Shown here piece by piece: positions 1 through 64,000 of a DNA stretch of 64,000 nucleotides. The position numbers and the translations under genes are program-made. Positions within the stretch are counted from its first letter, which is position 1; the number at the start of each line of letters is the position of its first letter. The notes under the pieces are model-generated. The model did not search any database. It was given only the letters and a program-made list of their open reading frames with translations, and had not been told where the DNA came from. Source of the DNA: Anthoceros angustus (lineage: Eukaryota; Plantae; Anthocerotophyta); assembly GCA_010909165.1 (NCBI GenBank), contig MU008182.1, positions 186,001 to 250,000 of the forward strand. Direction: 5' to 3'.

Positions 1-961
1 TGTTGATGGCATACTGCACACCATAAGTGGGTCCTGACCGTGGTGGCTGCCTTCCGCCTCTCCCGATCCTTTACCTGATTGATCGTTAGCTCCTCTACCT
101 TCTTCATTACCCGCTCCAAGTCCTCCTTCAAGCCAGCTACTTCCTTTAAAGGGGCTGGATCAGTTGGAGCCTCTCGCACCGGAGCGAGCATCACGACCTC
201 CTTCTTCTCGCCTCTCCGTTTCACCACGGTCTTCTTCTTTTTGTTTTTACGACGGGGTTCTTCCTCCTCCGTAGAGACTTTTGACTCCACCTCTGAGGTC
301 TCCTCCTCCTCCTCCGAAGAAACCTCGGTCTCCTCACCTTCCTCTTCCGAGGGTTCCTCTTCTTCGGACTCCGAGCCCCTTCTCTTCTTTTTCTTGTTCC
401 CCCCTTGGGTCGTCTTCGTTGGGCGGGGGCGTTCTGTGGTGCCCGATACTTCCTCTGGGGGCGTTCTGTGGTGCCCGATACTTCCTCCGGGGGCATTCTG
501 TGGTGCCCGATACTTCCTCCGGGGGCATTCTGTGGTGCCCGATACTTCCTCCGGGGGCCTTCTGTGGTGCCCGATACTTCCTCCGGGGGCCTTCTGTGGT
601 GCCCGATACTTCCTCCGGTACCACTGAGCAGCCGTCCCTCGAAGAACCCCCTGAAACAGTTGGATGAGGTGCGCGTTGGTACCCTCTCCGTTGAAATTCG
701 CCCCTGACACGAAATCCTCCACGAATGTTTCCGCATCCCTCTCCTTCTTACCTCCAAAGAGGGAGTACACTTGCTTCGTCGACGTCAGAGCCATCCCCGC
801 GGCCATCAGTGGTTGAGGGTTCATTGTTCCACTCACTCCCGCCGCCGGACTTCGCACTCCGTCTTCCTCGTGGTCTGATAACTCTACCACGCTTCCACTT
901 ACCTGCCTGCTGGGGCCCTCTGTTGAGCCTGCCGCCTCTCTCGTTCCCGAGCTCTGAGCGC
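1..961 (-). pseudogene. LTR-retrotransposon gag fragment with start of a zinc knuckle, cut by the window edge
   Basis: Minus-strand translation of 1-120 gives LERVMKKVEELTINQVKDRERRKAATTVRTHLWCAVCHQ (coiled coil followed by CxxC of a gag knuckle), preceded by an acidic/basic low-complexity tract. Interrupted at 962 by a TGTGGA-starting element. Confidence 0.6.
425..616. repeat. Tandem minisatellite, 6 x 32 bp (GGGGGC[G/A/C]TTCTGTGGTGCCCGATACTTCCTC[C/T])
   Basis: Units start at 425, 457, 489, 521, 553 and 585; near-identical with no spacers. Confidence 0.95.
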
Positions 962-1587
962 TGTGGACGACGGACTCTCCTTGGGGTTAGGAAATAAGCG
1001 GGGTTTGTTTTTTTTCGTAGGTATGGAGTGTAAAATAAGGCGGAAAGGGAGGAATAAGCACGGACGGTACTCCACAGACTCGTGACGCACTCAGGTAACG
1101 GACCGAGCCCACTCGAGGACCTCCATGACCCGAGTATCAGGATAAGTCCGGACCCCACTCCGGATCAAAACGGGATAAGTACGCCAAGTAAAGTAACTTA
1201 GAAGTTGGAGCGTGAGTTAGACAGGCGGCGCCACGTGGATGGTACTGAGTGGTAGACAAAGGCAGCACTGTGACCGTAGTACTGATGCTGGTCATAGTCA
1301 CGCCCGGCACCAAGGCTTGCAGTGCCAGAGGCGGCGTTAAGCGAAGAGAGTAAGCCATGCCCTCGACATTGATGATGAAATAGACCCGCCCCATGGCTAC
1401 ATCTACCGAGAGAAGCGAGGCGAGGTCATTCTTCCAAACAACTTCTGATTGATTCTCTCGCCGACACCCGCCCGCATTGTCTTTTGATCGCTGTGCACCT
1501 TCCGCGCACTTGGCGAGGAAGCAATCGACGCCGCCGAGGAGCGAGAGATTGTGGAGCCTGCCTCAACAACAATGAAGGAGTGTGAAG

Positions 1588-2640
1588 ATGGGACCCAAGA
1601 AAAGCGGAGGCGGAGCCATGGCGCCTGGTGGAGCGCAACATCGCTACCAAGCGCTACCCGACTTCGGGCCGGAGGAGGAGGCGGAGGAGCCGTGGAGGAG
1701 TGGCACCTTGACATTTTCTGTGCCGTCTCGACCTCGGCTGCCACCCTAGTCCGAGTACGCCAAGATGTTGGCGCGCCAACAACAAGGAGGTCCGATCCAA
1801 GAACTCATGGAGGACTAGGAGGTGGACTGTGAGGTCCCGAGGGCGACAACCGCAAATGGAGGAAGTAGGAGGAGAAAGTACGTAACCCCGAAGGTGAAGG
1901 GAAGGTGGAAGCGGCCAAGGCGGCCCTTTGCGACTGTGAACGCAGCCGTCCTCCAACGATGGTCGGCGTCCGGACCTCAGAGGCACGCTCAGGGGCGAAG
2001 ATTATCGCCCATCGAATATGCTCACCAAGGTGGACCACCTTGGGATAATCTGCCAGTGTTCCTCCACGACCACTGTATGAGAAACCGACGGGCAAGGTGA
2101 TAATCTTTGCCCGGTCAATCTGTGAAGCTCGGTCGAGGTGCGGTTACCTCCGCCGCTGCTATCGCTGCTTTGATTCATGTGGGGGCATGCGAACTTTGAA
2201 GGAGGTGAAGAGGAGTAGTCCCAGTACACGGGCCCACCGAGGCGTGAGGGAAGAGCGCAGGAGGCGGAGGCCCCCACCCCGAGTAAGAGGTCCGGAGGAG
2301 GACGACTGGGAGGGAATTCCAGTCTCCATACGTCCCGGAGTGCACTCGCCACCTAGGGAAGTGTGGGAGGACATCCCGCTTTCCTCCCCGGTGCCCCACC
2401 GGAGCAAGGTAGAACAAAGTGCTTGGACGGAGTTGCTACCCGCAGCGCCAGCCCAACAACAACGATACGGCCGAGCTGACGGACTCACGGAACTGGAAGG
2501 CTAAGACGGGCTGGCGCCAACGCCTGCACTCAGACGGGCGCCTGCTCTTGCCTCCCGCCAACGGAGTGGCAAGAAGCGGAGGAGGCGACGAACGGCGGAA
2601 GGGACGCCGCCCAAGGAGCGGAGGCCACCGGGCAGCCCCA
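1588..2640 (+). pseudogene. Frameshifted accessory ORF, copy 1 (putative plant transposon protein, Transposase_32-like)
   Basis: MGPKK...VEEWHLDIF...TLVR(E)Y...KVDHL(G)DNLPVFLHD; homologous to the ORF at 51147. Confidence 0.55.
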
Positions 2641-3285
2641 CCCGAGCTCTGGCCGGCTACGACGGACTCTCCTTGGGGTTAGAAATAAGCGGGGTTTGTT
2701 TTTTCGTGGGTATGGAGTGTAAAATAAAGGCGGAAAGGAGGAATAAGCACGACGGTACTGCAGTACTCGGCCTCGGGGTAGGTAACGGACACAGGAGCCC
2801 ACTCGAAGGACCTCAGGACCACTTGCCGAGTGGATAAGTCCGGACCCCACTCCGGATCAAAGCAGGATAAATCGCCAAGTAACTTAGAAGTTGGGCGTGA
2901 GTTAGGCAGGCGGCGCCACGTGGATGGTCTTGAGTGGTGACGGGCATCGGCAGACGACCGTAGCATTGGCCCGATGGCGTTATAGTCACGCTCCAGTGCC
3001 GCGGCGGTAAGGCTAGAGTAAGCGGCGTAAGGCGAGAGTAAGCCATGCGGGCTCCCGGCGATTCTGGACGGGCGAAGCCCGCCCCTTGGCGGTTACTTCG
3101 ACGAGAGAAGCGGGCGGTCATTCTTCCAAACAACCGGCGATTTACGCATTCTCTGTTCGAGACACGCTCTGGCATTGTCTTTTGATCGCCGCCGCTTCCA
3201 GCGGTTCGACTTGGCGAGGAAGCAAGCGCTTGGGGAGCGAGATTGTGGAGCCTCCGTCTCAGCGGTGAGCGGAAGGAGTGTGAAG

Positions 3286-6200
3286 ATGGGACCCAAGAAG
3301 GCGGCGGAGGCATGGGAGCCATGGCGCTTGGTGGAACGCTTCACCAAGCGCTACCGGACTTTCGGGCCGTGGGCTGGAGGCGGAGGCTGGTGGAGGAGTG
3401 GCACCTTGACATTTTCACGGACCTTGACAGCGTCACCCTAGTCCGGAGTACGCCGGAAGATGTTGGCGGCCAACAAGGAGGTCCGATCAAGAACTGCGGG
3501 AGGACCTAGGAGGTGGGAGTGGAGGTCACGAGGCGGTTACAACCGCCGGTGAATAGGAGGAGTAGTACGGAACCCCGAAGGTGAAGGGAAGGTGGAAGCG
3601 GCCAAGGCGGCCCTTTGCGACCGAGGCAGCGGTCCTCCAACGGATGGTCGATGGCGGACCTCACAGGCGGAGGAATGCGTTGATGGCGAAGATTATCCCA
3701 CTGGAACATGCTCATCAAGGTGGACCACCTTGGGATAATCTGCCAGTGTTCCTCCACGACCTACGGAAGCCGGCGTGAGGCGGGATAATCTTCGCCCGGG
3801 TCAATCGGGAAGCTACATGGCGAGGTTAGAAGCCACCTCCGTCAGGCGTTATCGCCGTTTTGATTCATGTGTGGGGGCATGCGAACCTCTTGAAGGAGGG
3901 TGAAGAGAGGCACTCGGAAGGGTGGCGCTCTAGGCGGAGGCGGAGCGCGGGCGGAGGCCCGCCCGGTCGGAGTAAGAGGTCGGGAGGAGGGCGGCGGGAG
4001 ATTCGAGGCTCCATACGTGCAGGCGGACCCCCTCGCCACCTAGGGAAGTGTGGGAGGACATCCCGCTTCTCTCCTCCACAGTGCCCCGGGCGGTGGCCTT
4101 GAGCGGCCACGGGGCGGGAGTTGGCGACTCCGGCTCGGCGGCCAACAACAACGGCAGTTGAGCCCGACTCGTCGGGCAAAGGCGGAAAAGGCGCCTGTCA
4201 GCGCCGCACCGGGCGCCCGTGCCCTTGCCTGCCAGCGGGTGGCAAGAAGCGGAGGCGGAGGCGGAAAGGGACGCCCAAGGCGGGGAGGCCAGCGGCCACG
4301 GGCACATCCTGTCTCCGGCCGGAGGCAAAGGCCAGCTCCGGACCCCTTCACCACCTCGAGCCCGGAGAAAAAGGGCGGAGAAGGAGTTAGCGGCCAAGAG
4401 GGCCAAGGAAGGTGAGGCTCCGGACCTCAGCACTCAAGACCTAAGGGTCCTGATTTGGTCCGGAGAGCCCAGTCCGGACTCGCTCCGGACTGCAGTATGG
4501 CGGTCCTTAACGGACCGGGAGATGCCCGCGCCCACAGCGGACTTCCTGGGCATCTCCCCAGCGGCAGCCGTGGAAGAAACGCGGCGAGTTTTAGCTACCG
4601 TCATGGACGGTATGCTTTGGGGTCTTGGACGGTGAAGACCCAGGAGGTGGAGGCCACAAGAGGCGATGGTGCCCTCCAGAGCGATGGAGGCCATGATGCT
4701 AAGAAGAAGGCGAATCCTCAGAATCAGAGGAGGAAAATGCCTGGAGGCGAGCGAGAATCTGACGGTCCAAAGAAGACCGGACTAAGATCTTTCACCGTAA
4801 CAACAAGCGGGCATGCGGGAGGCCCAAGCACGGCTGAAGACCTGCAAAACGGAGGCGAAGCGCGTAAGGAGGCGGAGGAGGGTCGAGGTCGGAGACGCCC
4901 GCGACCGCCGAGGCGGCTGCCAGACCAACACCAAGTGAGGCTCGGTGAAAGCGGCGGGAGGCGGCTTGTGGGTCGGGGATCACTACGGCGTGATCGGGCC
5001 GGTGGAGGAGGCGGTGGGGTAGCAGCTAACCTTCGAGCAGGTGGCAGTGGCGGTAGCAGGCGAGCGGAAGAGATGGAGGCCGGCACCGAGAATAGGGACC
5101 TCAGTGCAGTGCGAAGCGGAGGCGGCGGGAGTTGGCGGCAAGGACACCACAGGCTGCAACTCCAAGAGCGTCGGAACAACACAGGATTCTCAGCAGGAGA
5201 ATCAAGACTTGACGGAGATAGGCGCCTCAACCGCTGAGGCGGAGGAGAATAGGCGATCAAGGAGTTGGGCGTCGCCGGTGAAGAAAGGCCAGAGGAAGCC
5301 GAGAGTCAGGCGGAGATCTGCCCGCTTTGGAGAAGGAAGTGGCGGACCTCAGGTAAGGATGAGCGGAGGAGGAGGCTGGAGGCTGCTTGTCCGATTGCGG
5401 GAGCGAGAGGAGCTCGGCTCCATGGCAGCAAATTGGTGGGCTGCAGCAGCGAGGAGGAGGACACGTCGGCGGCAAAGGCGGAAAAGGCGCCTGTCAGCGC
5501 CGCACCGGGGCGCCCGTGCCCTTGCCTGCCAGCGGAGTGGCAAGCGGAGGGGCGTCTGAGGCGGAAAGGGACGCCCAAGGCGGGAGGCCAGCGGCCACGG
5601 GCACATCCTGTCTCCGGCCGGGAGGCAAAGGCCAGCTCCGGACCCCTTCACCACCTCAAGCCCGGAGAAAAAGGCGGAGAAGGGTTAAGCGGCCAAGAGG
5701 GCCAAGGAAGGTGAGGCTCGGGACCTCGGCCTCAAGACCTAAGGGTCTGATTTGGTCCGGAGAGCCAGTCCGGACTCGCTCGATGCGATATGGCGGTCCT
5801 TACGGACCGGAGATGCCCAGCCCACAGGCGGACTTCACAGGCATCTCTCCCAGCGGCAATGGAAGAAGCGGTGAGTTTTAGCTACCGTCATGGGCGGTAT
5901 GCTTTAGGGTCTTGGACGGTGAAGACCAGGAGGTGGAGGCCAAGGCGCATGGTGCTCCTCCGGGGGAGCAGATGGGCGGCCCAGAGCGCGGCGGAATCCC
6001 TCGCTCGGGTGAGGAGGAAAATGTCGGAGGCGGAGGCGGAGTGCAGACGGTCCAAGCGAGGTCTGAGCTATCAGGAGCCCAAGCGTCTGGCGGAGGCCTG
6101 TGGAGGCGGCGGAGGCGCGCGACTGGCAGCTCGGCTAGACCAACACCAAGTGAGGCTCGGTGAAAGCGGCGGGAGGCGGCTTGTGGGTCGGGGATCACTA

Positions 6201-7064
6201 CGGCGTGATCGGGCCGGTGGAGGAGGCGGTGGGGTAGCAGCTAACCTTCGAGCAGGTGGCAGTGGCGGTAGCAGGCGAGCGGAAGAGATGGAGGCCGGCA
6301 CCGAGAATAGGGACCTCAGTGCAGTGCGAAGCGGAGGCGGCGGGGAGTTGGGCGGCAAGGACACCACAGGCTGCAACTCCAAGAGCGTCGGAACAACACA
6401 GGATTCTCAGCAGGAGAATCAAGACTTGACGGAGATAGGCGCCTCAACCGCTGAGGCGGAGGAGAATAGGCGGCCATCCAAGGAGTTGGGCGTCGCCGGT
6501 GAAGAAAGGCCAGAGGAAGCCGAGAGTCAGGCGGAGATCTGCCCGCTTTGGAGAAGGAAGTGGCGGACCTCAGGTAAGGATGAGCGGAGGGAGGAGGCTG
6601 GAGGCTGCTTGTCCGATTGCGGGAGCGAGAGGAGCTCGGCTCCATGGCAGCAAATTGGTGGGCTGCAGCAGCGAGGAGGAGGACACGTCGGCGGCAAAGG
6701 CTGCGGGAGGTGTCGGAGGCCGCCTTGGCGGCATCAAAATCTGCCCGGCTCGGTTGTGCCTAGCGGCGGAGCGGCGGCCAGGCGGACAACACGCCCGTGC
6801 GGAGCACCTCGGAGGAGGGGTAGGTGCTCGGGCCCATGTGGAGGAGGCAATTCCAAGTTGACTCCGACTTTGCCTACTACCACGCGGAGCTTCTCAAGGC
6901 TTGGAGGTGGCCACCCTCGGCGGTGGGACAGTTCAGATGGGTCGGAAGGAGGAGGCGAGGAGGAGGCCCGGAGATATGACCACAGGGACCTTAGGAGCTT
7001 GACTTCCATGACGAGCAGGGGCGAGGGGAGCAGGAGGAGCAAGACGAGGGAAGGTCAGGCCTGA
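3286..7064 (+). pseudogene. Frameshifted accessory ORF, copy 2, with long E/R/A-rich C-terminus (partly duplicated)
   Basis: MGPKKAAEAWEPWRLVERFTKRY...EEWHLDIFTDLDSVTLVR...RTPSPP...RRAEKELAAKRAKE, matching the 51147-53000 copy. Confidence 0.55.
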
Positions 7065-8679
7065 GGTAAGCACTCAGACCTCACCAAGGAAGGAGGGGAG
7101 GAGGGCCCCGAGGGGGCCGAGAAGAGGCAACCCGGAACCATGGAGGACTCAGGAACCATTGAGAAGTCCAATGAGGGGGAAACTAGCTCGTGAGTCGGAC
7201 TTTGTCGGACTCTGAAGAGCGGACCCGGTCCGGCCTCTGGTCTGGACTCGGTCCGGACTCTGGTGAGACGGACCACGAGGTCAGGACTCAAGGGGCCCAA
7301 GATCGGACCCGGAGTCCGGACCCAGGTCCGGACTCGAAGAAGACCGGATCCGAGGTCCGGACCGAGAAAGGCCGGACCTAGAGGTCCGAACTCGAGTCGG
7401 CCCGGACCACAGAGTTCGAGACTCGGGAGGCGGAGGAGCCACCAATCACCAACCCGTGAACCATCTCTTGGAGGGCCAGCAGGCCCGCCGGGAGATAAGA
7501 GAGGATGGGAGGAGGATTTAGTGGTGACCCGCCCGTTGTCGAGCCGCGGTGGCCTGTGAGTCTCGGGGAGGTAGGGGCCCGCCTCGGATCATCCGATTGT
7601 GCGCGTGATTGTGAGCTAGGCTTGGGCCGCCCAGGCGCCAAGGCGGAATCGGGGCAACCCACCACCCGGCAGGCGTAGATAGGTGGAATAAGGGAAATAG
7701 TAGGCGGCGATTAAAGCATCATTTCGGAATAGGGTGTAATAAAGGCCGACCTTGGTAGTATAAGTGAGGTCTCTAAGTAAATATCTTTCTCTTGGTGTTG
7801 ATGCGCGTCTTCTTGCGGGCCCTTTGTGTGCCTTCTTGCTAGCGTGAGTCTGAGTCAGCAGGCGGGCCGGCGGCTCGGGAGGCAGTCAAGGTCACAGTGA
7901 GCGGACCCTAACGTGTGGTGGTGTGTGCGAGGAAGGCGACCGGACCCTTGCTCATCTCGGCGGCCAGCGTCGGACGGGCCGGGCGAGCGAGGAACTTTGA
8001 GGCGCAGAGCCGGATGGAGAGGCTGGCGAGCGGTCCGGACCGCGTAGCCACCGTGATTTTCCCAAGGATAATGAGTGAAGTGTGAATGGTGAGAGGAGCG
8101 GACCGGAGGGCAGTGACAAACTTGAATGATAGGGACACGAACGGGTCCTTAAACGTTTAGCCACTGTCCGTGAATTCTGAGTAGTTAGTCGTAAAGCGAT
8201 GAATGTGTGTGTGGAGTCTAAAAGCGGTACTACGTGAGGTGAGAAAGCGATTGAAGCGTGTGGAGCCTATCATTCTCTTGAGCGGACCTCCTTACTACAG
8301 CGACCATTATGCGCGCCGGTGGCCGTCGGTAGTCGTGCCACAAGCGCATGAGATTCTGGCGTCCGACTCCCCCAGCGATTCGTTCTTGACCACCTTTCGT
8401 CCTCCACGCATTCACCCTCTCGTTCGTACTATGCTATGGAACAATCTCATTCCCCGGCAACGGCGACAAAATGTGGCGCGACTTTCGCTGACGGCCAGCC
8501 GGGCGCGCACGGTCCCGTGTCGTTGTGGTAAGGGGTCCGTTCCCAAAGGAATGATTGGTTCCGTTTTACACGTCTCAAACCGATTCTCGCCTTGCCGTTG
8601 TGGCCGTTTCTACCCAAGATCGCACGCGCTCGCGATTTTACTATTATCTACTCTTAACCATCCACCGAACAGGCCCGGC

Positions 8680-9750
8680 GTGGCCAAACGTTTAAGGACT
8701 CGTTCGCGTCCGTATCCTACCAGTCCGTTCTACATTTCGTCTAGTCCGTCCTCCTTACCACTCTCACTACGCTCATCTTCCATTGGGAAAGAGTGGGTGG
8801 ATTGCGCAGTCCGGACCTCTGTCGCTGTCCCACCAGGCCTCTCCGTCCGGGCTCCACACGCCCTCCCGGAGTTCCACTGGTTTCATGCGTTCCGGTCCGT
8901 CCGACGTCGGCCACCTGCTCCGGAAGAGCAAGGGTCTCTGGTCGTACGCCTCTGCACACACCACCACACGTTAGGGTCCGTCACCAGGACCTTGATCAAT
9001 CTCTCGGGCCGCTGTGGCTCGCCACCGACTCGGGACTCGCGCAAGGACACATAAGGGTCTACAAGAGAACGCGGTATCCACCCCAAAAGAAAGATGCCTT
9101 ACTAGAGCAGCCCCTGCCCTCTTGTACTACGCCCAAAGGCGGCGTCTTATTACACTCCTATTCTGAGCTGATGTCCAGCTCAGTGTGCCCTAGCCTTCCG
9201 CCCACTATTCTCCCTTAGCCCGCCTATCTACGTCGTCGGCGATGGGGCTGGGAGTGCCCATGATTCCGCCCCGGTGGCTCAATCTGTCCCGGTCCAGCCA
9301 GGCCCAATCGGATGATCATGAGGCGGCGCCTTCCCGAGATCTCGCTGTTAATGGCCAAGGCTTCTCTGCCAGCTGGGCCCATCCGTTGCTAAACCCAACC
9401 TCAGTGGCCATGGTCTTCCGACCCTATCTCGGCCATGGCCACGGCTGAGGCCATGGTTTGCAAACCCTTCACACGGCCATGCTGTCTGGTCTCGTCTCCG
9501 GAGTCCGGACCTCAGGGTCCGGACTCGCGGGTCCTTGAACTCCCTCACCCAGAGAACTCCCCGGGGGTCCGTCCTCGCCCACCGGACCCCCTGCCTATCT
9601 TGGGTCTTCCTGGACTTCTCCTTCTCTGACCCCCTCAGGGCCCTGCTCCCTTTCTTCCCTAGTGGGGTGCGACGGACTTACCTCATGTCTGGTGGTGTCC
9701 GCCGTATCCCGCTCATCTTGATGCTCCCCCTCCCCATTGCTGCTCTCATC
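8680..9750 (-). mobile_element. Inverted, diverged copy of the 3' part of the same LTR-like module
   Basis: 8680 GTGGCCAAACGTTTAAGGACTCGTTCGCGTCC is the reverse complement of ~8132-8164. ~9655-9690 matches ~7060-7092 inverted. A further partial copy lies at ~11210-12085. Confidence 0.7.
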
Positions 9751-9767
9751 CCCGAACAGCGCTTCCA

Positions 9768-10063
9768 GAGGAGGATTTCATAAAGTAAAGTATCACGTCT
9801 TGCACTTCCATACTCGCGAGTCCTTTGCTCCTTGTAAAGGAATTTTGTGCCGGCTGCAAGCCAACATAGTGTCTGGTAGAGAGGAAGTTTGCGGTGGTCG
9901 GAGTGCTTGGTAGAGGGCTTGCTCCCTGTGAGCACCTCGACGAGTTGCTCCCCTTGTGAATGGTTGCTGTGAAATTGCTTTGCTTTGGGTGTGTGGCGAT
10001 ACCCAAGGATCTCTCGGCTTGAGGGTAGACTATAGGGAAAGACTCCCTGGAGGTTCTGTCGAC
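9768..10063 (+). mobile_element. 3' half (R/U5-like) of a short LTR family
   Basis: Diverged reverse-complement match to 39206-39480; duplicated at ~13893-14128. Confidence 0.65.
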
Positions 10064-12189
10064 CCTAAGCCGCCGGAGGGAGCGAAAGGAGAGAAGGGAG
10101 CTGAAGAGGAAGAAGAACGGAGAGAGTACTACGGATACGGAGGAGGGTAGTCAAGCAAGGGAGGTGGCGGAAGATCCAGCCAAGGAGGGGGAGTTGAACT
10201 GGGCAACTCCGCCGGAGGAATCGCCCGGTGAGAAATTCCCTGAGACGGATAAAGGAAGCGCGGACCCACCCAAGGCACCACCCCAGTTCCCGCCAGATGT
10301 GGTCCGAGAGGTAACGGAGATGCTTCAGGAGGAAATCCGACAGGATCCGGAGGTGGTCCGGCCACAGCGCACTACTAGAAACCTGCTGCGTATGTAACGT
10401 TTTTTTGTTGTAGTTCTTGTTATGGTGATCAAAAACGTTACAACGGATGGTATGGGAGAGACTCCGTCACACAAGCCTAACTTTGTTACATTGTCTGTTA
10501 CTCTTCTCTCTACTTGAATGGCGTACTTCCCTCCAACCGCGTCCCTCTTTCTCACTTATCTATAGTAAAAATAGTTTCACTACTTGGTACATTTGAGGTC
10601 CCAGTTCTAGTTCCATTGTCGATCGGGCCCGTGAACTCCCTTGTAATTATGTTCATCCAAGCCCTCCCACGCGTGGTCCGGCAGCCTCTTGTCATGCTCG
10701 CTTTTTCATGCACCTTCCCTTAAAATATCTTTGGAAACCTCACGCCACATCCACTTGGTGGGTTCCACTCTTACTCGCACCGGGTGGGCGGGTTCTCCCC
10801 TGTGAGAGCGTTTGGCCTGTTTTGTCTTGTCTTTGGGTATCCGGGCCCGGGCGTGCCTTGTGGAAAACCGTGACATGGTGATGTTGTTCCGGTACCCTAA
10901 AACCGTATTTTGGAAGTGGCATGTATGTCTGATCCAACCCATACGAGATGGACAATGTACCCGGACAGTTAGTCATCTGGTAAATGCGACTATGCGGATG
11001 TCCGTTGCGATATGGTGAGGATAACAGGATCAACATTCGATTGTCACGCGAATACATTGTTGTTCTTAGAAGTTATAGCGACTCGATTCTGTTGTTGTGA
11101 GTGAAGATGGAGACAAAAGCGAGCTACATGGGCTTGAGTCCTCGGAATGGCGGCGCCACAGTTGGCCTTGCACATACAACATCGCACTCCCACCGTGCTT
11201 CCAATGGTGGATTGCGGCCGGACCTCCGGCCGCTGTCCCACCAGCCTCCGTCCGGCCCACACGCCCCCGGAGTTCCACCGGTTTCATGCGCCCGGTCACG
11301 ACGTGCCACACGGCCTCAAGAGTAAGCGTGGCCTCTGTCGTACGCCTCGCACACACCATCACACGCTAGGGTCCGCTACCAGACCTTGATCAATCTCTCG
11401 GCTGTGGCTCACCACTCAGACTCGCGTTAGCAAGGACACATAAGGGTCTACAAGAGAACGCGTATCCACCCCAAAAGAAAGATGCCTTACCAGAGCCTTC
11501 TGTACTACGCCCAAAGGCGTCTTATTACATTCTATTCCTGAAACATGTCCAGCCTGGGCAGGCCCTAGCCTTCCGCCCACTATTCTCCCTTAGCCCGCCT
11601 ATCTACGCTGGCGATGGGGCTGGAGTGTCGGCTGATTCCGCCTACCGGTGGCAACTGGTCCCTCATACAGGCCAAGGCTCCAATCGGATGATCCGCGAGG
11701 CGGCGCCTTCCCGAGATCTCGCTGTTAATGGCCAAGGTTCTGTTCGGGCTGGCCAACAAGTGGGCCCTCATCCGTTGCCTTAAACCCAACCCTGGCCAGT
11801 GGCCATGGTCTTCCGACCCTATCTCGGCCATGGCCACGGCTGAGGCCATGGTTTGCAAACCCTTCACACGGCCATGCTGTCTGGTCTCGTCTCCGAGTCC
11901 GGACCTCGTGGTCCGGACCATGGGTCCTGAACTCCCTCACCTGGAGAACTCCCGGGGTCCGTCTCGCCCACGGACCCCCGCCTATCTTGGGTCTTCTGGA
12001 CTTCTCCTTCTCACCCCCGTGGCCCGCCTCCCTTTCTTCCCTAGTGGGGTGCGGACTTACCTCATGTCCGGTGGTGTCCGCCAAAACGCTTAAGGACTGC
12101 TCACTGGGCCCCAGATCCTACATGGTTCTACTCGCCTAGTCAGCCCCTCCTTACCACTCTCACTACGCCATCTTCCATTGGGAAAGAGT

Positions 12190-15100
12190 GGGTGGATTGA
12201 AGATTGGAATCCTTGGTACGTAAACAAAGGCAAACCACATTTTGGGCACCGGCTTCGCAAAACCGTCATGGTTTGCGGCCATACCAAATCTTTGCACAAG
12301 AACAACAAGCGAGCACACTCACCTCCACGTCAAACTCCTATCTTCATTGAGCTCTTGTGCATGAAGAACTCGCCTTCATATACCTCCACATCCGGCTCCA
12401 TGGCTCCTTGTCGAATAGGTACCCATGTGATCGCCCGCCAACAAGGCATGAAGTCGTCCTCCGCCAAGGTGAAGCGGGCCTCAGCGATCATGTCCGCGCC
12501 TCGAGTGGTAGTAATGGCCTTCGTCATTCACTTTGAAATCTGCATATGCGACAAAATGGTCCACTGTTGAGTGAACAAAACCCTCGTGATACACAGCAGA
12601 AGTTTGCCCCATCAATTCTTCACAATAGTGACAATGCCACATCTTGTAGATGGGGCTGTAAGCATGGACCTTAACGCATGCAGGCGATCCACGGAAGGTA
12701 CAGCGTTGATCCCAATAGGGCCCCTCTCGCGCATATATGTGTTTCCCCATCCACTTGTGAAATTGTGCCTCCTCCGCAATGGCGTCCATAAGTTCCCACC
12801 AATCCAATCACCTTGTTGGGTGCCGAGGTAATTTCTCCAAATTGGGCCACCTACGCACCACGAAGTGTGAACAAGTGCTCTCCCAACATGGCGTCACAAT
12901 ACAATTTCTCCCTTAGCCCGCCTATCTACGCTGGCGATGGGGCTGGAGTGTCGGCTGATTCCGCCTACCGGTGGCAACTGGTCCCTCATACAGGCCAAGG
13001 CTCCAATCGGATGATCCGCGAGGCGGCGCCTTCCCGAGATCTCGCTGTTAATGGCCAAGGTTCTGTTCGGGCTGGCCAACAAGTGGGCCCCTCATCCGTT
13101 GCCTTAAACCCAACCCTGGCCAGTGGCCATGGTCTTCCGACCCTATCTCGGCCATGGCCACGGCTGAGGCCATGGTTTGCGCCATACCAAATCTTGCCAA
13201 GAACAACAACAGCGGCACACTCACCTCCACGTCAAACTCCTATCTTCATTGAGCTCTTGTGCATGAAGAACTCGCCTTCATATACCTCCGCATCCGGCTC
13301 CATGAGCTCCTTATTCGAATAGGTACCCATGTGATCGCCCGCCAACAAGGCATGAAGTCGTCCTCCGGCCAAGGTGAAGCGGGCCTCAGCGATCATGTCT
13401 GCCGCCTCCGAGTAGGGCGTAATGGCCTTCGTCATTCACTTTGAAATCTGCATATGCGCAAAATGGTCCACCACAGTGAGTGAACAAAACCCTCGGATAC
13501 ACAGAAGTTTGCCCCATCAATTCTTTGCAATAGTGACAATGCCACATCGTAGATGGGGTAAGCATGGACCTTAACATAATCTGGGCCATCCACGGAAGGT
13601 AGACGTTGATCCCAATAGGGCCCCTCTCGCGCACATATGTGTTTCCCCATCCACTTGTGAAATTGTGCCTCCTCCGCAATGGCGTCCATAAGTTCCCACC
13701 AATCCAATCGCCTTGTTGGGTGCCGAGGTAATTTCTCCAAATTGGGCCACCTTACGCACCACGGAAGTGTGAACAAGTGCTCTCCCAACATGGCGTCACA
13801 ATACAATTTCTCCCTTGCGGTCTCAAATCGGCGGCGATGTGTTCACGCCAATTCTCTCGGAGTGCCTCAAGCTTGGTGCACGAATATTGCGAGCTCCTTT
13901 GCTCCTTGTAAAGGAATTTTGTGCCTACCGCAAGCCAACATAGTGTCCGTAGAGAGGAAGCTCATGGCTCTGAGTGCTTGGTAGAGGGCTTGCTCCTCGT
14001 GAGCACCTCGACGAGTTGCTCCCCTGTGAATGGTTGTGAAATTGCTTTGCTTTGGGTGTGTGGCGATACCCAAGGATCTCTCTCCGAGGGTAGACTATAG
14101 GGAAAGACTCCCTGGAGGTTCTGTCGACCCTAAGCCGCCGGAGGGAGCGAAAGGAGAGAAGGGAGCTGAAGAGGAAGAAGAACGGAGAGAGTACTACGGA
14201 TACGGAGGAGGGTAGTCAAGCAAGGGAGGTGGCGGAAGATCCAGCCAAGGAGGGGAGTTGAACTGGGCAACTCACGAGGAATCGCCGTGAGAAATTCCCC
14301 GAGATTGAGGGGAAGCGACTCCACCCAAGGCACCACCCCGCCTCCTGAAGGGTCCGAGAGGTAACGGAGATGCTTCAGGAGGAACCGACAGATCCGGAGA
14401 GGTGAAGCACAAACAAGACTACTAGAAACTGCTGCGTATGTAACGCTTTTGTTGTAGTTCTTGTTATGGTGATCAAAACGCTATAACGGATGGTATGGGA
14501 GAGACTCACACACAAGCCTAACTTTGTTACATTGTCTCACATTTCTCTACTTGAATGGGTGCATGCTTCCTCCAACCGCACCGTCCCTCTTTCTCACTTA
14601 TCTATAGTAAAAATAGTTTCACTACTTGGTACACGGAGGTCCCAGTTCTAGTTCCATTGTCGATCGGGCCCGTGAACTCCCTTGTAATTATGTTCATCCA
14701 AGCCCTCCCCACGCGTGGTCCGCAGCCTCTTGTCATGCTCGCTTTTTCATGCACCTTCCCTTAAAATATCTTTGGAAACCTCACGCCACATCCACTTGGT
14801 GGGTTCCACTCTGCTCGCACCGGGTGGGCGGGTTCTCCACACGCGAGACGCTTTGGCCTGCTTTTGTCTTGTCTGGGTATCCGGGCCCGGGCGTGCCTTG
14901 TGGAAAACCGTGACATGGTGATGTTGTTCGGTACCCTAAAACCGTATTTTCGGAAGTGGCATGTAATGCGATCCAACCCATACGAGATGGACAATGTACC
15001 ACAGACGGGTTAGTCATACAGTCACGCTACTATGGATGTCCGCTGATGGTGAGGATAACAGGATCATGATTCGATTGTCACCGAATACATTGTTGTTCTT

Positions 15101-18100
15101 AGAAGGTAAGCGACCCAGCTATTGAGTAGTGAAGATGGAGACAAAAGCGAGCTATGGGCTTGAGTCCTCGGAATGGCGGCGCCACACGCACACGCATACA
15201 ACATCGCACTCCCACACGCCGTGCTTCCAATGGTGGATTGAAGATTGGAATCCTTGGTAAACGTAAACAAAGGCAAACCACATTTTGGAGCCGTCGGCTT
15301 TCGCAAAACCGTCATGGTTTGCGCCATACCAAATCTTGCCAAGAACAACAACGGGCACACTCACCTCCCCACGCCAAACTCCTATCTTCATTGAGCTCTT
15401 GTGCATGAAGAACTCGCCTTCATATACCTCCATCCAGCTCCGCAAGGCTCCTTATTCGAATAGGTACCCATGTGATCGCCCGCCAACAAGGCATGAAGTC
15501 GTCCTCCGGCCAAGGTGAAGCAGGCCTCAACGATCATGTCCGCCTCCGAGTGGTAATGGCCTTCACATTCACTTTGAAATCAGATATAAAGAAAATGGTC
15601 CACCACGTGAGTGAACAAAACCCTCGATGATACACTGTAGAAGTTTGCCCCATCCAATGTTAGCTCATCGACAATATAACAAGGTTAAATGCATTCTGGT
15701 TGGCATCGACACGGAAAGCTGGGTGTCGTGGTATGTGAGAGGTGGCGGCGTTCTGGCCCAGTGGGCATTTGAAGTCGCTATTGTGAAAATCCACACTGTG
15801 TGTGACAGATAGATGCCGCCCATGAGAATACGACCGTGGAGATGCAGAGTGCGTTGTTGGCGTCCCATCCTTCTCATCAACGAGCATGATACCCGGCATG
15901 TCGTGCGGGGAAAGTGAGCGGTGCCCTCAATGCGACTTTCTATGGGCAGCGATTAACATTCTTGAGGCGGTGGGGTATTTTCAGTTTGAACCATCGTTGC
16001 AATGCGCGTATCACGAATCCGGACTTGACGCATACTATGTCCATGCCACGCTGCGAACATAGCAACACCCATCCCTGCACACATTTCACAGCAACATTGT
16101 GAGGAAACTATCCGTCGTTGGTATCGTGAAGCGGTGAGTGCCGTGGAATATGCAAGCATGTTCTCCCTACTTGATTACGTGACTTGTTTAAGGTTATGCA
16201 TCTCATTTATTTTTTTCGGGCTTTCAATGCAGCGCGTAGGAATTTGCCGGTCCCGCCCATTCACGAGGATGAGCGTGGGCATGCCGTCATTTGATAAGGT
16301 GCGGTTTGAATCCATCGATGAGCAACACATGTCTCCTCCACTCGGCGACATCAATACGCCACGCAACGGATGTATTAATTTATGCCCACCCACCGCATTG
16401 AGCGGTGAGCGAACGCTTGATGGCGGGCGGGCACATGGTGTGGATGATGTGGACCATGATGACATGGCGGTTGGGATCCCCAACAAGTGCCAGCGATGAC
16501 ACGGCGGCCGGGCGGAAACACCATTGTTCACAGTTGCAACATTGCGCCACGAAACTTCTCTCGCTGCGACGCTCCTATCAATCCAATCGCCTTGTTGGGT
16601 GCCGAGGTAATTTCTCCAAATTGGGCCACCTTCCGCACCACCGAAGTGTGAACAAGTGCTCTCCCAACATGGCGTCTGCAATACAATTTCTCCCTTGCGT
16701 CTCAAATCGAGGGGCGGATGTGTTCACGCCAATTCTCTCGGAGTGCCTCAATTGGTGCACGAATATTGCGAGCTCCTTTGCTCGACCTAGGAACCCAAGA
16801 CCCAACCTTTCAAGCTCCCAAACTTTCCCGTTCGGCCGATCTCGGAGCAGCCGAGCATCATCCTCCAAACTTGCTCTTGTGACAAACCGATGATGCATTT
16901 CCGGCAACCCTGCGCCTCCATGACTTGGAGCACCCACCTACCCTCTCCCCTCCCCACACATATGGGGTGTGCACATCTCAGTCGCCCACGCACACCTTCT
17001 CATCGCTTCCACCGCCCGAGGCTGCACTCCAAATTGGCAGCGACATGCATGCCATCCCAGTTTGGTGGAGTTGTCGCCGGTCGGACTCGAACCCGAATGT
17101 GGCCATCACAAGCGTGCCGTCGTGCCGCCAGCGGTACTCTATGGGCGGGTTCGCCATTGCCAATGATACCATGCTCCATGTGTTGGGTGTATGTAATTGG
17201 TGAGACGATTCGGGCTAGTAAGGCTCTGTTTGGTGTGCCATCCATGGCGGTCCGGTGGATTCGCGAGAAATGTAAGGTAAGCCGGCGGTGCGCATATGCA
17301 AGCAAGTGTGCGGCAAATAGAAGGGAGTCAACCTCGGTGACAAACACGCTTTAGTCTTGGTGAACTTTGGGAAGGCAATGCTTTTCCATCTTTACTTCAA
17401 TTCAACAACTTCTTACACACACACCTTTGTGGAAGTGCTACAAAACTCCACGGGACATCCTGCAGTCGGCGATTCCGGCTACTGTGTGCACTTGTTGTCG
17501 GTCGTCATGGCATGTTCCCCCGCGTGTGCCCTACTGCAGAAATAAACACCTAGGATACCGGCATCTGCCACTTGCAACGTCTTGGCAAGCGGCTAGTGCG
17601 GGCTTGCAATCGTCGGCGCGAGTTTGGAATGCTTGTCTTCAAATGGAGGTTGCGGCCTTCTCGCCACATTGTGGCCGTGTCTTTGGTGATGTTAGCTCCA
17701 TGTCTTGGCTGTGGAAAACTCTTCTCATGCACATCTTCGCATATGAGGAGAACTCGGGCGTTGTTGCGGCGATAGCCTTCCGATGGGAACGGAAAGAATC
17801 GATCGCCGACTATACGTGTTGGCAAAATCTACCAATGCCTCGTACCACGGGGCATTGGCGTGTGGTAATGCAGCCATCTCCTCAAGCCCGACAGTGATGC
17901 CATCCAATGTTAGCTGTCCATCGACAATATAACAAGGTTAAATACATTGCTGGTTGGCATCGACGGAAAGCGATGGGTGCGTGGTATGTGAGAGAGGTGG
18001 CGTTCGGCCCTGCAGGCATTTGAAGTCGCTATTGTGAACATCCACATTTTGTGTGAGATAGATGCCGCCCATGAGAATACGAACGTGGAAGCGAGTGCGT

Positions 18101-18370
18101 TGTTGGCGTCCCCATCCTTCTCATCAACGAGCGATACGGCATGTCATCCGGAGAAAGTGGCGGTGCCCTCCAATGCGACTTTCTATGGACGACCACGGCC
18201 GTGATTAACATTCTTGAGCCGGGTGGGGTATTTGAGTTTGAACCATCAGTTGCAATGCCGTATCGGAATCCGGACTTGACGCACATGCTATGTCCATGCC
18301 TGCCGCTGCGAACATAGCAACACCCATCCGCACACATTTCACGGCAACATTGTGAGGAAACTATCCGTCA
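12190..18370 (-). pseudogene. Unidentified cargo ORF(s) in CACTA I, fragmented and partly duplicated
   Basis: Protein-like minus-strand segments join across duplicated blocks: RAKELAIFVHQLRHSERIG...CDAMLGEHLFTL...DWWELMDAIAEEAQFHKWMGKH...MWHCHYCEELMG...MIAEARFTLAEDDFMPCWRAITW. No family recognised. Confidence 0.4.
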
Positions 18371-18479
18371 TTGGTATCGTGAAGCGGTGAGTGCCGTGGA
18401 ATATGCAAGCATGTTCTCCCTACTTGATTACGTGACTTGTTTAAGGGTTATGCATCTCATTTATTTTTTTTGGGCTTTC

Positions 18480-21270
18480 AATGCAGCGCGTAGGAATTTG
18501 CCGGTCCCAGTCCTCGCCCATTCCTAAGGAGGAGACGCGTGGGCATGCCACCGTCATTCCACCTGCAATAAGGTGCGGGTTGAATCCCTCTGATGAGCAA
18601 CACATGTCTCCTCCACTCGGCGACATCAATACGCCACAGCAACCAGATGTATTAATTTATGCCCACCGCATTGAGCGGTGAGAAGCGAACGCTTCGATGT
18701 CGGGCGGGCACATGGTGTGGATGATGTGGACATCGATGACAGATGGCGGTTGGGATCCCCAACAAGTGCCAGCGATGACACGACCGGAATTGCCGCGGAA
18801 ACACCATTGTTCAGTTGCAACATTGCGTAGCGAAACTTCTCTCAACTGCGACATACTCCTATCAATCCAATCCAAGTTCGGTATATCGATGTTGCCATGA
18901 CATATTGAGGCTCTTGGCATCACTTGCGCCATCGGAAACTCGCCACGGTCCATGGCGGAGGCAAAGAAAACCCTATATATGTTTGGGCCCAAGGTCAAAA
19001 GATTCACGCTTTGTGTTAATATTTGCTTTTCCGTGGACCATATGCTTGGAAATTTGCGAAATGTGCATCGGCCGGATATGTATCCGCAGGTCTACCAAAT
19101 GGTACTAGGAGTACCCGAAAAGTCCTCGCATTTTCCCTCAAGTCTAGGGTGACTCGTATGTTTTGCCCAGACAATGCGCTCATGACTTCGTGCGTGACAA
19201 TGCGGGCGTGGATGGTTCCATGGGCATCATGGCCGATACACACCATGGGGCTGGATGGGTTGGACGGTTTTGGCTTGGAACCGCGAAATATTCGTTTGCT
19301 CTTACCAGATGGGTTTAATCCTTTTGGGCATAAGTCTACATCCCATTCCATTTGGCTGTGTTCTTGGTTGTGCACAACTACCACCATGGTTGAGTCTGTC
19401 TCAATATCATAATGCCAATTATAGTGCGGGGCCCCACATTGTCCCGAATTTCGATGTCTACATGGAGCCACTATTGCAGGAGTTGAGTGACCTTTGGAGT
19501 GGGATACCAATGGAAGACTTCTCTGGCCGGAAGGCAGCCCACAGCGGAAATTCCGCTTGCGTGCAGCTATTTTGCACACGATAGCTGATTACCCGAGCTT
19601 GGGAACATTGTCGGGGTTTGGTGAAAGGGTCAGAGCATGTATGGAATGTTGGGATGCATTAGGATCCCGATGGGCACCTTCAAAAGGAGGTATATCTGGA
19701 TGGCTGCCACCCAACCACCCCATGCGTCGCCTTCATTCATATGTACAATGGCGAAGTGGAAAGGCGCCACTACCACACGCACCAACTTATGCCACGGTCA
19801 TCTCCGACATGGAACATAGGGAGAAAGCAACATCGAGGAGTTGAGGGGCGAGGGTTGTTCGGCCGTCACGTGGTTCAAATATTTACCATATTGGAGGGAT
19901 ATAAGTGGGCATGAAGGATGTGATGCACGTTGAAAGAAACAATGCGGAGACTATCGGCACACTCTAACAGGAGAAAAGGATGACTTGAAATCCGGTTGGA
20001 CATGGAAGAATACGGTGGGAAGCACGACTTGTGGCCTCGTGGAGCCAATAGGGACCAATATACTCGGCGTATGTGTTATCGTCTCGGACTTGGAGAAGGT
20101 TATGAAGGAAATGCAAGCAATCAAACTACCCACGGATATGCTTCTACATCGCAAAAAGCTAGCTTGGCAAAGTGGGAGTTTAAAAGCACACGATTGGCAT
20201 GTACTAATGGAAATATACTTCCCAATTGTTTTAAGGGAAGAATTAAACCAGATGTGTACAAGGCGGTGGCGGGTTGAGCAAACTTTATCGGTGGATATGC
20301 CAGTGAGAATCCGGGGCATGAGGTGGGAAGAATGCAAGCGAGTGCATCAAAGTCATGCGACTTGGAGAGGGAATTCCCACCTAAATTGTTTGATATTTCC
20401 ACCCACCTCATTATTCATCTTGTGGATGAGGTCGCACTTGGCCTGTTCATGTCGGATGGATGTATCCGGTTGAAAGATATCTAGGAAGGAGGAAGGAAGA
20501 CATCCGACAACGCAAAGAAACCGAGGAAGCATGGCGAGGGTATGTTCGAGAGGAGGTCATGTTTGCAAAGGCTTACCTTCATCATCCAAAAAGCCCATAT
20601 TTACGGTGAGAAAGATGAGCCTGACGGTGAACCGTTAGGAATGGGCAAGCCATACAAGTTCACGCGTCGAGCTCCACCAGTCCACAATTTTGTGTTGAGA
20701 CACACGATGGTTCTTGACCCCTTCCTCGACTTTACAACGAAGAGGTCATGGATGTTGATGATGAAGGCAGCAATCTTTCGCGCGTGGGTTCATCTTGGCG
20801 GGGATTCGGAAGGTGGGAGTCATCTGTGCCTGCTGCGATGTTGCGCCATAATGGATGGGCCTTCTATTTGGCGACTACTTATAGGCACATGTGGAGCAAT
20901 GGTAGCCACTCGCACCTTTGCGGAAGACCATCCGAGACGGAGTTTGTACAAAGTATGTCATGGGAGAGGTGTGGACATACTATGGCAATGTAGCGGAAAT
21001 AATTCGAGTGCGGTTGCAAGCGGATTAATGGTCCTTAAGGTCAAGTGGTTTGAGTGTAATCCAAGTGGGAGATCCCAATCCATTCGCGAAACTTACGGTG
21101 GATTTGATCTCGTGTTCCGGAAAACGCACATATGTTGCGATGGAGTTGACACCCCTTTCATATGGCCACATCAAGTTACAATGCATATTCCATCTTTGAA
21201 GCACGGGAGAATAGAGGTGGGCTTTAGCGGACGCTGCTGCAGCGTGGGTGGAGAAGGCAGTCGACAATAA
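18480..21270 (+). pseudogene. CACTA transposase TnpD/Tnp2 (Transposase_21, DUF4218 and DUF4216-type regions), frameshifted
   Basis: Motifs NIRLLLPDGFNPF, FDVYMEPLLQELSDLWSG, FRLRAAILHTIADYPSLGTLSG, DVMHVERN (~19918-19941), LKAHDWHVLME, FDISTHLIIHLVDEV and VLKVKWF...PFIWPHQV. Confidence 0.92.
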
Positions 21271-22959
21271 TGACTCGGGGCTTCATAGAATTTTCTTCTT
21301 ATGCGACTTGAGTTGGAACATACATATGAACATGGGTTTCCATATACAAAAAAAAAAACCAAGGCCGGGTATGCGCGTCATTGGGACCACCGCCACCGCT
21401 CTAAGGCGTGTTATCGCCATCTGACCGAGTATAGGACCCACCATGCGCTCTTCTCCAAACCATTCGCAATGGGGAGATCCGGCAGTCCATCCAATGTGTA
21501 ATATCTAGCAACAATGACCCACCTCCAGACACGCCTCCATCCAAAACCTCGCCTGCAAAAGTTGCAAGCCATCGTCGCGCGTCTTCATCGCAGTTGGGGC
21601 GTGGTGGGCGGCGGTGTGCGTCCACGTTTGGCGTATGGTGCCCTCCACCTCGGCAAGAAATTGGGCTATCCGTTGCTTCCATCCGGCTGCGCCATGCCCA
21701 TTACACTCCGCACAAAGCCGCAAACCATAAGATACGAAGAAACGACATCAAGCCGCATAAAAATATGGCCGACAATTGAGAACGGCTCGCAAATCAAGCG
21801 TAGAATCGACCGCAGTCTTCAATGCGAAACCGGAGGGCAAATGGGTGGGAGGAGGCGAAATGGAAGCCTTATATCCGAGAAAGGCTGCAATTATGACGGC
21901 ATGGAGGATGGACTCATTGGCTGGCGCTACTCGGACAAGTGTGAAGCGTGCATGGAAATATTATTCCCCCTGCCCGTCTGCATTGAGAACGCGCTTTCCA
22001 TTTTAATGTTCGATCATACAATGCTATATACCATGTTTGAGGAGAGGTGTCCTTGGAACATGGTCTTTTCCCAACAAGATACCATGTCATGGAACCATGA
22101 TATTTCCATACCATGCTCCTTGGAACATGGGGATGTCATGATACTCATACATAGGGCGGAAATTATGCATTTGTGTATGTACCTTGTTCCTTGGACCATG
22201 GTATTTGCAAACCATGTCGGGGACATGGTGATGGCATGAGGAAGTTCCTTGGTTGATGGGTTCGATGCCTATATATGTCATGCTATATATATACCGGTAA
22301 CGGCGATGAATGGCATATTGAATGTCACGACAACCGCGATTCTGCACTCACTACTAGGAAAGTATACTTTTACTAATTGCGCTTTTACAACAGGGTGCAT
22401 TTTACCACGATCGCCCATTTTACACGCCAATTGAAGGCACCGCTTTCAAGTCCATGTATTATTTTCAAGTATAGCCCGAATTTACTAAACCTCATTCCAA
22501 CTTTATTGTTGTTTGTTTTGCCAAAGGCGCAATTGACGGCAAAACAAAATGGATTTACTACGGGGCACTTGTTACTTACAACAGCTTATGGATGTTACAA
22601 CGATGGCATGTTTGTTTACTACGGCCATCAATTTACTACATGACTTTCTCCATTACAACGGGTTCTTTTACAACATGCCAATGGTATTTTACAACATCCC
22701 ATAGTTTACTACACCTAGAGTTTACAACAAGACTTTACGACGAGTACCGTCTTTACAAAGACTAATTTAGAATGGGTTTTGATGATAAACCACGCCTTAT
22801 TACCCTAAAAGAAAAATCGAGAGGTAACCGTGTACATCGCTTAAGGCTTGGGCTAGGCGACCAGAAACGAGAACAAAGGGGCCGACAGCGGGACAAGCTG
22901 AAAATCCTCCATCGATCATCTCCACATCGCTGCTGAGCCTCAGTAGTAGACTTGCAAAA

Positions 22960-23200
22960 GTGTCAAGTGCTTCAATCCAATCAAGGAAGCCACAACCTAG
23001 GTCCGGGCGCTCGATGGAGCCCGAGAGGGCAATTTCCATGAAGCATCGCCCATCTCCATTACCCGCCTCTTGAAATCCAAGGCCTCCGCCAGATTGGGGC
23101 GGGCCGGTCGCATCCTCATCTCGACGTGTGTGGGTCGCAGAAGCCTCCGATTCGACCAGCTCGCTCCATGTCCGCGATAAATCTTAGGCACTCCGCCGCC
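22960..23200 (-). pseudogene. Degenerate GRF-type zinc-finger fragment
   Basis: PKIY(R/C)GHG ... GRCFM.(C)P ... PDLGCGFLDWIE resembles the GRF consensus C.C/HG...GR.F..C...C.FF.W.D; frameshift repair is needed. Confidence 0.5.
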
Positions 23201-26169
23201 CACCGCCATCCGGAGGGCCATTTCCTCCAGACATTGGGAAGCCGTTCTTCCTTGCCTCACCGCTTCAAAGCCGTTGTGAGGAGCAAGAAGGAACCATGAA
23301 GCAGTCGAGCAAAATTCACCTTTGCGCGCGAGGGCAAGGAAGAACTTAAGGCCATGCAAATCTAGGAGAATAAGAAGGCTGGATTCGGGCTTCGGAAGAC
23401 CAAAACGCACCATGCAACCGCCGAGTCGAAACAAGCAATGCCTCCATTTATGCCCATCCGCACTAATGGATGCCACGCAGAAACGAGTGGATTCAATGAC
23501 GTCCATTATGAAATGCCCGCGTGCCTTTAGACAAGTGATGTAATCGAGAGCCGGATGGTGTGCAAAATCGGAGTGGTCAACAAGATTCGCTTTCACAAAC
23601 CATAAACCCTAGTTACATATCCCGCCATGGAGGCATATATAGCCATGGAAACCCAAGTCTCCTTGGCTTTCGGGTTAGGGTTAGGGTACACCTTAACCCA
23701 TGGAAACATGAGTTAGGGTTTGGTTACACCAAGCCCAAGGAAAACTTGAGTTAGGGTTTGGTTAAAATATCCTTCGCTTGCCGTAATCATCGGAACCGCT
23801 TGCCGATAATGTGCGCACATCTGGAATTGGGCTCGCATCGACGAGGAGGATGGGCGCGGGGCCCCTATGGTGTCCAAGTGTGACCAATGGCGCATGCCAT
23901 GTGCACCCAAATGCAACAGCGTTACATCGCCACATGGGCGGCGTCGAGCTTGATCTCGATCGCGTTCAACACGATCGATGAAAGTGCCCGATCTTGCTCT
24001 CAAGTGGTCAGATGTGGACACTTTAGGGTCGACCGAGTTTCCTTGGACTTTGAGTTCGTGAATCCATGGTTTGACGAACCATGGTTAACAAAACCATGGT
24101 TAACAAAACCCATCGAAAATTCAAATAACATTTCCTTGGGCTTCGGAGCCGTGGTCGGTCTGGATGGTGAAGTTGCCATGGGCACCAAAATCCAAGGACA
24201 CTCACGCCCGGATTGGACTTAGGGTGAAAGAAACAAAATTACATGGCCTATATATAGGCTCATGAAATGGGTTTCCTTGGCTCATGAAAATTGCAAAACT
24301 TTTCCTTGACTTCAAAAGCAAATAACGACTCCTTGGGCTTCAAAGCCGAGTTTGGGTCGGATGGTGAACTTGGGTACCAAAGGCCAAGGACCTTACGCCT
24401 ATATATGGACCGTAAATAATGGATAATAAACCTGTAGTTTGAGTTGGTTTCCGCCATGTTACATCCGCGAAATGAAACTTGTATTGCCTCGCCAGGCCAG
24501 ACGAAGTCCATGTGACTTTGTTCGTCCTCTCTTCTCCCTTGTTCTACTACTTCTCGCCGCAGGGGTTTCACACACCGTGACAACCCTACTTTGAAATTCT
24601 TACTACGCATCGCGCCAGATGGAGGACACATAAGCGTGGTCTAAACCGGCTAAGGTTGAGGTATGTTCTCCTTTTTTCCTCCGCCTAACTGTGCGACCTT
24701 TCCAAAGCTCCGTGAATCATGCCGTCTTGTGTCAGAGATGCCTAAAACGACGAGGAAGATTCAACTGAGCGGAGCCCGATGAGACCGCGCGTGGCGCATT
24801 AGTAGAGGAGATGTACCGTGGAGGCCACGGGACTGGACTAGGCTGGACCCAACTGAATTCACGGAACTCGAAGCCGCAAATTGCTCGCACACACCGGAGA
24901 GCCCAAGGGCAAGTGTGAAAAGAGCTGGGCAAAGTCTCTTGTCAAGATGCCGGGGGAAAGGAGGAGGAGGACTTTGATTTGCCTCTCAAGGCTTCCGGAC
25001 GCGGCAATGGAACAAGAGGGAGGGGAAAGCGCGGTGGGCAAGTTAAGGGTAAGTTCCTCCGTGGGTGGGAGGGTCAGGATGGCGCCGGGAGACAACGGCG
25101 TGGGACGTCATCTACGCCCGAGCGGGTGAAGGACCAAAAACGCGAGCCTGGTCAGCTAGGGCATCAGCCGCCGCATGTTCGGGAGAGGATGAAGACACGA
25201 AAGAGGCCGATTTCACAAGGATGAGTATATTTGAAGAACGGGCATGGGCTCACACCACCTCATAAAATCATGGAGAGCGATCTGACTTGACGAGGAAGGC
25301 GCCTGTGAAGGCAAAAGCGGCGACCAAGATCACCGCCCCGGGCCGCTGGGGACGTATCCTCCTATAGGGGGCTGTGATCGATGCACAAGCTGCAGATGCC
25401 GCAGAGGAGGTGGTTGGGGACAATGCACGGCGCCACCACAGAATACATCCAGAGTGCACCAAGATCCTTCCGCCCAAACCCGCCATGAGCCATACATGCT
25501 GACGTTGAGCGTTACCTTAGCAGTAACCATGATGCACTATTGGTAGAAGTTGAAGAGAACGACCGCTGAACCCGCAGGAGAACGTTAAGAAGCTTGAAGC
25601 TATCAACATGGTACCGGCGTAAGACAACATCGGTGGTCTAATTTTGTGAAGCATGTGAAGAGTGCAGAAGGAGCAAACACTGCACTCCTAAAGCTCAGAG
25701 GACACCCTTCCGATCAAACAAATTGCTCATCTTCAACTAGTCGAGCAGACTTGGAGGGTGGCGACAGGAGCAAGCAAAAGTTGCTATACCGCCGAGGAGA
25801 AGAAGACGCATCTTCCTCATGATGCCGTGGATCGAGGAAGATCATATCATTCCAATGGAATGTCGAGATTTGGACATAAAGTGCTCTAGGGGCCCAAGAG
25901 GAAAAGGGTGCACGATGTCCATCACGGTGCTTGCGCCCACATCCATCCTTCGTAAGCCGCCTTCAATGTTTGATCGGCATTTTTAGTTTTAGCTGAAATT
26001 TCAGCGCAAGATGAAATTTCAGGAAATGTCGCCCGCAAGATGAAGAAATGGCCCCAGATGAAATTTTGAGGCTGAATTTCGCGATGAAATTCTGGCGAAA
26101 TTTCGTGCCGTAGATCTAATGGAGGAGCGGCATCGCTTTATGCCATTTGGAGGCTATGCACTAAACATG

Positions 26170-26900
26170 CGGTGCTGTGCTACATCTTCGTGATCGTCCC
26201 TCCTTTTTGCCCATGAAGGATAGAGTGCATTTTGCAACCCGCCTCTCCGCAATCCTCTCATACATCCCTTTTGGAAGCAAATCAAGCGTGTGTGCTTCAT
26301 GTTGAGACATGTATCGACTTGAGTGGTCCATGGTCTTTGACAAGATTGTCTTGCAATTTATGAACCCTAATCAAGTTTTGGAGGAACAATGTTAGGAAGG
26401 AAGTTATTTCTAAGGACAAAAGCGCACCCCAAGTATGTCCCAAAGAGTGTGAAGGAGTCTGGGAGGCCTTTTGAAAGAGGAGCAAGACAAGATGGATGGA
26501 GTTGTTGCCCGAGCCAAAACGGGCCGCCATGAGGAGGAGCAAGGAGGTGGGAAGTAATAGCTATGCATGTTTTGGATATGGCGGAAGGGGTTTCGTTTAG
26601 AGGAAGTTTGCGAGACCCAACCATGGATGAAATCAATCTTGGCACCAATCATGGGGCTTGGCTTACAAAGTTGAAAGAGTTTTGGATCTGAACTAGAACT
26701 CCAGCTTTGGGTCCGCAAGTGGACTCAAAGGGCAAGGACAAGGCGATTAATGTGTGGACCTTGTTGAAGGATGCTATTCCATCAAGGAGTGCGAGAAGGT
26801 CATGGAGGCCATCCTAAAGCGTAATGTCATAGATGACGGTGGATGGTGGGGCATTATCTTCCCGCAGTTGCAAGACAAGCCGAGGATGCTTGAGCATGAT
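26170..26900 (+). pseudogene. TnpA-like (Ptta/En/Spm) ORF remnant of CACTA II
   Basis: Homologous to 53690-54430 (-): KDRVH, PKYVPKS, CFGYGG, GPQVDSKGKDKAINVWTLL. Confidence 0.55.
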
Positions 26901-28486
26901 TCTGTTAGGTCGTTGTCCGTGACTATTGTGTCTATTTTGTGATAGCCTGAAGTTCTGTGAACTTGAACCGATTTAAGTTTGTGGTTTTTTTTGGCGGTGG
27001 CAAACCTTTGGGGGGTCTTTGAGTTGAGGTGGGTGGAGAAAATTTTAGATGCCCTGTAGCATGTAGGGGGCTGAGTCTAATATATTGTAGGATGTAGGTG
27101 CAATCACAAATTCTGACTTAACCCACACACCCGCCTAGCACCCCTTCATTTTACTACAACAGAGTGCACTTTACTACAAAGAATATAAATTTTACTTTAC
27201 TATCCCTGCTTACTTCAGATTTTACTACGCCTTATTTTGCAGGTGTTTACAACGCCCGTTATAACTACTTCACTGATTAACCTAACCATGGTTACATAAC
27301 TATGGTTTATAAACCATCGTTATTTAACTTCAGTTAATAAACTTGAGTTAATTCACATTGGTTACTTAACCATATTTTATTAACCATGATTACAGCTTGT
27401 TGTAAATGTCGTAGATCAGTAGTAATTGTTGTTGTAAAGTGAATCGTAGTTAAACCCTAACTCATGTACGGTCAACTCAGAAGTACATCGTATGTATGTC
27501 ACATAATACGGTATAGCCATGGTATACGGTGTGAAGACATTACCACGGAAATTAACGCTATGTGTTTACAACGGGCATTTTACTACAAGTGTAGTAATTT
27601 TGTAGTAATGTCCGTAGTAAAGGACACGTTTTCCTAGTAGTGACTTGAGTCATCATGATGCTTGGCTGGCACGCGTTCCTCAAAGTTGTCGGAGGCACGC
27701 CGGCCCGCGAAAGGAATGTGACACCATGCATGTTCCTGGGCGTCAACTTACCCGGGCCATCATCGCGGCATGTGCAATATGCGAAGACGCCCGCCTCTCC
27801 AATCCATACATGGCTCCCAAGGGAGCCGGCGAAACGACCTCCAAAGGCTCGGTTGCGCAATGACCCGAGCCTTGGAACAAAGGCCGGTGGTCCTCCATGA
27901 GGGTTCAATCGGACGAGTGAAAGTGTGGCGATGCGAAGCCGGGGTGAAGGACCGTCGATGCTCAGGCGCTTTGGGCGCCAACGGTTGGGGCGTGAAGACG
28001 CCAACCACCTACTTGCGAGACTGTGCCGTAGCAGGAGGCAAGCACAATTGTCTATTGATGTCTTTGGAGTTTGCCAACGAGCCACCATATGTGAATGGAA
28101 TAATCGAAGGCCTCAGGGATTCGAGGCGGTGAAATGGAGTCGAATGCGAATGCATATGGACGAGGCGCATTTTACATTTGGCGAATACTTTATCGCTCGG
28201 GTTGTGGGATGCTAGGGTTTTGGATGGCTCTCCACGGAATCGGCGAGACACGCTCCTCGCCATGCACACCGGGTTGAAGAAACAGCGAGAATGAATGACT
28301 AGGAGCTTGAGTCTAGCAAGAAAAGAATTGTCCATACATGCTCGAATTGATCCAATTTGGAATGTAGACGGGGAGTTGCTTAACTGCGGATTGTAGATTT
28401 GTTATGGGTGCTATGGCGATGGTAAGCCAAGCCATGCTTAGCTACACAGAAAAGGTTAAGCTTAGGTGACCTTTTTTCTTTGACAC

Positions 28487-31400
28487 TGTGGAATGGGTTT
28501 TTGCATCCTAAGACGCAAAGAGGCCAGCATTTACCCTCTATGTCGTTATAGTCCCAGGATTCGATCCCAAGGAATGGTTTTGTGTCAAGATGTTCTAAAA
28601 CTATGGATTCTAGACCTACCCCTGGCCGATCACTACCCCCTCTCCCTACCACTACCCAAAACCCACCACTGGAAGACTCGCCACCGCAGCGGGTCGGTTC
28701 AACCACCGTGGGCGGGTCCCACTCACGCTGTCAGGGTGACTATTTGTCACCACTCTCCGGCACCTTGGGGTTGGGGCACACACACATGCCCTCACTCCTG
28801 TGAATTTCCGCTCGATCCTTCCCGGAGCTATGCACACAGACCGCGCGCCACTCCCGCCACCTCCCCGCGATTCCACCACTCACTTCCACCTCCCCAACCA
28901 TTTCCGATTTTCCCACACGCACACAATCCCTCACAACAAGACTCATCACCCCTTCGGGACCTTCCTTCCTAAAACCTCTCTCCCTCCTCAGGCACATGCA
29001 CCCCACCTTGGGCCATGCACTCACACAGACCCACCTTGGGCCACAGACTCTCCTGAATAAACACGTGGCAGCTTGGGAAAGAAGATCGAAAGAAAACACT
29101 GCCGCTTGGCGATTTGGCCTCCAGCCTCAACCTCCGCTGCAACCCCTACCTCTTCCCCACGCCACACCCCCTGCGTGAGCTTGGCCACCCGCCTCGACCA
29201 TCCAGGATCTTCCCGCCTTCTTGTGACAGAAAGCGGTGCATCGAACGAGTTTGATGCGATCGACGCCTCCAACCAACCTCGCATAGCTTCAACACACGGA
29301 AGTTCACACCGAATTGTCAAGAGAGACTCAAGGGTCTTATACATTCACCGTGGATTTCCACACCTCACTCCTACCAAAGGTTCAGAAAATATGGCCCACT
29401 ACCACGAGCGCCTCCTACCAATTCAGAAACTACAGCCGTCCTCAAAACATCCTATCCCCTACCCCAAAAGAAGCCTGGCCTATGATGTCGCCCCTAAAAT
29501 CAGCTGCTGGGTTGTCGCTTAGCCTCGGCCGGGGGTTCCCTGCCTCGCCCGCCACGCCCGATCCGAGCGATTCTCCCCAAAACCTCCACTCACTGCCACC
29601 GCTCGCAGCTTTCTGCCTTCCATGGGCGCGGCCTATAGGCCCTATGCCCGTTATTCCGCCTCATGGACAGCCACACCGTGTGCTCCTCCTCCACGCCTCC
29701 GCCGCCATTTCCTCGATCACCACTTGGGGGTAGGCCCCGCCCTGCTCGAAGAAACGCCTGTGGCGGCCAAGATGTGCCCAATAGTTTCGCCTCCCCGCCC
29801 CAACAACCACATACACATTTAGAGTGAGCACCGCCACCATGCGTGTGCTGTGACATGAGCATCCTCATCCAGACGCAGAGCACAATACGCCTTCCTGAGG
29901 TTCTTACCTCTCCTCCGTGGACAATCCCGAGCCACCGCCCGAATCCAGGGGATCGATCCACCGCAGCCTCGCTGGACTTCCCCACCGGTTCCTCCTTCCG
30001 CGACGGTGGTTGCTTTAGCCACCGTGGTGGTAGTTTCCACTGGTGGCTTGCCAGGTTGCCGTGGCTTCTTGGTTTGGCCATCTCTTGACTCGCCCTAGCT
30101 TCATCTCTCTCTCGCCATATCTCTCCGCCACCTTCTTGAATTTCTCCAGAGGCGCCATTGTTTCCATTGTTCCCGGCTCATGAGACCTCATCTTGAAGCT
30201 CTCAATCAGGCATGCGCCTTGACCTGATTCACTAAGGCCTCCTGCTGGGTGGACATGGCCTTCCCTCGTGCCTTGCATAGGGCCGCCTAGCATTCTGCCT
30301 CAAGGCCCTCCCCACCTTGTTCTCGCCTAGGCTCTCCAACTTCTCCTTGAGCAACTTTTCCTTGGCCTGCACTCTCCCAGTGAGAGCCATCCTGGTCGAG
30401 GAGATCCGCCTGCCTCGAGCCATGGTCAAGTGGCCCAGATTCTGGGCTGCCCCGTGCCCATTCCTCCACAACACCGACGCGAGTGTCACCTGCCTCCACT
30501 TCACCGGACGGGTCAAATGTCGCCAAAATGTTGAGTCTTTGACTTGGCTATCGAAACTAACCTCTTCTTCTAGGGGTTGGTTTGCCACTACTTCCTCATC
30601 CGCCTCCAATCTCTCCTAGCGGCAGACTCCTCCCCTGACCCGAGAGGGGCAACAACTTGTCTTCCTTTATTTTCTCCTCCTTCACTGCTCGCCGATTTCG
30701 ACCGTGACCCTAGGTTGTGGGTTCCTCTTCTGGCCGTCCTTCCTTCTTCGCCGACCCCTGCTCACCGCCGCCTCCGCTTGCCCTTGGAAACCTCCCCACC
30801 TTCATCCGAATCTTCTAGGGAGGCGATTCCCAACCGGAATCCTTCCTAATCCTCCTCCTCCTCTACCTTGAGTTCCCGACCGCCCAGCCCATGAAGGGCG
30901 CATACGCCCAACTCCGCTAGACACCCGAATGCGCGAATACATGAATTAGAAAAGGTGAAATCAAGGAGGGCCGAGGGGAGAGCAAATTCGCCTCTCCTCC
31001 TGTGCTCTTCAAAGATCATCCGCCCCCAATCGATTTGTGTACCTTTAACCACCTCATGAAGAAAGACCGTGAAGTGGTCCGCCATATGATCCAACTTCCG
31101 CTCAGAAACACAAAATCCACTTGGCTAATCCCAGCAGACACGAGTTGGCGAGTCACCCATCCATTGTTCACCCTCACTTCTCCAGGCTTCATGAGCGCAG
31201 CCTCGTGGTCTTCTTTCTGGGGTCAATTACCAAGCTTCCATCCTCCGATGCTTCCATATACATCGCCGAAAGAGTCCCAAATCCCGCTTTGGCCTCTTCC
31301 TCCTCCCTCTTGCAACTTGGTTCTCAATTGCCGCACTCTTGCACCAATGTCAATGTCAGAACACCATTTCTTCTCCATAAATTCCCCAGCTCCGCACCAG

Positions 31401-32088
31401 TCGCTCTCACCTTCCAAAGGGTCCATGTTGGGCCACCGCATGGTGGAATTTCACCAGCCTGGGCGCCATCTCCTTTCTCCTTGTTTCTTCAGAAAGAACC
31501 CGACCTCCCGCAGACGTCGTGAAGGGAACACCACCGCACGCCTCCTCCACTCCTGCGCGCCTTGCCTCCCCTCTTTTCCTCCTTCGCTACGCTACGCCTG
31601 GTTTCCTTCCTCCGCCACCGCTCCGCTCGACCGCCACGCGACCGCAACAGAGACTCCCAGGCGCGGCTGCGCCTGCCGCAGCCCGCCCGACGCCCGGAAA
31701 TTCGACCAGGGGTGTGTCCGCTCGCTGCGCCCGACTCGCCGCCTCCGCCACTAGGGTTGTAAACTCCCCGTCTCAGACGTCCTGCTCTTCGCCACCGTGG
31801 AACTGCTACCTCCCGCTTGATCAAGAATGTGGCAAGGCACCTAACATATATAGACACTTTCTTATTTCTAAAATCACCAAAACCCAAGGACTCTATCTCC
31901 GACCTACCTATCCGGGTCGAAAACCTAAGGTTCAAAAAGAAAATTATTATCCCAAGGGCCAAGGACCATTCTCGTATAAAAGACCTTACCCAGCGATTCT
32001 CAAAGCACTTTGCTATACAAACACTCCCAAAACAAAAAATCGCTCATCCCGACACTGTAGAGGGGTTAGTGTATATGTGGTCTCCACA
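28487..32088 (-). mobile_element. Solo-LTR-like insertion, 3,602 bp, carrying an accessory ORF
   Basis: Termini TGTGGA...TCCACA with 5-bp TSD GACAC/GACAT (4/5 match). Flanks rejoin in frame as FFFDT|SIRGKALLLAKYMLYELCESP. Confidence 0.8.
29500..31469 (-). pseudogene. Accessory ORF homolog (Transposase_32-like) inside the solo-LTR-like insert
   Basis: ATG at 31469. DHMADHFTVFLHEVVKGTQIDWGRMIFEE aligns with DHMGDNLLVFLHALMRGKRADWGRIIFAR in the 51579 ORF. The 3' boundary is approximate. Confidence 0.6.
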
Positions 32089-33049
32089 GACATCGATTCG
32101 TGGGAAGGCATTGCTCCTCGCAAAGTATATGTTATATGAGTTGTGTGAATCGCCATAGGAATGAAACTAAAATAGAGATTTAAAATGTCCTCAATGGAAA
32201 GCGAATGTGGTCAGAAACGGCACCCGTTATGCCATAACAAGAGATTACTTGAAGTGTAACAAGACATGCACGCCATCAAAATGCCGTGTCTCTGACCACC
32301 ACCGCTACCTGTCTGCATGCGTGAAGCGGGTGCATGGGGTTTTGTGTGTGGTCATTTGAAAGGCAGAACATTTATCACAAGCCATCACAACTTCACTCAA
32401 ATCTTATCGCATCTCCGCACCACCGCCGACGGGACTAATCGATGGCCTACCATGGACCAATTTTCCTGGTGTCATTTCAACAACGGGCGAAGAAACCAGG
32501 TAACCGGATGGTCCGCCGTCTGAACCCCGACGCCTTCCATACGACCCAGGCGAAAGCCACACATGGTTGGCGCACTAAGTCACTAAAGGTGGTCGGCAAC
32601 ATGAGGCTAATGGTCAGAACATGGCGTGGCGGCGCTGAGGAATTCAACCTCCCATCTCCGCACACCGACTTGCACGCCGAGTGGGGGATACACCGATCAC
32701 CATGGAGTTCCCACACCAGACACGGTAAGACCACGCGATCCCATCTCATTCCAAGCGAGTGTCCGATCCAGAAGCCCATGACAATCGATGGCGCAGTATT
32801 CGATTTCCGACGCGGACTATCGGGCAAATGGCAATGCAACTGTCATCCGGAGGCGAAGACGAAGGCGTTTGCCACCACAACGCTCACATATACCCACCCG
32901 ACGGCGCGTGATTCGCAGAGGTCAAGGAAATGCGCGATCCGACCTCAGTTGGCGGCCGCATTGCATAATGCTTGGGGTCGGAGCTTTGTTGCGGCGGTGG
33001 GCAATCAAGGGCATGCGCATCAGAAATGGGCCACCTTCGCTTGACCACA

Positions 33050-34200
33050 TGGACAACACGCACTGCCATGTTTGGTGAGAAAACATGGAATGTCGGGTTC
33101 GAGAGCGGCCCATCCATGGCACCCGTGGCAACGCAAACCTCCCGGGATGAGGAAGTGGAAGGTGGAGGCGTTGGCAAGGTGAATGAGTTGCTATTCGGGG
33201 CTTGACACAAGACACAAGGAATTCTTGAACTCATTCGGACAAAGGCTACCAACGAGATACTGTAGGTGGAGCGAATTGTCAAAGTCGAGGAGGAAGACAT
33301 TATGAAAGATGTGCTCCTGGACTTGAAGGGCAAGGCTGCCCATTTTTTAGCCAACATACAAGGAGCTCGGAACCAACAGTATGTAGACGCACCAAGGCTT
33401 GTGCCTTAGAGGAAAACAAAGGGGAAACAGTCCTCGAATTCAAGCCACCCATGGCGGATGACAAGGTATGGCAAGAGGTGCTTACATGGGCACGGGTTGA
33501 ACTGACAACATGGCAACTTTTGCCCTCCAAAGCTCAACTACCGCAAAGGCAAGACTCTCAAGGCGGATGGCGACTAAACCAAGATGGCGTGGGAAGAAGG
33601 GATGGATCTACAAGTTCCAAAAGCATGGGAGGGATCCAACGATCGAGGAGCTTGAATTTGGGGCTCTCTATGAAAACATAACCGAACCGTGGGTCGGCAG
33701 AGGCCGGAGGGTCAATGGAAGGATTTCGCACGAGCTAAGAAGGAGGGAAGGAAGCGGAAATATGACCAAACATCAGGATATACTAGATCGGACCGGGAAC
33801 ATGGGTGATGACGATGATAGCGGGAGGAGGATCAAGAAGGAGGTAATGGTGTGTTTGAGGACCATATGTCAAGTGACGCACGCCCGAGGACGACAATGCC
33901 GATGACGAGAATGGGGATGTCGAGGGGGAAGATGGGCAAGAAGGGGAAAGAGAAGGGGAAGAAGAGGATGAGGAAGAGGACAATGGGGAAGAGGACGAGG
34001 AGGATGAGAACGAGGGAAGCCGACTGAGGAAGAGGAGGGTCATGCGGAAGACGGCACAGAGAGATGGAGGCAGTCGCTTGATGATGGAGGATTCGACACG
34101 ACAAAGGCACAATTCCAGAAGAACCGAGGTCGTGACGACCCCAACACCGCAAGGGAAGGGAAATTCGCCGAGGAAAGGGGTGGCCCCACATATGGAAGTG
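33050..34200 (+). pseudogene. TnpA-like ORF remnant of CACTA I with acidic tail
   Basis: PPMADDKVWQEVL...GKKGWIYKFQKHGRDPTIEEL parallels GGQKQFMDRFKAKFDRQATFEEI of CACTA III; lies downstream of TnpD. Confidence 0.5.
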
Positions 34201-35309
34201 CGAGTAATAACAGCTCAAAGGAAAGACGTATGGGGAAAAGCCGGTCATGCTTTGTAAGATTGGTGTTCGATTGGTCACTTTCTTGTGATGCATCATCGCT
34301 GTTTGGTGTCCGTATGGGGAGAACCATCCTTCGCAAAGCCGGATCATGCACCGAGAAAGACGGCCGAGCGCAAGGCACACCGATCGTGTAGAAGGTCGCG
34401 ACGGAAAAGGCCAAAGGCCGCAAACGCATCCCGAGCGACAAAGCCACAAATACCTTCATGATACGGATTAGATAGCCATATGCATATGGCTTATGGTGCA
34501 TGGCCTGGCCATAAAACATGATACAACGATTTACAAATGCTCTGGAATTAATGCTTTTATTCTACATGCTGTATGCCAAATATGCAGAACAATACATATA
34601 ATCGTCGTACATACAATCCCCATACATTCAAATACGTCAATATGTTTAATATAACACGCTTCCATTAAAAATAAGTGGCGGTGGCAATACCGTCAAATGA
34701 CACTTGTGAAAAAACAAGTGTGAAGAAATCGATACGATGTGTGGCATCCATAAAGGGCATCCGGTCCACATTCATCGGGGTAATGATGGCGCATGAATGT
34801 GGCATGTGCACATAAATGTGTGCGACGCCCCCTTCATGTCGAAGCGGGCAAACCAATCCCCGCTTAATATGCTCACTAACCCGAGGCCCAACCGCTCAAC
34901 CGTTAACGAATCGCCTTCTAACAATTTAATTGTAACGATTTCTGGCTCGGGGACCAAAACCAGAACACTATAATGGACATTATAATGTAACAATAGGACG
35001 TATATATGTTACAAAAAAACGTGACATACCCACCTGGTTCCTAGTAGTGGCGGTGCGGTGGTGGAGAGCTCGGAGATTCGCAGCGGACACACGATACGAC
35101 TACGGAGTCCCCCACACCATTCAAGGTGTATGCGACGATGATGAACCAACAAAGACCTAGTATCGCTTCGCAACAGAGATAACCCGGCACGCAAGAGGTC
35201 CGCGGCCATCAAGGAGACGCAACCACGACGAGGCACCCCCGTCCGTAAGGCCAAACCGGTGGAGGTAAGAGTGGTATCCCACACGGACCCAGGAGCGTCG
35301 GTAGTTTAG

Positions 35310-35687
35310 GTGGAAATCACAGGATGCGTCATTAAAAACGTGCCCCTAGACACGGGTTCGGGGGTCAACCTTATCACGGAGGCCACGGCTCGACGCTTGG
35401 GGTTCACTGCGTTTGAACCCTCAACCAAAACCCTAAGGATGGCGGACATGTCAAGGCGCGCGCCTGTGGGAGAGCTGTCCGGAGTTCAAGCCAACATAGC
35501 AGGTGCACCATACACACTAGATTTCGTGGTCATCAAGCCCGCAGGACCCTTGGGATATGAGGTGCTGTTGGGATGCCCCTGGCTCGGACTCGCCCAAACG
35601 AAGCTGCACTTCGGCAGGAAGGAAATCCACTTTAAACCAGTGGACTGGGATCCGAAGGTAAGGGAAGGACGGGTGGCGATCACCTAG
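35310..35687 (+). CDS. Retroviral-type aspartic protease of Gypsy A
   Basis: VPLDTGSGVNLIT and YEVLLGCPWL. Confidence 0.9.
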   Translation: MEITGCVIKNVPLDTGSGVNLITEATARRLGFTAFEPSTKTLRMADMSRRAPVGELSGVQANIAGAPYTLDFVVIKPAGPLGYEVLLGCPWLGLAQTKLHFGRKEIHFKPVDWDPKVREGRVAIT

Positions 35688-36059
35688 AGCAAGGACACAT
35701 ACTGTGGGGAAACCGTAAGCACCACTGAAGGGTACACCTCCGCCGAGGATAGTGGGGACGATGAACGGGAGGATACGGACGAAGCCTATCCTTTCCCCAA
35801 AATTTTGTGGTCTGAGGAGGAGATGGACTATCGGAGGGATGCCTTTGAGCGGAGGTTGTCGACTGCTTTCGGATGGACGCCGCGATGAGTCAGGAGGACG
35901 GTAAAAGAGAGGAGGGTTCCACGGATGACGAAGCGGCGGAACCTGAAGAAGTGACCTGCTTCACCTCGGACGAACTTTTCCGGGAGTGGGGAATGCACGA
36001 AGATGACCCTCGGGTGGAGGACGAGGGGTTTGAACGTAGTGAGGCTACGCAGGAGAGGG

Positions 36060-36268
36060 AGACAGTCAACCCGGACGATGTGGAAGATGTGGAGGTACGA
36101 CCAGGCAAGTCCTTAAAGTTCAGGAAGGGGATGCCAACAGAGTTGAGGCAGGAGCTTACACAGCTGTTGGGGGAATTCAGTGAAGTATTTGCTTTCAAGG
36201 TCACGGACATGAAGGGTATCCCGAAACAGCGGGGAGAACACCGGATAGACCTGAAGCCGGGTGCGGTG
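36060..36268 (+). pseudogene. N-terminus of reverse transcriptase of Gypsy A (Athila/Tat-like), truncated
   Basis: ELTQLLGEFSEVFAFKVTDMKGIP...EHRIDLKPGAV. Confidence 0.8.
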
Positions 36269-37316
36269 TGTCGCACGAGGTAAGCACTTCCTCGACCAAC
36301 AACCAAGCAAACAAATCTAATACGCAGATATATAGGAGCAACAAAACCTCTCCTGAGACACAATTGCAACGTTAGGCCTGGCGGCGCTTCCCAGCTGTGG
36401 CCAATTTTCCCCAAAAGTCCTCCTTCCAGGGCAAGGCGCCGTCAGCGAGGTGGTCGCGGTGCTCCTCCTGGCGTCCTTCCTTCCACAATCGCGAGGTCAC
36501 AGGCGCCCCAACTCGGTGCCTCCTGTCCTTGACCTCCGCTTCCAGCACTCGCGACACTCAACGCGCTCCTCACCACCTCACAGTGTCCAAGAAGCTCCTC
36601 GGTGCTCTAGAGCGCTTGGTGCCTGCCTCCTCTTCTTCTCCCTCGCGCTTCAGCCAGGGCTCCCTCTCCGCTGTACCGCCTTCCTCTTGTTCGCAAGTAG
36701 CGGCAATATAAATGGTAGCCTCCTTTCCTTCTTCTTCTTCTTCTTACGCCCGCCTTCAAATTGGTGGCAGGTGAAGCGGGCGCCGCTGAATCGCACTTTG
36801 CCCTCCTTGGATGGCTGCCACCTGGAGGTCTCTCAACCCTAGATTGGATTAACTGTCCTAAAATACCCATTTCTGCCTAAGTTGCCTATTTCTCTGTCCT
36901 ATTTGCAGCCCCTAATTAATTACCTTCTAATTAATCCAATCTATTTATTCACCTATTGGTGGGCATATATAGTGGATATCCCTTTATTCTAATTTTCCTC
37001 CCTGTTAGCGAGACTTCATTCGTCACCTACCGCGTAGTTCCGCTCTTCTCCTCGACCTACGGCATGGTGTGGCACCTCACGCCAGGGGTCCACCCTCCGC
37101 CTCTAGGCTGCCTTTCTATCTCGCCCAAGGGTCATTTCGACCCGTTTCTTCTCCCTGGGATATCCTCTCTGCCTTCCTAACATTATCCTACAACTCCAGC
37201 TTCAAAGAATTCAGAAAATTCCCGGCATGCTCCCTTCCAATTGATTTTAGCCAAAAAAATCAAGTTCTCTTCCTCCGGCTCTTTTGGGCTGGTTGCCCAA
37301 ACTTTTGCATTCCACA
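36269..37316 (-). mobile_element. ~1.05-kb LTR (TG...CA)
   Basis: Begins TGTCGCACGAGG and ends TTGCATTCCACA. ~36950-37316 is homologous to ~43285-43612. No matching TSD. Confidence 0.7.
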
Positions 37317-38029
37317 CATGTTGGGAGAAGCATCCGAATCGCCTACGGTTATCGAAAAGCAACCCCGCCAATGCATCCGCCAACCTCATCCACAAAATCA
37401 AGAGCAAAGGCGCCTGTGAGGAGGCACTGAAGTCCCGTGGACAAAAGAAACGGAAGCATCAAAGAAGACGATACTATGGCACGCCTTGCAAAGCCGGAGA
37501 AGTTGGTGCGAAGGCGAAGATCAAGATCAGCAGCTCATCATCGAGGACTAAGAAGATGAGCACAAGCTTGATACATGGCGATCGTGACCAGATCCAAGGG
37601 CAGGAAGAAACCTCCGCAGCCTACGAGAAGATAGCTCGAGGAAGAAGAGGATGTCTGACACCGCAGGCGGAAGACAAAGGAAGCTTCGGATCCTTCCCAA
37701 CCTATGCCAAGATGCCAAAGTCGCTTGAGCCATTGCCGGAGCAACTGGGAGCAACATCAAAGTCCAGTGGGCGATGTGGAGAAACCCATGCACAGATTGT
37801 TGACGAGACGATGGCACAAAAGCTGAGATGCCATGTTTTGTTTACAAGACATGGGGTTGAGCGTGAAGGAAGTCGTGGGTTTGACTCTGGATGTTGACAA
37901 CCCTTGAAGACGAAGCAAGTGTCCAAGATTTGCCACAGTAGCAATGATGTCATTGCCGACCTCCCAACCAAGCATCTCCGTGGAAAAGCAAACACGAGTG
38001 GCTTTGGTCAACAATCGGGAGAGGCACAT

Positions 38030-38300
38030 TGAAATCAATGGATTCGCACAAGGAGGGTGTTGATTGACACCGGAGCACGTCGTTGGAAGAAGAGTGAAGG
38101 AAGCTGGGTCTCCACCAAGAAAGGTTGAAGGAAACCAAGTGGAAGATCCGCATCACCGGGACCACGGAGCATGTGTTGGGGTGACAAGGCATGTCAAGGT
38201 TTCATTCAAACCAAGAAGCAGACTTCACCTTTGTCGAGGTACACCGCTGGTCACCGATGCGTATATTTGATGTCTTGGAGCGGACGCTTTGTACAAACCG
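38030..38300 (+). pseudogene. Aspartic protease of Gypsy B, frameshifted
   Basis: RRVLIDTGA (DTG at 38066-38074) and a downstream FDVL.GADALYK-like segment near 38266-38297. Confidence 0.75.
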
Positions 38301-38673
38301 AGTCATGGTGGATTTGTGGACGAGATGCTATCGATCAGCCGAGAAGCCGGAGCAAAACCGATGAACGGATTGCCCGATCCCTCTACACGCATGGCAAGGA
38401 TCATGAGAACCTCATTGCCAGCCTACCTAGTGTCAGAGGTGAAGGACACGCCATACGTGCTTGAACCTCTTTGGCGTGTGTCTAACAACCGCACCGACGA
38501 TGGAGGATTCACGAGGAGGAGGAAGACAAGCTAGTTGCTGCCCACCCCGGAGGAGGTTCTTCAAGTCACCGACAGAGCTAGTGATCGCAGAATGAGCCGT
38601 AAAGCAAAGTGGAGGATGGTGCAATAGGACTAGTGTCCTATGACCCGAGAATCACTGAAAGTTCTTGCCTAGG

Positions 38674-41600
38674 TGTGAAGGAAAACCCGGGCTTCCGAGG
38701 CTTCCTCTAGCTGCCACACTTATCCCACCGCCGCCTGGACGCTGGGTTTCGTCCCATGAGGCTTGTGTGAAAGCTCTAGGTCTTGTGGAAACAATCACAC
38801 CGCAGCGGACACAACTTCTCACCTTCTAAACAAGCAAGGCGCCTCTACTCCCTCTTACAATAGCCGCACCACTTGCACCGCCCGAAAATCACCAATCGAC
38901 CTACAACGACACAACACAAGTGTCCCGCCTCAGCAGCCACGGCGCCAGTGGACCCCCGATCCACACCGCATTTCGTCCCTACTTAAGACCAACTCTTCTC
39001 CACTGTGAGCGCTTTTACTTGCATTTGGGATCTGGCCCCTTAGGCTCGCGTGGCCTTCCACTAACACCTACACCTCTAATCCTCTACTCATCTCCTCATC
39101 CTCTTCCTCCTATTCTAACCTCCTGGGCTTTCGCTCGCCTTACGGCACAACCGCCTGGGTCCGCCTCCAGCAAGTTCTTCCTTGGGCGGTTGCTGAGTTT
39201 GACACTGTGACGAGAACCTGTGGAGTCTTTCCTAGTCTACCCTCAAGCCGAGAGTTCCCGGGCATTGCCACACACCCAAAGCAAAGCAATTTCACAAAGA
39301 ACCATTCACAAGGGGAGCAACTCGTTTAGGCACTTGGAGCAAGTCCTCCACCAAGCACTCCGACCACCGCGACTTCCTCTCTACTGAGACGTGTTGGCTC
39401 ACTGCAGAAATTCCTCATGGCAAAGGACTCGATGGAGCGTCGCAAGACATGATACTTTACTTTGTGAAATCCTCCTCCTCTTATAGGAGGCCTTCCACAT
39501 ACAACCTCCCTTGGGTGACCCTCACAGTCACCTTTTCCAATATTCTTATTTCCTACCGCCAAGATTTAAGGCTGGCATCTAAGTCTCCCGATCCTAGGTA
39601 AATTCTATTCTAGCAACTTCACCTATGGCCACTCTTTAATGTTGCCAACCTACACCACCTATCCTTCCCATTCCCCAAAGCTCATTTATGGTCATTGACA
39701 ATTCTCCCTTATCTTGCAGTGGCAGGTTCCCTTGGTTGGTCTTCTCATCCCCTTTTCTCTCCCTTTGCGCTGGTCTTCCCTTTTTGCACTGGTCTTCCCA
39801 CCGACCTCCTCTGACTTTTGGGGTACCTTCCGACCTTTGGGGCACCTTCCCGCCCCTTCTTCCCTCTGGGCGGCGCCGATTCCTCTTGCCATCCAGCAAT
39901 CGCGCCGCACTCGAATGGCCCATCTTCTAGCCTCCACGACGGCGCTCCTTCAAAGGGCACCCTACCGCGGTAGTCCGCAGACTCGGGGTGACTACCTACC
40001 ATGGTAGTCTGGTCCCTATCTCCTTCCCTCTTCCTCCGGTGATGGTCCACAGGGTTGAGATCCTTTTTGCTCCTTTCCTATTGTTTGATTTGTCCATACC
40101 TATCATGGAGCATGTCTTCAAAGGTTCCTCCCCCCATTTGCTGACCGATGTTGTCACCTCGCTAATTCCTCCGGGCCTTCTTTGCGTTGGTCTCCTCTCT
40201 TGGCCCTGGCTCCTCCCTTATCCGTGGGGTGAGGGAATTTCTTACCCCTCCCCCTTCCTCGACGGGTCGGACCCCGTCCTTGTCTCCACCGGTCATTGCT
40301 CCCACCACCTTATCATCTATCGGGGCATGGACCCCGCCCTTCATCCTCAATCAGCCTCGGCTGGCTCCCCTCAGTCCCACGCAGGTACCGCCCACCGCGT
40401 AGTCCGCGACTACCGGCGAGGGTGGTACCTACCACGGTGAGTCCGACTACTGGTAGGGTGGTCACTCACCGTGGTAGGGTGACCCCACCTTGCCCCTGCG
40501 CCATCTCCTTCCTTTGGCGCCGAGGACTCATCCTCCTCTCCTTCACTTGTGGAACAAGTGACCTCCTTGCTCCTCTGCACTTATGTTGGTAGGTTGAGCT
40601 CCTCTTTGTGATTTTTCATTCTCCTAGGGAGACAACCTCCTCCTTAACATCTCGTGGGGCCAAAGTACTTGCCTCCCCTACCATCGCCTCCCTCAACTTG
40701 CATCCATTGCCTCCTTCGAGACCCACGCGGTAGGCCGCCTCCCCCCCGTGAGGCTGCCTCCCCACCGTAGGTTGCCTTCTTCCTCCCCTGTTCCTTATGG
40801 CACTATGGGCTCCTCTCGCCATTTCTTCTCCAAACTCCTCGGAGTCCATATCGCTTGTGACCTCATCAAAATCTAAGGCCCCGGCTTAATGCATGAGGGC
40901 CTCCCTATCATCATCGTGTGGCCCAAGCATCCTCCTCTTCACAATTATTGTAGGCCTCCACACACCATGCCATCGCCCAATATTTTTGGCAATGGGTTTA
41001 CTCCAAACTACCACCATGCGCTTCATGAGTTGGGGTTTCTTGGCCTTGAAACCCTTCACGGCATCCACACAGCTTCCTCGAACCAGCCTCATCATCGCTT
41101 GGCTCTTAGCAATCCCATGAGGAGAACAAACACCAAGCTAAGCACCAAGAACACTAAGGACGTCCCCTCTTAGAAGAAATTCACTCAAAACCAAGCCAAG
41201 GCACACCAAGACCCAAGAAATTGGTGCCACAAGAAAAGAGAACACCAAGAGGAGATGGCGGCATCACTCTTAAGAAGGCACACACGTGCAGAGGGCGCAC
41301 ACAAGCTCTAGCTCACTCCCCTCTGCACTTTTAGACATCCCAGGTCTTCTCATCGACAATTATAGCAACAGCTCCTAAATTGCAGCCATAGATTTGAGTG
41401 GTTGCAAGCATGTGGCCATATCCCATCCATTATTTCGCACCAGCCATAACCTCTAATTTCTATCGTAGCCATCAATCCCCACCATGAATCTAAGGATCCT
41501 TTCCATCCATCTTGCACAAATTCAAGACCCTAGTTGGTTTGCACCAAGAAGGCTCTTAAGTCATCAATCCTTCAGCTCTTGTGCAAGAGCAACATTCCCT

Positions 41601-43612
41601 GCATCTCCTTGGCCCTAGGCGCTCCCATAGAGACCATCCTACCCATCAAAACCCAAGGAAAAGCTCAATCCTCAGCCTCCAAAATCCGGCCGCTGCTGCA
41701 ACTCCCTACTAAGAACTTTCCCAATCAGCTCCCTGTGTCTTTTGCAAATATAAGCTCATACTCCTCACAAAAGGCACCCCATCCGAGTAATGATCCGCCC
41801 ATAGGACGCTTAACTGAGTTCTTATACCCACATATCCAACACACCAAGTTCCTCATGCATTTTGCCATACATTTTGTCATTATTGAACTCCTCACCAAGC
41901 TCCTTCTCCACATTTCTCCTTAGCGAACTCCTTGACCAACTCTCGAATCCTACCTTGCCCAATTCTCCTCGCGCCACCACAACGACCTCCCTTCACACCT
42001 ACTTGCAGCCCAAGCTGAATTTTGCCTTCATGATGCACACCCATTGCGATTCCTTCACCATATTGCAGCCCATCGCAATACCTTCTGTCAGTGCCACCTC
42101 CATCTTGCAGCCCAGCAAATTCAGCTTGCCATGAGAGCTCTACCATGGCCTCTCCTAGTTCGACACGGCCCTATCATGCCATCCTCACATCATTACTCCA
42201 CGCAAGTACTTCCACATGCTTCACGCCATGGCCTCCTCTTGCAAATGACTAGCATTGTGCACCATAACTCAGCTCTCTTCTCTCTTCATCCTTCGCCTTG
42301 TGGCCTTCACCCCGCAACATGTGCTAGGCACTCCAATTCCCTTCCGTAGGGCTGCCTACCTACCAACGAGGCTGCCTACCTACGGTCTTTGGGTACCTGG
42401 CTATAGTGGGTACCCCACCACCCTTGTACGTGTTGTTCCTATCACGGTAGGGTGTGCACCTACCATGGTAGGCGTCTCCTATACACCATTTGGCCCTATC
42501 CTCCGCATCTCTTGAGCTCCTCTGGGGCTCGCTCATGGAGGTTTCCTCCTCCTCGAACCCCTCGGGTTCTACCACGCTTCCTCTTCCTTCGAGTCCTCCA
42601 GCCTTGATGCCGCAGCTTGACGATGCTGCCTCCGAGTGTCATAAAAGGCAATGGTCTTTCCACACCAGGCCTTGACCTCGCCTTGCTCACAATTCCCTAG
42701 CTCTTATACCCTTGCTTTTGACGAGTTTCCAATTGCTGTGATTTCGAAGAAGGAATTCTCTAAGGTTCAGGATTCTTACATCTTCTCCAAGTTGAGAGTC
42801 CCTTCTCCGCAATTTCTCTTCAATTTTGACATGCCTTGCTCTTCCCAACACCTTTGGGCTTGGGCAAGCATTGCCTTCTTCCTTCCACCCGGCCCTTTCC
42901 TTCCTTCTTCTTCTCTTGTTGCACCCCTACTTGTCTTGCCTATTTTCCTCTCTCGCCTAGCTTGCGCCTCTTCTCTATCCTGCACAGCGCACGACATCGT
43001 AATCTGTGTGGGGCTCTTCTACAGACTCTTGGTGTGGCGGCGCCTTCCTGCGTGTTGGCGCTTCCTCACCTTCAAGTTGTGACCTCCTACACACATGCAG
43101 ATTATAAAGATAACTTGGGGTTAGGAATGGTAACTACCAATCTACTCGCCTTGGATATGCACCACGTGGCACCTTTTCTGTTGATTGGAGTTTCCCAATT
43201 CCTCTTATACTAAGATACTATTTTCCCCTAGTTTCCTAACGGCCCAATCTAGCTTTTAATTTCCTATTGACCCATTTATCTAGTCCACTATTGGTGGGCA
43301 TATATAGTGGATATACCTATCCTAATCCTTTTTAGCCGAGATTTCTACCCACCGGTAGTCTCCAGCTACCGGTAGTCTCCCTCCAATCTGAGTGGCCAGT
43401 GTAGGTCACACCACCGCCTCTCGGCCGCCTCCTTGCCCGCCCACTCGCCATTTGACCCGCTTTTCCCTCGATATCCTCTGCTTCCTAACATCCTACAACT
43501 CCGCTTCAAGATTCAGAAAATTCCGGCATGATCCTTCCAATCGATTTTAGCCAAAAAATCAAGTTCGTTCTTCCTCCGGCTCTTTTAATGGTTGCAGACT
43601 TTGCATTCCACA
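38674..43612 (-). mobile_element. 4,939-bp composite, pol-less LTR-element insertion
   Basis: TG...CA ends with exact 5-bp TSD CTAGG. Contains an LTR at 39206-39654 (purine tract GGGGAATGGGAAGGATAGGTGG adjacent, TATA-like CCTATAAGAGG), a degenerate gag-like region and an LTR at ~42750-43612. Confidence 0.75.
39950..42560 (-). pseudogene. Degenerate gag-like region
   Basis: Minus-strand coding-like E/K-rich fragments between two LTRs; no pol motifs seen. Confidence 0.4.
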
Positions 43613-43664
43613 CTAGGGTTGAGCCTGCTAGACCTAAACACCTGTGTCATCACATGGCGACCGG

Positions 43665-44554
43665 AAGGGTATAGTGCTCGTGGAACTTTTGGAGGCATCG
43701 ACCGCTTGAAGCAAAGTGTGGCATCAAAGTGCTAAGATACGCGTATTGTGACCCGATCCAAAAGCAAGGATTGTCACAAGCGCTGTGAAGAGACTTGATG
43801 GGGAGTACCTAACCTCGACGGGAGTGAAGGTTTTATAAAGGCGATGGATGTTCGCATGATAGGGTTGTCCCATTTGAGTTGTCTTGGGCAACCGGTGGAC
43901 CTTGTCATCGCAGTTGGGAGTGTCAAGGACTATCCTCTGGCAAGGGTCAAGGTCTCAAGGATCCACAACAAACATTGTTCTATGACCGATGAGGATCTTG
44001 CGCTTGATCCGTAAAGGGCAAGAAAGGCCTTGTGGATACATGTTGGAGAATGTGCCAGATGCATGAGCGTGAAGAAGCAAGTTCAGGAGGATTTTGCCAC
44101 GATCCGAGGAGTGTTGGTCGAGCTTCTATTGGATGCATTCAATTTGGTTCGAGGGCTCATAGGTTGAGGTCCATGTGGACTAACCTTGCTCCCTTGGAAC
44201 ATTTGAAGTGTGCGAGGTCGCTCACCAAGCGACCTAATCATGTTGTCAAGGATGTGCTAGCATCGGAAGGCATGCCCAACAAGTCATCAAGACCGACAAG
44301 CCGCCGACTTCCGTGAACACGCCTGACACCCCATGGCGGCTTGGCCAACCTTTGTGTCCAAGTCCAAGTCTTACGCCTTCAGAACCATGGCCCGGCGTTG
44401 TGGGATGACATGGCGAGGTTTTGGAGAGCCAACACCACGAGAGGGAGTTGGCCATGGATTTGATGCCGAGCCACAAGACACCGGAGTGACCGAGAAGGAA
44501 CGGTGTCGATTGCTTGGGCAAGCATTTGACATGAACATGATGACCGTTGTTTAG
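43665..44554 (+). pseudogene. C5 cytosine DNA methyltransferase domain (DNMT3-like motif order) embedded in Gypsy pol, frameshifted
   Basis: Motif I IVLVEL(F)GGI at 43671-43699; CGIKVLRYAYCD; DVRMIG...PVDLVIA(G)WECQGLS (Cys codon 43921-43923); GLKDP...LFYD; motif VI GYMLENV (ENV 44046-44054); motif VIII FGSRAHRLRSMWTNL; motifs IX-X EP...E.ELAM(G)F...GVTEKERCRLLGQAFDMN. Confidence 0.9.
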
Positions 44555-44739
44555 CTACGAGTCGCTTACCAACTTCAAACCAAGAAGGCGGGGTTGAAGC
44601 CGGGTTGGTGGGTGAAGGATATTCCAAGACTATCTCAACAGGAGAAGGCGAGTTTGGAGGGCAAGGAGAGCGAGCACGAGAGGAAGCGCAAGCCATCCGA
44701 GCCACAGCCACATGAGTGGTTAACAGGCCGAGTTGAAGA

Positions 44740-45620
44740 GCAATCAACGCGCCTAAAGGAGTTGTTGGAGGCATCGCGACATGTGTTTGCTTTCACGCTA
44801 TGGAGATGGGGAAGTACACCAAAGGGAAGTTCCACATAGAATCGACTACGGATGAACCAAAGGTTCAGAGGCAGGTGCTCGAAGGCCGAGTGGGATTTGG
44901 TTGAGAATCGATGCCAAGAGCTTCTCAAGCTAGGGCTGATTCGACGATCTAACTCTGACGCATGCGAGGTTTCCAAAAAGAAGGATGAGAATGGATTGTG
45001 GACGGAGAGGAGAATGTGTGGTGACTATCGGCCGTTGAACGAGCGAATCCCACATGACCACTATCCCATGCCATGGCCAAGAGATCTTCGACACCATTGG
45101 GTCTCGCCAAGTTCTTCTCAACATTGGACTTGAGGCTAGGGTTTCACCAAGTAGAGATCGCCAAGAAGACAAGAAGAAAACGCGGGCGTAGATTGCTTGT
45201 ACGAGTGGAACTTACATGCCATTTGGGTTGAAGACATCGCCAACGCAGCTCCAAAGGTACATGGACAATGAGCTCAAGGACTTGCATTTCGCCAAGTGCT
45301 ACATTGATGATGTCATCATCTTCAGCAATACCTTTGAGGAGCATCTACAACATCTTCGAGCGCCTTTGCTAGACTGGTCAGGGGTTGAAGGCCCATCCAG
45401 GAAGTGTCGATTGGAGAGGACAAGGTGTTGTACTTGGGTCATTGGATCACGCGACGGATCTCGCCGCATGCCACCAAGGTGGAGGCAATCGCGCATTCCT
45501 GTGCCAAACGACATCTCGTTGAGGGCATTCTTGGGTTGGCGGTGTTACTGTGAAGTTCATTCCATGGATGAGCAGGATTGCGCCATTGAATGACTTGTTG
45601 AAGAAGTTGGTGACTTGGCG
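44740..45620 (+). pseudogene. Ty3/Gypsy reverse transcriptase
   Basis: ELLKLGLIRRS, KKDENGLWTERRMCGDYRPLN, LDLRLGFHQV, MPFGLK...QRYMD, YIDD (45300-45311), LRAFLG. Confidence 0.95.
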
Positions 45621-45950
45621 TTGGACTCAAGAGGAGGAGTCGGCTTTCATGGAGTTGAAGGGTAGACTCATGAGCTCGCCAATTCTTGGTCATCCAAACT
45701 TCAAGAAGCCATCGACTTTAATCGATTGGAGCAAGTGCGGCAGGGGGTCTTGGCGCGATCAATGACAAGGAAGAGGAACATGTCATTGCCTATGCCACCG
45801 GAGCAACAACCAAGCGGAGTCCAACTACTCGCCTATGAAGGAGAATGTCTTGCAGCAGGGCAATGGACACTTTCGTCCGCATTGTTTGGACATCAATTTT
45901 GACTATCACCACCATCAACCCTGTAATCGTTGATGACGCAAGCTTACGAA
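45620..45950 (+). pseudogene. RT connection and RNase H
   Basis: WTQEEESAFMELKGRLMSSPILGHPNFKKP...DWSKCG, EEHVIAYA, ESNYS.YEGECLA. Confidence 0.85.
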
Positions 45951-45969
45951 GCATGCCGAGACGCAGATC

Positions 45970-46740
45970 GAAACAAGCATGTCATGCTAATGGTGGAGCA
46001 TTTCAAGTGGTAAGGTTGCCATCTTACCCAAGCGTGACTCTCTTACCGAAGGCGTTCTTGGCTTCCGTTCTAGTCGATATGGAGCATGTGCGAGGTTCTC
46101 ACCGACGGCAAAGAATTCGTGGGAATTTCAAGACTTGCTTGACAGAGCTTGATTGATCATCGACCGAGAGATCATCCTCGAGATGGACTTGAACGCTTGG
46201 TGCACGGCCTTGTAAGTATTGTCTCACAAATGACCAAGACATGGGATGAAGGGATGCCATACCTAGTGCTAGGTACAGGGTGAGCAATCAAGACCTTGAG
46301 CAATTTTTCACCATACTACTTGTTGTATGGGCGACAACCATTTTGCCAAACGTGAGGCAAGCAAGGCTACAAGCACCGTGGATTGGCGCAATCCGGATGA
46401 TTGCCTACGAGACCGGAAAGGCGCGAGCTTTTAAACGGATCATGCCCATGGCAATGGAGAACCTTGCCATAGCGCAACAGGGATCAAGCGCTATGCTTAC
46501 ACACGAGGAGGGACATGGAAACCCAAGGTGCGCAAGTTCAAGTTGGAGATTATGTCTACGACGGCCGTGCAACACCTTGGAGGTATCCACCACAGAGTCA
46601 TCTTTGGTCGTAGTAGGCAAAGATGGAGTGCTTGAGCTCAAGGATCCGATGGTCAAGATGGAAGGATCACCTCAAGAACTGCGCACATGCCACTTACCCA
46701 ATTTGGACCCTCAACTACGGCCTAATGTGGGGCCCACCCA
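45970..46740 (+). pseudogene. DDE integrase core and C-terminus, partly deleted
   Basis: HVMLMVEHF(S)KW, SRYGAC.EVLTD.GKEF, LIDHR..RDHP..DGL.ERLV, MPMAMENLAIAQ. Confidence 0.8.
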
Positions 46741-46745
46741 AAGAC

Positions 46746-46889
46746 TTGGAGTGTCGTTTGTGGACGATCGATGATGATGATGTAATGCTTCTTTGTGATC
46801 GGTGCAATAGGGGATACCACATGTTTTGTGTTCAACCACCTCTTGACGACATTCAGGAAGATTGGTTTTGTGCACAATGCACTACATGA
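46746..46889 (+). CDS. PHD finger at the C-terminus of the Gypsy B polyprotein
   Basis: LECRL(C)...DDDVMLLCDRCNRGYHMFCVQPPLDDIQEDWFCAQC, a C4HC3 pattern, then stop. Confidence 0.92.
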   Translation: MECRLWTIDDDDVMLLCDRCNRGYHMFCVQPPLDDIQEDWFCAQCTT

Positions 46890-47210
46890 GGTGCGACGTA
46901 TGTAGTCCTACTAATGATAATGTTGACTTGGAGTCTCACATTATCGGGGATTGGTTTGCACCTATATACTGCGTATTAGATTTGTTTGCTTGGTTGTTGG
47001 TCGAGAAGTGCTTATATGAATTCATGCTTATGCTGCCGTGGTGATACTAATCTACGCACTTGGGTTTAGTGTTTGATTAGCATTAATTAATCTAATTACT
47101 TATCTTTAAGTAAGTAATTAATCTAAGTGCTTATGTTAATTGCATTGATTAGTGTTAATTAATCTAATGTGTTAATTAAGCATTGATTAGTGTTAATTAA
47201 ACATGGTTAG

Positions 47211-47358
47211 CAATAGCTAAGTGGATAAGCTCAAGTAATATGCTTTGGCATATTCCTTGCATATTATAGTGTATTCTTAGGATACAATAGCTAAGTGGAT
47301 AAGCTCAAGTAATATGCTTTGGCATATTCCTTGCATATTATAGTGTATTCTTAGGATA
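47211..47358. repeat. Exact tandem duplication, 2 x 74 bp, in an AT-rich LTR-like tract (~47043-47660)
   Basis: CAATAGCTAAGTGGATAAGC...TTCTTAGGATA at 47211 and 47285. Confidence 0.9.
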
Positions 47359-47659
47359 TTTCTGGCATATGCTGATGCCAATAGGATATCTTAGGAATAT
47401 GCCGATGCCAGGGTCTAGCATATATAGACCCTTCCATTGAGGACAAGCTCAGATCATAGCTTGTCCTCTAGATATGCAATGCAAGGGTGTTGTGAGGAGG
47501 CCAAAGCTATGACTCCGAGAGCGATGTGTGAGGAATTTGCGTGTTGTTCTCGTGGGGAGAGTATGTTTGTGCCACGATGTGCGAGCTACTCCCTCCTGTT
47601 GTTTTGAACAACCAAACTAATACGTTCACATTAGTTTTCAGGTGTCTTTAGTTAGGGTG

Positions 47660-48030
47660 CCCATGATGACTCACACCAAGCGTGTTGAGGCCGTAGGAAT
47701 CATGGGAAAGCAAGGGACCAACTGCCAAGTGAATCAGAGCGTGGAGATTGAGATGGACGCTGGACAAAAAGGAGAGAGGACGCCCATTGTAGGCGTTGAA
47801 GCCGTGCGGCCTCGAGAGGAAGGAGGAAGCATTGCAATTCGGGAATTTTGGTGTGTGGAATGTGTTGATGTTTTCCTTGGGATCGAACTTGGGAGGCGAT
47901 CCGCAACGCAGGGCGCTGATTTGCAATCACCAGCCTCACAATCGTGAGGCCCGCTACATCCAAAATGATGCCGCTCAACAAAGAAAGCGATTTTTCAACA
48001 AGAGACCTCTGCTTTTGATGCGGGACTAGC
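47660..48030 (-). pseudogene. Possible gag N-terminal fragment
   Basis: PPKFDPKENINTF resembles a retrotransposon gag P.kF.g motif; weak. Confidence 0.3.
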
Positions 48031-48880
48031 ACAATTGGTAGTCCATGGTGAGAAGGAGAACCTCAACGCTGCTAATGTGGTGACAGGGTAGCTATACTCG
48101 AGGCCCCAGCGGATACAGTGATCCCCAAGCGGATACACGGGATCCCCAAGCCGGACATGATACCGGATAGCCCCAAGCGCGATATACCGACAAGTTCATA
48201 AATGATACTCCCAGCACATGATGGGGCCAAGATAGGATCTGTTGATACATGTGGACTTCCCAAGATCACCATACTGATAGTCCCAAGCGCAGCCACAATG
48301 GGATGCCCCGATTGCCAGGACACCTTGACCTCGCACGATAATTGGTAAGAAAAGAAAAAAAATGAAAAAAATGAAAAAAGAAACCTAACTAATATGAACA
48401 AAACTATGAGCATCTGCCTCTTTTCTAACTGTGGACCCAAAATTCGGTGTTCCACAAGCGAGCAAGAGATTACACCTATTAGACTAGCGCATCCAAACAA
48501 GTCTCTTGGGATCGAACCCACGTATTCGTCGACCGTGGAATAAGTGTGGCCACTGGCGCTAGCTCTAGGTGACCGGGATGAACCCACCACTTGTGCTCAC
48601 ATGATCTCATTGATTTCCGGCTGTGGCTGAGCGAGGACAACATACAGCTTCAGTAGGTCTGTGACCGCCATTGGGCCTATAACAACCTCGAGCTGGTAGA
48701 GGAATGTTATGCAAGTCTTCACATGATCCCAAGACAATGGGCAGCCTTACCCGAGAAGAACATGAGGACAGACCCTCACTGTTGAACGGTTTGCACCTAT
48801 ACTTGCATTTTAGATTTTTTTTGCTTGATTGTTTATTGAGAAAGTGCTCATCTGAATGCAAGTGCTTACCTCTTGCAACA

Positions 48881-48934
48881 CAGGGGTATCCCTTATCTGA
48901 AACTACTTGGGAACCAGCTGACCACCTTACCAAC
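48881..48934 (+). pseudogene. Chromodomain C-terminal half (chromovirus integrase remnant)
   Basis: QGYPLSETTWEPADHLTN matches W.GY....TWEP..(N/H)L. It starts immediately after an LTR-type end (...TTGCAACA, 48880). Confidence 0.7.
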
Positions 48935-50560
48935 CATATAAGTAGGAGGAACCCGTGAGGACGGGTAAGCGACCTGCTTCAACGTGGGAGACTCCGCATC
49001 ATGGCTATTTGGCTTCTGATAAAAATCACACACTTGCTCAAAGATGTTTGTAGCATTGCCTAAATGATAGAAAGTACAAGTGTTTATAAAGTAGAGGTGG
49101 TTATAGGTGGTTGTAACCAATATAGCCAATAACTAAATAAAGTAACTACTTCTAGCCCTAAGAATTAAATAATGTTTAATTATAGGGATTTCTAGGTGCC
49201 CTAATGAATAGTGCCCTAATTAATGAAGTATTTTATCACACCTACTCACTATGAAGTAGGGAGAAAATAGGCTAGAAAACAAGCCTAATGTAGCTACGTA
49301 ATTCCTATTCGGAAAGAAAATATGTTGCTCAAAAGAAATTGACCTTAAACTAGTGAGCTAAAATAAAGAAACTAAATTAATAAAGAAAAATGATATATAT
49401 ATAGGATCACTATGGACATATCATTAAGACGGAATATACCGTCCATGTGCCAAAAACAGCCCATGTGATGCACGCGGGCATCCAAATAAATGCCCATAAC
49501 CGCCATGATGCTCCCCCATAGCTTCTACGTCCTTAACCATCGCAATCGAAACTCAAAACGAAACTGTAAAGGGAAGGCCAAAAGCATATCTGGAACGCGA
49601 GCTCAAGGCCATGGCGCCCTGAGCACTAGACCGCATGCACATACCAGTAGGATGGCCATCGACGCCCCGCGCGCTCCGCATCGCCGCGCACCGAGCTCAC
49701 GACGCCATCACGCGCACATGCGCTACCCACAGTCGTGCTGCGCCTCCAAAGGCTGGGGGTACCCTCTCATTCTAGCATTTGTTCTTGTGTCAATCAATCT
49801 TGGTGCTTGCCATGCGAATCCAGCACGGGGATCTTGAAGAGGCGGGCGCCGCATCTCATCTTTGTGGCGGTCGTGTGTGACCTCGGAAGTGTAGGAGGCG
49901 TCAATGTACAATAGGCCTATAGCCCCTGCAGCAAAAAGTCCACTCAAGATGAAATAATATCAGCAACTGAGAACTCTTTGTCCAACAATGATGAAGAGAT
50001 GGAAACGTCCAGGTCTGCCATTTCTAGGGCTATGAGGAGCCTGCAGACATTAGCTTCAGCTGCTGAAAACCAAAGAAGGCCCCTTGCACATAATATGGCA
50101 ATGTCTCAACAACACTCTGTGTCCAGCCAGAGTGTCCATTTCCCTACAGTGGTGGAGTTATCCTCGTCGTCTGAAGAAGCAATCAACTAGAAGGCATTTG
50201 ATGAAGACATAGAAGAGACACCAGCAGCTGAGAATGAAAGTAAGATCTCCAGCGTCTGTAAGCGAGCCATTGTAACCCATAAAGTATGTCTAACCTCCAT
50301 TTCTTACTTTGTCATTGCTCACCTTACAGGTGCTATCGAGTCAGTTCCTCCTGGAAGACGTGAAGAACATCATAGAATAGCTATCCTCACCCTGCCTCTG
50401 ACACTGAAGAGATCAGTGATGGAAGACCAAGCTGGAGAGAGAGATGTATGAGGATAGATATATATATGCTGACCCATTTGTTACTAGGAAACTTCAAAAG
50501 CTAGTAAATGATCTGTTTATTTTTGTTCTGTGGTCCATAATGGGGCAGATGATGACTAGG

Positions 50561-53233
50561 TGTGGACAAAGGACGGATGCTTTGACTCCCCTTAGGATCG
50601 ATTAGCAGGGGGGTTTTTCATTTTTTTTGAGGATTTGTGTGGAAAATAAGGGGATACGCGTGGATAATAAGGCTGATCCAGCCAAGCCGCGTAAGCGTGC
50701 GAACATATGGGTAAGGTCCAGAATGAGAAGAACCACGCCACACGTGGGTGGTGGGCAGGTGGGCGTGGCAGCAGAACCCTGCAATGTCGGCCGTTATTGG
50801 TAGATAGTCACGACTCAAGGACATGGGCCAAGAAGGCGCCGAGCGTGAGGCTACGGTACAAGATGCAGAGAGGTGGCAGTTACTGGCAGCGAAGGACATC
50901 TTCCCACGCGTCGATTATGCCCGCCACGCTGAGAGAAGAACACCTCCAGACACGGCATCTTGGCAGTTTTCTCAGTCTCTCATGCTTCGACACCCAGCCC
51001 TCTGGCGCTCTTTCTTTCACAATGCAAGCACAGTGTTCTAGAGAACTCGCATTGACTCGGCGCGCTTTTCCCCTCGGAATCTAAGGACGCGGCGAGTTAC
51101 ATCGACGCCGAGACTATTCGAGTAGCAAGGCGAGCAACGAGGAGGCATGGCTCCCAAGAAGGCGGCGGAGGTTTTGGAGCCCTAGATGCTGGTAGAGAAA
51201 AACATCATCACCAAGCGCTACCCTGATTTCTGCCCCTGGCTAGAGGAGGCGGGCGAGCTCGTCTAGGAGTGGCACCTAGACATATTCCAGGCGCTCTGGA
51301 CATATGATAGTGTGGCCCTAGTCCGGGAGTATGCACGGAAGTTGCTGGCAGCAGCAAATAAGTCCGTTCGATCGAAGAGCCTGAGGGAGGGCCCTAGACG
51401 CTGGACAGTGGAGGCCCTTCGGGCGGTGTACAACTAGCCTCCGGAGGAGGTCAAAGGGGTGGTGCCGAAGCCCCTGAAGGGGAAGGGGAAGTTGGAAGTG
51501 GCGAGGGCTGTACTTTTGAAGCAAGACGCTCAGAGGTCCTCCAACGGGTGGTTGATGTCAGACCTGAAAGACCGATGAGTGAGAGCAATGGCCAAGATCG
51601 TAGTCCACTGGAACACGCTCACCAAAGTGGACCACATGGGGGACAACCTCTTGGTGTTCCTGCATGCCCTCATGAGGGGCAAGCGGGCGGACTGGGGGCG
51701 AATCATCTTCGCCCGGATAGCACAGGAGGCGCATAAGCTGCGCAACGAGCGACCGCCTCCATCGGCACTGTCCCCTTTCATCTTGCATGTCTGGGGACAC
51801 CATAACCTCCTAAAGGAGAGGGAGGAGGAGGATGCACTCCACCGGGGGCTAGCCACCCTGCTAATTGCAAGCAGAGATGAGGAGGAGCAGCTCCCAAACA
51901 GCAGGCCAGCCGCAGAGCCCAAGACCGGGCGCACACAGGAGGAGGAGGATTGGGGGGGCATCCCGGATGCCATCCGCTTGGAGAGAACCCCTTCTCCCCC
52001 AAGGGAAATATGGGAAGAGATCCCCGCGTCCCTCTTGCTGGTGACGGCACCGAAGGAGCAAGCCCCGACAATTGCTACGACTGGGCTGGAGGTGGTGCCG
52101 GTGGCTCCGGCGGTGACGAGACCAGCCCTAGACCCCCCAGTGGAACCATGCCAGACTAGGACGGAGGGCCGGAAGAAGAAGAAGACAGTGCCCGGGCCTA
52201 CCGTCCCGATGCTGGGCCATGCTGATGAGCGCGGAGTGGGCGGAGGCGGAAGAGGCAGTTCAGCGAGCGGAGTAAGACGCCGCCCAAGGGGCAGCAGGGC
52301 ACTGGCAGCACCCGCACTTGGAACCGGTGCTCTCCCCCACTAGGAAGGGGAAACGAGCCAGCTCCCGAACTCCGTCGCCCCCACCGGACCCAAAACGCCG
52401 AAGGGCGGAGAAGGAGTTAGCCGCGAAACGGGCCAAGGAGGTGGAGGGTTTGGTACCGGATGGGCAAGACCTAGAACTCCTAATCAAGGCCAGAGTGCCC
52501 GATCCGGACCAGCTCCAACGAACGGCAGTCTGGCAGTCCTTGGTTGGACAGGGGATGCCTGCACCCTCGGCAGGATTTGAAGGAGCTTCGCCGGCCGCCG
52601 CGGTGGAGGAGGCTAGGCACTCGAGTCCTGGCATCCGTCGCGGATGGTATGATCTGGGGGCTCTATCGGGCCTCTGAGCGAACACAAGAGGTAGAAGCCA
52701 CTAGACGACATGGTGGAGCTTCAAGGCCAGAAGGAGGGTGTTGTTGTGCGCGAAGTGAGAGCCAAGATTGAGGAGGAGGAGAAGTGTCGAACGGCTAAGA
52801 GGAAAGCGAGATCCGCCCTACAAGACCGTGCCAAGGTTCTTCAGCTATGTGAACAGCTGAAGTAGGCGCAAGGGGCCCAAGCACGCGCAGAGGCCCTAAG
52901 CCAAGAATTGGAAGGCGGCCAAGAACGAGAAGGTACGGCAACGTGAAGGCTGTGGCAGGCGGCGGAGGAAGCTCTGGCAGAGTCCGCCTACAGAAGAGCG
53001 ACAAGTGTGTACACATTTTTGTGGTAGGAGATCGCCGTAGTCCTCGGCATAAGCAATCGGATCGACTTGGTCAAGAGTTTAGGATCGCAGCTGGAGGAGA
53101 TGAGACCGCTCTAAACCCACCATGCGCGATAGTAGAACAAGAATGCATGTTCCCATTTCTAGCATCATCTAGCCGCATCAGCTCGCCTGTTCTCTATTGC
53201 GGTACGGCCCGCTAGGCCAAGCTGAAAGAGGTA
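50561..53233 (+). mobile_element. ORF-bearing LTR-like module, truncated by CACTA III
   Basis: Starts TGTGGACAAAGG, with the same leader layout and ORF as the 962 element. Confidence 0.65.
51147..53000 (+). pseudogene. Accessory ORF (Transposase_32-like), best-preserved copy
   Basis: MAPKKAAEVLEP...EWHLDIF...YDSVALVREYA...VFLHALMRGKRADWGRIIFARI...SALSPFILHVWG resembles the LVREFY and (D/N)WG.II...P.LIT signatures of plant retroelement extra ORFs. Contains stops and frameshifts. Confidence 0.6.
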
Positions 53234-53689
53234 CACTACTAGGAAAACGGGCCTTTTACAACGGAAATTACAACGCCTTTACTAAGTCTGTTGTAAAAAC
53301 CCCCGTAGTAAACACACGTTAGTAATATCCGTAGTAAAATTACATATGGCATATACGAGGGCTATAATCGTGTATTAAATACGGTATTGTCCATTTCATA
53401 CGGTGTATGGCTTGACTGGTGCTCCGTACACTAGTTAAACTTTACAACAGAACCCCTTTATAGCGGACATTACTACGATACACTTACAATGCGTTTTACA
53501 ACTTCAATAACCATGGTTAATATACTAGAGTTAAGTACTCATGGTTAATTGACTGTAGTTTATTAACTGGGATTAAGTAACTGGATTCCGATAACCACAA
53601 ACTAACTGGCATTACTTAACCACGATTAACCTAACTGAATGGCCGTTGTAATCGTGCATACCTTTTGCACATGGTGGAGCATCTTCTTT

Positions 53690-54430
53690 TGGGGAAGAAG
53701 ATGTTCCACCATGAAACCTTCATCCCGGACCTTCTTCTTCAGAATGGCATTCATTACCTGTTCATCACACTCTCCACTCTCATATCATGCTTCATGCAAT
53801 AGATTCCAGACATTCACAGCCTTATCGATTTTCCCTTCAGAATCCACTTGAGGACCCAAGGATGAAATTGTGGTTTCAGGGTCTTTCCAATGCGCTCTCA
53901 GCTTGTTCAGCCAAGTTCCATGTCTAGATCCCACAGCCTTGATCTCTTCAAAAGTTGCTTGCCTATCAAACTTGGCTTTGAACCTATCCATAAATTGCTT
54001 TTGACCTCCAAACCCAAAGCAAGAATAGGGCTTAGCAGCGACGTTTTTCCCTCTCTGCACTACAACAATCTTCTATTGACTGGGTGCAACAACACCATCC
54101 AGCTTCTCTTTCTCTTGTTTCAGAAGAATATCCCAATACTCCTTCTTCAGGCTCTTGGGCACATACTTGTCACTTGATTTCTTCCCATGTAAGAAGTGCC
54201 TAGCCTTCTTCCTCAAATTATTCTTCCAATCCTAAGCCCGGGTGCAACTAACTGAGCTACAACACAATGAAAGCTCCATGGACCTGAAATAATTTGACGT
54301 AAGGTGCTTTCAATAAGAAGCACATCAACATCGTAGTGCTAAAATCGATAAAGTGGTTGCACATGTGTCGGATAGTGTAGTGCACTCTATCCTTCAGTGG
54401 AAACCAAGAAGGTGAGTCACGTAGTATGTA
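53690..54430 (-). pseudogene. TnpA-like (Ptta/En/Spm) exon of CACTA III
   Basis: WKNNLRKK...YVPKSLKKEYWDILLK...CFGFGGQKQFMDRFKAKFDRQATFEEI. Confidence 0.6.
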
Positions 54431-54946
54431 ACCTGCACATACAAAAACACATAGACAATTGTGCTTTAGTACATTCTGTCCTACAAAACCTGTGACTAAA
54501 AGCCTGCCCGTCTATAGGCTTTCAAGTTCGAATTTATGTGCCCGAGCTACAGACCTATTGCGAACCACTAGGCTGTTATAGGCTCGAACTGTGCTCAAGT
54601 ATCGCCCACATTTACAGCCCTGAAATTGTGTGTGTAATCAATTCAGCTCGGCATGCCCTTACAGCCTATATTCAAGTTGAATTTGCGTTCAAATTCAGCT
54701 TGAATTTGCGTGCCTGGGAATTAAAGCTGCAAAATCGTGTGAATTTACATGTTCAATACAAGCCTATAATTTATAGGCTTGAATACAGTTCCAGATTCAG
54801 CTATATTTGCAAGAAGATCAGTCTATATTCGCTTGTAATCGTGCCTGCTTTCTAGTGTGAATTTAGTGAGATTCAGTCTGACATACTGATTCAGCTGAGA
54901 AATTCAACAAGGCTGAATTTACTACCGCAAGATGACAAATAGGGCC

Positions 54947-56425
54947 TCACCTACAAGCATCTTCCTCACCAACAGAGTGCTTACTGCTTTCATGCAAGTA
55001 CGATAGCAGAACCTCATGCTCCAAGTCGCAATTCCTCTTCCGTTTTGGACCACGCCGCTTGTTGCCCTTGAAGTCCACATCCATACATGCCGTAGGAATT
55101 TTGCCATGTACCCCAGCATGAGCATCTCCACACTGATGCTCATGTTGGCGGTTGTCACAGCCCGGCTGTGTTTCGACACCAAGTCTATTGTTCGCACCCT
55201 CAGAAGAAATCGGTGGCAAGGGTGTCCTAGAAGCAAATGAGTTCACTTCTGCATCACAGGCCAGCCCATTTTCCAGTCTCGCGGCCTCTTCCAAAATATC
55301 AGCTATCCCACGATCCTGGAGGCTATCACAGACCACCACGTTAGAATCATGCCAATCCTTCATGCTGTCAGTAGGCTCACCTCCAGGAATTTGGTAAGCA
55401 CAAGCATTAGCCGTGTATTCGGCTTGCAAAGGCACCTTCGAGTACTGGACAGTTGCTAGTCCCTTCTCATCGGTAGTGTATGGTGCCAAATCACTCCTTA
55501 CCCGGTCGACCTCAACTCCGCCGACCTCCTCTTCGCCGGCCTCCTCAACGGCTTCCTTGGTTGAGTTCGCCTCCTCTTCGTCCTTCCTTGCCTCGAGGTT
55601 GGGAGCACTTGCGGGCGGAGATTCCGGCAGGCCCTGCATCGCATACACCCATGTCGGCATGTGGGCCTTCCCACTCTTGGACAATCCAAAAGGATGTCCG
55701 AGGTCACCCGTTGTGCAGACTTGAGTCGTTCCAAACCCCTCATGTGGCACATGTGGATGTGGTTGTGAGGCCGGGATTTGTGTTGGAAGGACATCATCTG
55801 TGTCATCGAGGTAAGGCGCGCACTGGACCTTATGGAACCTGTCCTCCTCATCTTCGTCATCGCCTCTTGACCTTGACTCGAACATGAGCCAAGACCCGTC
55901 AACCATTTGTGGCCAGATTGGCTGATCTAGCCCTTGAGACTCTTGGTTAAACTCTCCTCTGCCGTGCTTCGTTCCTTCTCTCCGACCTCGTGTTGGCCTC
56001 GCCAAGCCATCTGCGCCAGCATCAGAAATTGATAGACGCTTGCCTTGCAGTTTGTCACCCTTAACTCGGCCACCGCGCTTAGCTCGTCCACGATTACCCC
56101 CCTTGCCACCATTTGTCTGCTGATATCTTCCAGCTGTCCGCTCATCCTCGTCACCATTGGCCTCTTCTTCTTGTGCCTGCATCCTCAACTTCTTCACCTG
56201 CACCCACTTACCTTTTAGGTTTTGAGGCGCCGGCCCTAAGATCGAAGTAGCATGAGCCAAGTTCTTGTTTTTCACAACCATCCCTGGGTCCGAGAAGTAG
56301 TTCCTTCCAGTGTGGCCTCGACGGATGCATCCCCAGCGCAGAAGGCCGCCGTTGCCAATCGCCTTGTCTCGATGTCCGTCTCGGCATGGCATTCTATCTT
56401 CTTGGCTTTTGGCATGTGCACCCAT
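54947..56425 (-). CDS. Low-complexity ORF (492 aa), probably an upstream part of the CACTA III TnpA-like gene
   Basis: Longest ORF in the window, acidic and disordered-looking, same strand as and upstream of the TnpA-like exon. Confidence 0.45.
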   Translation of the reverse strand: MGAHAKSQEDRMPCRDGHRDKAIGNGGLLRWGCIRRGHTGRNYFSDPGMVVKNKNLAHATSILGPAPQNLKGKWVQVKKLRMQAQEEEANGDEDERTAGRYQQTNGGKGGNRGRAKRGGRVKGDKLQGKRLSISDAGADGLARPTRGRREGTKHGRGEFNQESQGLDQPIWPQMVDGSWLMFESRSRGDDEDEEDRFHKVQCAPYLDDTDDVLPTQIPASQPHPHVPHEGFGTTQVCTTGDLGHPFGLSKSGKAHMPTWVYAMQGLPESPPASAPNLEARKDEEEANSTKEAVEEAGEEEVGGVEVDRVRSDLAPYTTDEKGLATVQYSKVPLQAEYTANACAYQIPGGEPTDSMKDWHDSNVVVCDSLQDRGIADILEEAARLENGLACDAEVNSFASRTPLPPISSEGANNRLGVETQPGCDNRQHEHQCGDAHAGVHGKIPTACMDVDFKGNKRRGPKRKRNCDLEHEVLLSYLHESSKHSVGEEDACR

Positions 56426-59115
56426 TGCTGGTTATGAAAAACAAGAGCTCTACAGCGAACGGCACGAGCAAACAACAATACACACCCATGAATGTAAACG
56501 CCACAGAGAAAGAACAACGCCCTCATGCTGACATACCCTTGACCTAGAACTTGCCTTTACCACACTTGCTGAGGTGTCCTTCTTCTTCTACATTGTTTGC
56601 GCTCCTCGAACTGCTGTATAGACGTGGTATATCACTGACCACAAGAGAGCGGTGTGCGGACAGCGTTGATAGATGTCTCGGTACTTTCTCCCTTCGTGTC
56701 GCAGTGCACTGGCCAAAACAGAGATGACGTGCGGGGCCCTTTCCAATGCTTTTTTCGCCATCTTCACGAAGACTTGGATTTCCCGCGCATTCTCTCGAAG
56801 AAAACCACTTCTCCTCCGGTGTCTCGCGTGAACGGACTATTGTTCTCCATTTAATGTCTGCATTATTCACCATATTTATAGCCTGTTCATTGAGTTTAGA
56901 TATTTGAATATTTAACCTAACTGTAGTTACCAGGACCCGCAAGTTTCGAAACCCATGGACAAGTTGAAACAATATGCTTAAGGGTTTTCCTTTGTCCTTG
57001 GGTTTTGGTGTTTGATAAAATAAAATTGGCCCTAATTTTTTTTATGGTTACGGGCCACTGGGTTAGAAACGCTGGAAATGGGTTTCCCCATTGTCCTTGG
57101 GTTTTGGTATCTGGTTAAACAATGGTTTGAGTAGTCCTTGGGTTTCGGGAAAATGGTTTAGTGTTAATACCTTGGGTTTCGGGAACATGGTTTAGCTTTA
57201 CTCTAGTTTCGGGATCATGGTTTAGGGTTCCTTGGGTTTTGGGAACATGGTACAGTCAAATACATATCCTCTCGGTCATAAACTTTGATCGGGTACTTGG
57301 CCATGACCACTGAAGTTGATGTTGAGTTTTTGTGACTTGTCATTTTCGGGACTTGGGTTCGAGATCATGTACTGTGGCATGCCGACGCCTGAACTTGAGT
57401 GCGTAAGACACCCGGCGGCCTCTCATCTGCCCAAGTCGGCAATAAAAGGATACATTGCCTTCAAGCCACTCCTCCAGTTCACTGATTTCATTCTACCGGG
57501 CGATCGTTCGTGACATACTTTGCGATTGAGGTGAGCCACGCTTTTCCACTATTGGCCGATTTGTAGTGTTGTAGATGTCGCGCGCGTTTTTGGCAAAGTT
57601 GCATGCTGAGAACTCGGTTTATAATTACGGCTTGCATGTGTTTAGATTATGCTCACGATTCTCATTTCCGATCACAAGTTGCACCAGTTTTTGTTGTTGT
57701 CTGGCTTGCCAGGAAAGACGGAAGCCCAAGCTACCGCTATGGCTTTGAACACTAGTCATGGGACCTCAATTTTTGAGGACGACGAGAAAGAGCTCACTGT
57801 CCTTATCGACAAGCTCGGCTCCCTTTCTCACCAATATCTGTGGCCTCTGCTGCGATTGGTGTAACATAAATTTTTTCAAGTAACACTTAGTCCTAGGACC
57901 GTGTTTTGCATTGAGCTTGCTGCTAAAAGAAATCCTCACATTCAAAGTCATCTAAAAACTTGCGCCAGAAGGCATTCTAAAGCGAGAAATTTTCCTCAAG
58001 AGACAATTTTTCCTCAAGTGACACTTAGTCATAGGACCTTGTTTTGGGTTGAGTTTGCTGCTAAAAGAAATCCTCGCATTTGGAGTTCGGAATGCTCGGC
58101 CTCCTAAGTTTTTGGTCAATGTCTTATGGTTACTACTCTACGCTGTAAATTTGAGTCTAGCTTTCTAATAGTGTATCAATCTAGCTTTCTTGTTTACGGA
58201 AACTAATTACAAGCCGAAATAATTTAGCATTAAGAAACGGCTCCATGGTTTCTAGCATTACAAAGGTGGGTCTTTTGATATGATGAAACCGCATTGGAAA
58301 GAGCATCTCTTTAGGATCTTGTCCATTTTTTTTAGAAATTAAATATCTAAGAAATAGATCACAAAAAACCCAAAATTAATTTTCAATAAATTATCGACGA
58401 AAATACGCCAAACCCTGTATCTTTCCGGGGTTAATTACAAGACAATATAAGTTTTACTGAATATAAATTACGTTAAAATATTACATAACCATATGATATA
58501 CTTCACTAAGCTTGTAAGTACATATAAGGCAACGCTTGTGTATAATGATGTGGTCATTGGTGACGTGAAAGAGATTTTATTAGTGGGGTTTTGTGTTTTT
58601 GGGTTCGTTCGAGGATGAGCGTCTGAACAAAGTTCACGGTGCTGTGCAGCTATGTGCTGACCTTCCTTCGCGCTTGCCCCGTTTGCTGTCCGCGCTGCAA
58701 GAATGGACAAACTCTAGGGTTTTTCTGTGCCCGTCAAGCAAGTGACACTTGGGTTACGGGGAAGCGAAGCTAAGTTTTGGAGGCAAACCGATGGGTCTCT
58801 TTTGTTCTTCCACCAGCATGGGCTTTTTGATGGTTCGAAGTATGACTTGGTGAGGGATCCGCGATAGGCCCCAGCACGCAGACATTGCCAGACGCGAATG
58901 GCTTCGTAGAGCCATCAAAGTTGTATCGAAGAAGTCATTGCAACACGACGGATGACTGTTGGCCCGAAGCACTGGGAAGTGTGAGAAGGTTGACCTGCAA
59001 TCCTGTGGACGCCAGGAGGTAGGTATGCACCTGACTGAAAGGCTGTTGGTGACGGTGACTAGAGCTTCTGGGAGCAACGGTCCTGCCAGCAGACCTATCA
59101 TGGTCTGTGGCAGGT

Positions 59116-62100
59116 ATGGAGAGAAGTGAGCCATCTTTGGTTCCAGAATGGCTCAAGGGAGCCGGTGGCGGAAGTGGGGTTCCCCACCACGCCCAACCTC
59201 TCAGCCATCAAGGTATATTTCTAAGTCCTCCAGGTTGTTCTTGGTGCTGAGTACTTTTTCTAAAGGATGGCTGCTTGCACGTCGAGTAAGCACGGTTGCT
59301 GATCCAATTGAGCTCTTCCGCTGTTGTTAAAGTTTGTCATTTTTGTGGGTTTCGGTCCCTGCTACCACTGGAGCTTGATCTACCGTGTAGGCACTTCAGT
59401 CTATGCGAAGTTGATGGTTCCCTTTCAGAACCCCTGTTAGGTCCCGAGACGTTTTCCTCCTCATTTTTGGCGTTATCCTTGTCAGTGTTAAGGGAAACAC
59501 CTTACAGCTTCAAGATATCGAGGGTGCTGCGATGCATCTATTTTTAGGGCTTGCACTGCAATGTAAACGGTCCCTGTCCGGTTTCTATGCTGTGCACAGA
59601 GCTTGAAACATTTTCTCGTCTTGGTTTTACATTTGGTTATGCACGGGGTGTCAGCATGTGCAGTATATGGGGAGGCTGAGGTTTAGATCCTTGCTTGTAA
59701 TTTGAGTGTGCGAGGAATCGGTGGTAGAAGGTTGCCACTTTGGAAGCTAACCGTTTTGCAGTTTTGGATGTTAGTGATATTTGTGGCATATGCTCATATT
59801 CACTTGGCTTGGCAGACGAGAGTGGGAGCGTGTTTTTGTCTAGACAACGGTCACAACCTCATGGTTCAACGGTAGCTGGACATGGAGATTATGACTCTCC
59901 ACGGTACTTGGGCTCCTCTGAGCGCCTTTTATGCTACAGTTAGGAGAGGAAGTAGTGCTGGAAGTGCAAATGAAGCTATGAAAGGGATTCATTTTCCCAT
60001 TCCAGGCCGTACTCTAGCTTTGGTAGGAGTCCATCCTATCGTGTATGATGGATTAGATCGTGATCGTGAAGGACAGAGGGATCGTGACTGGGATTGGGAG
60101 CGAGATAGAGACCGAGAGTTTCGTGATAGAGAAAGGGAGAGAGCATTGGCGTTTGGTGCTGGAGATGATAGGGATATAGGCGTGAGCGCTCAGACACAAC
60201 TTTCAAGGCCAACTACTTCAGGAACTGCAGGCAGGTATGAGTCAGATTTGGCTCACGGCGATCTCAGTCTCTCGGTTCAAACAGGGGTCAGAGAACGGGA
60301 GAAGAAAGCTGTAGGTGAGTTAGGTGGACTCCCAACACGCCCAACCTCTCAGCCATCAAGGTATATTTCTAAGTCCTCCAGGTTGTTCTTGGTGCTGAGT
60401 ACTTTTTCTAAAGGATGGCTGCTTGCACGTCGAGTAAGCACGGTTGCTGATCCAATTGAGCTCTTCCGCTGTTGTTAAAGTTTGTCATTTTTGTGGGTTT
60501 CGGTCCCTGCTACCACTGGAGCTTGATCTACCGTGTAGGCACTTCAGTCTATGCGAAGTTGATGGTTCCTTCAGAACCCCTGTTAGGTCCTGAGACGTTT
60601 TCCTCCTCATTTTGGCGTTATCCTTGTCAGTGTTAAGGGAAACACCTTACAGCTTCAAGATATCGAGGGTGCTGCGATGCATCTATTTTTAGGGCTTGCA
60701 CTGCAATGTAAACGGTCCCTGTCCGGTTTCTATGCTGTGCACAGAGCTTGAAACATTTTCTCGTCTTGGTTTTACATTTGGTTATGCACGGGGTGTCAGC
60801 ATGTGCAGTATATGGGGAGGCTGAGGTTTAGATCCTTGCTTGTAATTTGAGTGTGCGAGGAATCGGTGGTAGAAGGTTGCCACTTTGGAAGCTAACCGTT
60901 TTGCAGTTTTGGATGTTAGTGATATTTGTGGCATATGCTCATATTCACTTGGCTTGGCAGACGAGAGTGGGAGCGTGTTTTTGTCTAGACAACGGTCACA
61001 ACCTCATGGTTCAACGGTAGCTGGACATGGAGATTATGACTCTCCACGGTACTTGGGCTCCTCTGAGCGCCTTTTTTATGCTACAGTTAGGAGAGGAAGT
61101 AGTGCTGGAAGTGCAAATGAACGCCCAAGCTATGAAAGGGATTCATTTTCCCATTCCAGGCCGTACTCTAGCTTTGGTAGGAGTCCATCCTATCGTGTGT
61201 ATGATGGATTAGATCGTGATCGTGAAGGACAGAGGGATCGTGACTGGGATTGGGAGCGAGATAGAGACCGAGAGTTTCGTGATAGAGAAAGGGAGAGAGC
61301 ATTGGCGTTTGGTGCTGGAGATGATAGGGATATAGAGCGTGAGCGTTCAGACACAACTTTTCGAAGGCCAACTACTTCAGGAACTGCAGGCAGGTATGAG
61401 TCAGATTTGGCTCTACGGCGATCTCAGTCTCTCGGTTCAAACAGGGGGTCAGAGAACGGGGAGAAGAAAGCTGTAGGTGAGTTAGGTGGACTCCCAACAG
61501 CAGCCCCAACAGTCAGTAGTGTTAGTCTGACTAGCAGTATGCAAAAGGCTGCGTTTGAACGAAATTTTCCTTCTCTTGGGGCTCAGGAAAGGCAGAGCGC
61601 TATTCAATCTGGCACTGGGAATGTAGCAGTGCTGAGTCCTCGACCTTCATGGCAGGGATCCACTTCACGGCCAGATGGAAGAACTGGTGCTTCTCCTGGG
61701 ATGCCATCCACTCAGGGTGCGATCTCTGGAAGTTCTTCAGCTGGTGGTGCTGTGAGCATTGGGGCAGAAGGGTGGAATTCGGCTCTTGCTGAAGCACCCC
61801 TGTTGTGAGCAGCACTGTCCCAGTAAATAATGGGTGTCTCCAGGAGGCCACTGTAACAACTATAAGTCCAACCCCACACTCTGGAGGCACTTTATCAACC
61901 TCTTTGAGTGCTCCAAAGATGGCTGAAACTTTGGCTCAGAATCCTTCTCGAATCAGGACTCCTCCCAGGTGAGGCTGCTGTTCCTGGGTGTTTGCCAGCC
62001 TTACATGAACTTTCCTGACTTCTTACACAAAATGGTGCCACTTTAACTTTCGTCATTGTTAACCTTGTTCCCAGTTTGTGGTGGAGACCCAGACTCAGAG

Positions 62101-64000
62101 GCTTGAGGAGCTGCAGTTCAAGCAGTCACGCCAGCTTGTTCCTATCAAGCCATCTTTTCCAAAAACAATGGTATAAGGTTGCCACTTTGGAAGCTAACTG
62201 TTTTGCAGTTTTGGATGTTAGTGATATTTGTGGCATATGCTCATATTCACTTGGCTTGGCAGACGAGAGTGGGAGCGTGTTTTGTCTAGACAACGGTCAC
62301 AACCTCATGGTTCAACGGTAGCTGGACATGGAGATTATGACTCTCCACGGTACTTGGGGCTCCTCTGAGCGCCTTTTATGCTACAGTTAGGAGAGGAAGT
62401 AGTGCTGGAAGTGCAAATGAACGCCCAAGCTATGAAAGGGATTCATTTTCCCATTCCAGGCCGTACTCTAGCTTTGGTAGGAGTCCATCCTATCGTGTGT
62501 ATGATGGATTAGATCGTGATCGTGAAGGACAGAGGGATCGTGACTGGGATTGGGAGCGAGATAGAGACCGAGAGTTTCGTGATAGAGAAAGGGAGAGAGC
62601 ATTGGCGTTTGGTGCTGGAGATGATAGGGATATAGAGCGTGAGCGCTCAGACACAACTTTCAAGGCCAACTACTTCAGGAACTGCAGGCAGGTATGAGTC
62701 AGATTTGGCTCTACGGCGATCTCAGTCTCTCGGTTCAAACAGGGGTCAGAGAACGGGAGAAGAAAGCTGTAGGTGAGTTAGGTGGACTCCCAACAGCAGC
62801 CCCAACAGTCAGTAGTGTTAGTCTGACTAGCAGTATGCAAAAGGCTGCGTTTGAACGAAATTTTCCTTCTCTTGGGGCTCAGGAAAGGCAGAGCGCTATT
62901 CAATCTGGCACTGGGAATGTAGCAGTGCTGAGTCCTCGACCTTCATGGCAGGGATCCACTTCACGGCCAGATGGAAGAACTGGTGCTTCTCCTGGGATGC
63001 CATCCACTCAGGGTGCGATCTCTGGAAGTTCTTCAGCTGGTGGTGTTGTGAGCATTGGGGCAGAAGGGTGGAATTCGGCTCTTGCTGAAGCACCCCCTGT
63101 TGTGAGCAGCACTGTCCCAGTAAATAATGGGGTGTCTCCAGGAGTGGCCACTGTAACAACTATAAGTCCAACCCCACACTCTGGAGGCACTTTATCAACC
63201 TCTTTGAGTGCTCCAAAGATGGCTGAAACTTTGGCTCAGAATCCTTCTCGAATCAGGACTCCTCCCCAGGTGAGGCTGCTGTTCCTGGGTGTTATTTGCC
63301 AGCCTTACATGAACTTTCCTGACTTCTTACACAAAAATGGTGCCACTTTAACTTTCGTCATTGTTAACCTTGTTCCCAGTTTGTGGTGGAGACCCAGACT
63401 CAGAGGCTTGAGGAGCTGCAGTTCAAGCAGTCACGCCAGCTTGTTCCTATCAAGCCATCTTTTCCAAAAACAATGGTATATACACTGTGACCACTGTCAG
63501 AATGTATGTTCGAGCTCTATGAGCAGTCTCTTTGTTTGCGATTAGTCATGCAAATTGTTCTGCAGGGAGTAAGCCCAAGGGATAAATCAAAGACTAAGGT
63601 GGTGAGAGCTGTGGACGTCGTTGCACCGATTCCAACAAAATTGTCCCAGCCTTCAGGCTCTTCACAGCTTCTAAGTGCACCTTACCGGCTACCAGCTGCC
63701 ATGGCAAGAACCGAGACATTGAAGACAGCCCCTCCTGGGAAGCTTCTCGTAAACAAGGCAAGGAAAGAAGCAAATCCTGGTACTGTACTAACAGCAACTT
63801 CTATGAAGGCTGATAACATCCCAGCCAGTGCTGGAACGGTGGGTACAGTGGTGGCAGGCTTGGTATCCTCAGGTTCTCTAGCAGCAAATACAATGGCGGC
63901 TCCTCCTCGGAAGCAAAAACAGTTGCTGGACCGTAGAGCCGTGCCAATTACCCCGATTTCTGTGTCTTCAGGCTTGGAGGGAGGCAATGGACTACGGATT
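59116..64000 (+). CDS. Conserved uncharacterised land-plant protein (recalled as the Arabidopsis AT1G36990/AT4G08510-like family), spliced; runs off the window
   Basis: Exon 1 59116-59212 MERSEPSLVPEWLKG with GT donor at 59213. Exon 2 copies start at 59816, 60961 and 62263 (RD/RE repeats, FERNFPSLG), ending 61968 and 63269. Exon 63380-63475 FVVETQTQRLEELQFKQSRQLVPIKPSFPKTM. Next exon starts 63566. GT-AG boundaries. Confidence 0.85.

Follow-up and report, generated by a model that had tools for sequence, protein, structure and literature searches.

The question raised by this locus is whether a cytosine methyltransferase (DNMT) lying between the protease (PR) and reverse transcriptase (RT) of a Ty3/Gypsy retrotransposon is part of that element, and what it might do there. 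An initial annotation of the window (the whole stretch of 64,000 nucleotides analysed) had read a single element in the order PR-DNMT-RT-RNase H-integrase-PHD finger. Its central observation, a methyltransferase-bearing Gypsy element, was confirmed, and the frameshift-aware alignment that it had proposed produced scores for the DNMT, RT-RNase H, integrase-PHD and protease regions in the window (Table 1).

Table 1. Coordinates of the element and its associated features within the window.
Feature	Position	Strand	Evidence
5'-most surviving part, upstream of protease	37317..37982	+	Depth as high as pol in X1-X3 from ~37505; no Pfam match
Aspartic protease (DTG 38066), frameshifted	37983..38322	+	43.7 bits, family PR profile
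Left target duplication CTAGG, 5 bp	38669..38673	+	Sequence
Insert of 4.9 kb, TG...CA ends, interrupts PR-DNMT linker	38674..43612	-	Contig depth; empty-site contig; self-comparison; Pfam
Right target duplication CTAGG	43613..43617	+	Sequence
DNMT3-like C5 cytosine methyltransferase	43650..44587	+	Motifs I, IV, VI, VIII, IX, X linear; 13 frameshift breaks
Ty3/Gypsy RT (YIDD 45300) and RNase H	44735..45921	+	348 bits; Pfam RVT_1, RT_RNaseH_2
Integrase core and C-terminal part	45972..46745	+	Profile columns 98-430 only
C-terminal PHD finger	46746..46886	+	PF00628 E 8e-11; stop 46887-46889
Short repeat B ahead of 3' repeat	46953..47014	+	95% identical inverted copy 36281-36341; 79% copy 48788-48868
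3' long repeat A (inferred)	47031..47596	+	Highest contig depth of stretch

The methyltransferase and its place in the element

Aligned in a frameshift-aware manner, with X at the breaks, the methyltransferase matched a profile of 27 retrotransposon methyltransferases end to end at 196.6 bits, compared with a mean of 15.5 and a maximum of 19.1 bits for 30 shuffles, 15.1 bits for the reverse complement and 26.2 bits for the best of 114 off-domain window tiles. Each of six relatives matched the domain in tblastn searches (6/6, E 5e-16 to 1e-5), and the Atlas lead for the interval was PF00145 (score 0.92). The C5-methyltransferase motifs that the initial annotation had recognised in DNMT3/bacterial order after frameshift repair were recovered in the interval it gave, at 43680 (motif I), 43898 (DLVI), 43915 (WECQGLS), 44046 (ENV), 44155 (AHRLR) and 44498 (ERCRLLGQAFD), and the catalytic Cys, the motif VI Glu and both motif VIII Arg residues are retained in this non-permuted order. 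The domain is frameshifted, with one TAG at 44552-44554 between breaks, its alignment contains no intron-sized gap, and RT begins within ~150 nt of its end. Pfam recovered RVT_1 (E 2e-9) and RT_RNaseH_2 (E 4.7e-7), in addition to the PHD finger, on raw fragments; it did not find PF00145 in any of the 64 stop-free window fragments (64/64), because the frameshifts leave only short frames, and for the same reason a word search with raw fragments returned no homologs and a PDB search no relevant match.

The protease had been attributed to the same element on the premise that a CTAGG-flanked insert divides it from the DNMT-RT region, and this was borne out by one public X1 contig of depth 9, the sole empty-site evidence, which joins 38673 to 43631 without the insert. 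Depth in the X3 contigs was 0-229 over the insert and above 32000 over its flanks. No Pfam domain was detected in the long frames of the insert that were scanned, nor was an LTR pair detected by self-comparison. With the two CTAGG copies placed at 38669-38673 and 43613-43617, the insert proper is 38674-43612, compared with the 38674-43617 originally proposed for excision. Public contigs from two organisms covered the region from PR to PHD, with depth over DNMT and RT of the same order in X2 and X3 and higher over DNMT in X1; X5, a presumed RNA run, was left out of the evidence. Given the empty-site contig, the two-organism contigs and the in-frame relatives described below, the arrangement is not the product of nesting, misassembly or DRM capture, and the proposed domain order within one element stands on the first and last of these.

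Of the remaining domains, the protease is the weakest, its tabulated score comparing with a shuffle maximum of 28.7 bits and falling to 21.5 bits against a narrower profile. The integrase-PHD region scored 209 bits in frameshift-aware profile alignment; the integrase has lost the H2C2 finger as well as the first of its catalytic Asp residues, and there is a ~0.7 kb internal deletion just before 45972, two motifs being 83 nt apart here as against 240-312 aa in the 9 of 12 relatives in which both were found. Gag and the 5' terminus of the element are not in the window because positions 36269-37316 are a minus-strand piece of another element. With its 5' end lost, an insert in its linker and ~0.7 kb missing from its integrase, the window copy is dead, and the numerous small frameshifts in it have the appearance of long-read errors. 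Another Gypsy element, which lacks a DNMT ahead of its RT start, accounts for a second protease at 35310-35650. An Rfam search returned 0 matches.

Repeat B precedes repeat A in the window, and A is joined to B in X3 contigs, which return from 47591-47597 to 46946-46950. Variable letters ahead of 47041 were seen in 23 contigs, and the 5' side of the window copy is missing. A second B follows A in other family copies and is missing from the window copy. These 3' repeats hint at a B-A-B layout like that of KnitGypsy-Dnmt3, an element of the alga Klebsormidium nitens.

Kinship of the methyltransferase and history of the family

The family profile, for which the Ty3 RT was the best PDB match (E 9e-113), matched DNMT3A at E 1e-17, and no DRM or bacterial enzyme was present among the best 60 of its 254 matches. 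DNMT3A was collinear from its start, whereas DRM2 aligned via its C-terminal half only (from ~residue 225). A complete DNMT3 fold was predicted with high confidence for a Closterium relative, and this model superposed on whole DNMT3A/B catalytic domains with a TM of 0.78-0.83 by target (Foldseek). Judged by the sequences and predicted fold of its relatives, which are closest to DNMT3A/B, the window domain is classified as DNMT3-like. The catalytic domain of DRM is also of DNMT3 type, but permuted, so that the linear I to X order, the collinear DNMT3A match and the half-alignment of DRM2 uphold the earlier view that this is not a DRM capture. The host DNMT3 of non-flowering streptophytes has the same type of catalytic domain and, as described in PMC6453930, a C-terminal companion domain, DUF3444, which Pfam did not detect in the window fragments or in 77 relatives.

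At the protein level, conservation across 62 relatives was complete for the catalytic Cys and the motif VI Glu (62/62) and complete or nearly so for the two motif VIII arginines (61/62 and 62/62), while the Pro that usually precedes the catalytic Cys is replaced by Glu in the window domain and in 35/62 relatives. The window DNMT is at most 41% identical to any retrieved sequence.

The wider set of relatives comprised 219 proteins, cluster duplicates included, and is enriched for carriers, having been fetched with DNMT-containing queries. In 47 of these a DNMT directly precedes RT in one protein, with a protease in front in 14 of the 47. The full PR-DNMT-RT-INT-PHD set was found in 0/219 proteins and DNMT-RT-INT-PHD in 3/219, and a PHD is absent from several close relatives whose integrase end is complete, so the pairing of DNMT with PHD is not obligatory. 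In the RT tree the window copy fell in a clade of 24 tips (SH-aLRT 98.8), in which DNMT precedes RT in 16 of the 23 other members and the remaining 7 start too near RT for DNMT to be judged. The DNMT tree did not mirror this, the window domain joining on a very short branch a group in which DNMT follows RNase H. Relatives whose DNMT is fused in frame ahead of RT were found in Closterium (Zygnematophyceae) and in other assemblies; three Closterium models annotated as 'unnamed protein product' (CAI5973665.1, CAI7855100.1 and CAI7886383.1) share the PR-DNMT-RT-RNase H-integrase order and the RT clade, with RT 42-47% identical, but have no detected PHD, in contrast to the window copy. Relatives with DNMT before RT, contig cover and the RT clade thus agree with the initial annotation that the arrangement is typical of the family and not an isolated event.

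Relative to the window, one X1 contig had 3 substitutions over 324 nt and another 7 over 222 nt; the family is abundant and multi-copy and appears young. Searches of viral contigs yielded no pattern match and no confirmed locus, all ten metagenome loci from a pattern scan were rejected as chance matches (10/10), and the tail domain of some relatives had no identification among the best 60 of 179 PDB rows. It is likely that a single, ancient capture brought the DNMT into a PHD-bearing clade of Gypsy elements in green algae and plants, and that a sister group subsequently acquired the arrangement with DNMT after RNase H through relocation of the domain.

Possible roles of the methyltransferase and PHD finger

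The window holds a disabled copy of a multi-copy Ty3/Gypsy element, and the explanation that we favour, and consider probable, is that in intact members the DNMT3-type enzyme methylates the element's own new cDNA and the PHD finger steers integration to chromatin with unmethylated H3K4. Judging from the relatives, intact copies would have a single reading frame, and the DNMT, packaged together with RT, would act in cis on newly made cDNA, with CG or CH as the putative target given the kinship with DNMT3. The ligand proposed for the finger derives from its closest solved relatives: its 58 PDB matches were led by KMT2D, ATXR5, UHRF2, KDM5B PHD1 and BAZ2A, and included UHRF1/2, KDM5 PHD1, BAZ2, CHD4, PHF21A and AIRE, with ING, BPTF and TAF3 absent from the 58. 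The PHD fingers of ATXR5, UHRF1/2, KDM5 (PHD1), BAZ2, CHD4, PHF21A and AIRE read unmodified H3, whereas those of ING, BPTF and TAF3 read H3K4me3, and the finger is likely a histone reader of the unmodified-H3 type. A new insertion would arrive already methylated, in gene-poor chromatin, and would therefore resemble host heterochromatin and be less harmful to the host. No support was obtained for the presence of a PHD in Selgy elements.

Base composition provided no specific trace of self-methylation. The CG observed/expected ratio of the element (0.76) is close to that of the whole window (0.77), so no special CG loss was seen and CG depletion was rejected as a mark. The CWG ratio of 0.26-0.30 is the strongest loss in the window, but other repeats fall as low as 0.34, such that host CMT activity or basecalling error would explain it equally well, and it too was rejected as specific evidence.

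An alternative, which we regard as unlikely, is that the methyltransferase acts after integration or in trans, its targets being the site of insertion, the promoter of the element itself or host DNA elsewhere, and that it thereby tunes element expression. Conserved catalytic residues would suit any DNA target, the upstream protease could release the enzyme, and 15/219 relatives end after PR-DNMT without RT, which shows that the enzyme can be produced separately; direct fusion of DNMT to RT in this lineage (P0002 and the 47/219 above), however, favours action where the cDNA is made. Retention of the DNMT as a DNA- or SAM-binding module or spacer with little methylation activity is rather improbable. 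Such a role would fit the absence of methylation when a single KnitGypsy-Dnmt3 domain was tried in yeast, a result that its authors call inconclusive (PMC5890265), as well as the frequent Glu before the catalytic Cys and the background level of CG depletion, but it sits poorly with Cys, Glu and Arg residues that are (nearly) invariant across sequences ~40% identical and with the complete predicted fold. That the DNMT is a chance neighbour, whether a host DNMT3/DRM retrocopy, part of another element that inserted into an ordinary Gypsy copy, or an assembly artefact, is very improbable. In its favour, the window consists of nested repeats, is noisy and contains many indels, and Gypsy relatives with PHD and without DNMT exist (P0119); but this reading is already contradicted by the intact fusions, the contig cover and the empty site, as well as by the motif order, the DRM2 alignment and the lack of DUF3444 in the 77 relatives scanned.

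Relation to known elements and significance

The kind of element is already known, from an alga. The earlier statement that DNMT-carrying retrotransposons are reported in the charophyte Klebsormidium is correct: in KnitGypsy-Dnmt3 of K. nitens, a Gypsy element of a streptophyte, Pol contains a Dnmt3-related domain that is not rearranged (de Mendoza et al. 2018, PMC5890265), and self-methylation of cDNA was proposed in the same paper. Of the initial interpretation, the single element, the DNMT3-like rather than DRM enzyme and the family trait are retained, whereas its novelty was overstated. Compared by published description, KnitGypsy-Dnmt3, in which the Dnmt3 domain is intronless, shares with the window family a non-rearranged Dnmt3 in Gypsy Pol with catalytic residues kept; its DIRS-like repeat layout, A-coding-B-A-B, is hinted at by family contigs in which the 3' A is flanked by B at either end. 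The window element has the Gypsy domain set and order of PR, RT, RNase H and integrase. The hosts differ, no close relative of the window lineage was retrieved, no protein bearing the name K. nitens occurred among 22 looked up or 40 listed, and the PHD finger present here has 0 mentions in the main text of PMC5890265, where domain order is given only in Fig. 4c. SymbioDIRS-Dnmt3, whose domains methylate CG de novo in yeast, and SymbioLINE-Dnmt (both PMC5890265) are C5-methyltransferase retrotransposons too, but with DIRS and LINE backbones and in dinoflagellates.

Chromoviruses carry a histone reader at the integrase C-terminus that is thought to guide insertion. That reader is a chromodomain, for example in MAGGY (bioRxiv 10.1101/2021.11.30.470311), rather than the PHD followed by a stop seen here; the same preprint treats PHD-retrotransposon fusions in general, with none containing a DNMT in the text examined. 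The EpiLTRs of Cymbomonas and Euglena (bioRxiv 10.64898/2026.05.21.726589) also pair a C5 methyltransferase with a chromatin reader, but have a DNMT4-related enzyme, DAM and a chromodomain, in contrast to the DNMT3-like enzyme and PHD, after which coding ends, of the window element. Possible novelties are the divergence of the lineage, the presence of a PHD that resembles readers of unmodified H3 and, perhaps, the occurrence in a land plant. The host is likely a streptophyte, the hints in the window going no further than that level (an Atlas match for the neighbouring host gene, score 0.89, counts as a lead), and a land plant is somewhat more probable than not.

A broader proposal can be advanced only tentatively: that a land plant harbours a Gypsy family, young and abundant, which deposits its own DNA methylation and recognises unmethylated H3K4, so that the combination of writer and H3K4me0 reader found in animal DNMT3 has been recreated within a retrotransposon. 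The family would belong, as a single branch, to an extensive and undescribed clade of the green lineage with DNMT before RT or after RNase H and, in some members, a second, amino-type methyltransferase. If true, such a family would overturn the published claim that land plants have no transposons encoding a methylase (PMC6338049) and extend the range of these elements past algae. The locus bears on the question of why a silencing enzyme is retained by retrotransposons, the sole tested Gypsy-borne DNMT having shown no activity in yeast (PMC5890265). The present family is abundant and apparently young, none of its catalytic residues has been lost, and intact natural domains can be selected from roughly a hundred related proteins. 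Its PHD finger would allow a connection between self-methylation and the choice of target to be tested.

Methyltransferase and other Pol domains

The cytosine methyltransferase (DNMT) motifs listed by the initial annotation were found at their assigned positions, scattered across all frames of a three-frame translation of the window. In the full set of 64 stop-free window fragments of at least 25 aa, Pfam recovered RT, RNase H and PHD and no methyltransferase (PF00145), but a frameshift-aware alignment (X at breaks) to a 27-sequence DNMT profile gave 196.6 bits, against 15.5 +/- 1.7 for 30 shuffles. Across 116 window tiles this profile exceeded 26.2 in only two, both over the domain. Of 30 ESM Atlas hits to the C-terminal DNMT fragment, 25 were PF00145 clusters, with a top score of 0.92 and 146-156 features in common; this match serves as a lead only. 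The catalytic Cys, motif VI Glu and motif VIII arginines are kept in the window DNMT and in 61-62 of 62 relatives, with a top identity of 41% between the window domain and any relative. The family profile matches Ty3 RT and DNMT3A/B collinearly, and the predicted structure of one Closterium relative, at a mean pLDDT of 81.6, superposes on entire DNMT3 catalytic domains. DRM2 aligned only through its C-terminal half, and capture of a DRM, already rejected in the initial annotation, was therefore ruled out.

Frameshift-aware profile alignment also gave 348 bits for RT-RNase H and 209 bits for integrase-PHD, while the protease scored 43.7 bits (shuffle maximum 28.7) and the RT reached at most 51.6% identity to any relative. 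The 58 PDB matches of the PHD include ATXR5, UHRF1/2, KDM5 PHD1, BAZ2A/B, CHD4, PHF21A and AIRE, with no entry for ING, BPTF or TAF3. Because the matched fingers bind unmodified H3 tails, the element's PHD would likely favour chromatin without H3K4 methylation. A PHD occurs in 49 of the 219 proteins of the wider clade and is missing from several close relatives.

Family membership and distribution

The proposal of a single protease-to-PHD element with an insert was borne out by contigs of public sequencing runs and by phylogeny. One contig of run X1 (depth 9) joins 38673 to 43631, the short in-between stretch resembling the window's letters, and summed depth in run X3 was 32,500-57,900 in bins 37505-38506 and 43517-47023 and 0-229 in insert bins. 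In X1, DNMT bins (719-1258) were not below RT-to-integrase bins (159-462). Runs X2-X4 come from a single sample, and summed contig depths are distinct from copy numbers; from the depths in X1 and X2-X4, this is a multi-copy family, DNMT included, in two organisms. An RT tree of 73 sequences (17 cluster duplicates were removed beforehand, as were 10 generic Gypsy rows) placed the window and Closterium elements inside a 24-tip clade (SH-aLRT 98.8), in which DNMT precedes RT in 16 of the 23 other tips, the remaining 7 being too short upstream to tell.

In P0002, a protein retrieved with an RT fragment, DNMT motifs IX-X run on into RT in the same frame. A full HMMER search by P0002 (best 150 listed), a DNMT-region search (40 hits) and cluster look-ups yielded 219 relatives, a set that includes cluster duplicates and is enriched in DNMT carriers by choice of queries. 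Family profiles detected DNMT in 102 of these, and Pfam called PF00145 in many. The concern that family members might lack DNMT between protease and RT was answered by 47 carriers with DNMT immediately upstream of RT, 14 of them with protease ahead; in the others it lies downstream of RNase H (38), in proteins ending after protease-DNMT (15) or in DNMT-integrase-PHD fragments (2). Species-named carriers were Closterium gene models and one protein labelled bacterial MAG, likely mis-binned, with no others. As the two layouts, before RT and in the RNase H-integrase interval, largely separate in RT and DNMT trees, relocation of DNMT within Pol is suggested by these sequences. In the DNMT tree, the window's long branch lies tentatively beside the DNMT-after-RNase H group, on a very short internal branch.

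State of the copy and surrounding sequences

This copy is inactive, since it has no Gag or 5' end, contains the insert, and has lost ~0.7 kb of integrase including the zinc finger and first catalytic Asp. The small breaks look technical in origin: the alignment needs 41 frameshift steps and 67 codons are missing, yet none of the 979 matched codons is a stop (one stop codon lies at an inserted position). Near-identical duplicates elsewhere in the window (11-13 gaps, 3-4 substitutions) differ mostly by gaps, as do two X1 contigs over RT from the window (3 and 7 substitutions, 7 and 9 gaps). At the 3' side, a 60-bp repeat B lies ahead of repeat A, whose end runs back into B in X3 contigs. According to PMC5890265, KnitGypsy-Dnmt3 of Klebsormidium nitens has a DIRS layout, A-coding-B-A-B; B before A and the A-to-B contig joins hint at its B-A-B in the present element, although the 5' side is absent here.

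Features of the window around and within the element
Coordinates	Strand	Feature	Observations
1588-5954; 51129-52917		Repeat family	GC-rich, ~65% alike; long open frames, no Pfam match in these
19020-19841		CACTA-type transposase	Frameshifted; Transposase_21, E 7e-9
35310-36268		Separate Gypsy element	Protease and RT start, no DNMT between; little CWG depletion
36269-37316	-	TG...CA piece, 1048 bp; suggested recombination product or chimeric join	5' 400 bp shared with insert's end (73-74%), 3' end with repeat B (95%); no target duplication at flanks, which belong to two different Gypsy elements
38674-43612		Insert, likely a non-autonomous element	TG...CA ends, CTAGG duplication; no Pfam domain or LTR pair; 39209-39477 recurs inverted at 9768-10060 and 13890-14125, very high X1 depth
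43650-44587	+	DNMT domain	
47597-48880		Possible related terminal repeat, at the place expected for the element's second B	TGTTG...CAACA bounds; 3' end a 79% copy of repeat B
59120-64000		Spliced host gene, presumably resembling a land-plant family	Streptophyte lead (0.89, Atlas); near-identical 1.15-1.3 kb duplicates, mostly 1-2 bp gaps apart, probably an assembly artefact

Methylation, novelty and proposed mechanism

Repeats show CWG depletion, at 0.26-0.30 in the element and down to 0.34 in other repeats, and the neighbouring gene shows none (~1.0). This pattern fits CHG methylation by CMT, found from charophytes onward (PMC6453930), although basecalling error could contribute. The host is somewhat more likely than not a land plant. 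Beyond the anatomy, conserved catalytic residues and family status demonstrated here, a mechanism can be proposed in which DNMT would be packaged with RT as parts of one polyprotein and would methylate the element's new cDNA, with the PHD guiding insertion. Counting against self-methylation, CG in the element is not depleted beyond window background, and the KnitGypsy DNMT domain gave no methylation in yeast (PMC5890265).

This kind of retrotransposon is described (PMC5890265), streptophyte elements are named 'Gypsy-DNMT3' (bioRxiv 10.64898/2026.05.21.726589) and methylase transposons are stated to be absent from land plants (PMC6338049). Among the literature listings and paper passages searched, no report was found of a DNMT-bearing Gypsy in a land plant or of a DNMT-plus-PHD Gypsy, and PMC5890265 Fig. 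4c/Supplementary Information and the preprint supplements may show PHD. The element is real and belongs to the already described Gypsy-DNMT3 kind, being itself new.

Separately, 19 of the 219 proteins (including P0064, P0074, P0119, P0215, P0208, P0141, P0105, P0080, P0217 and P0065) share a C-terminal tail of up to ~200 aa, positioned after PHD in 18. The top 60 of 179 PDB matches gave no identity for this tail; it resembles an amino-methyltransferase, and about half of the proteins have a DPWxGxG or SPxF motif in it. Several tail-bearing proteins also hold DNMT after RNase H, and these would be dual-methylase elements with a PHD.
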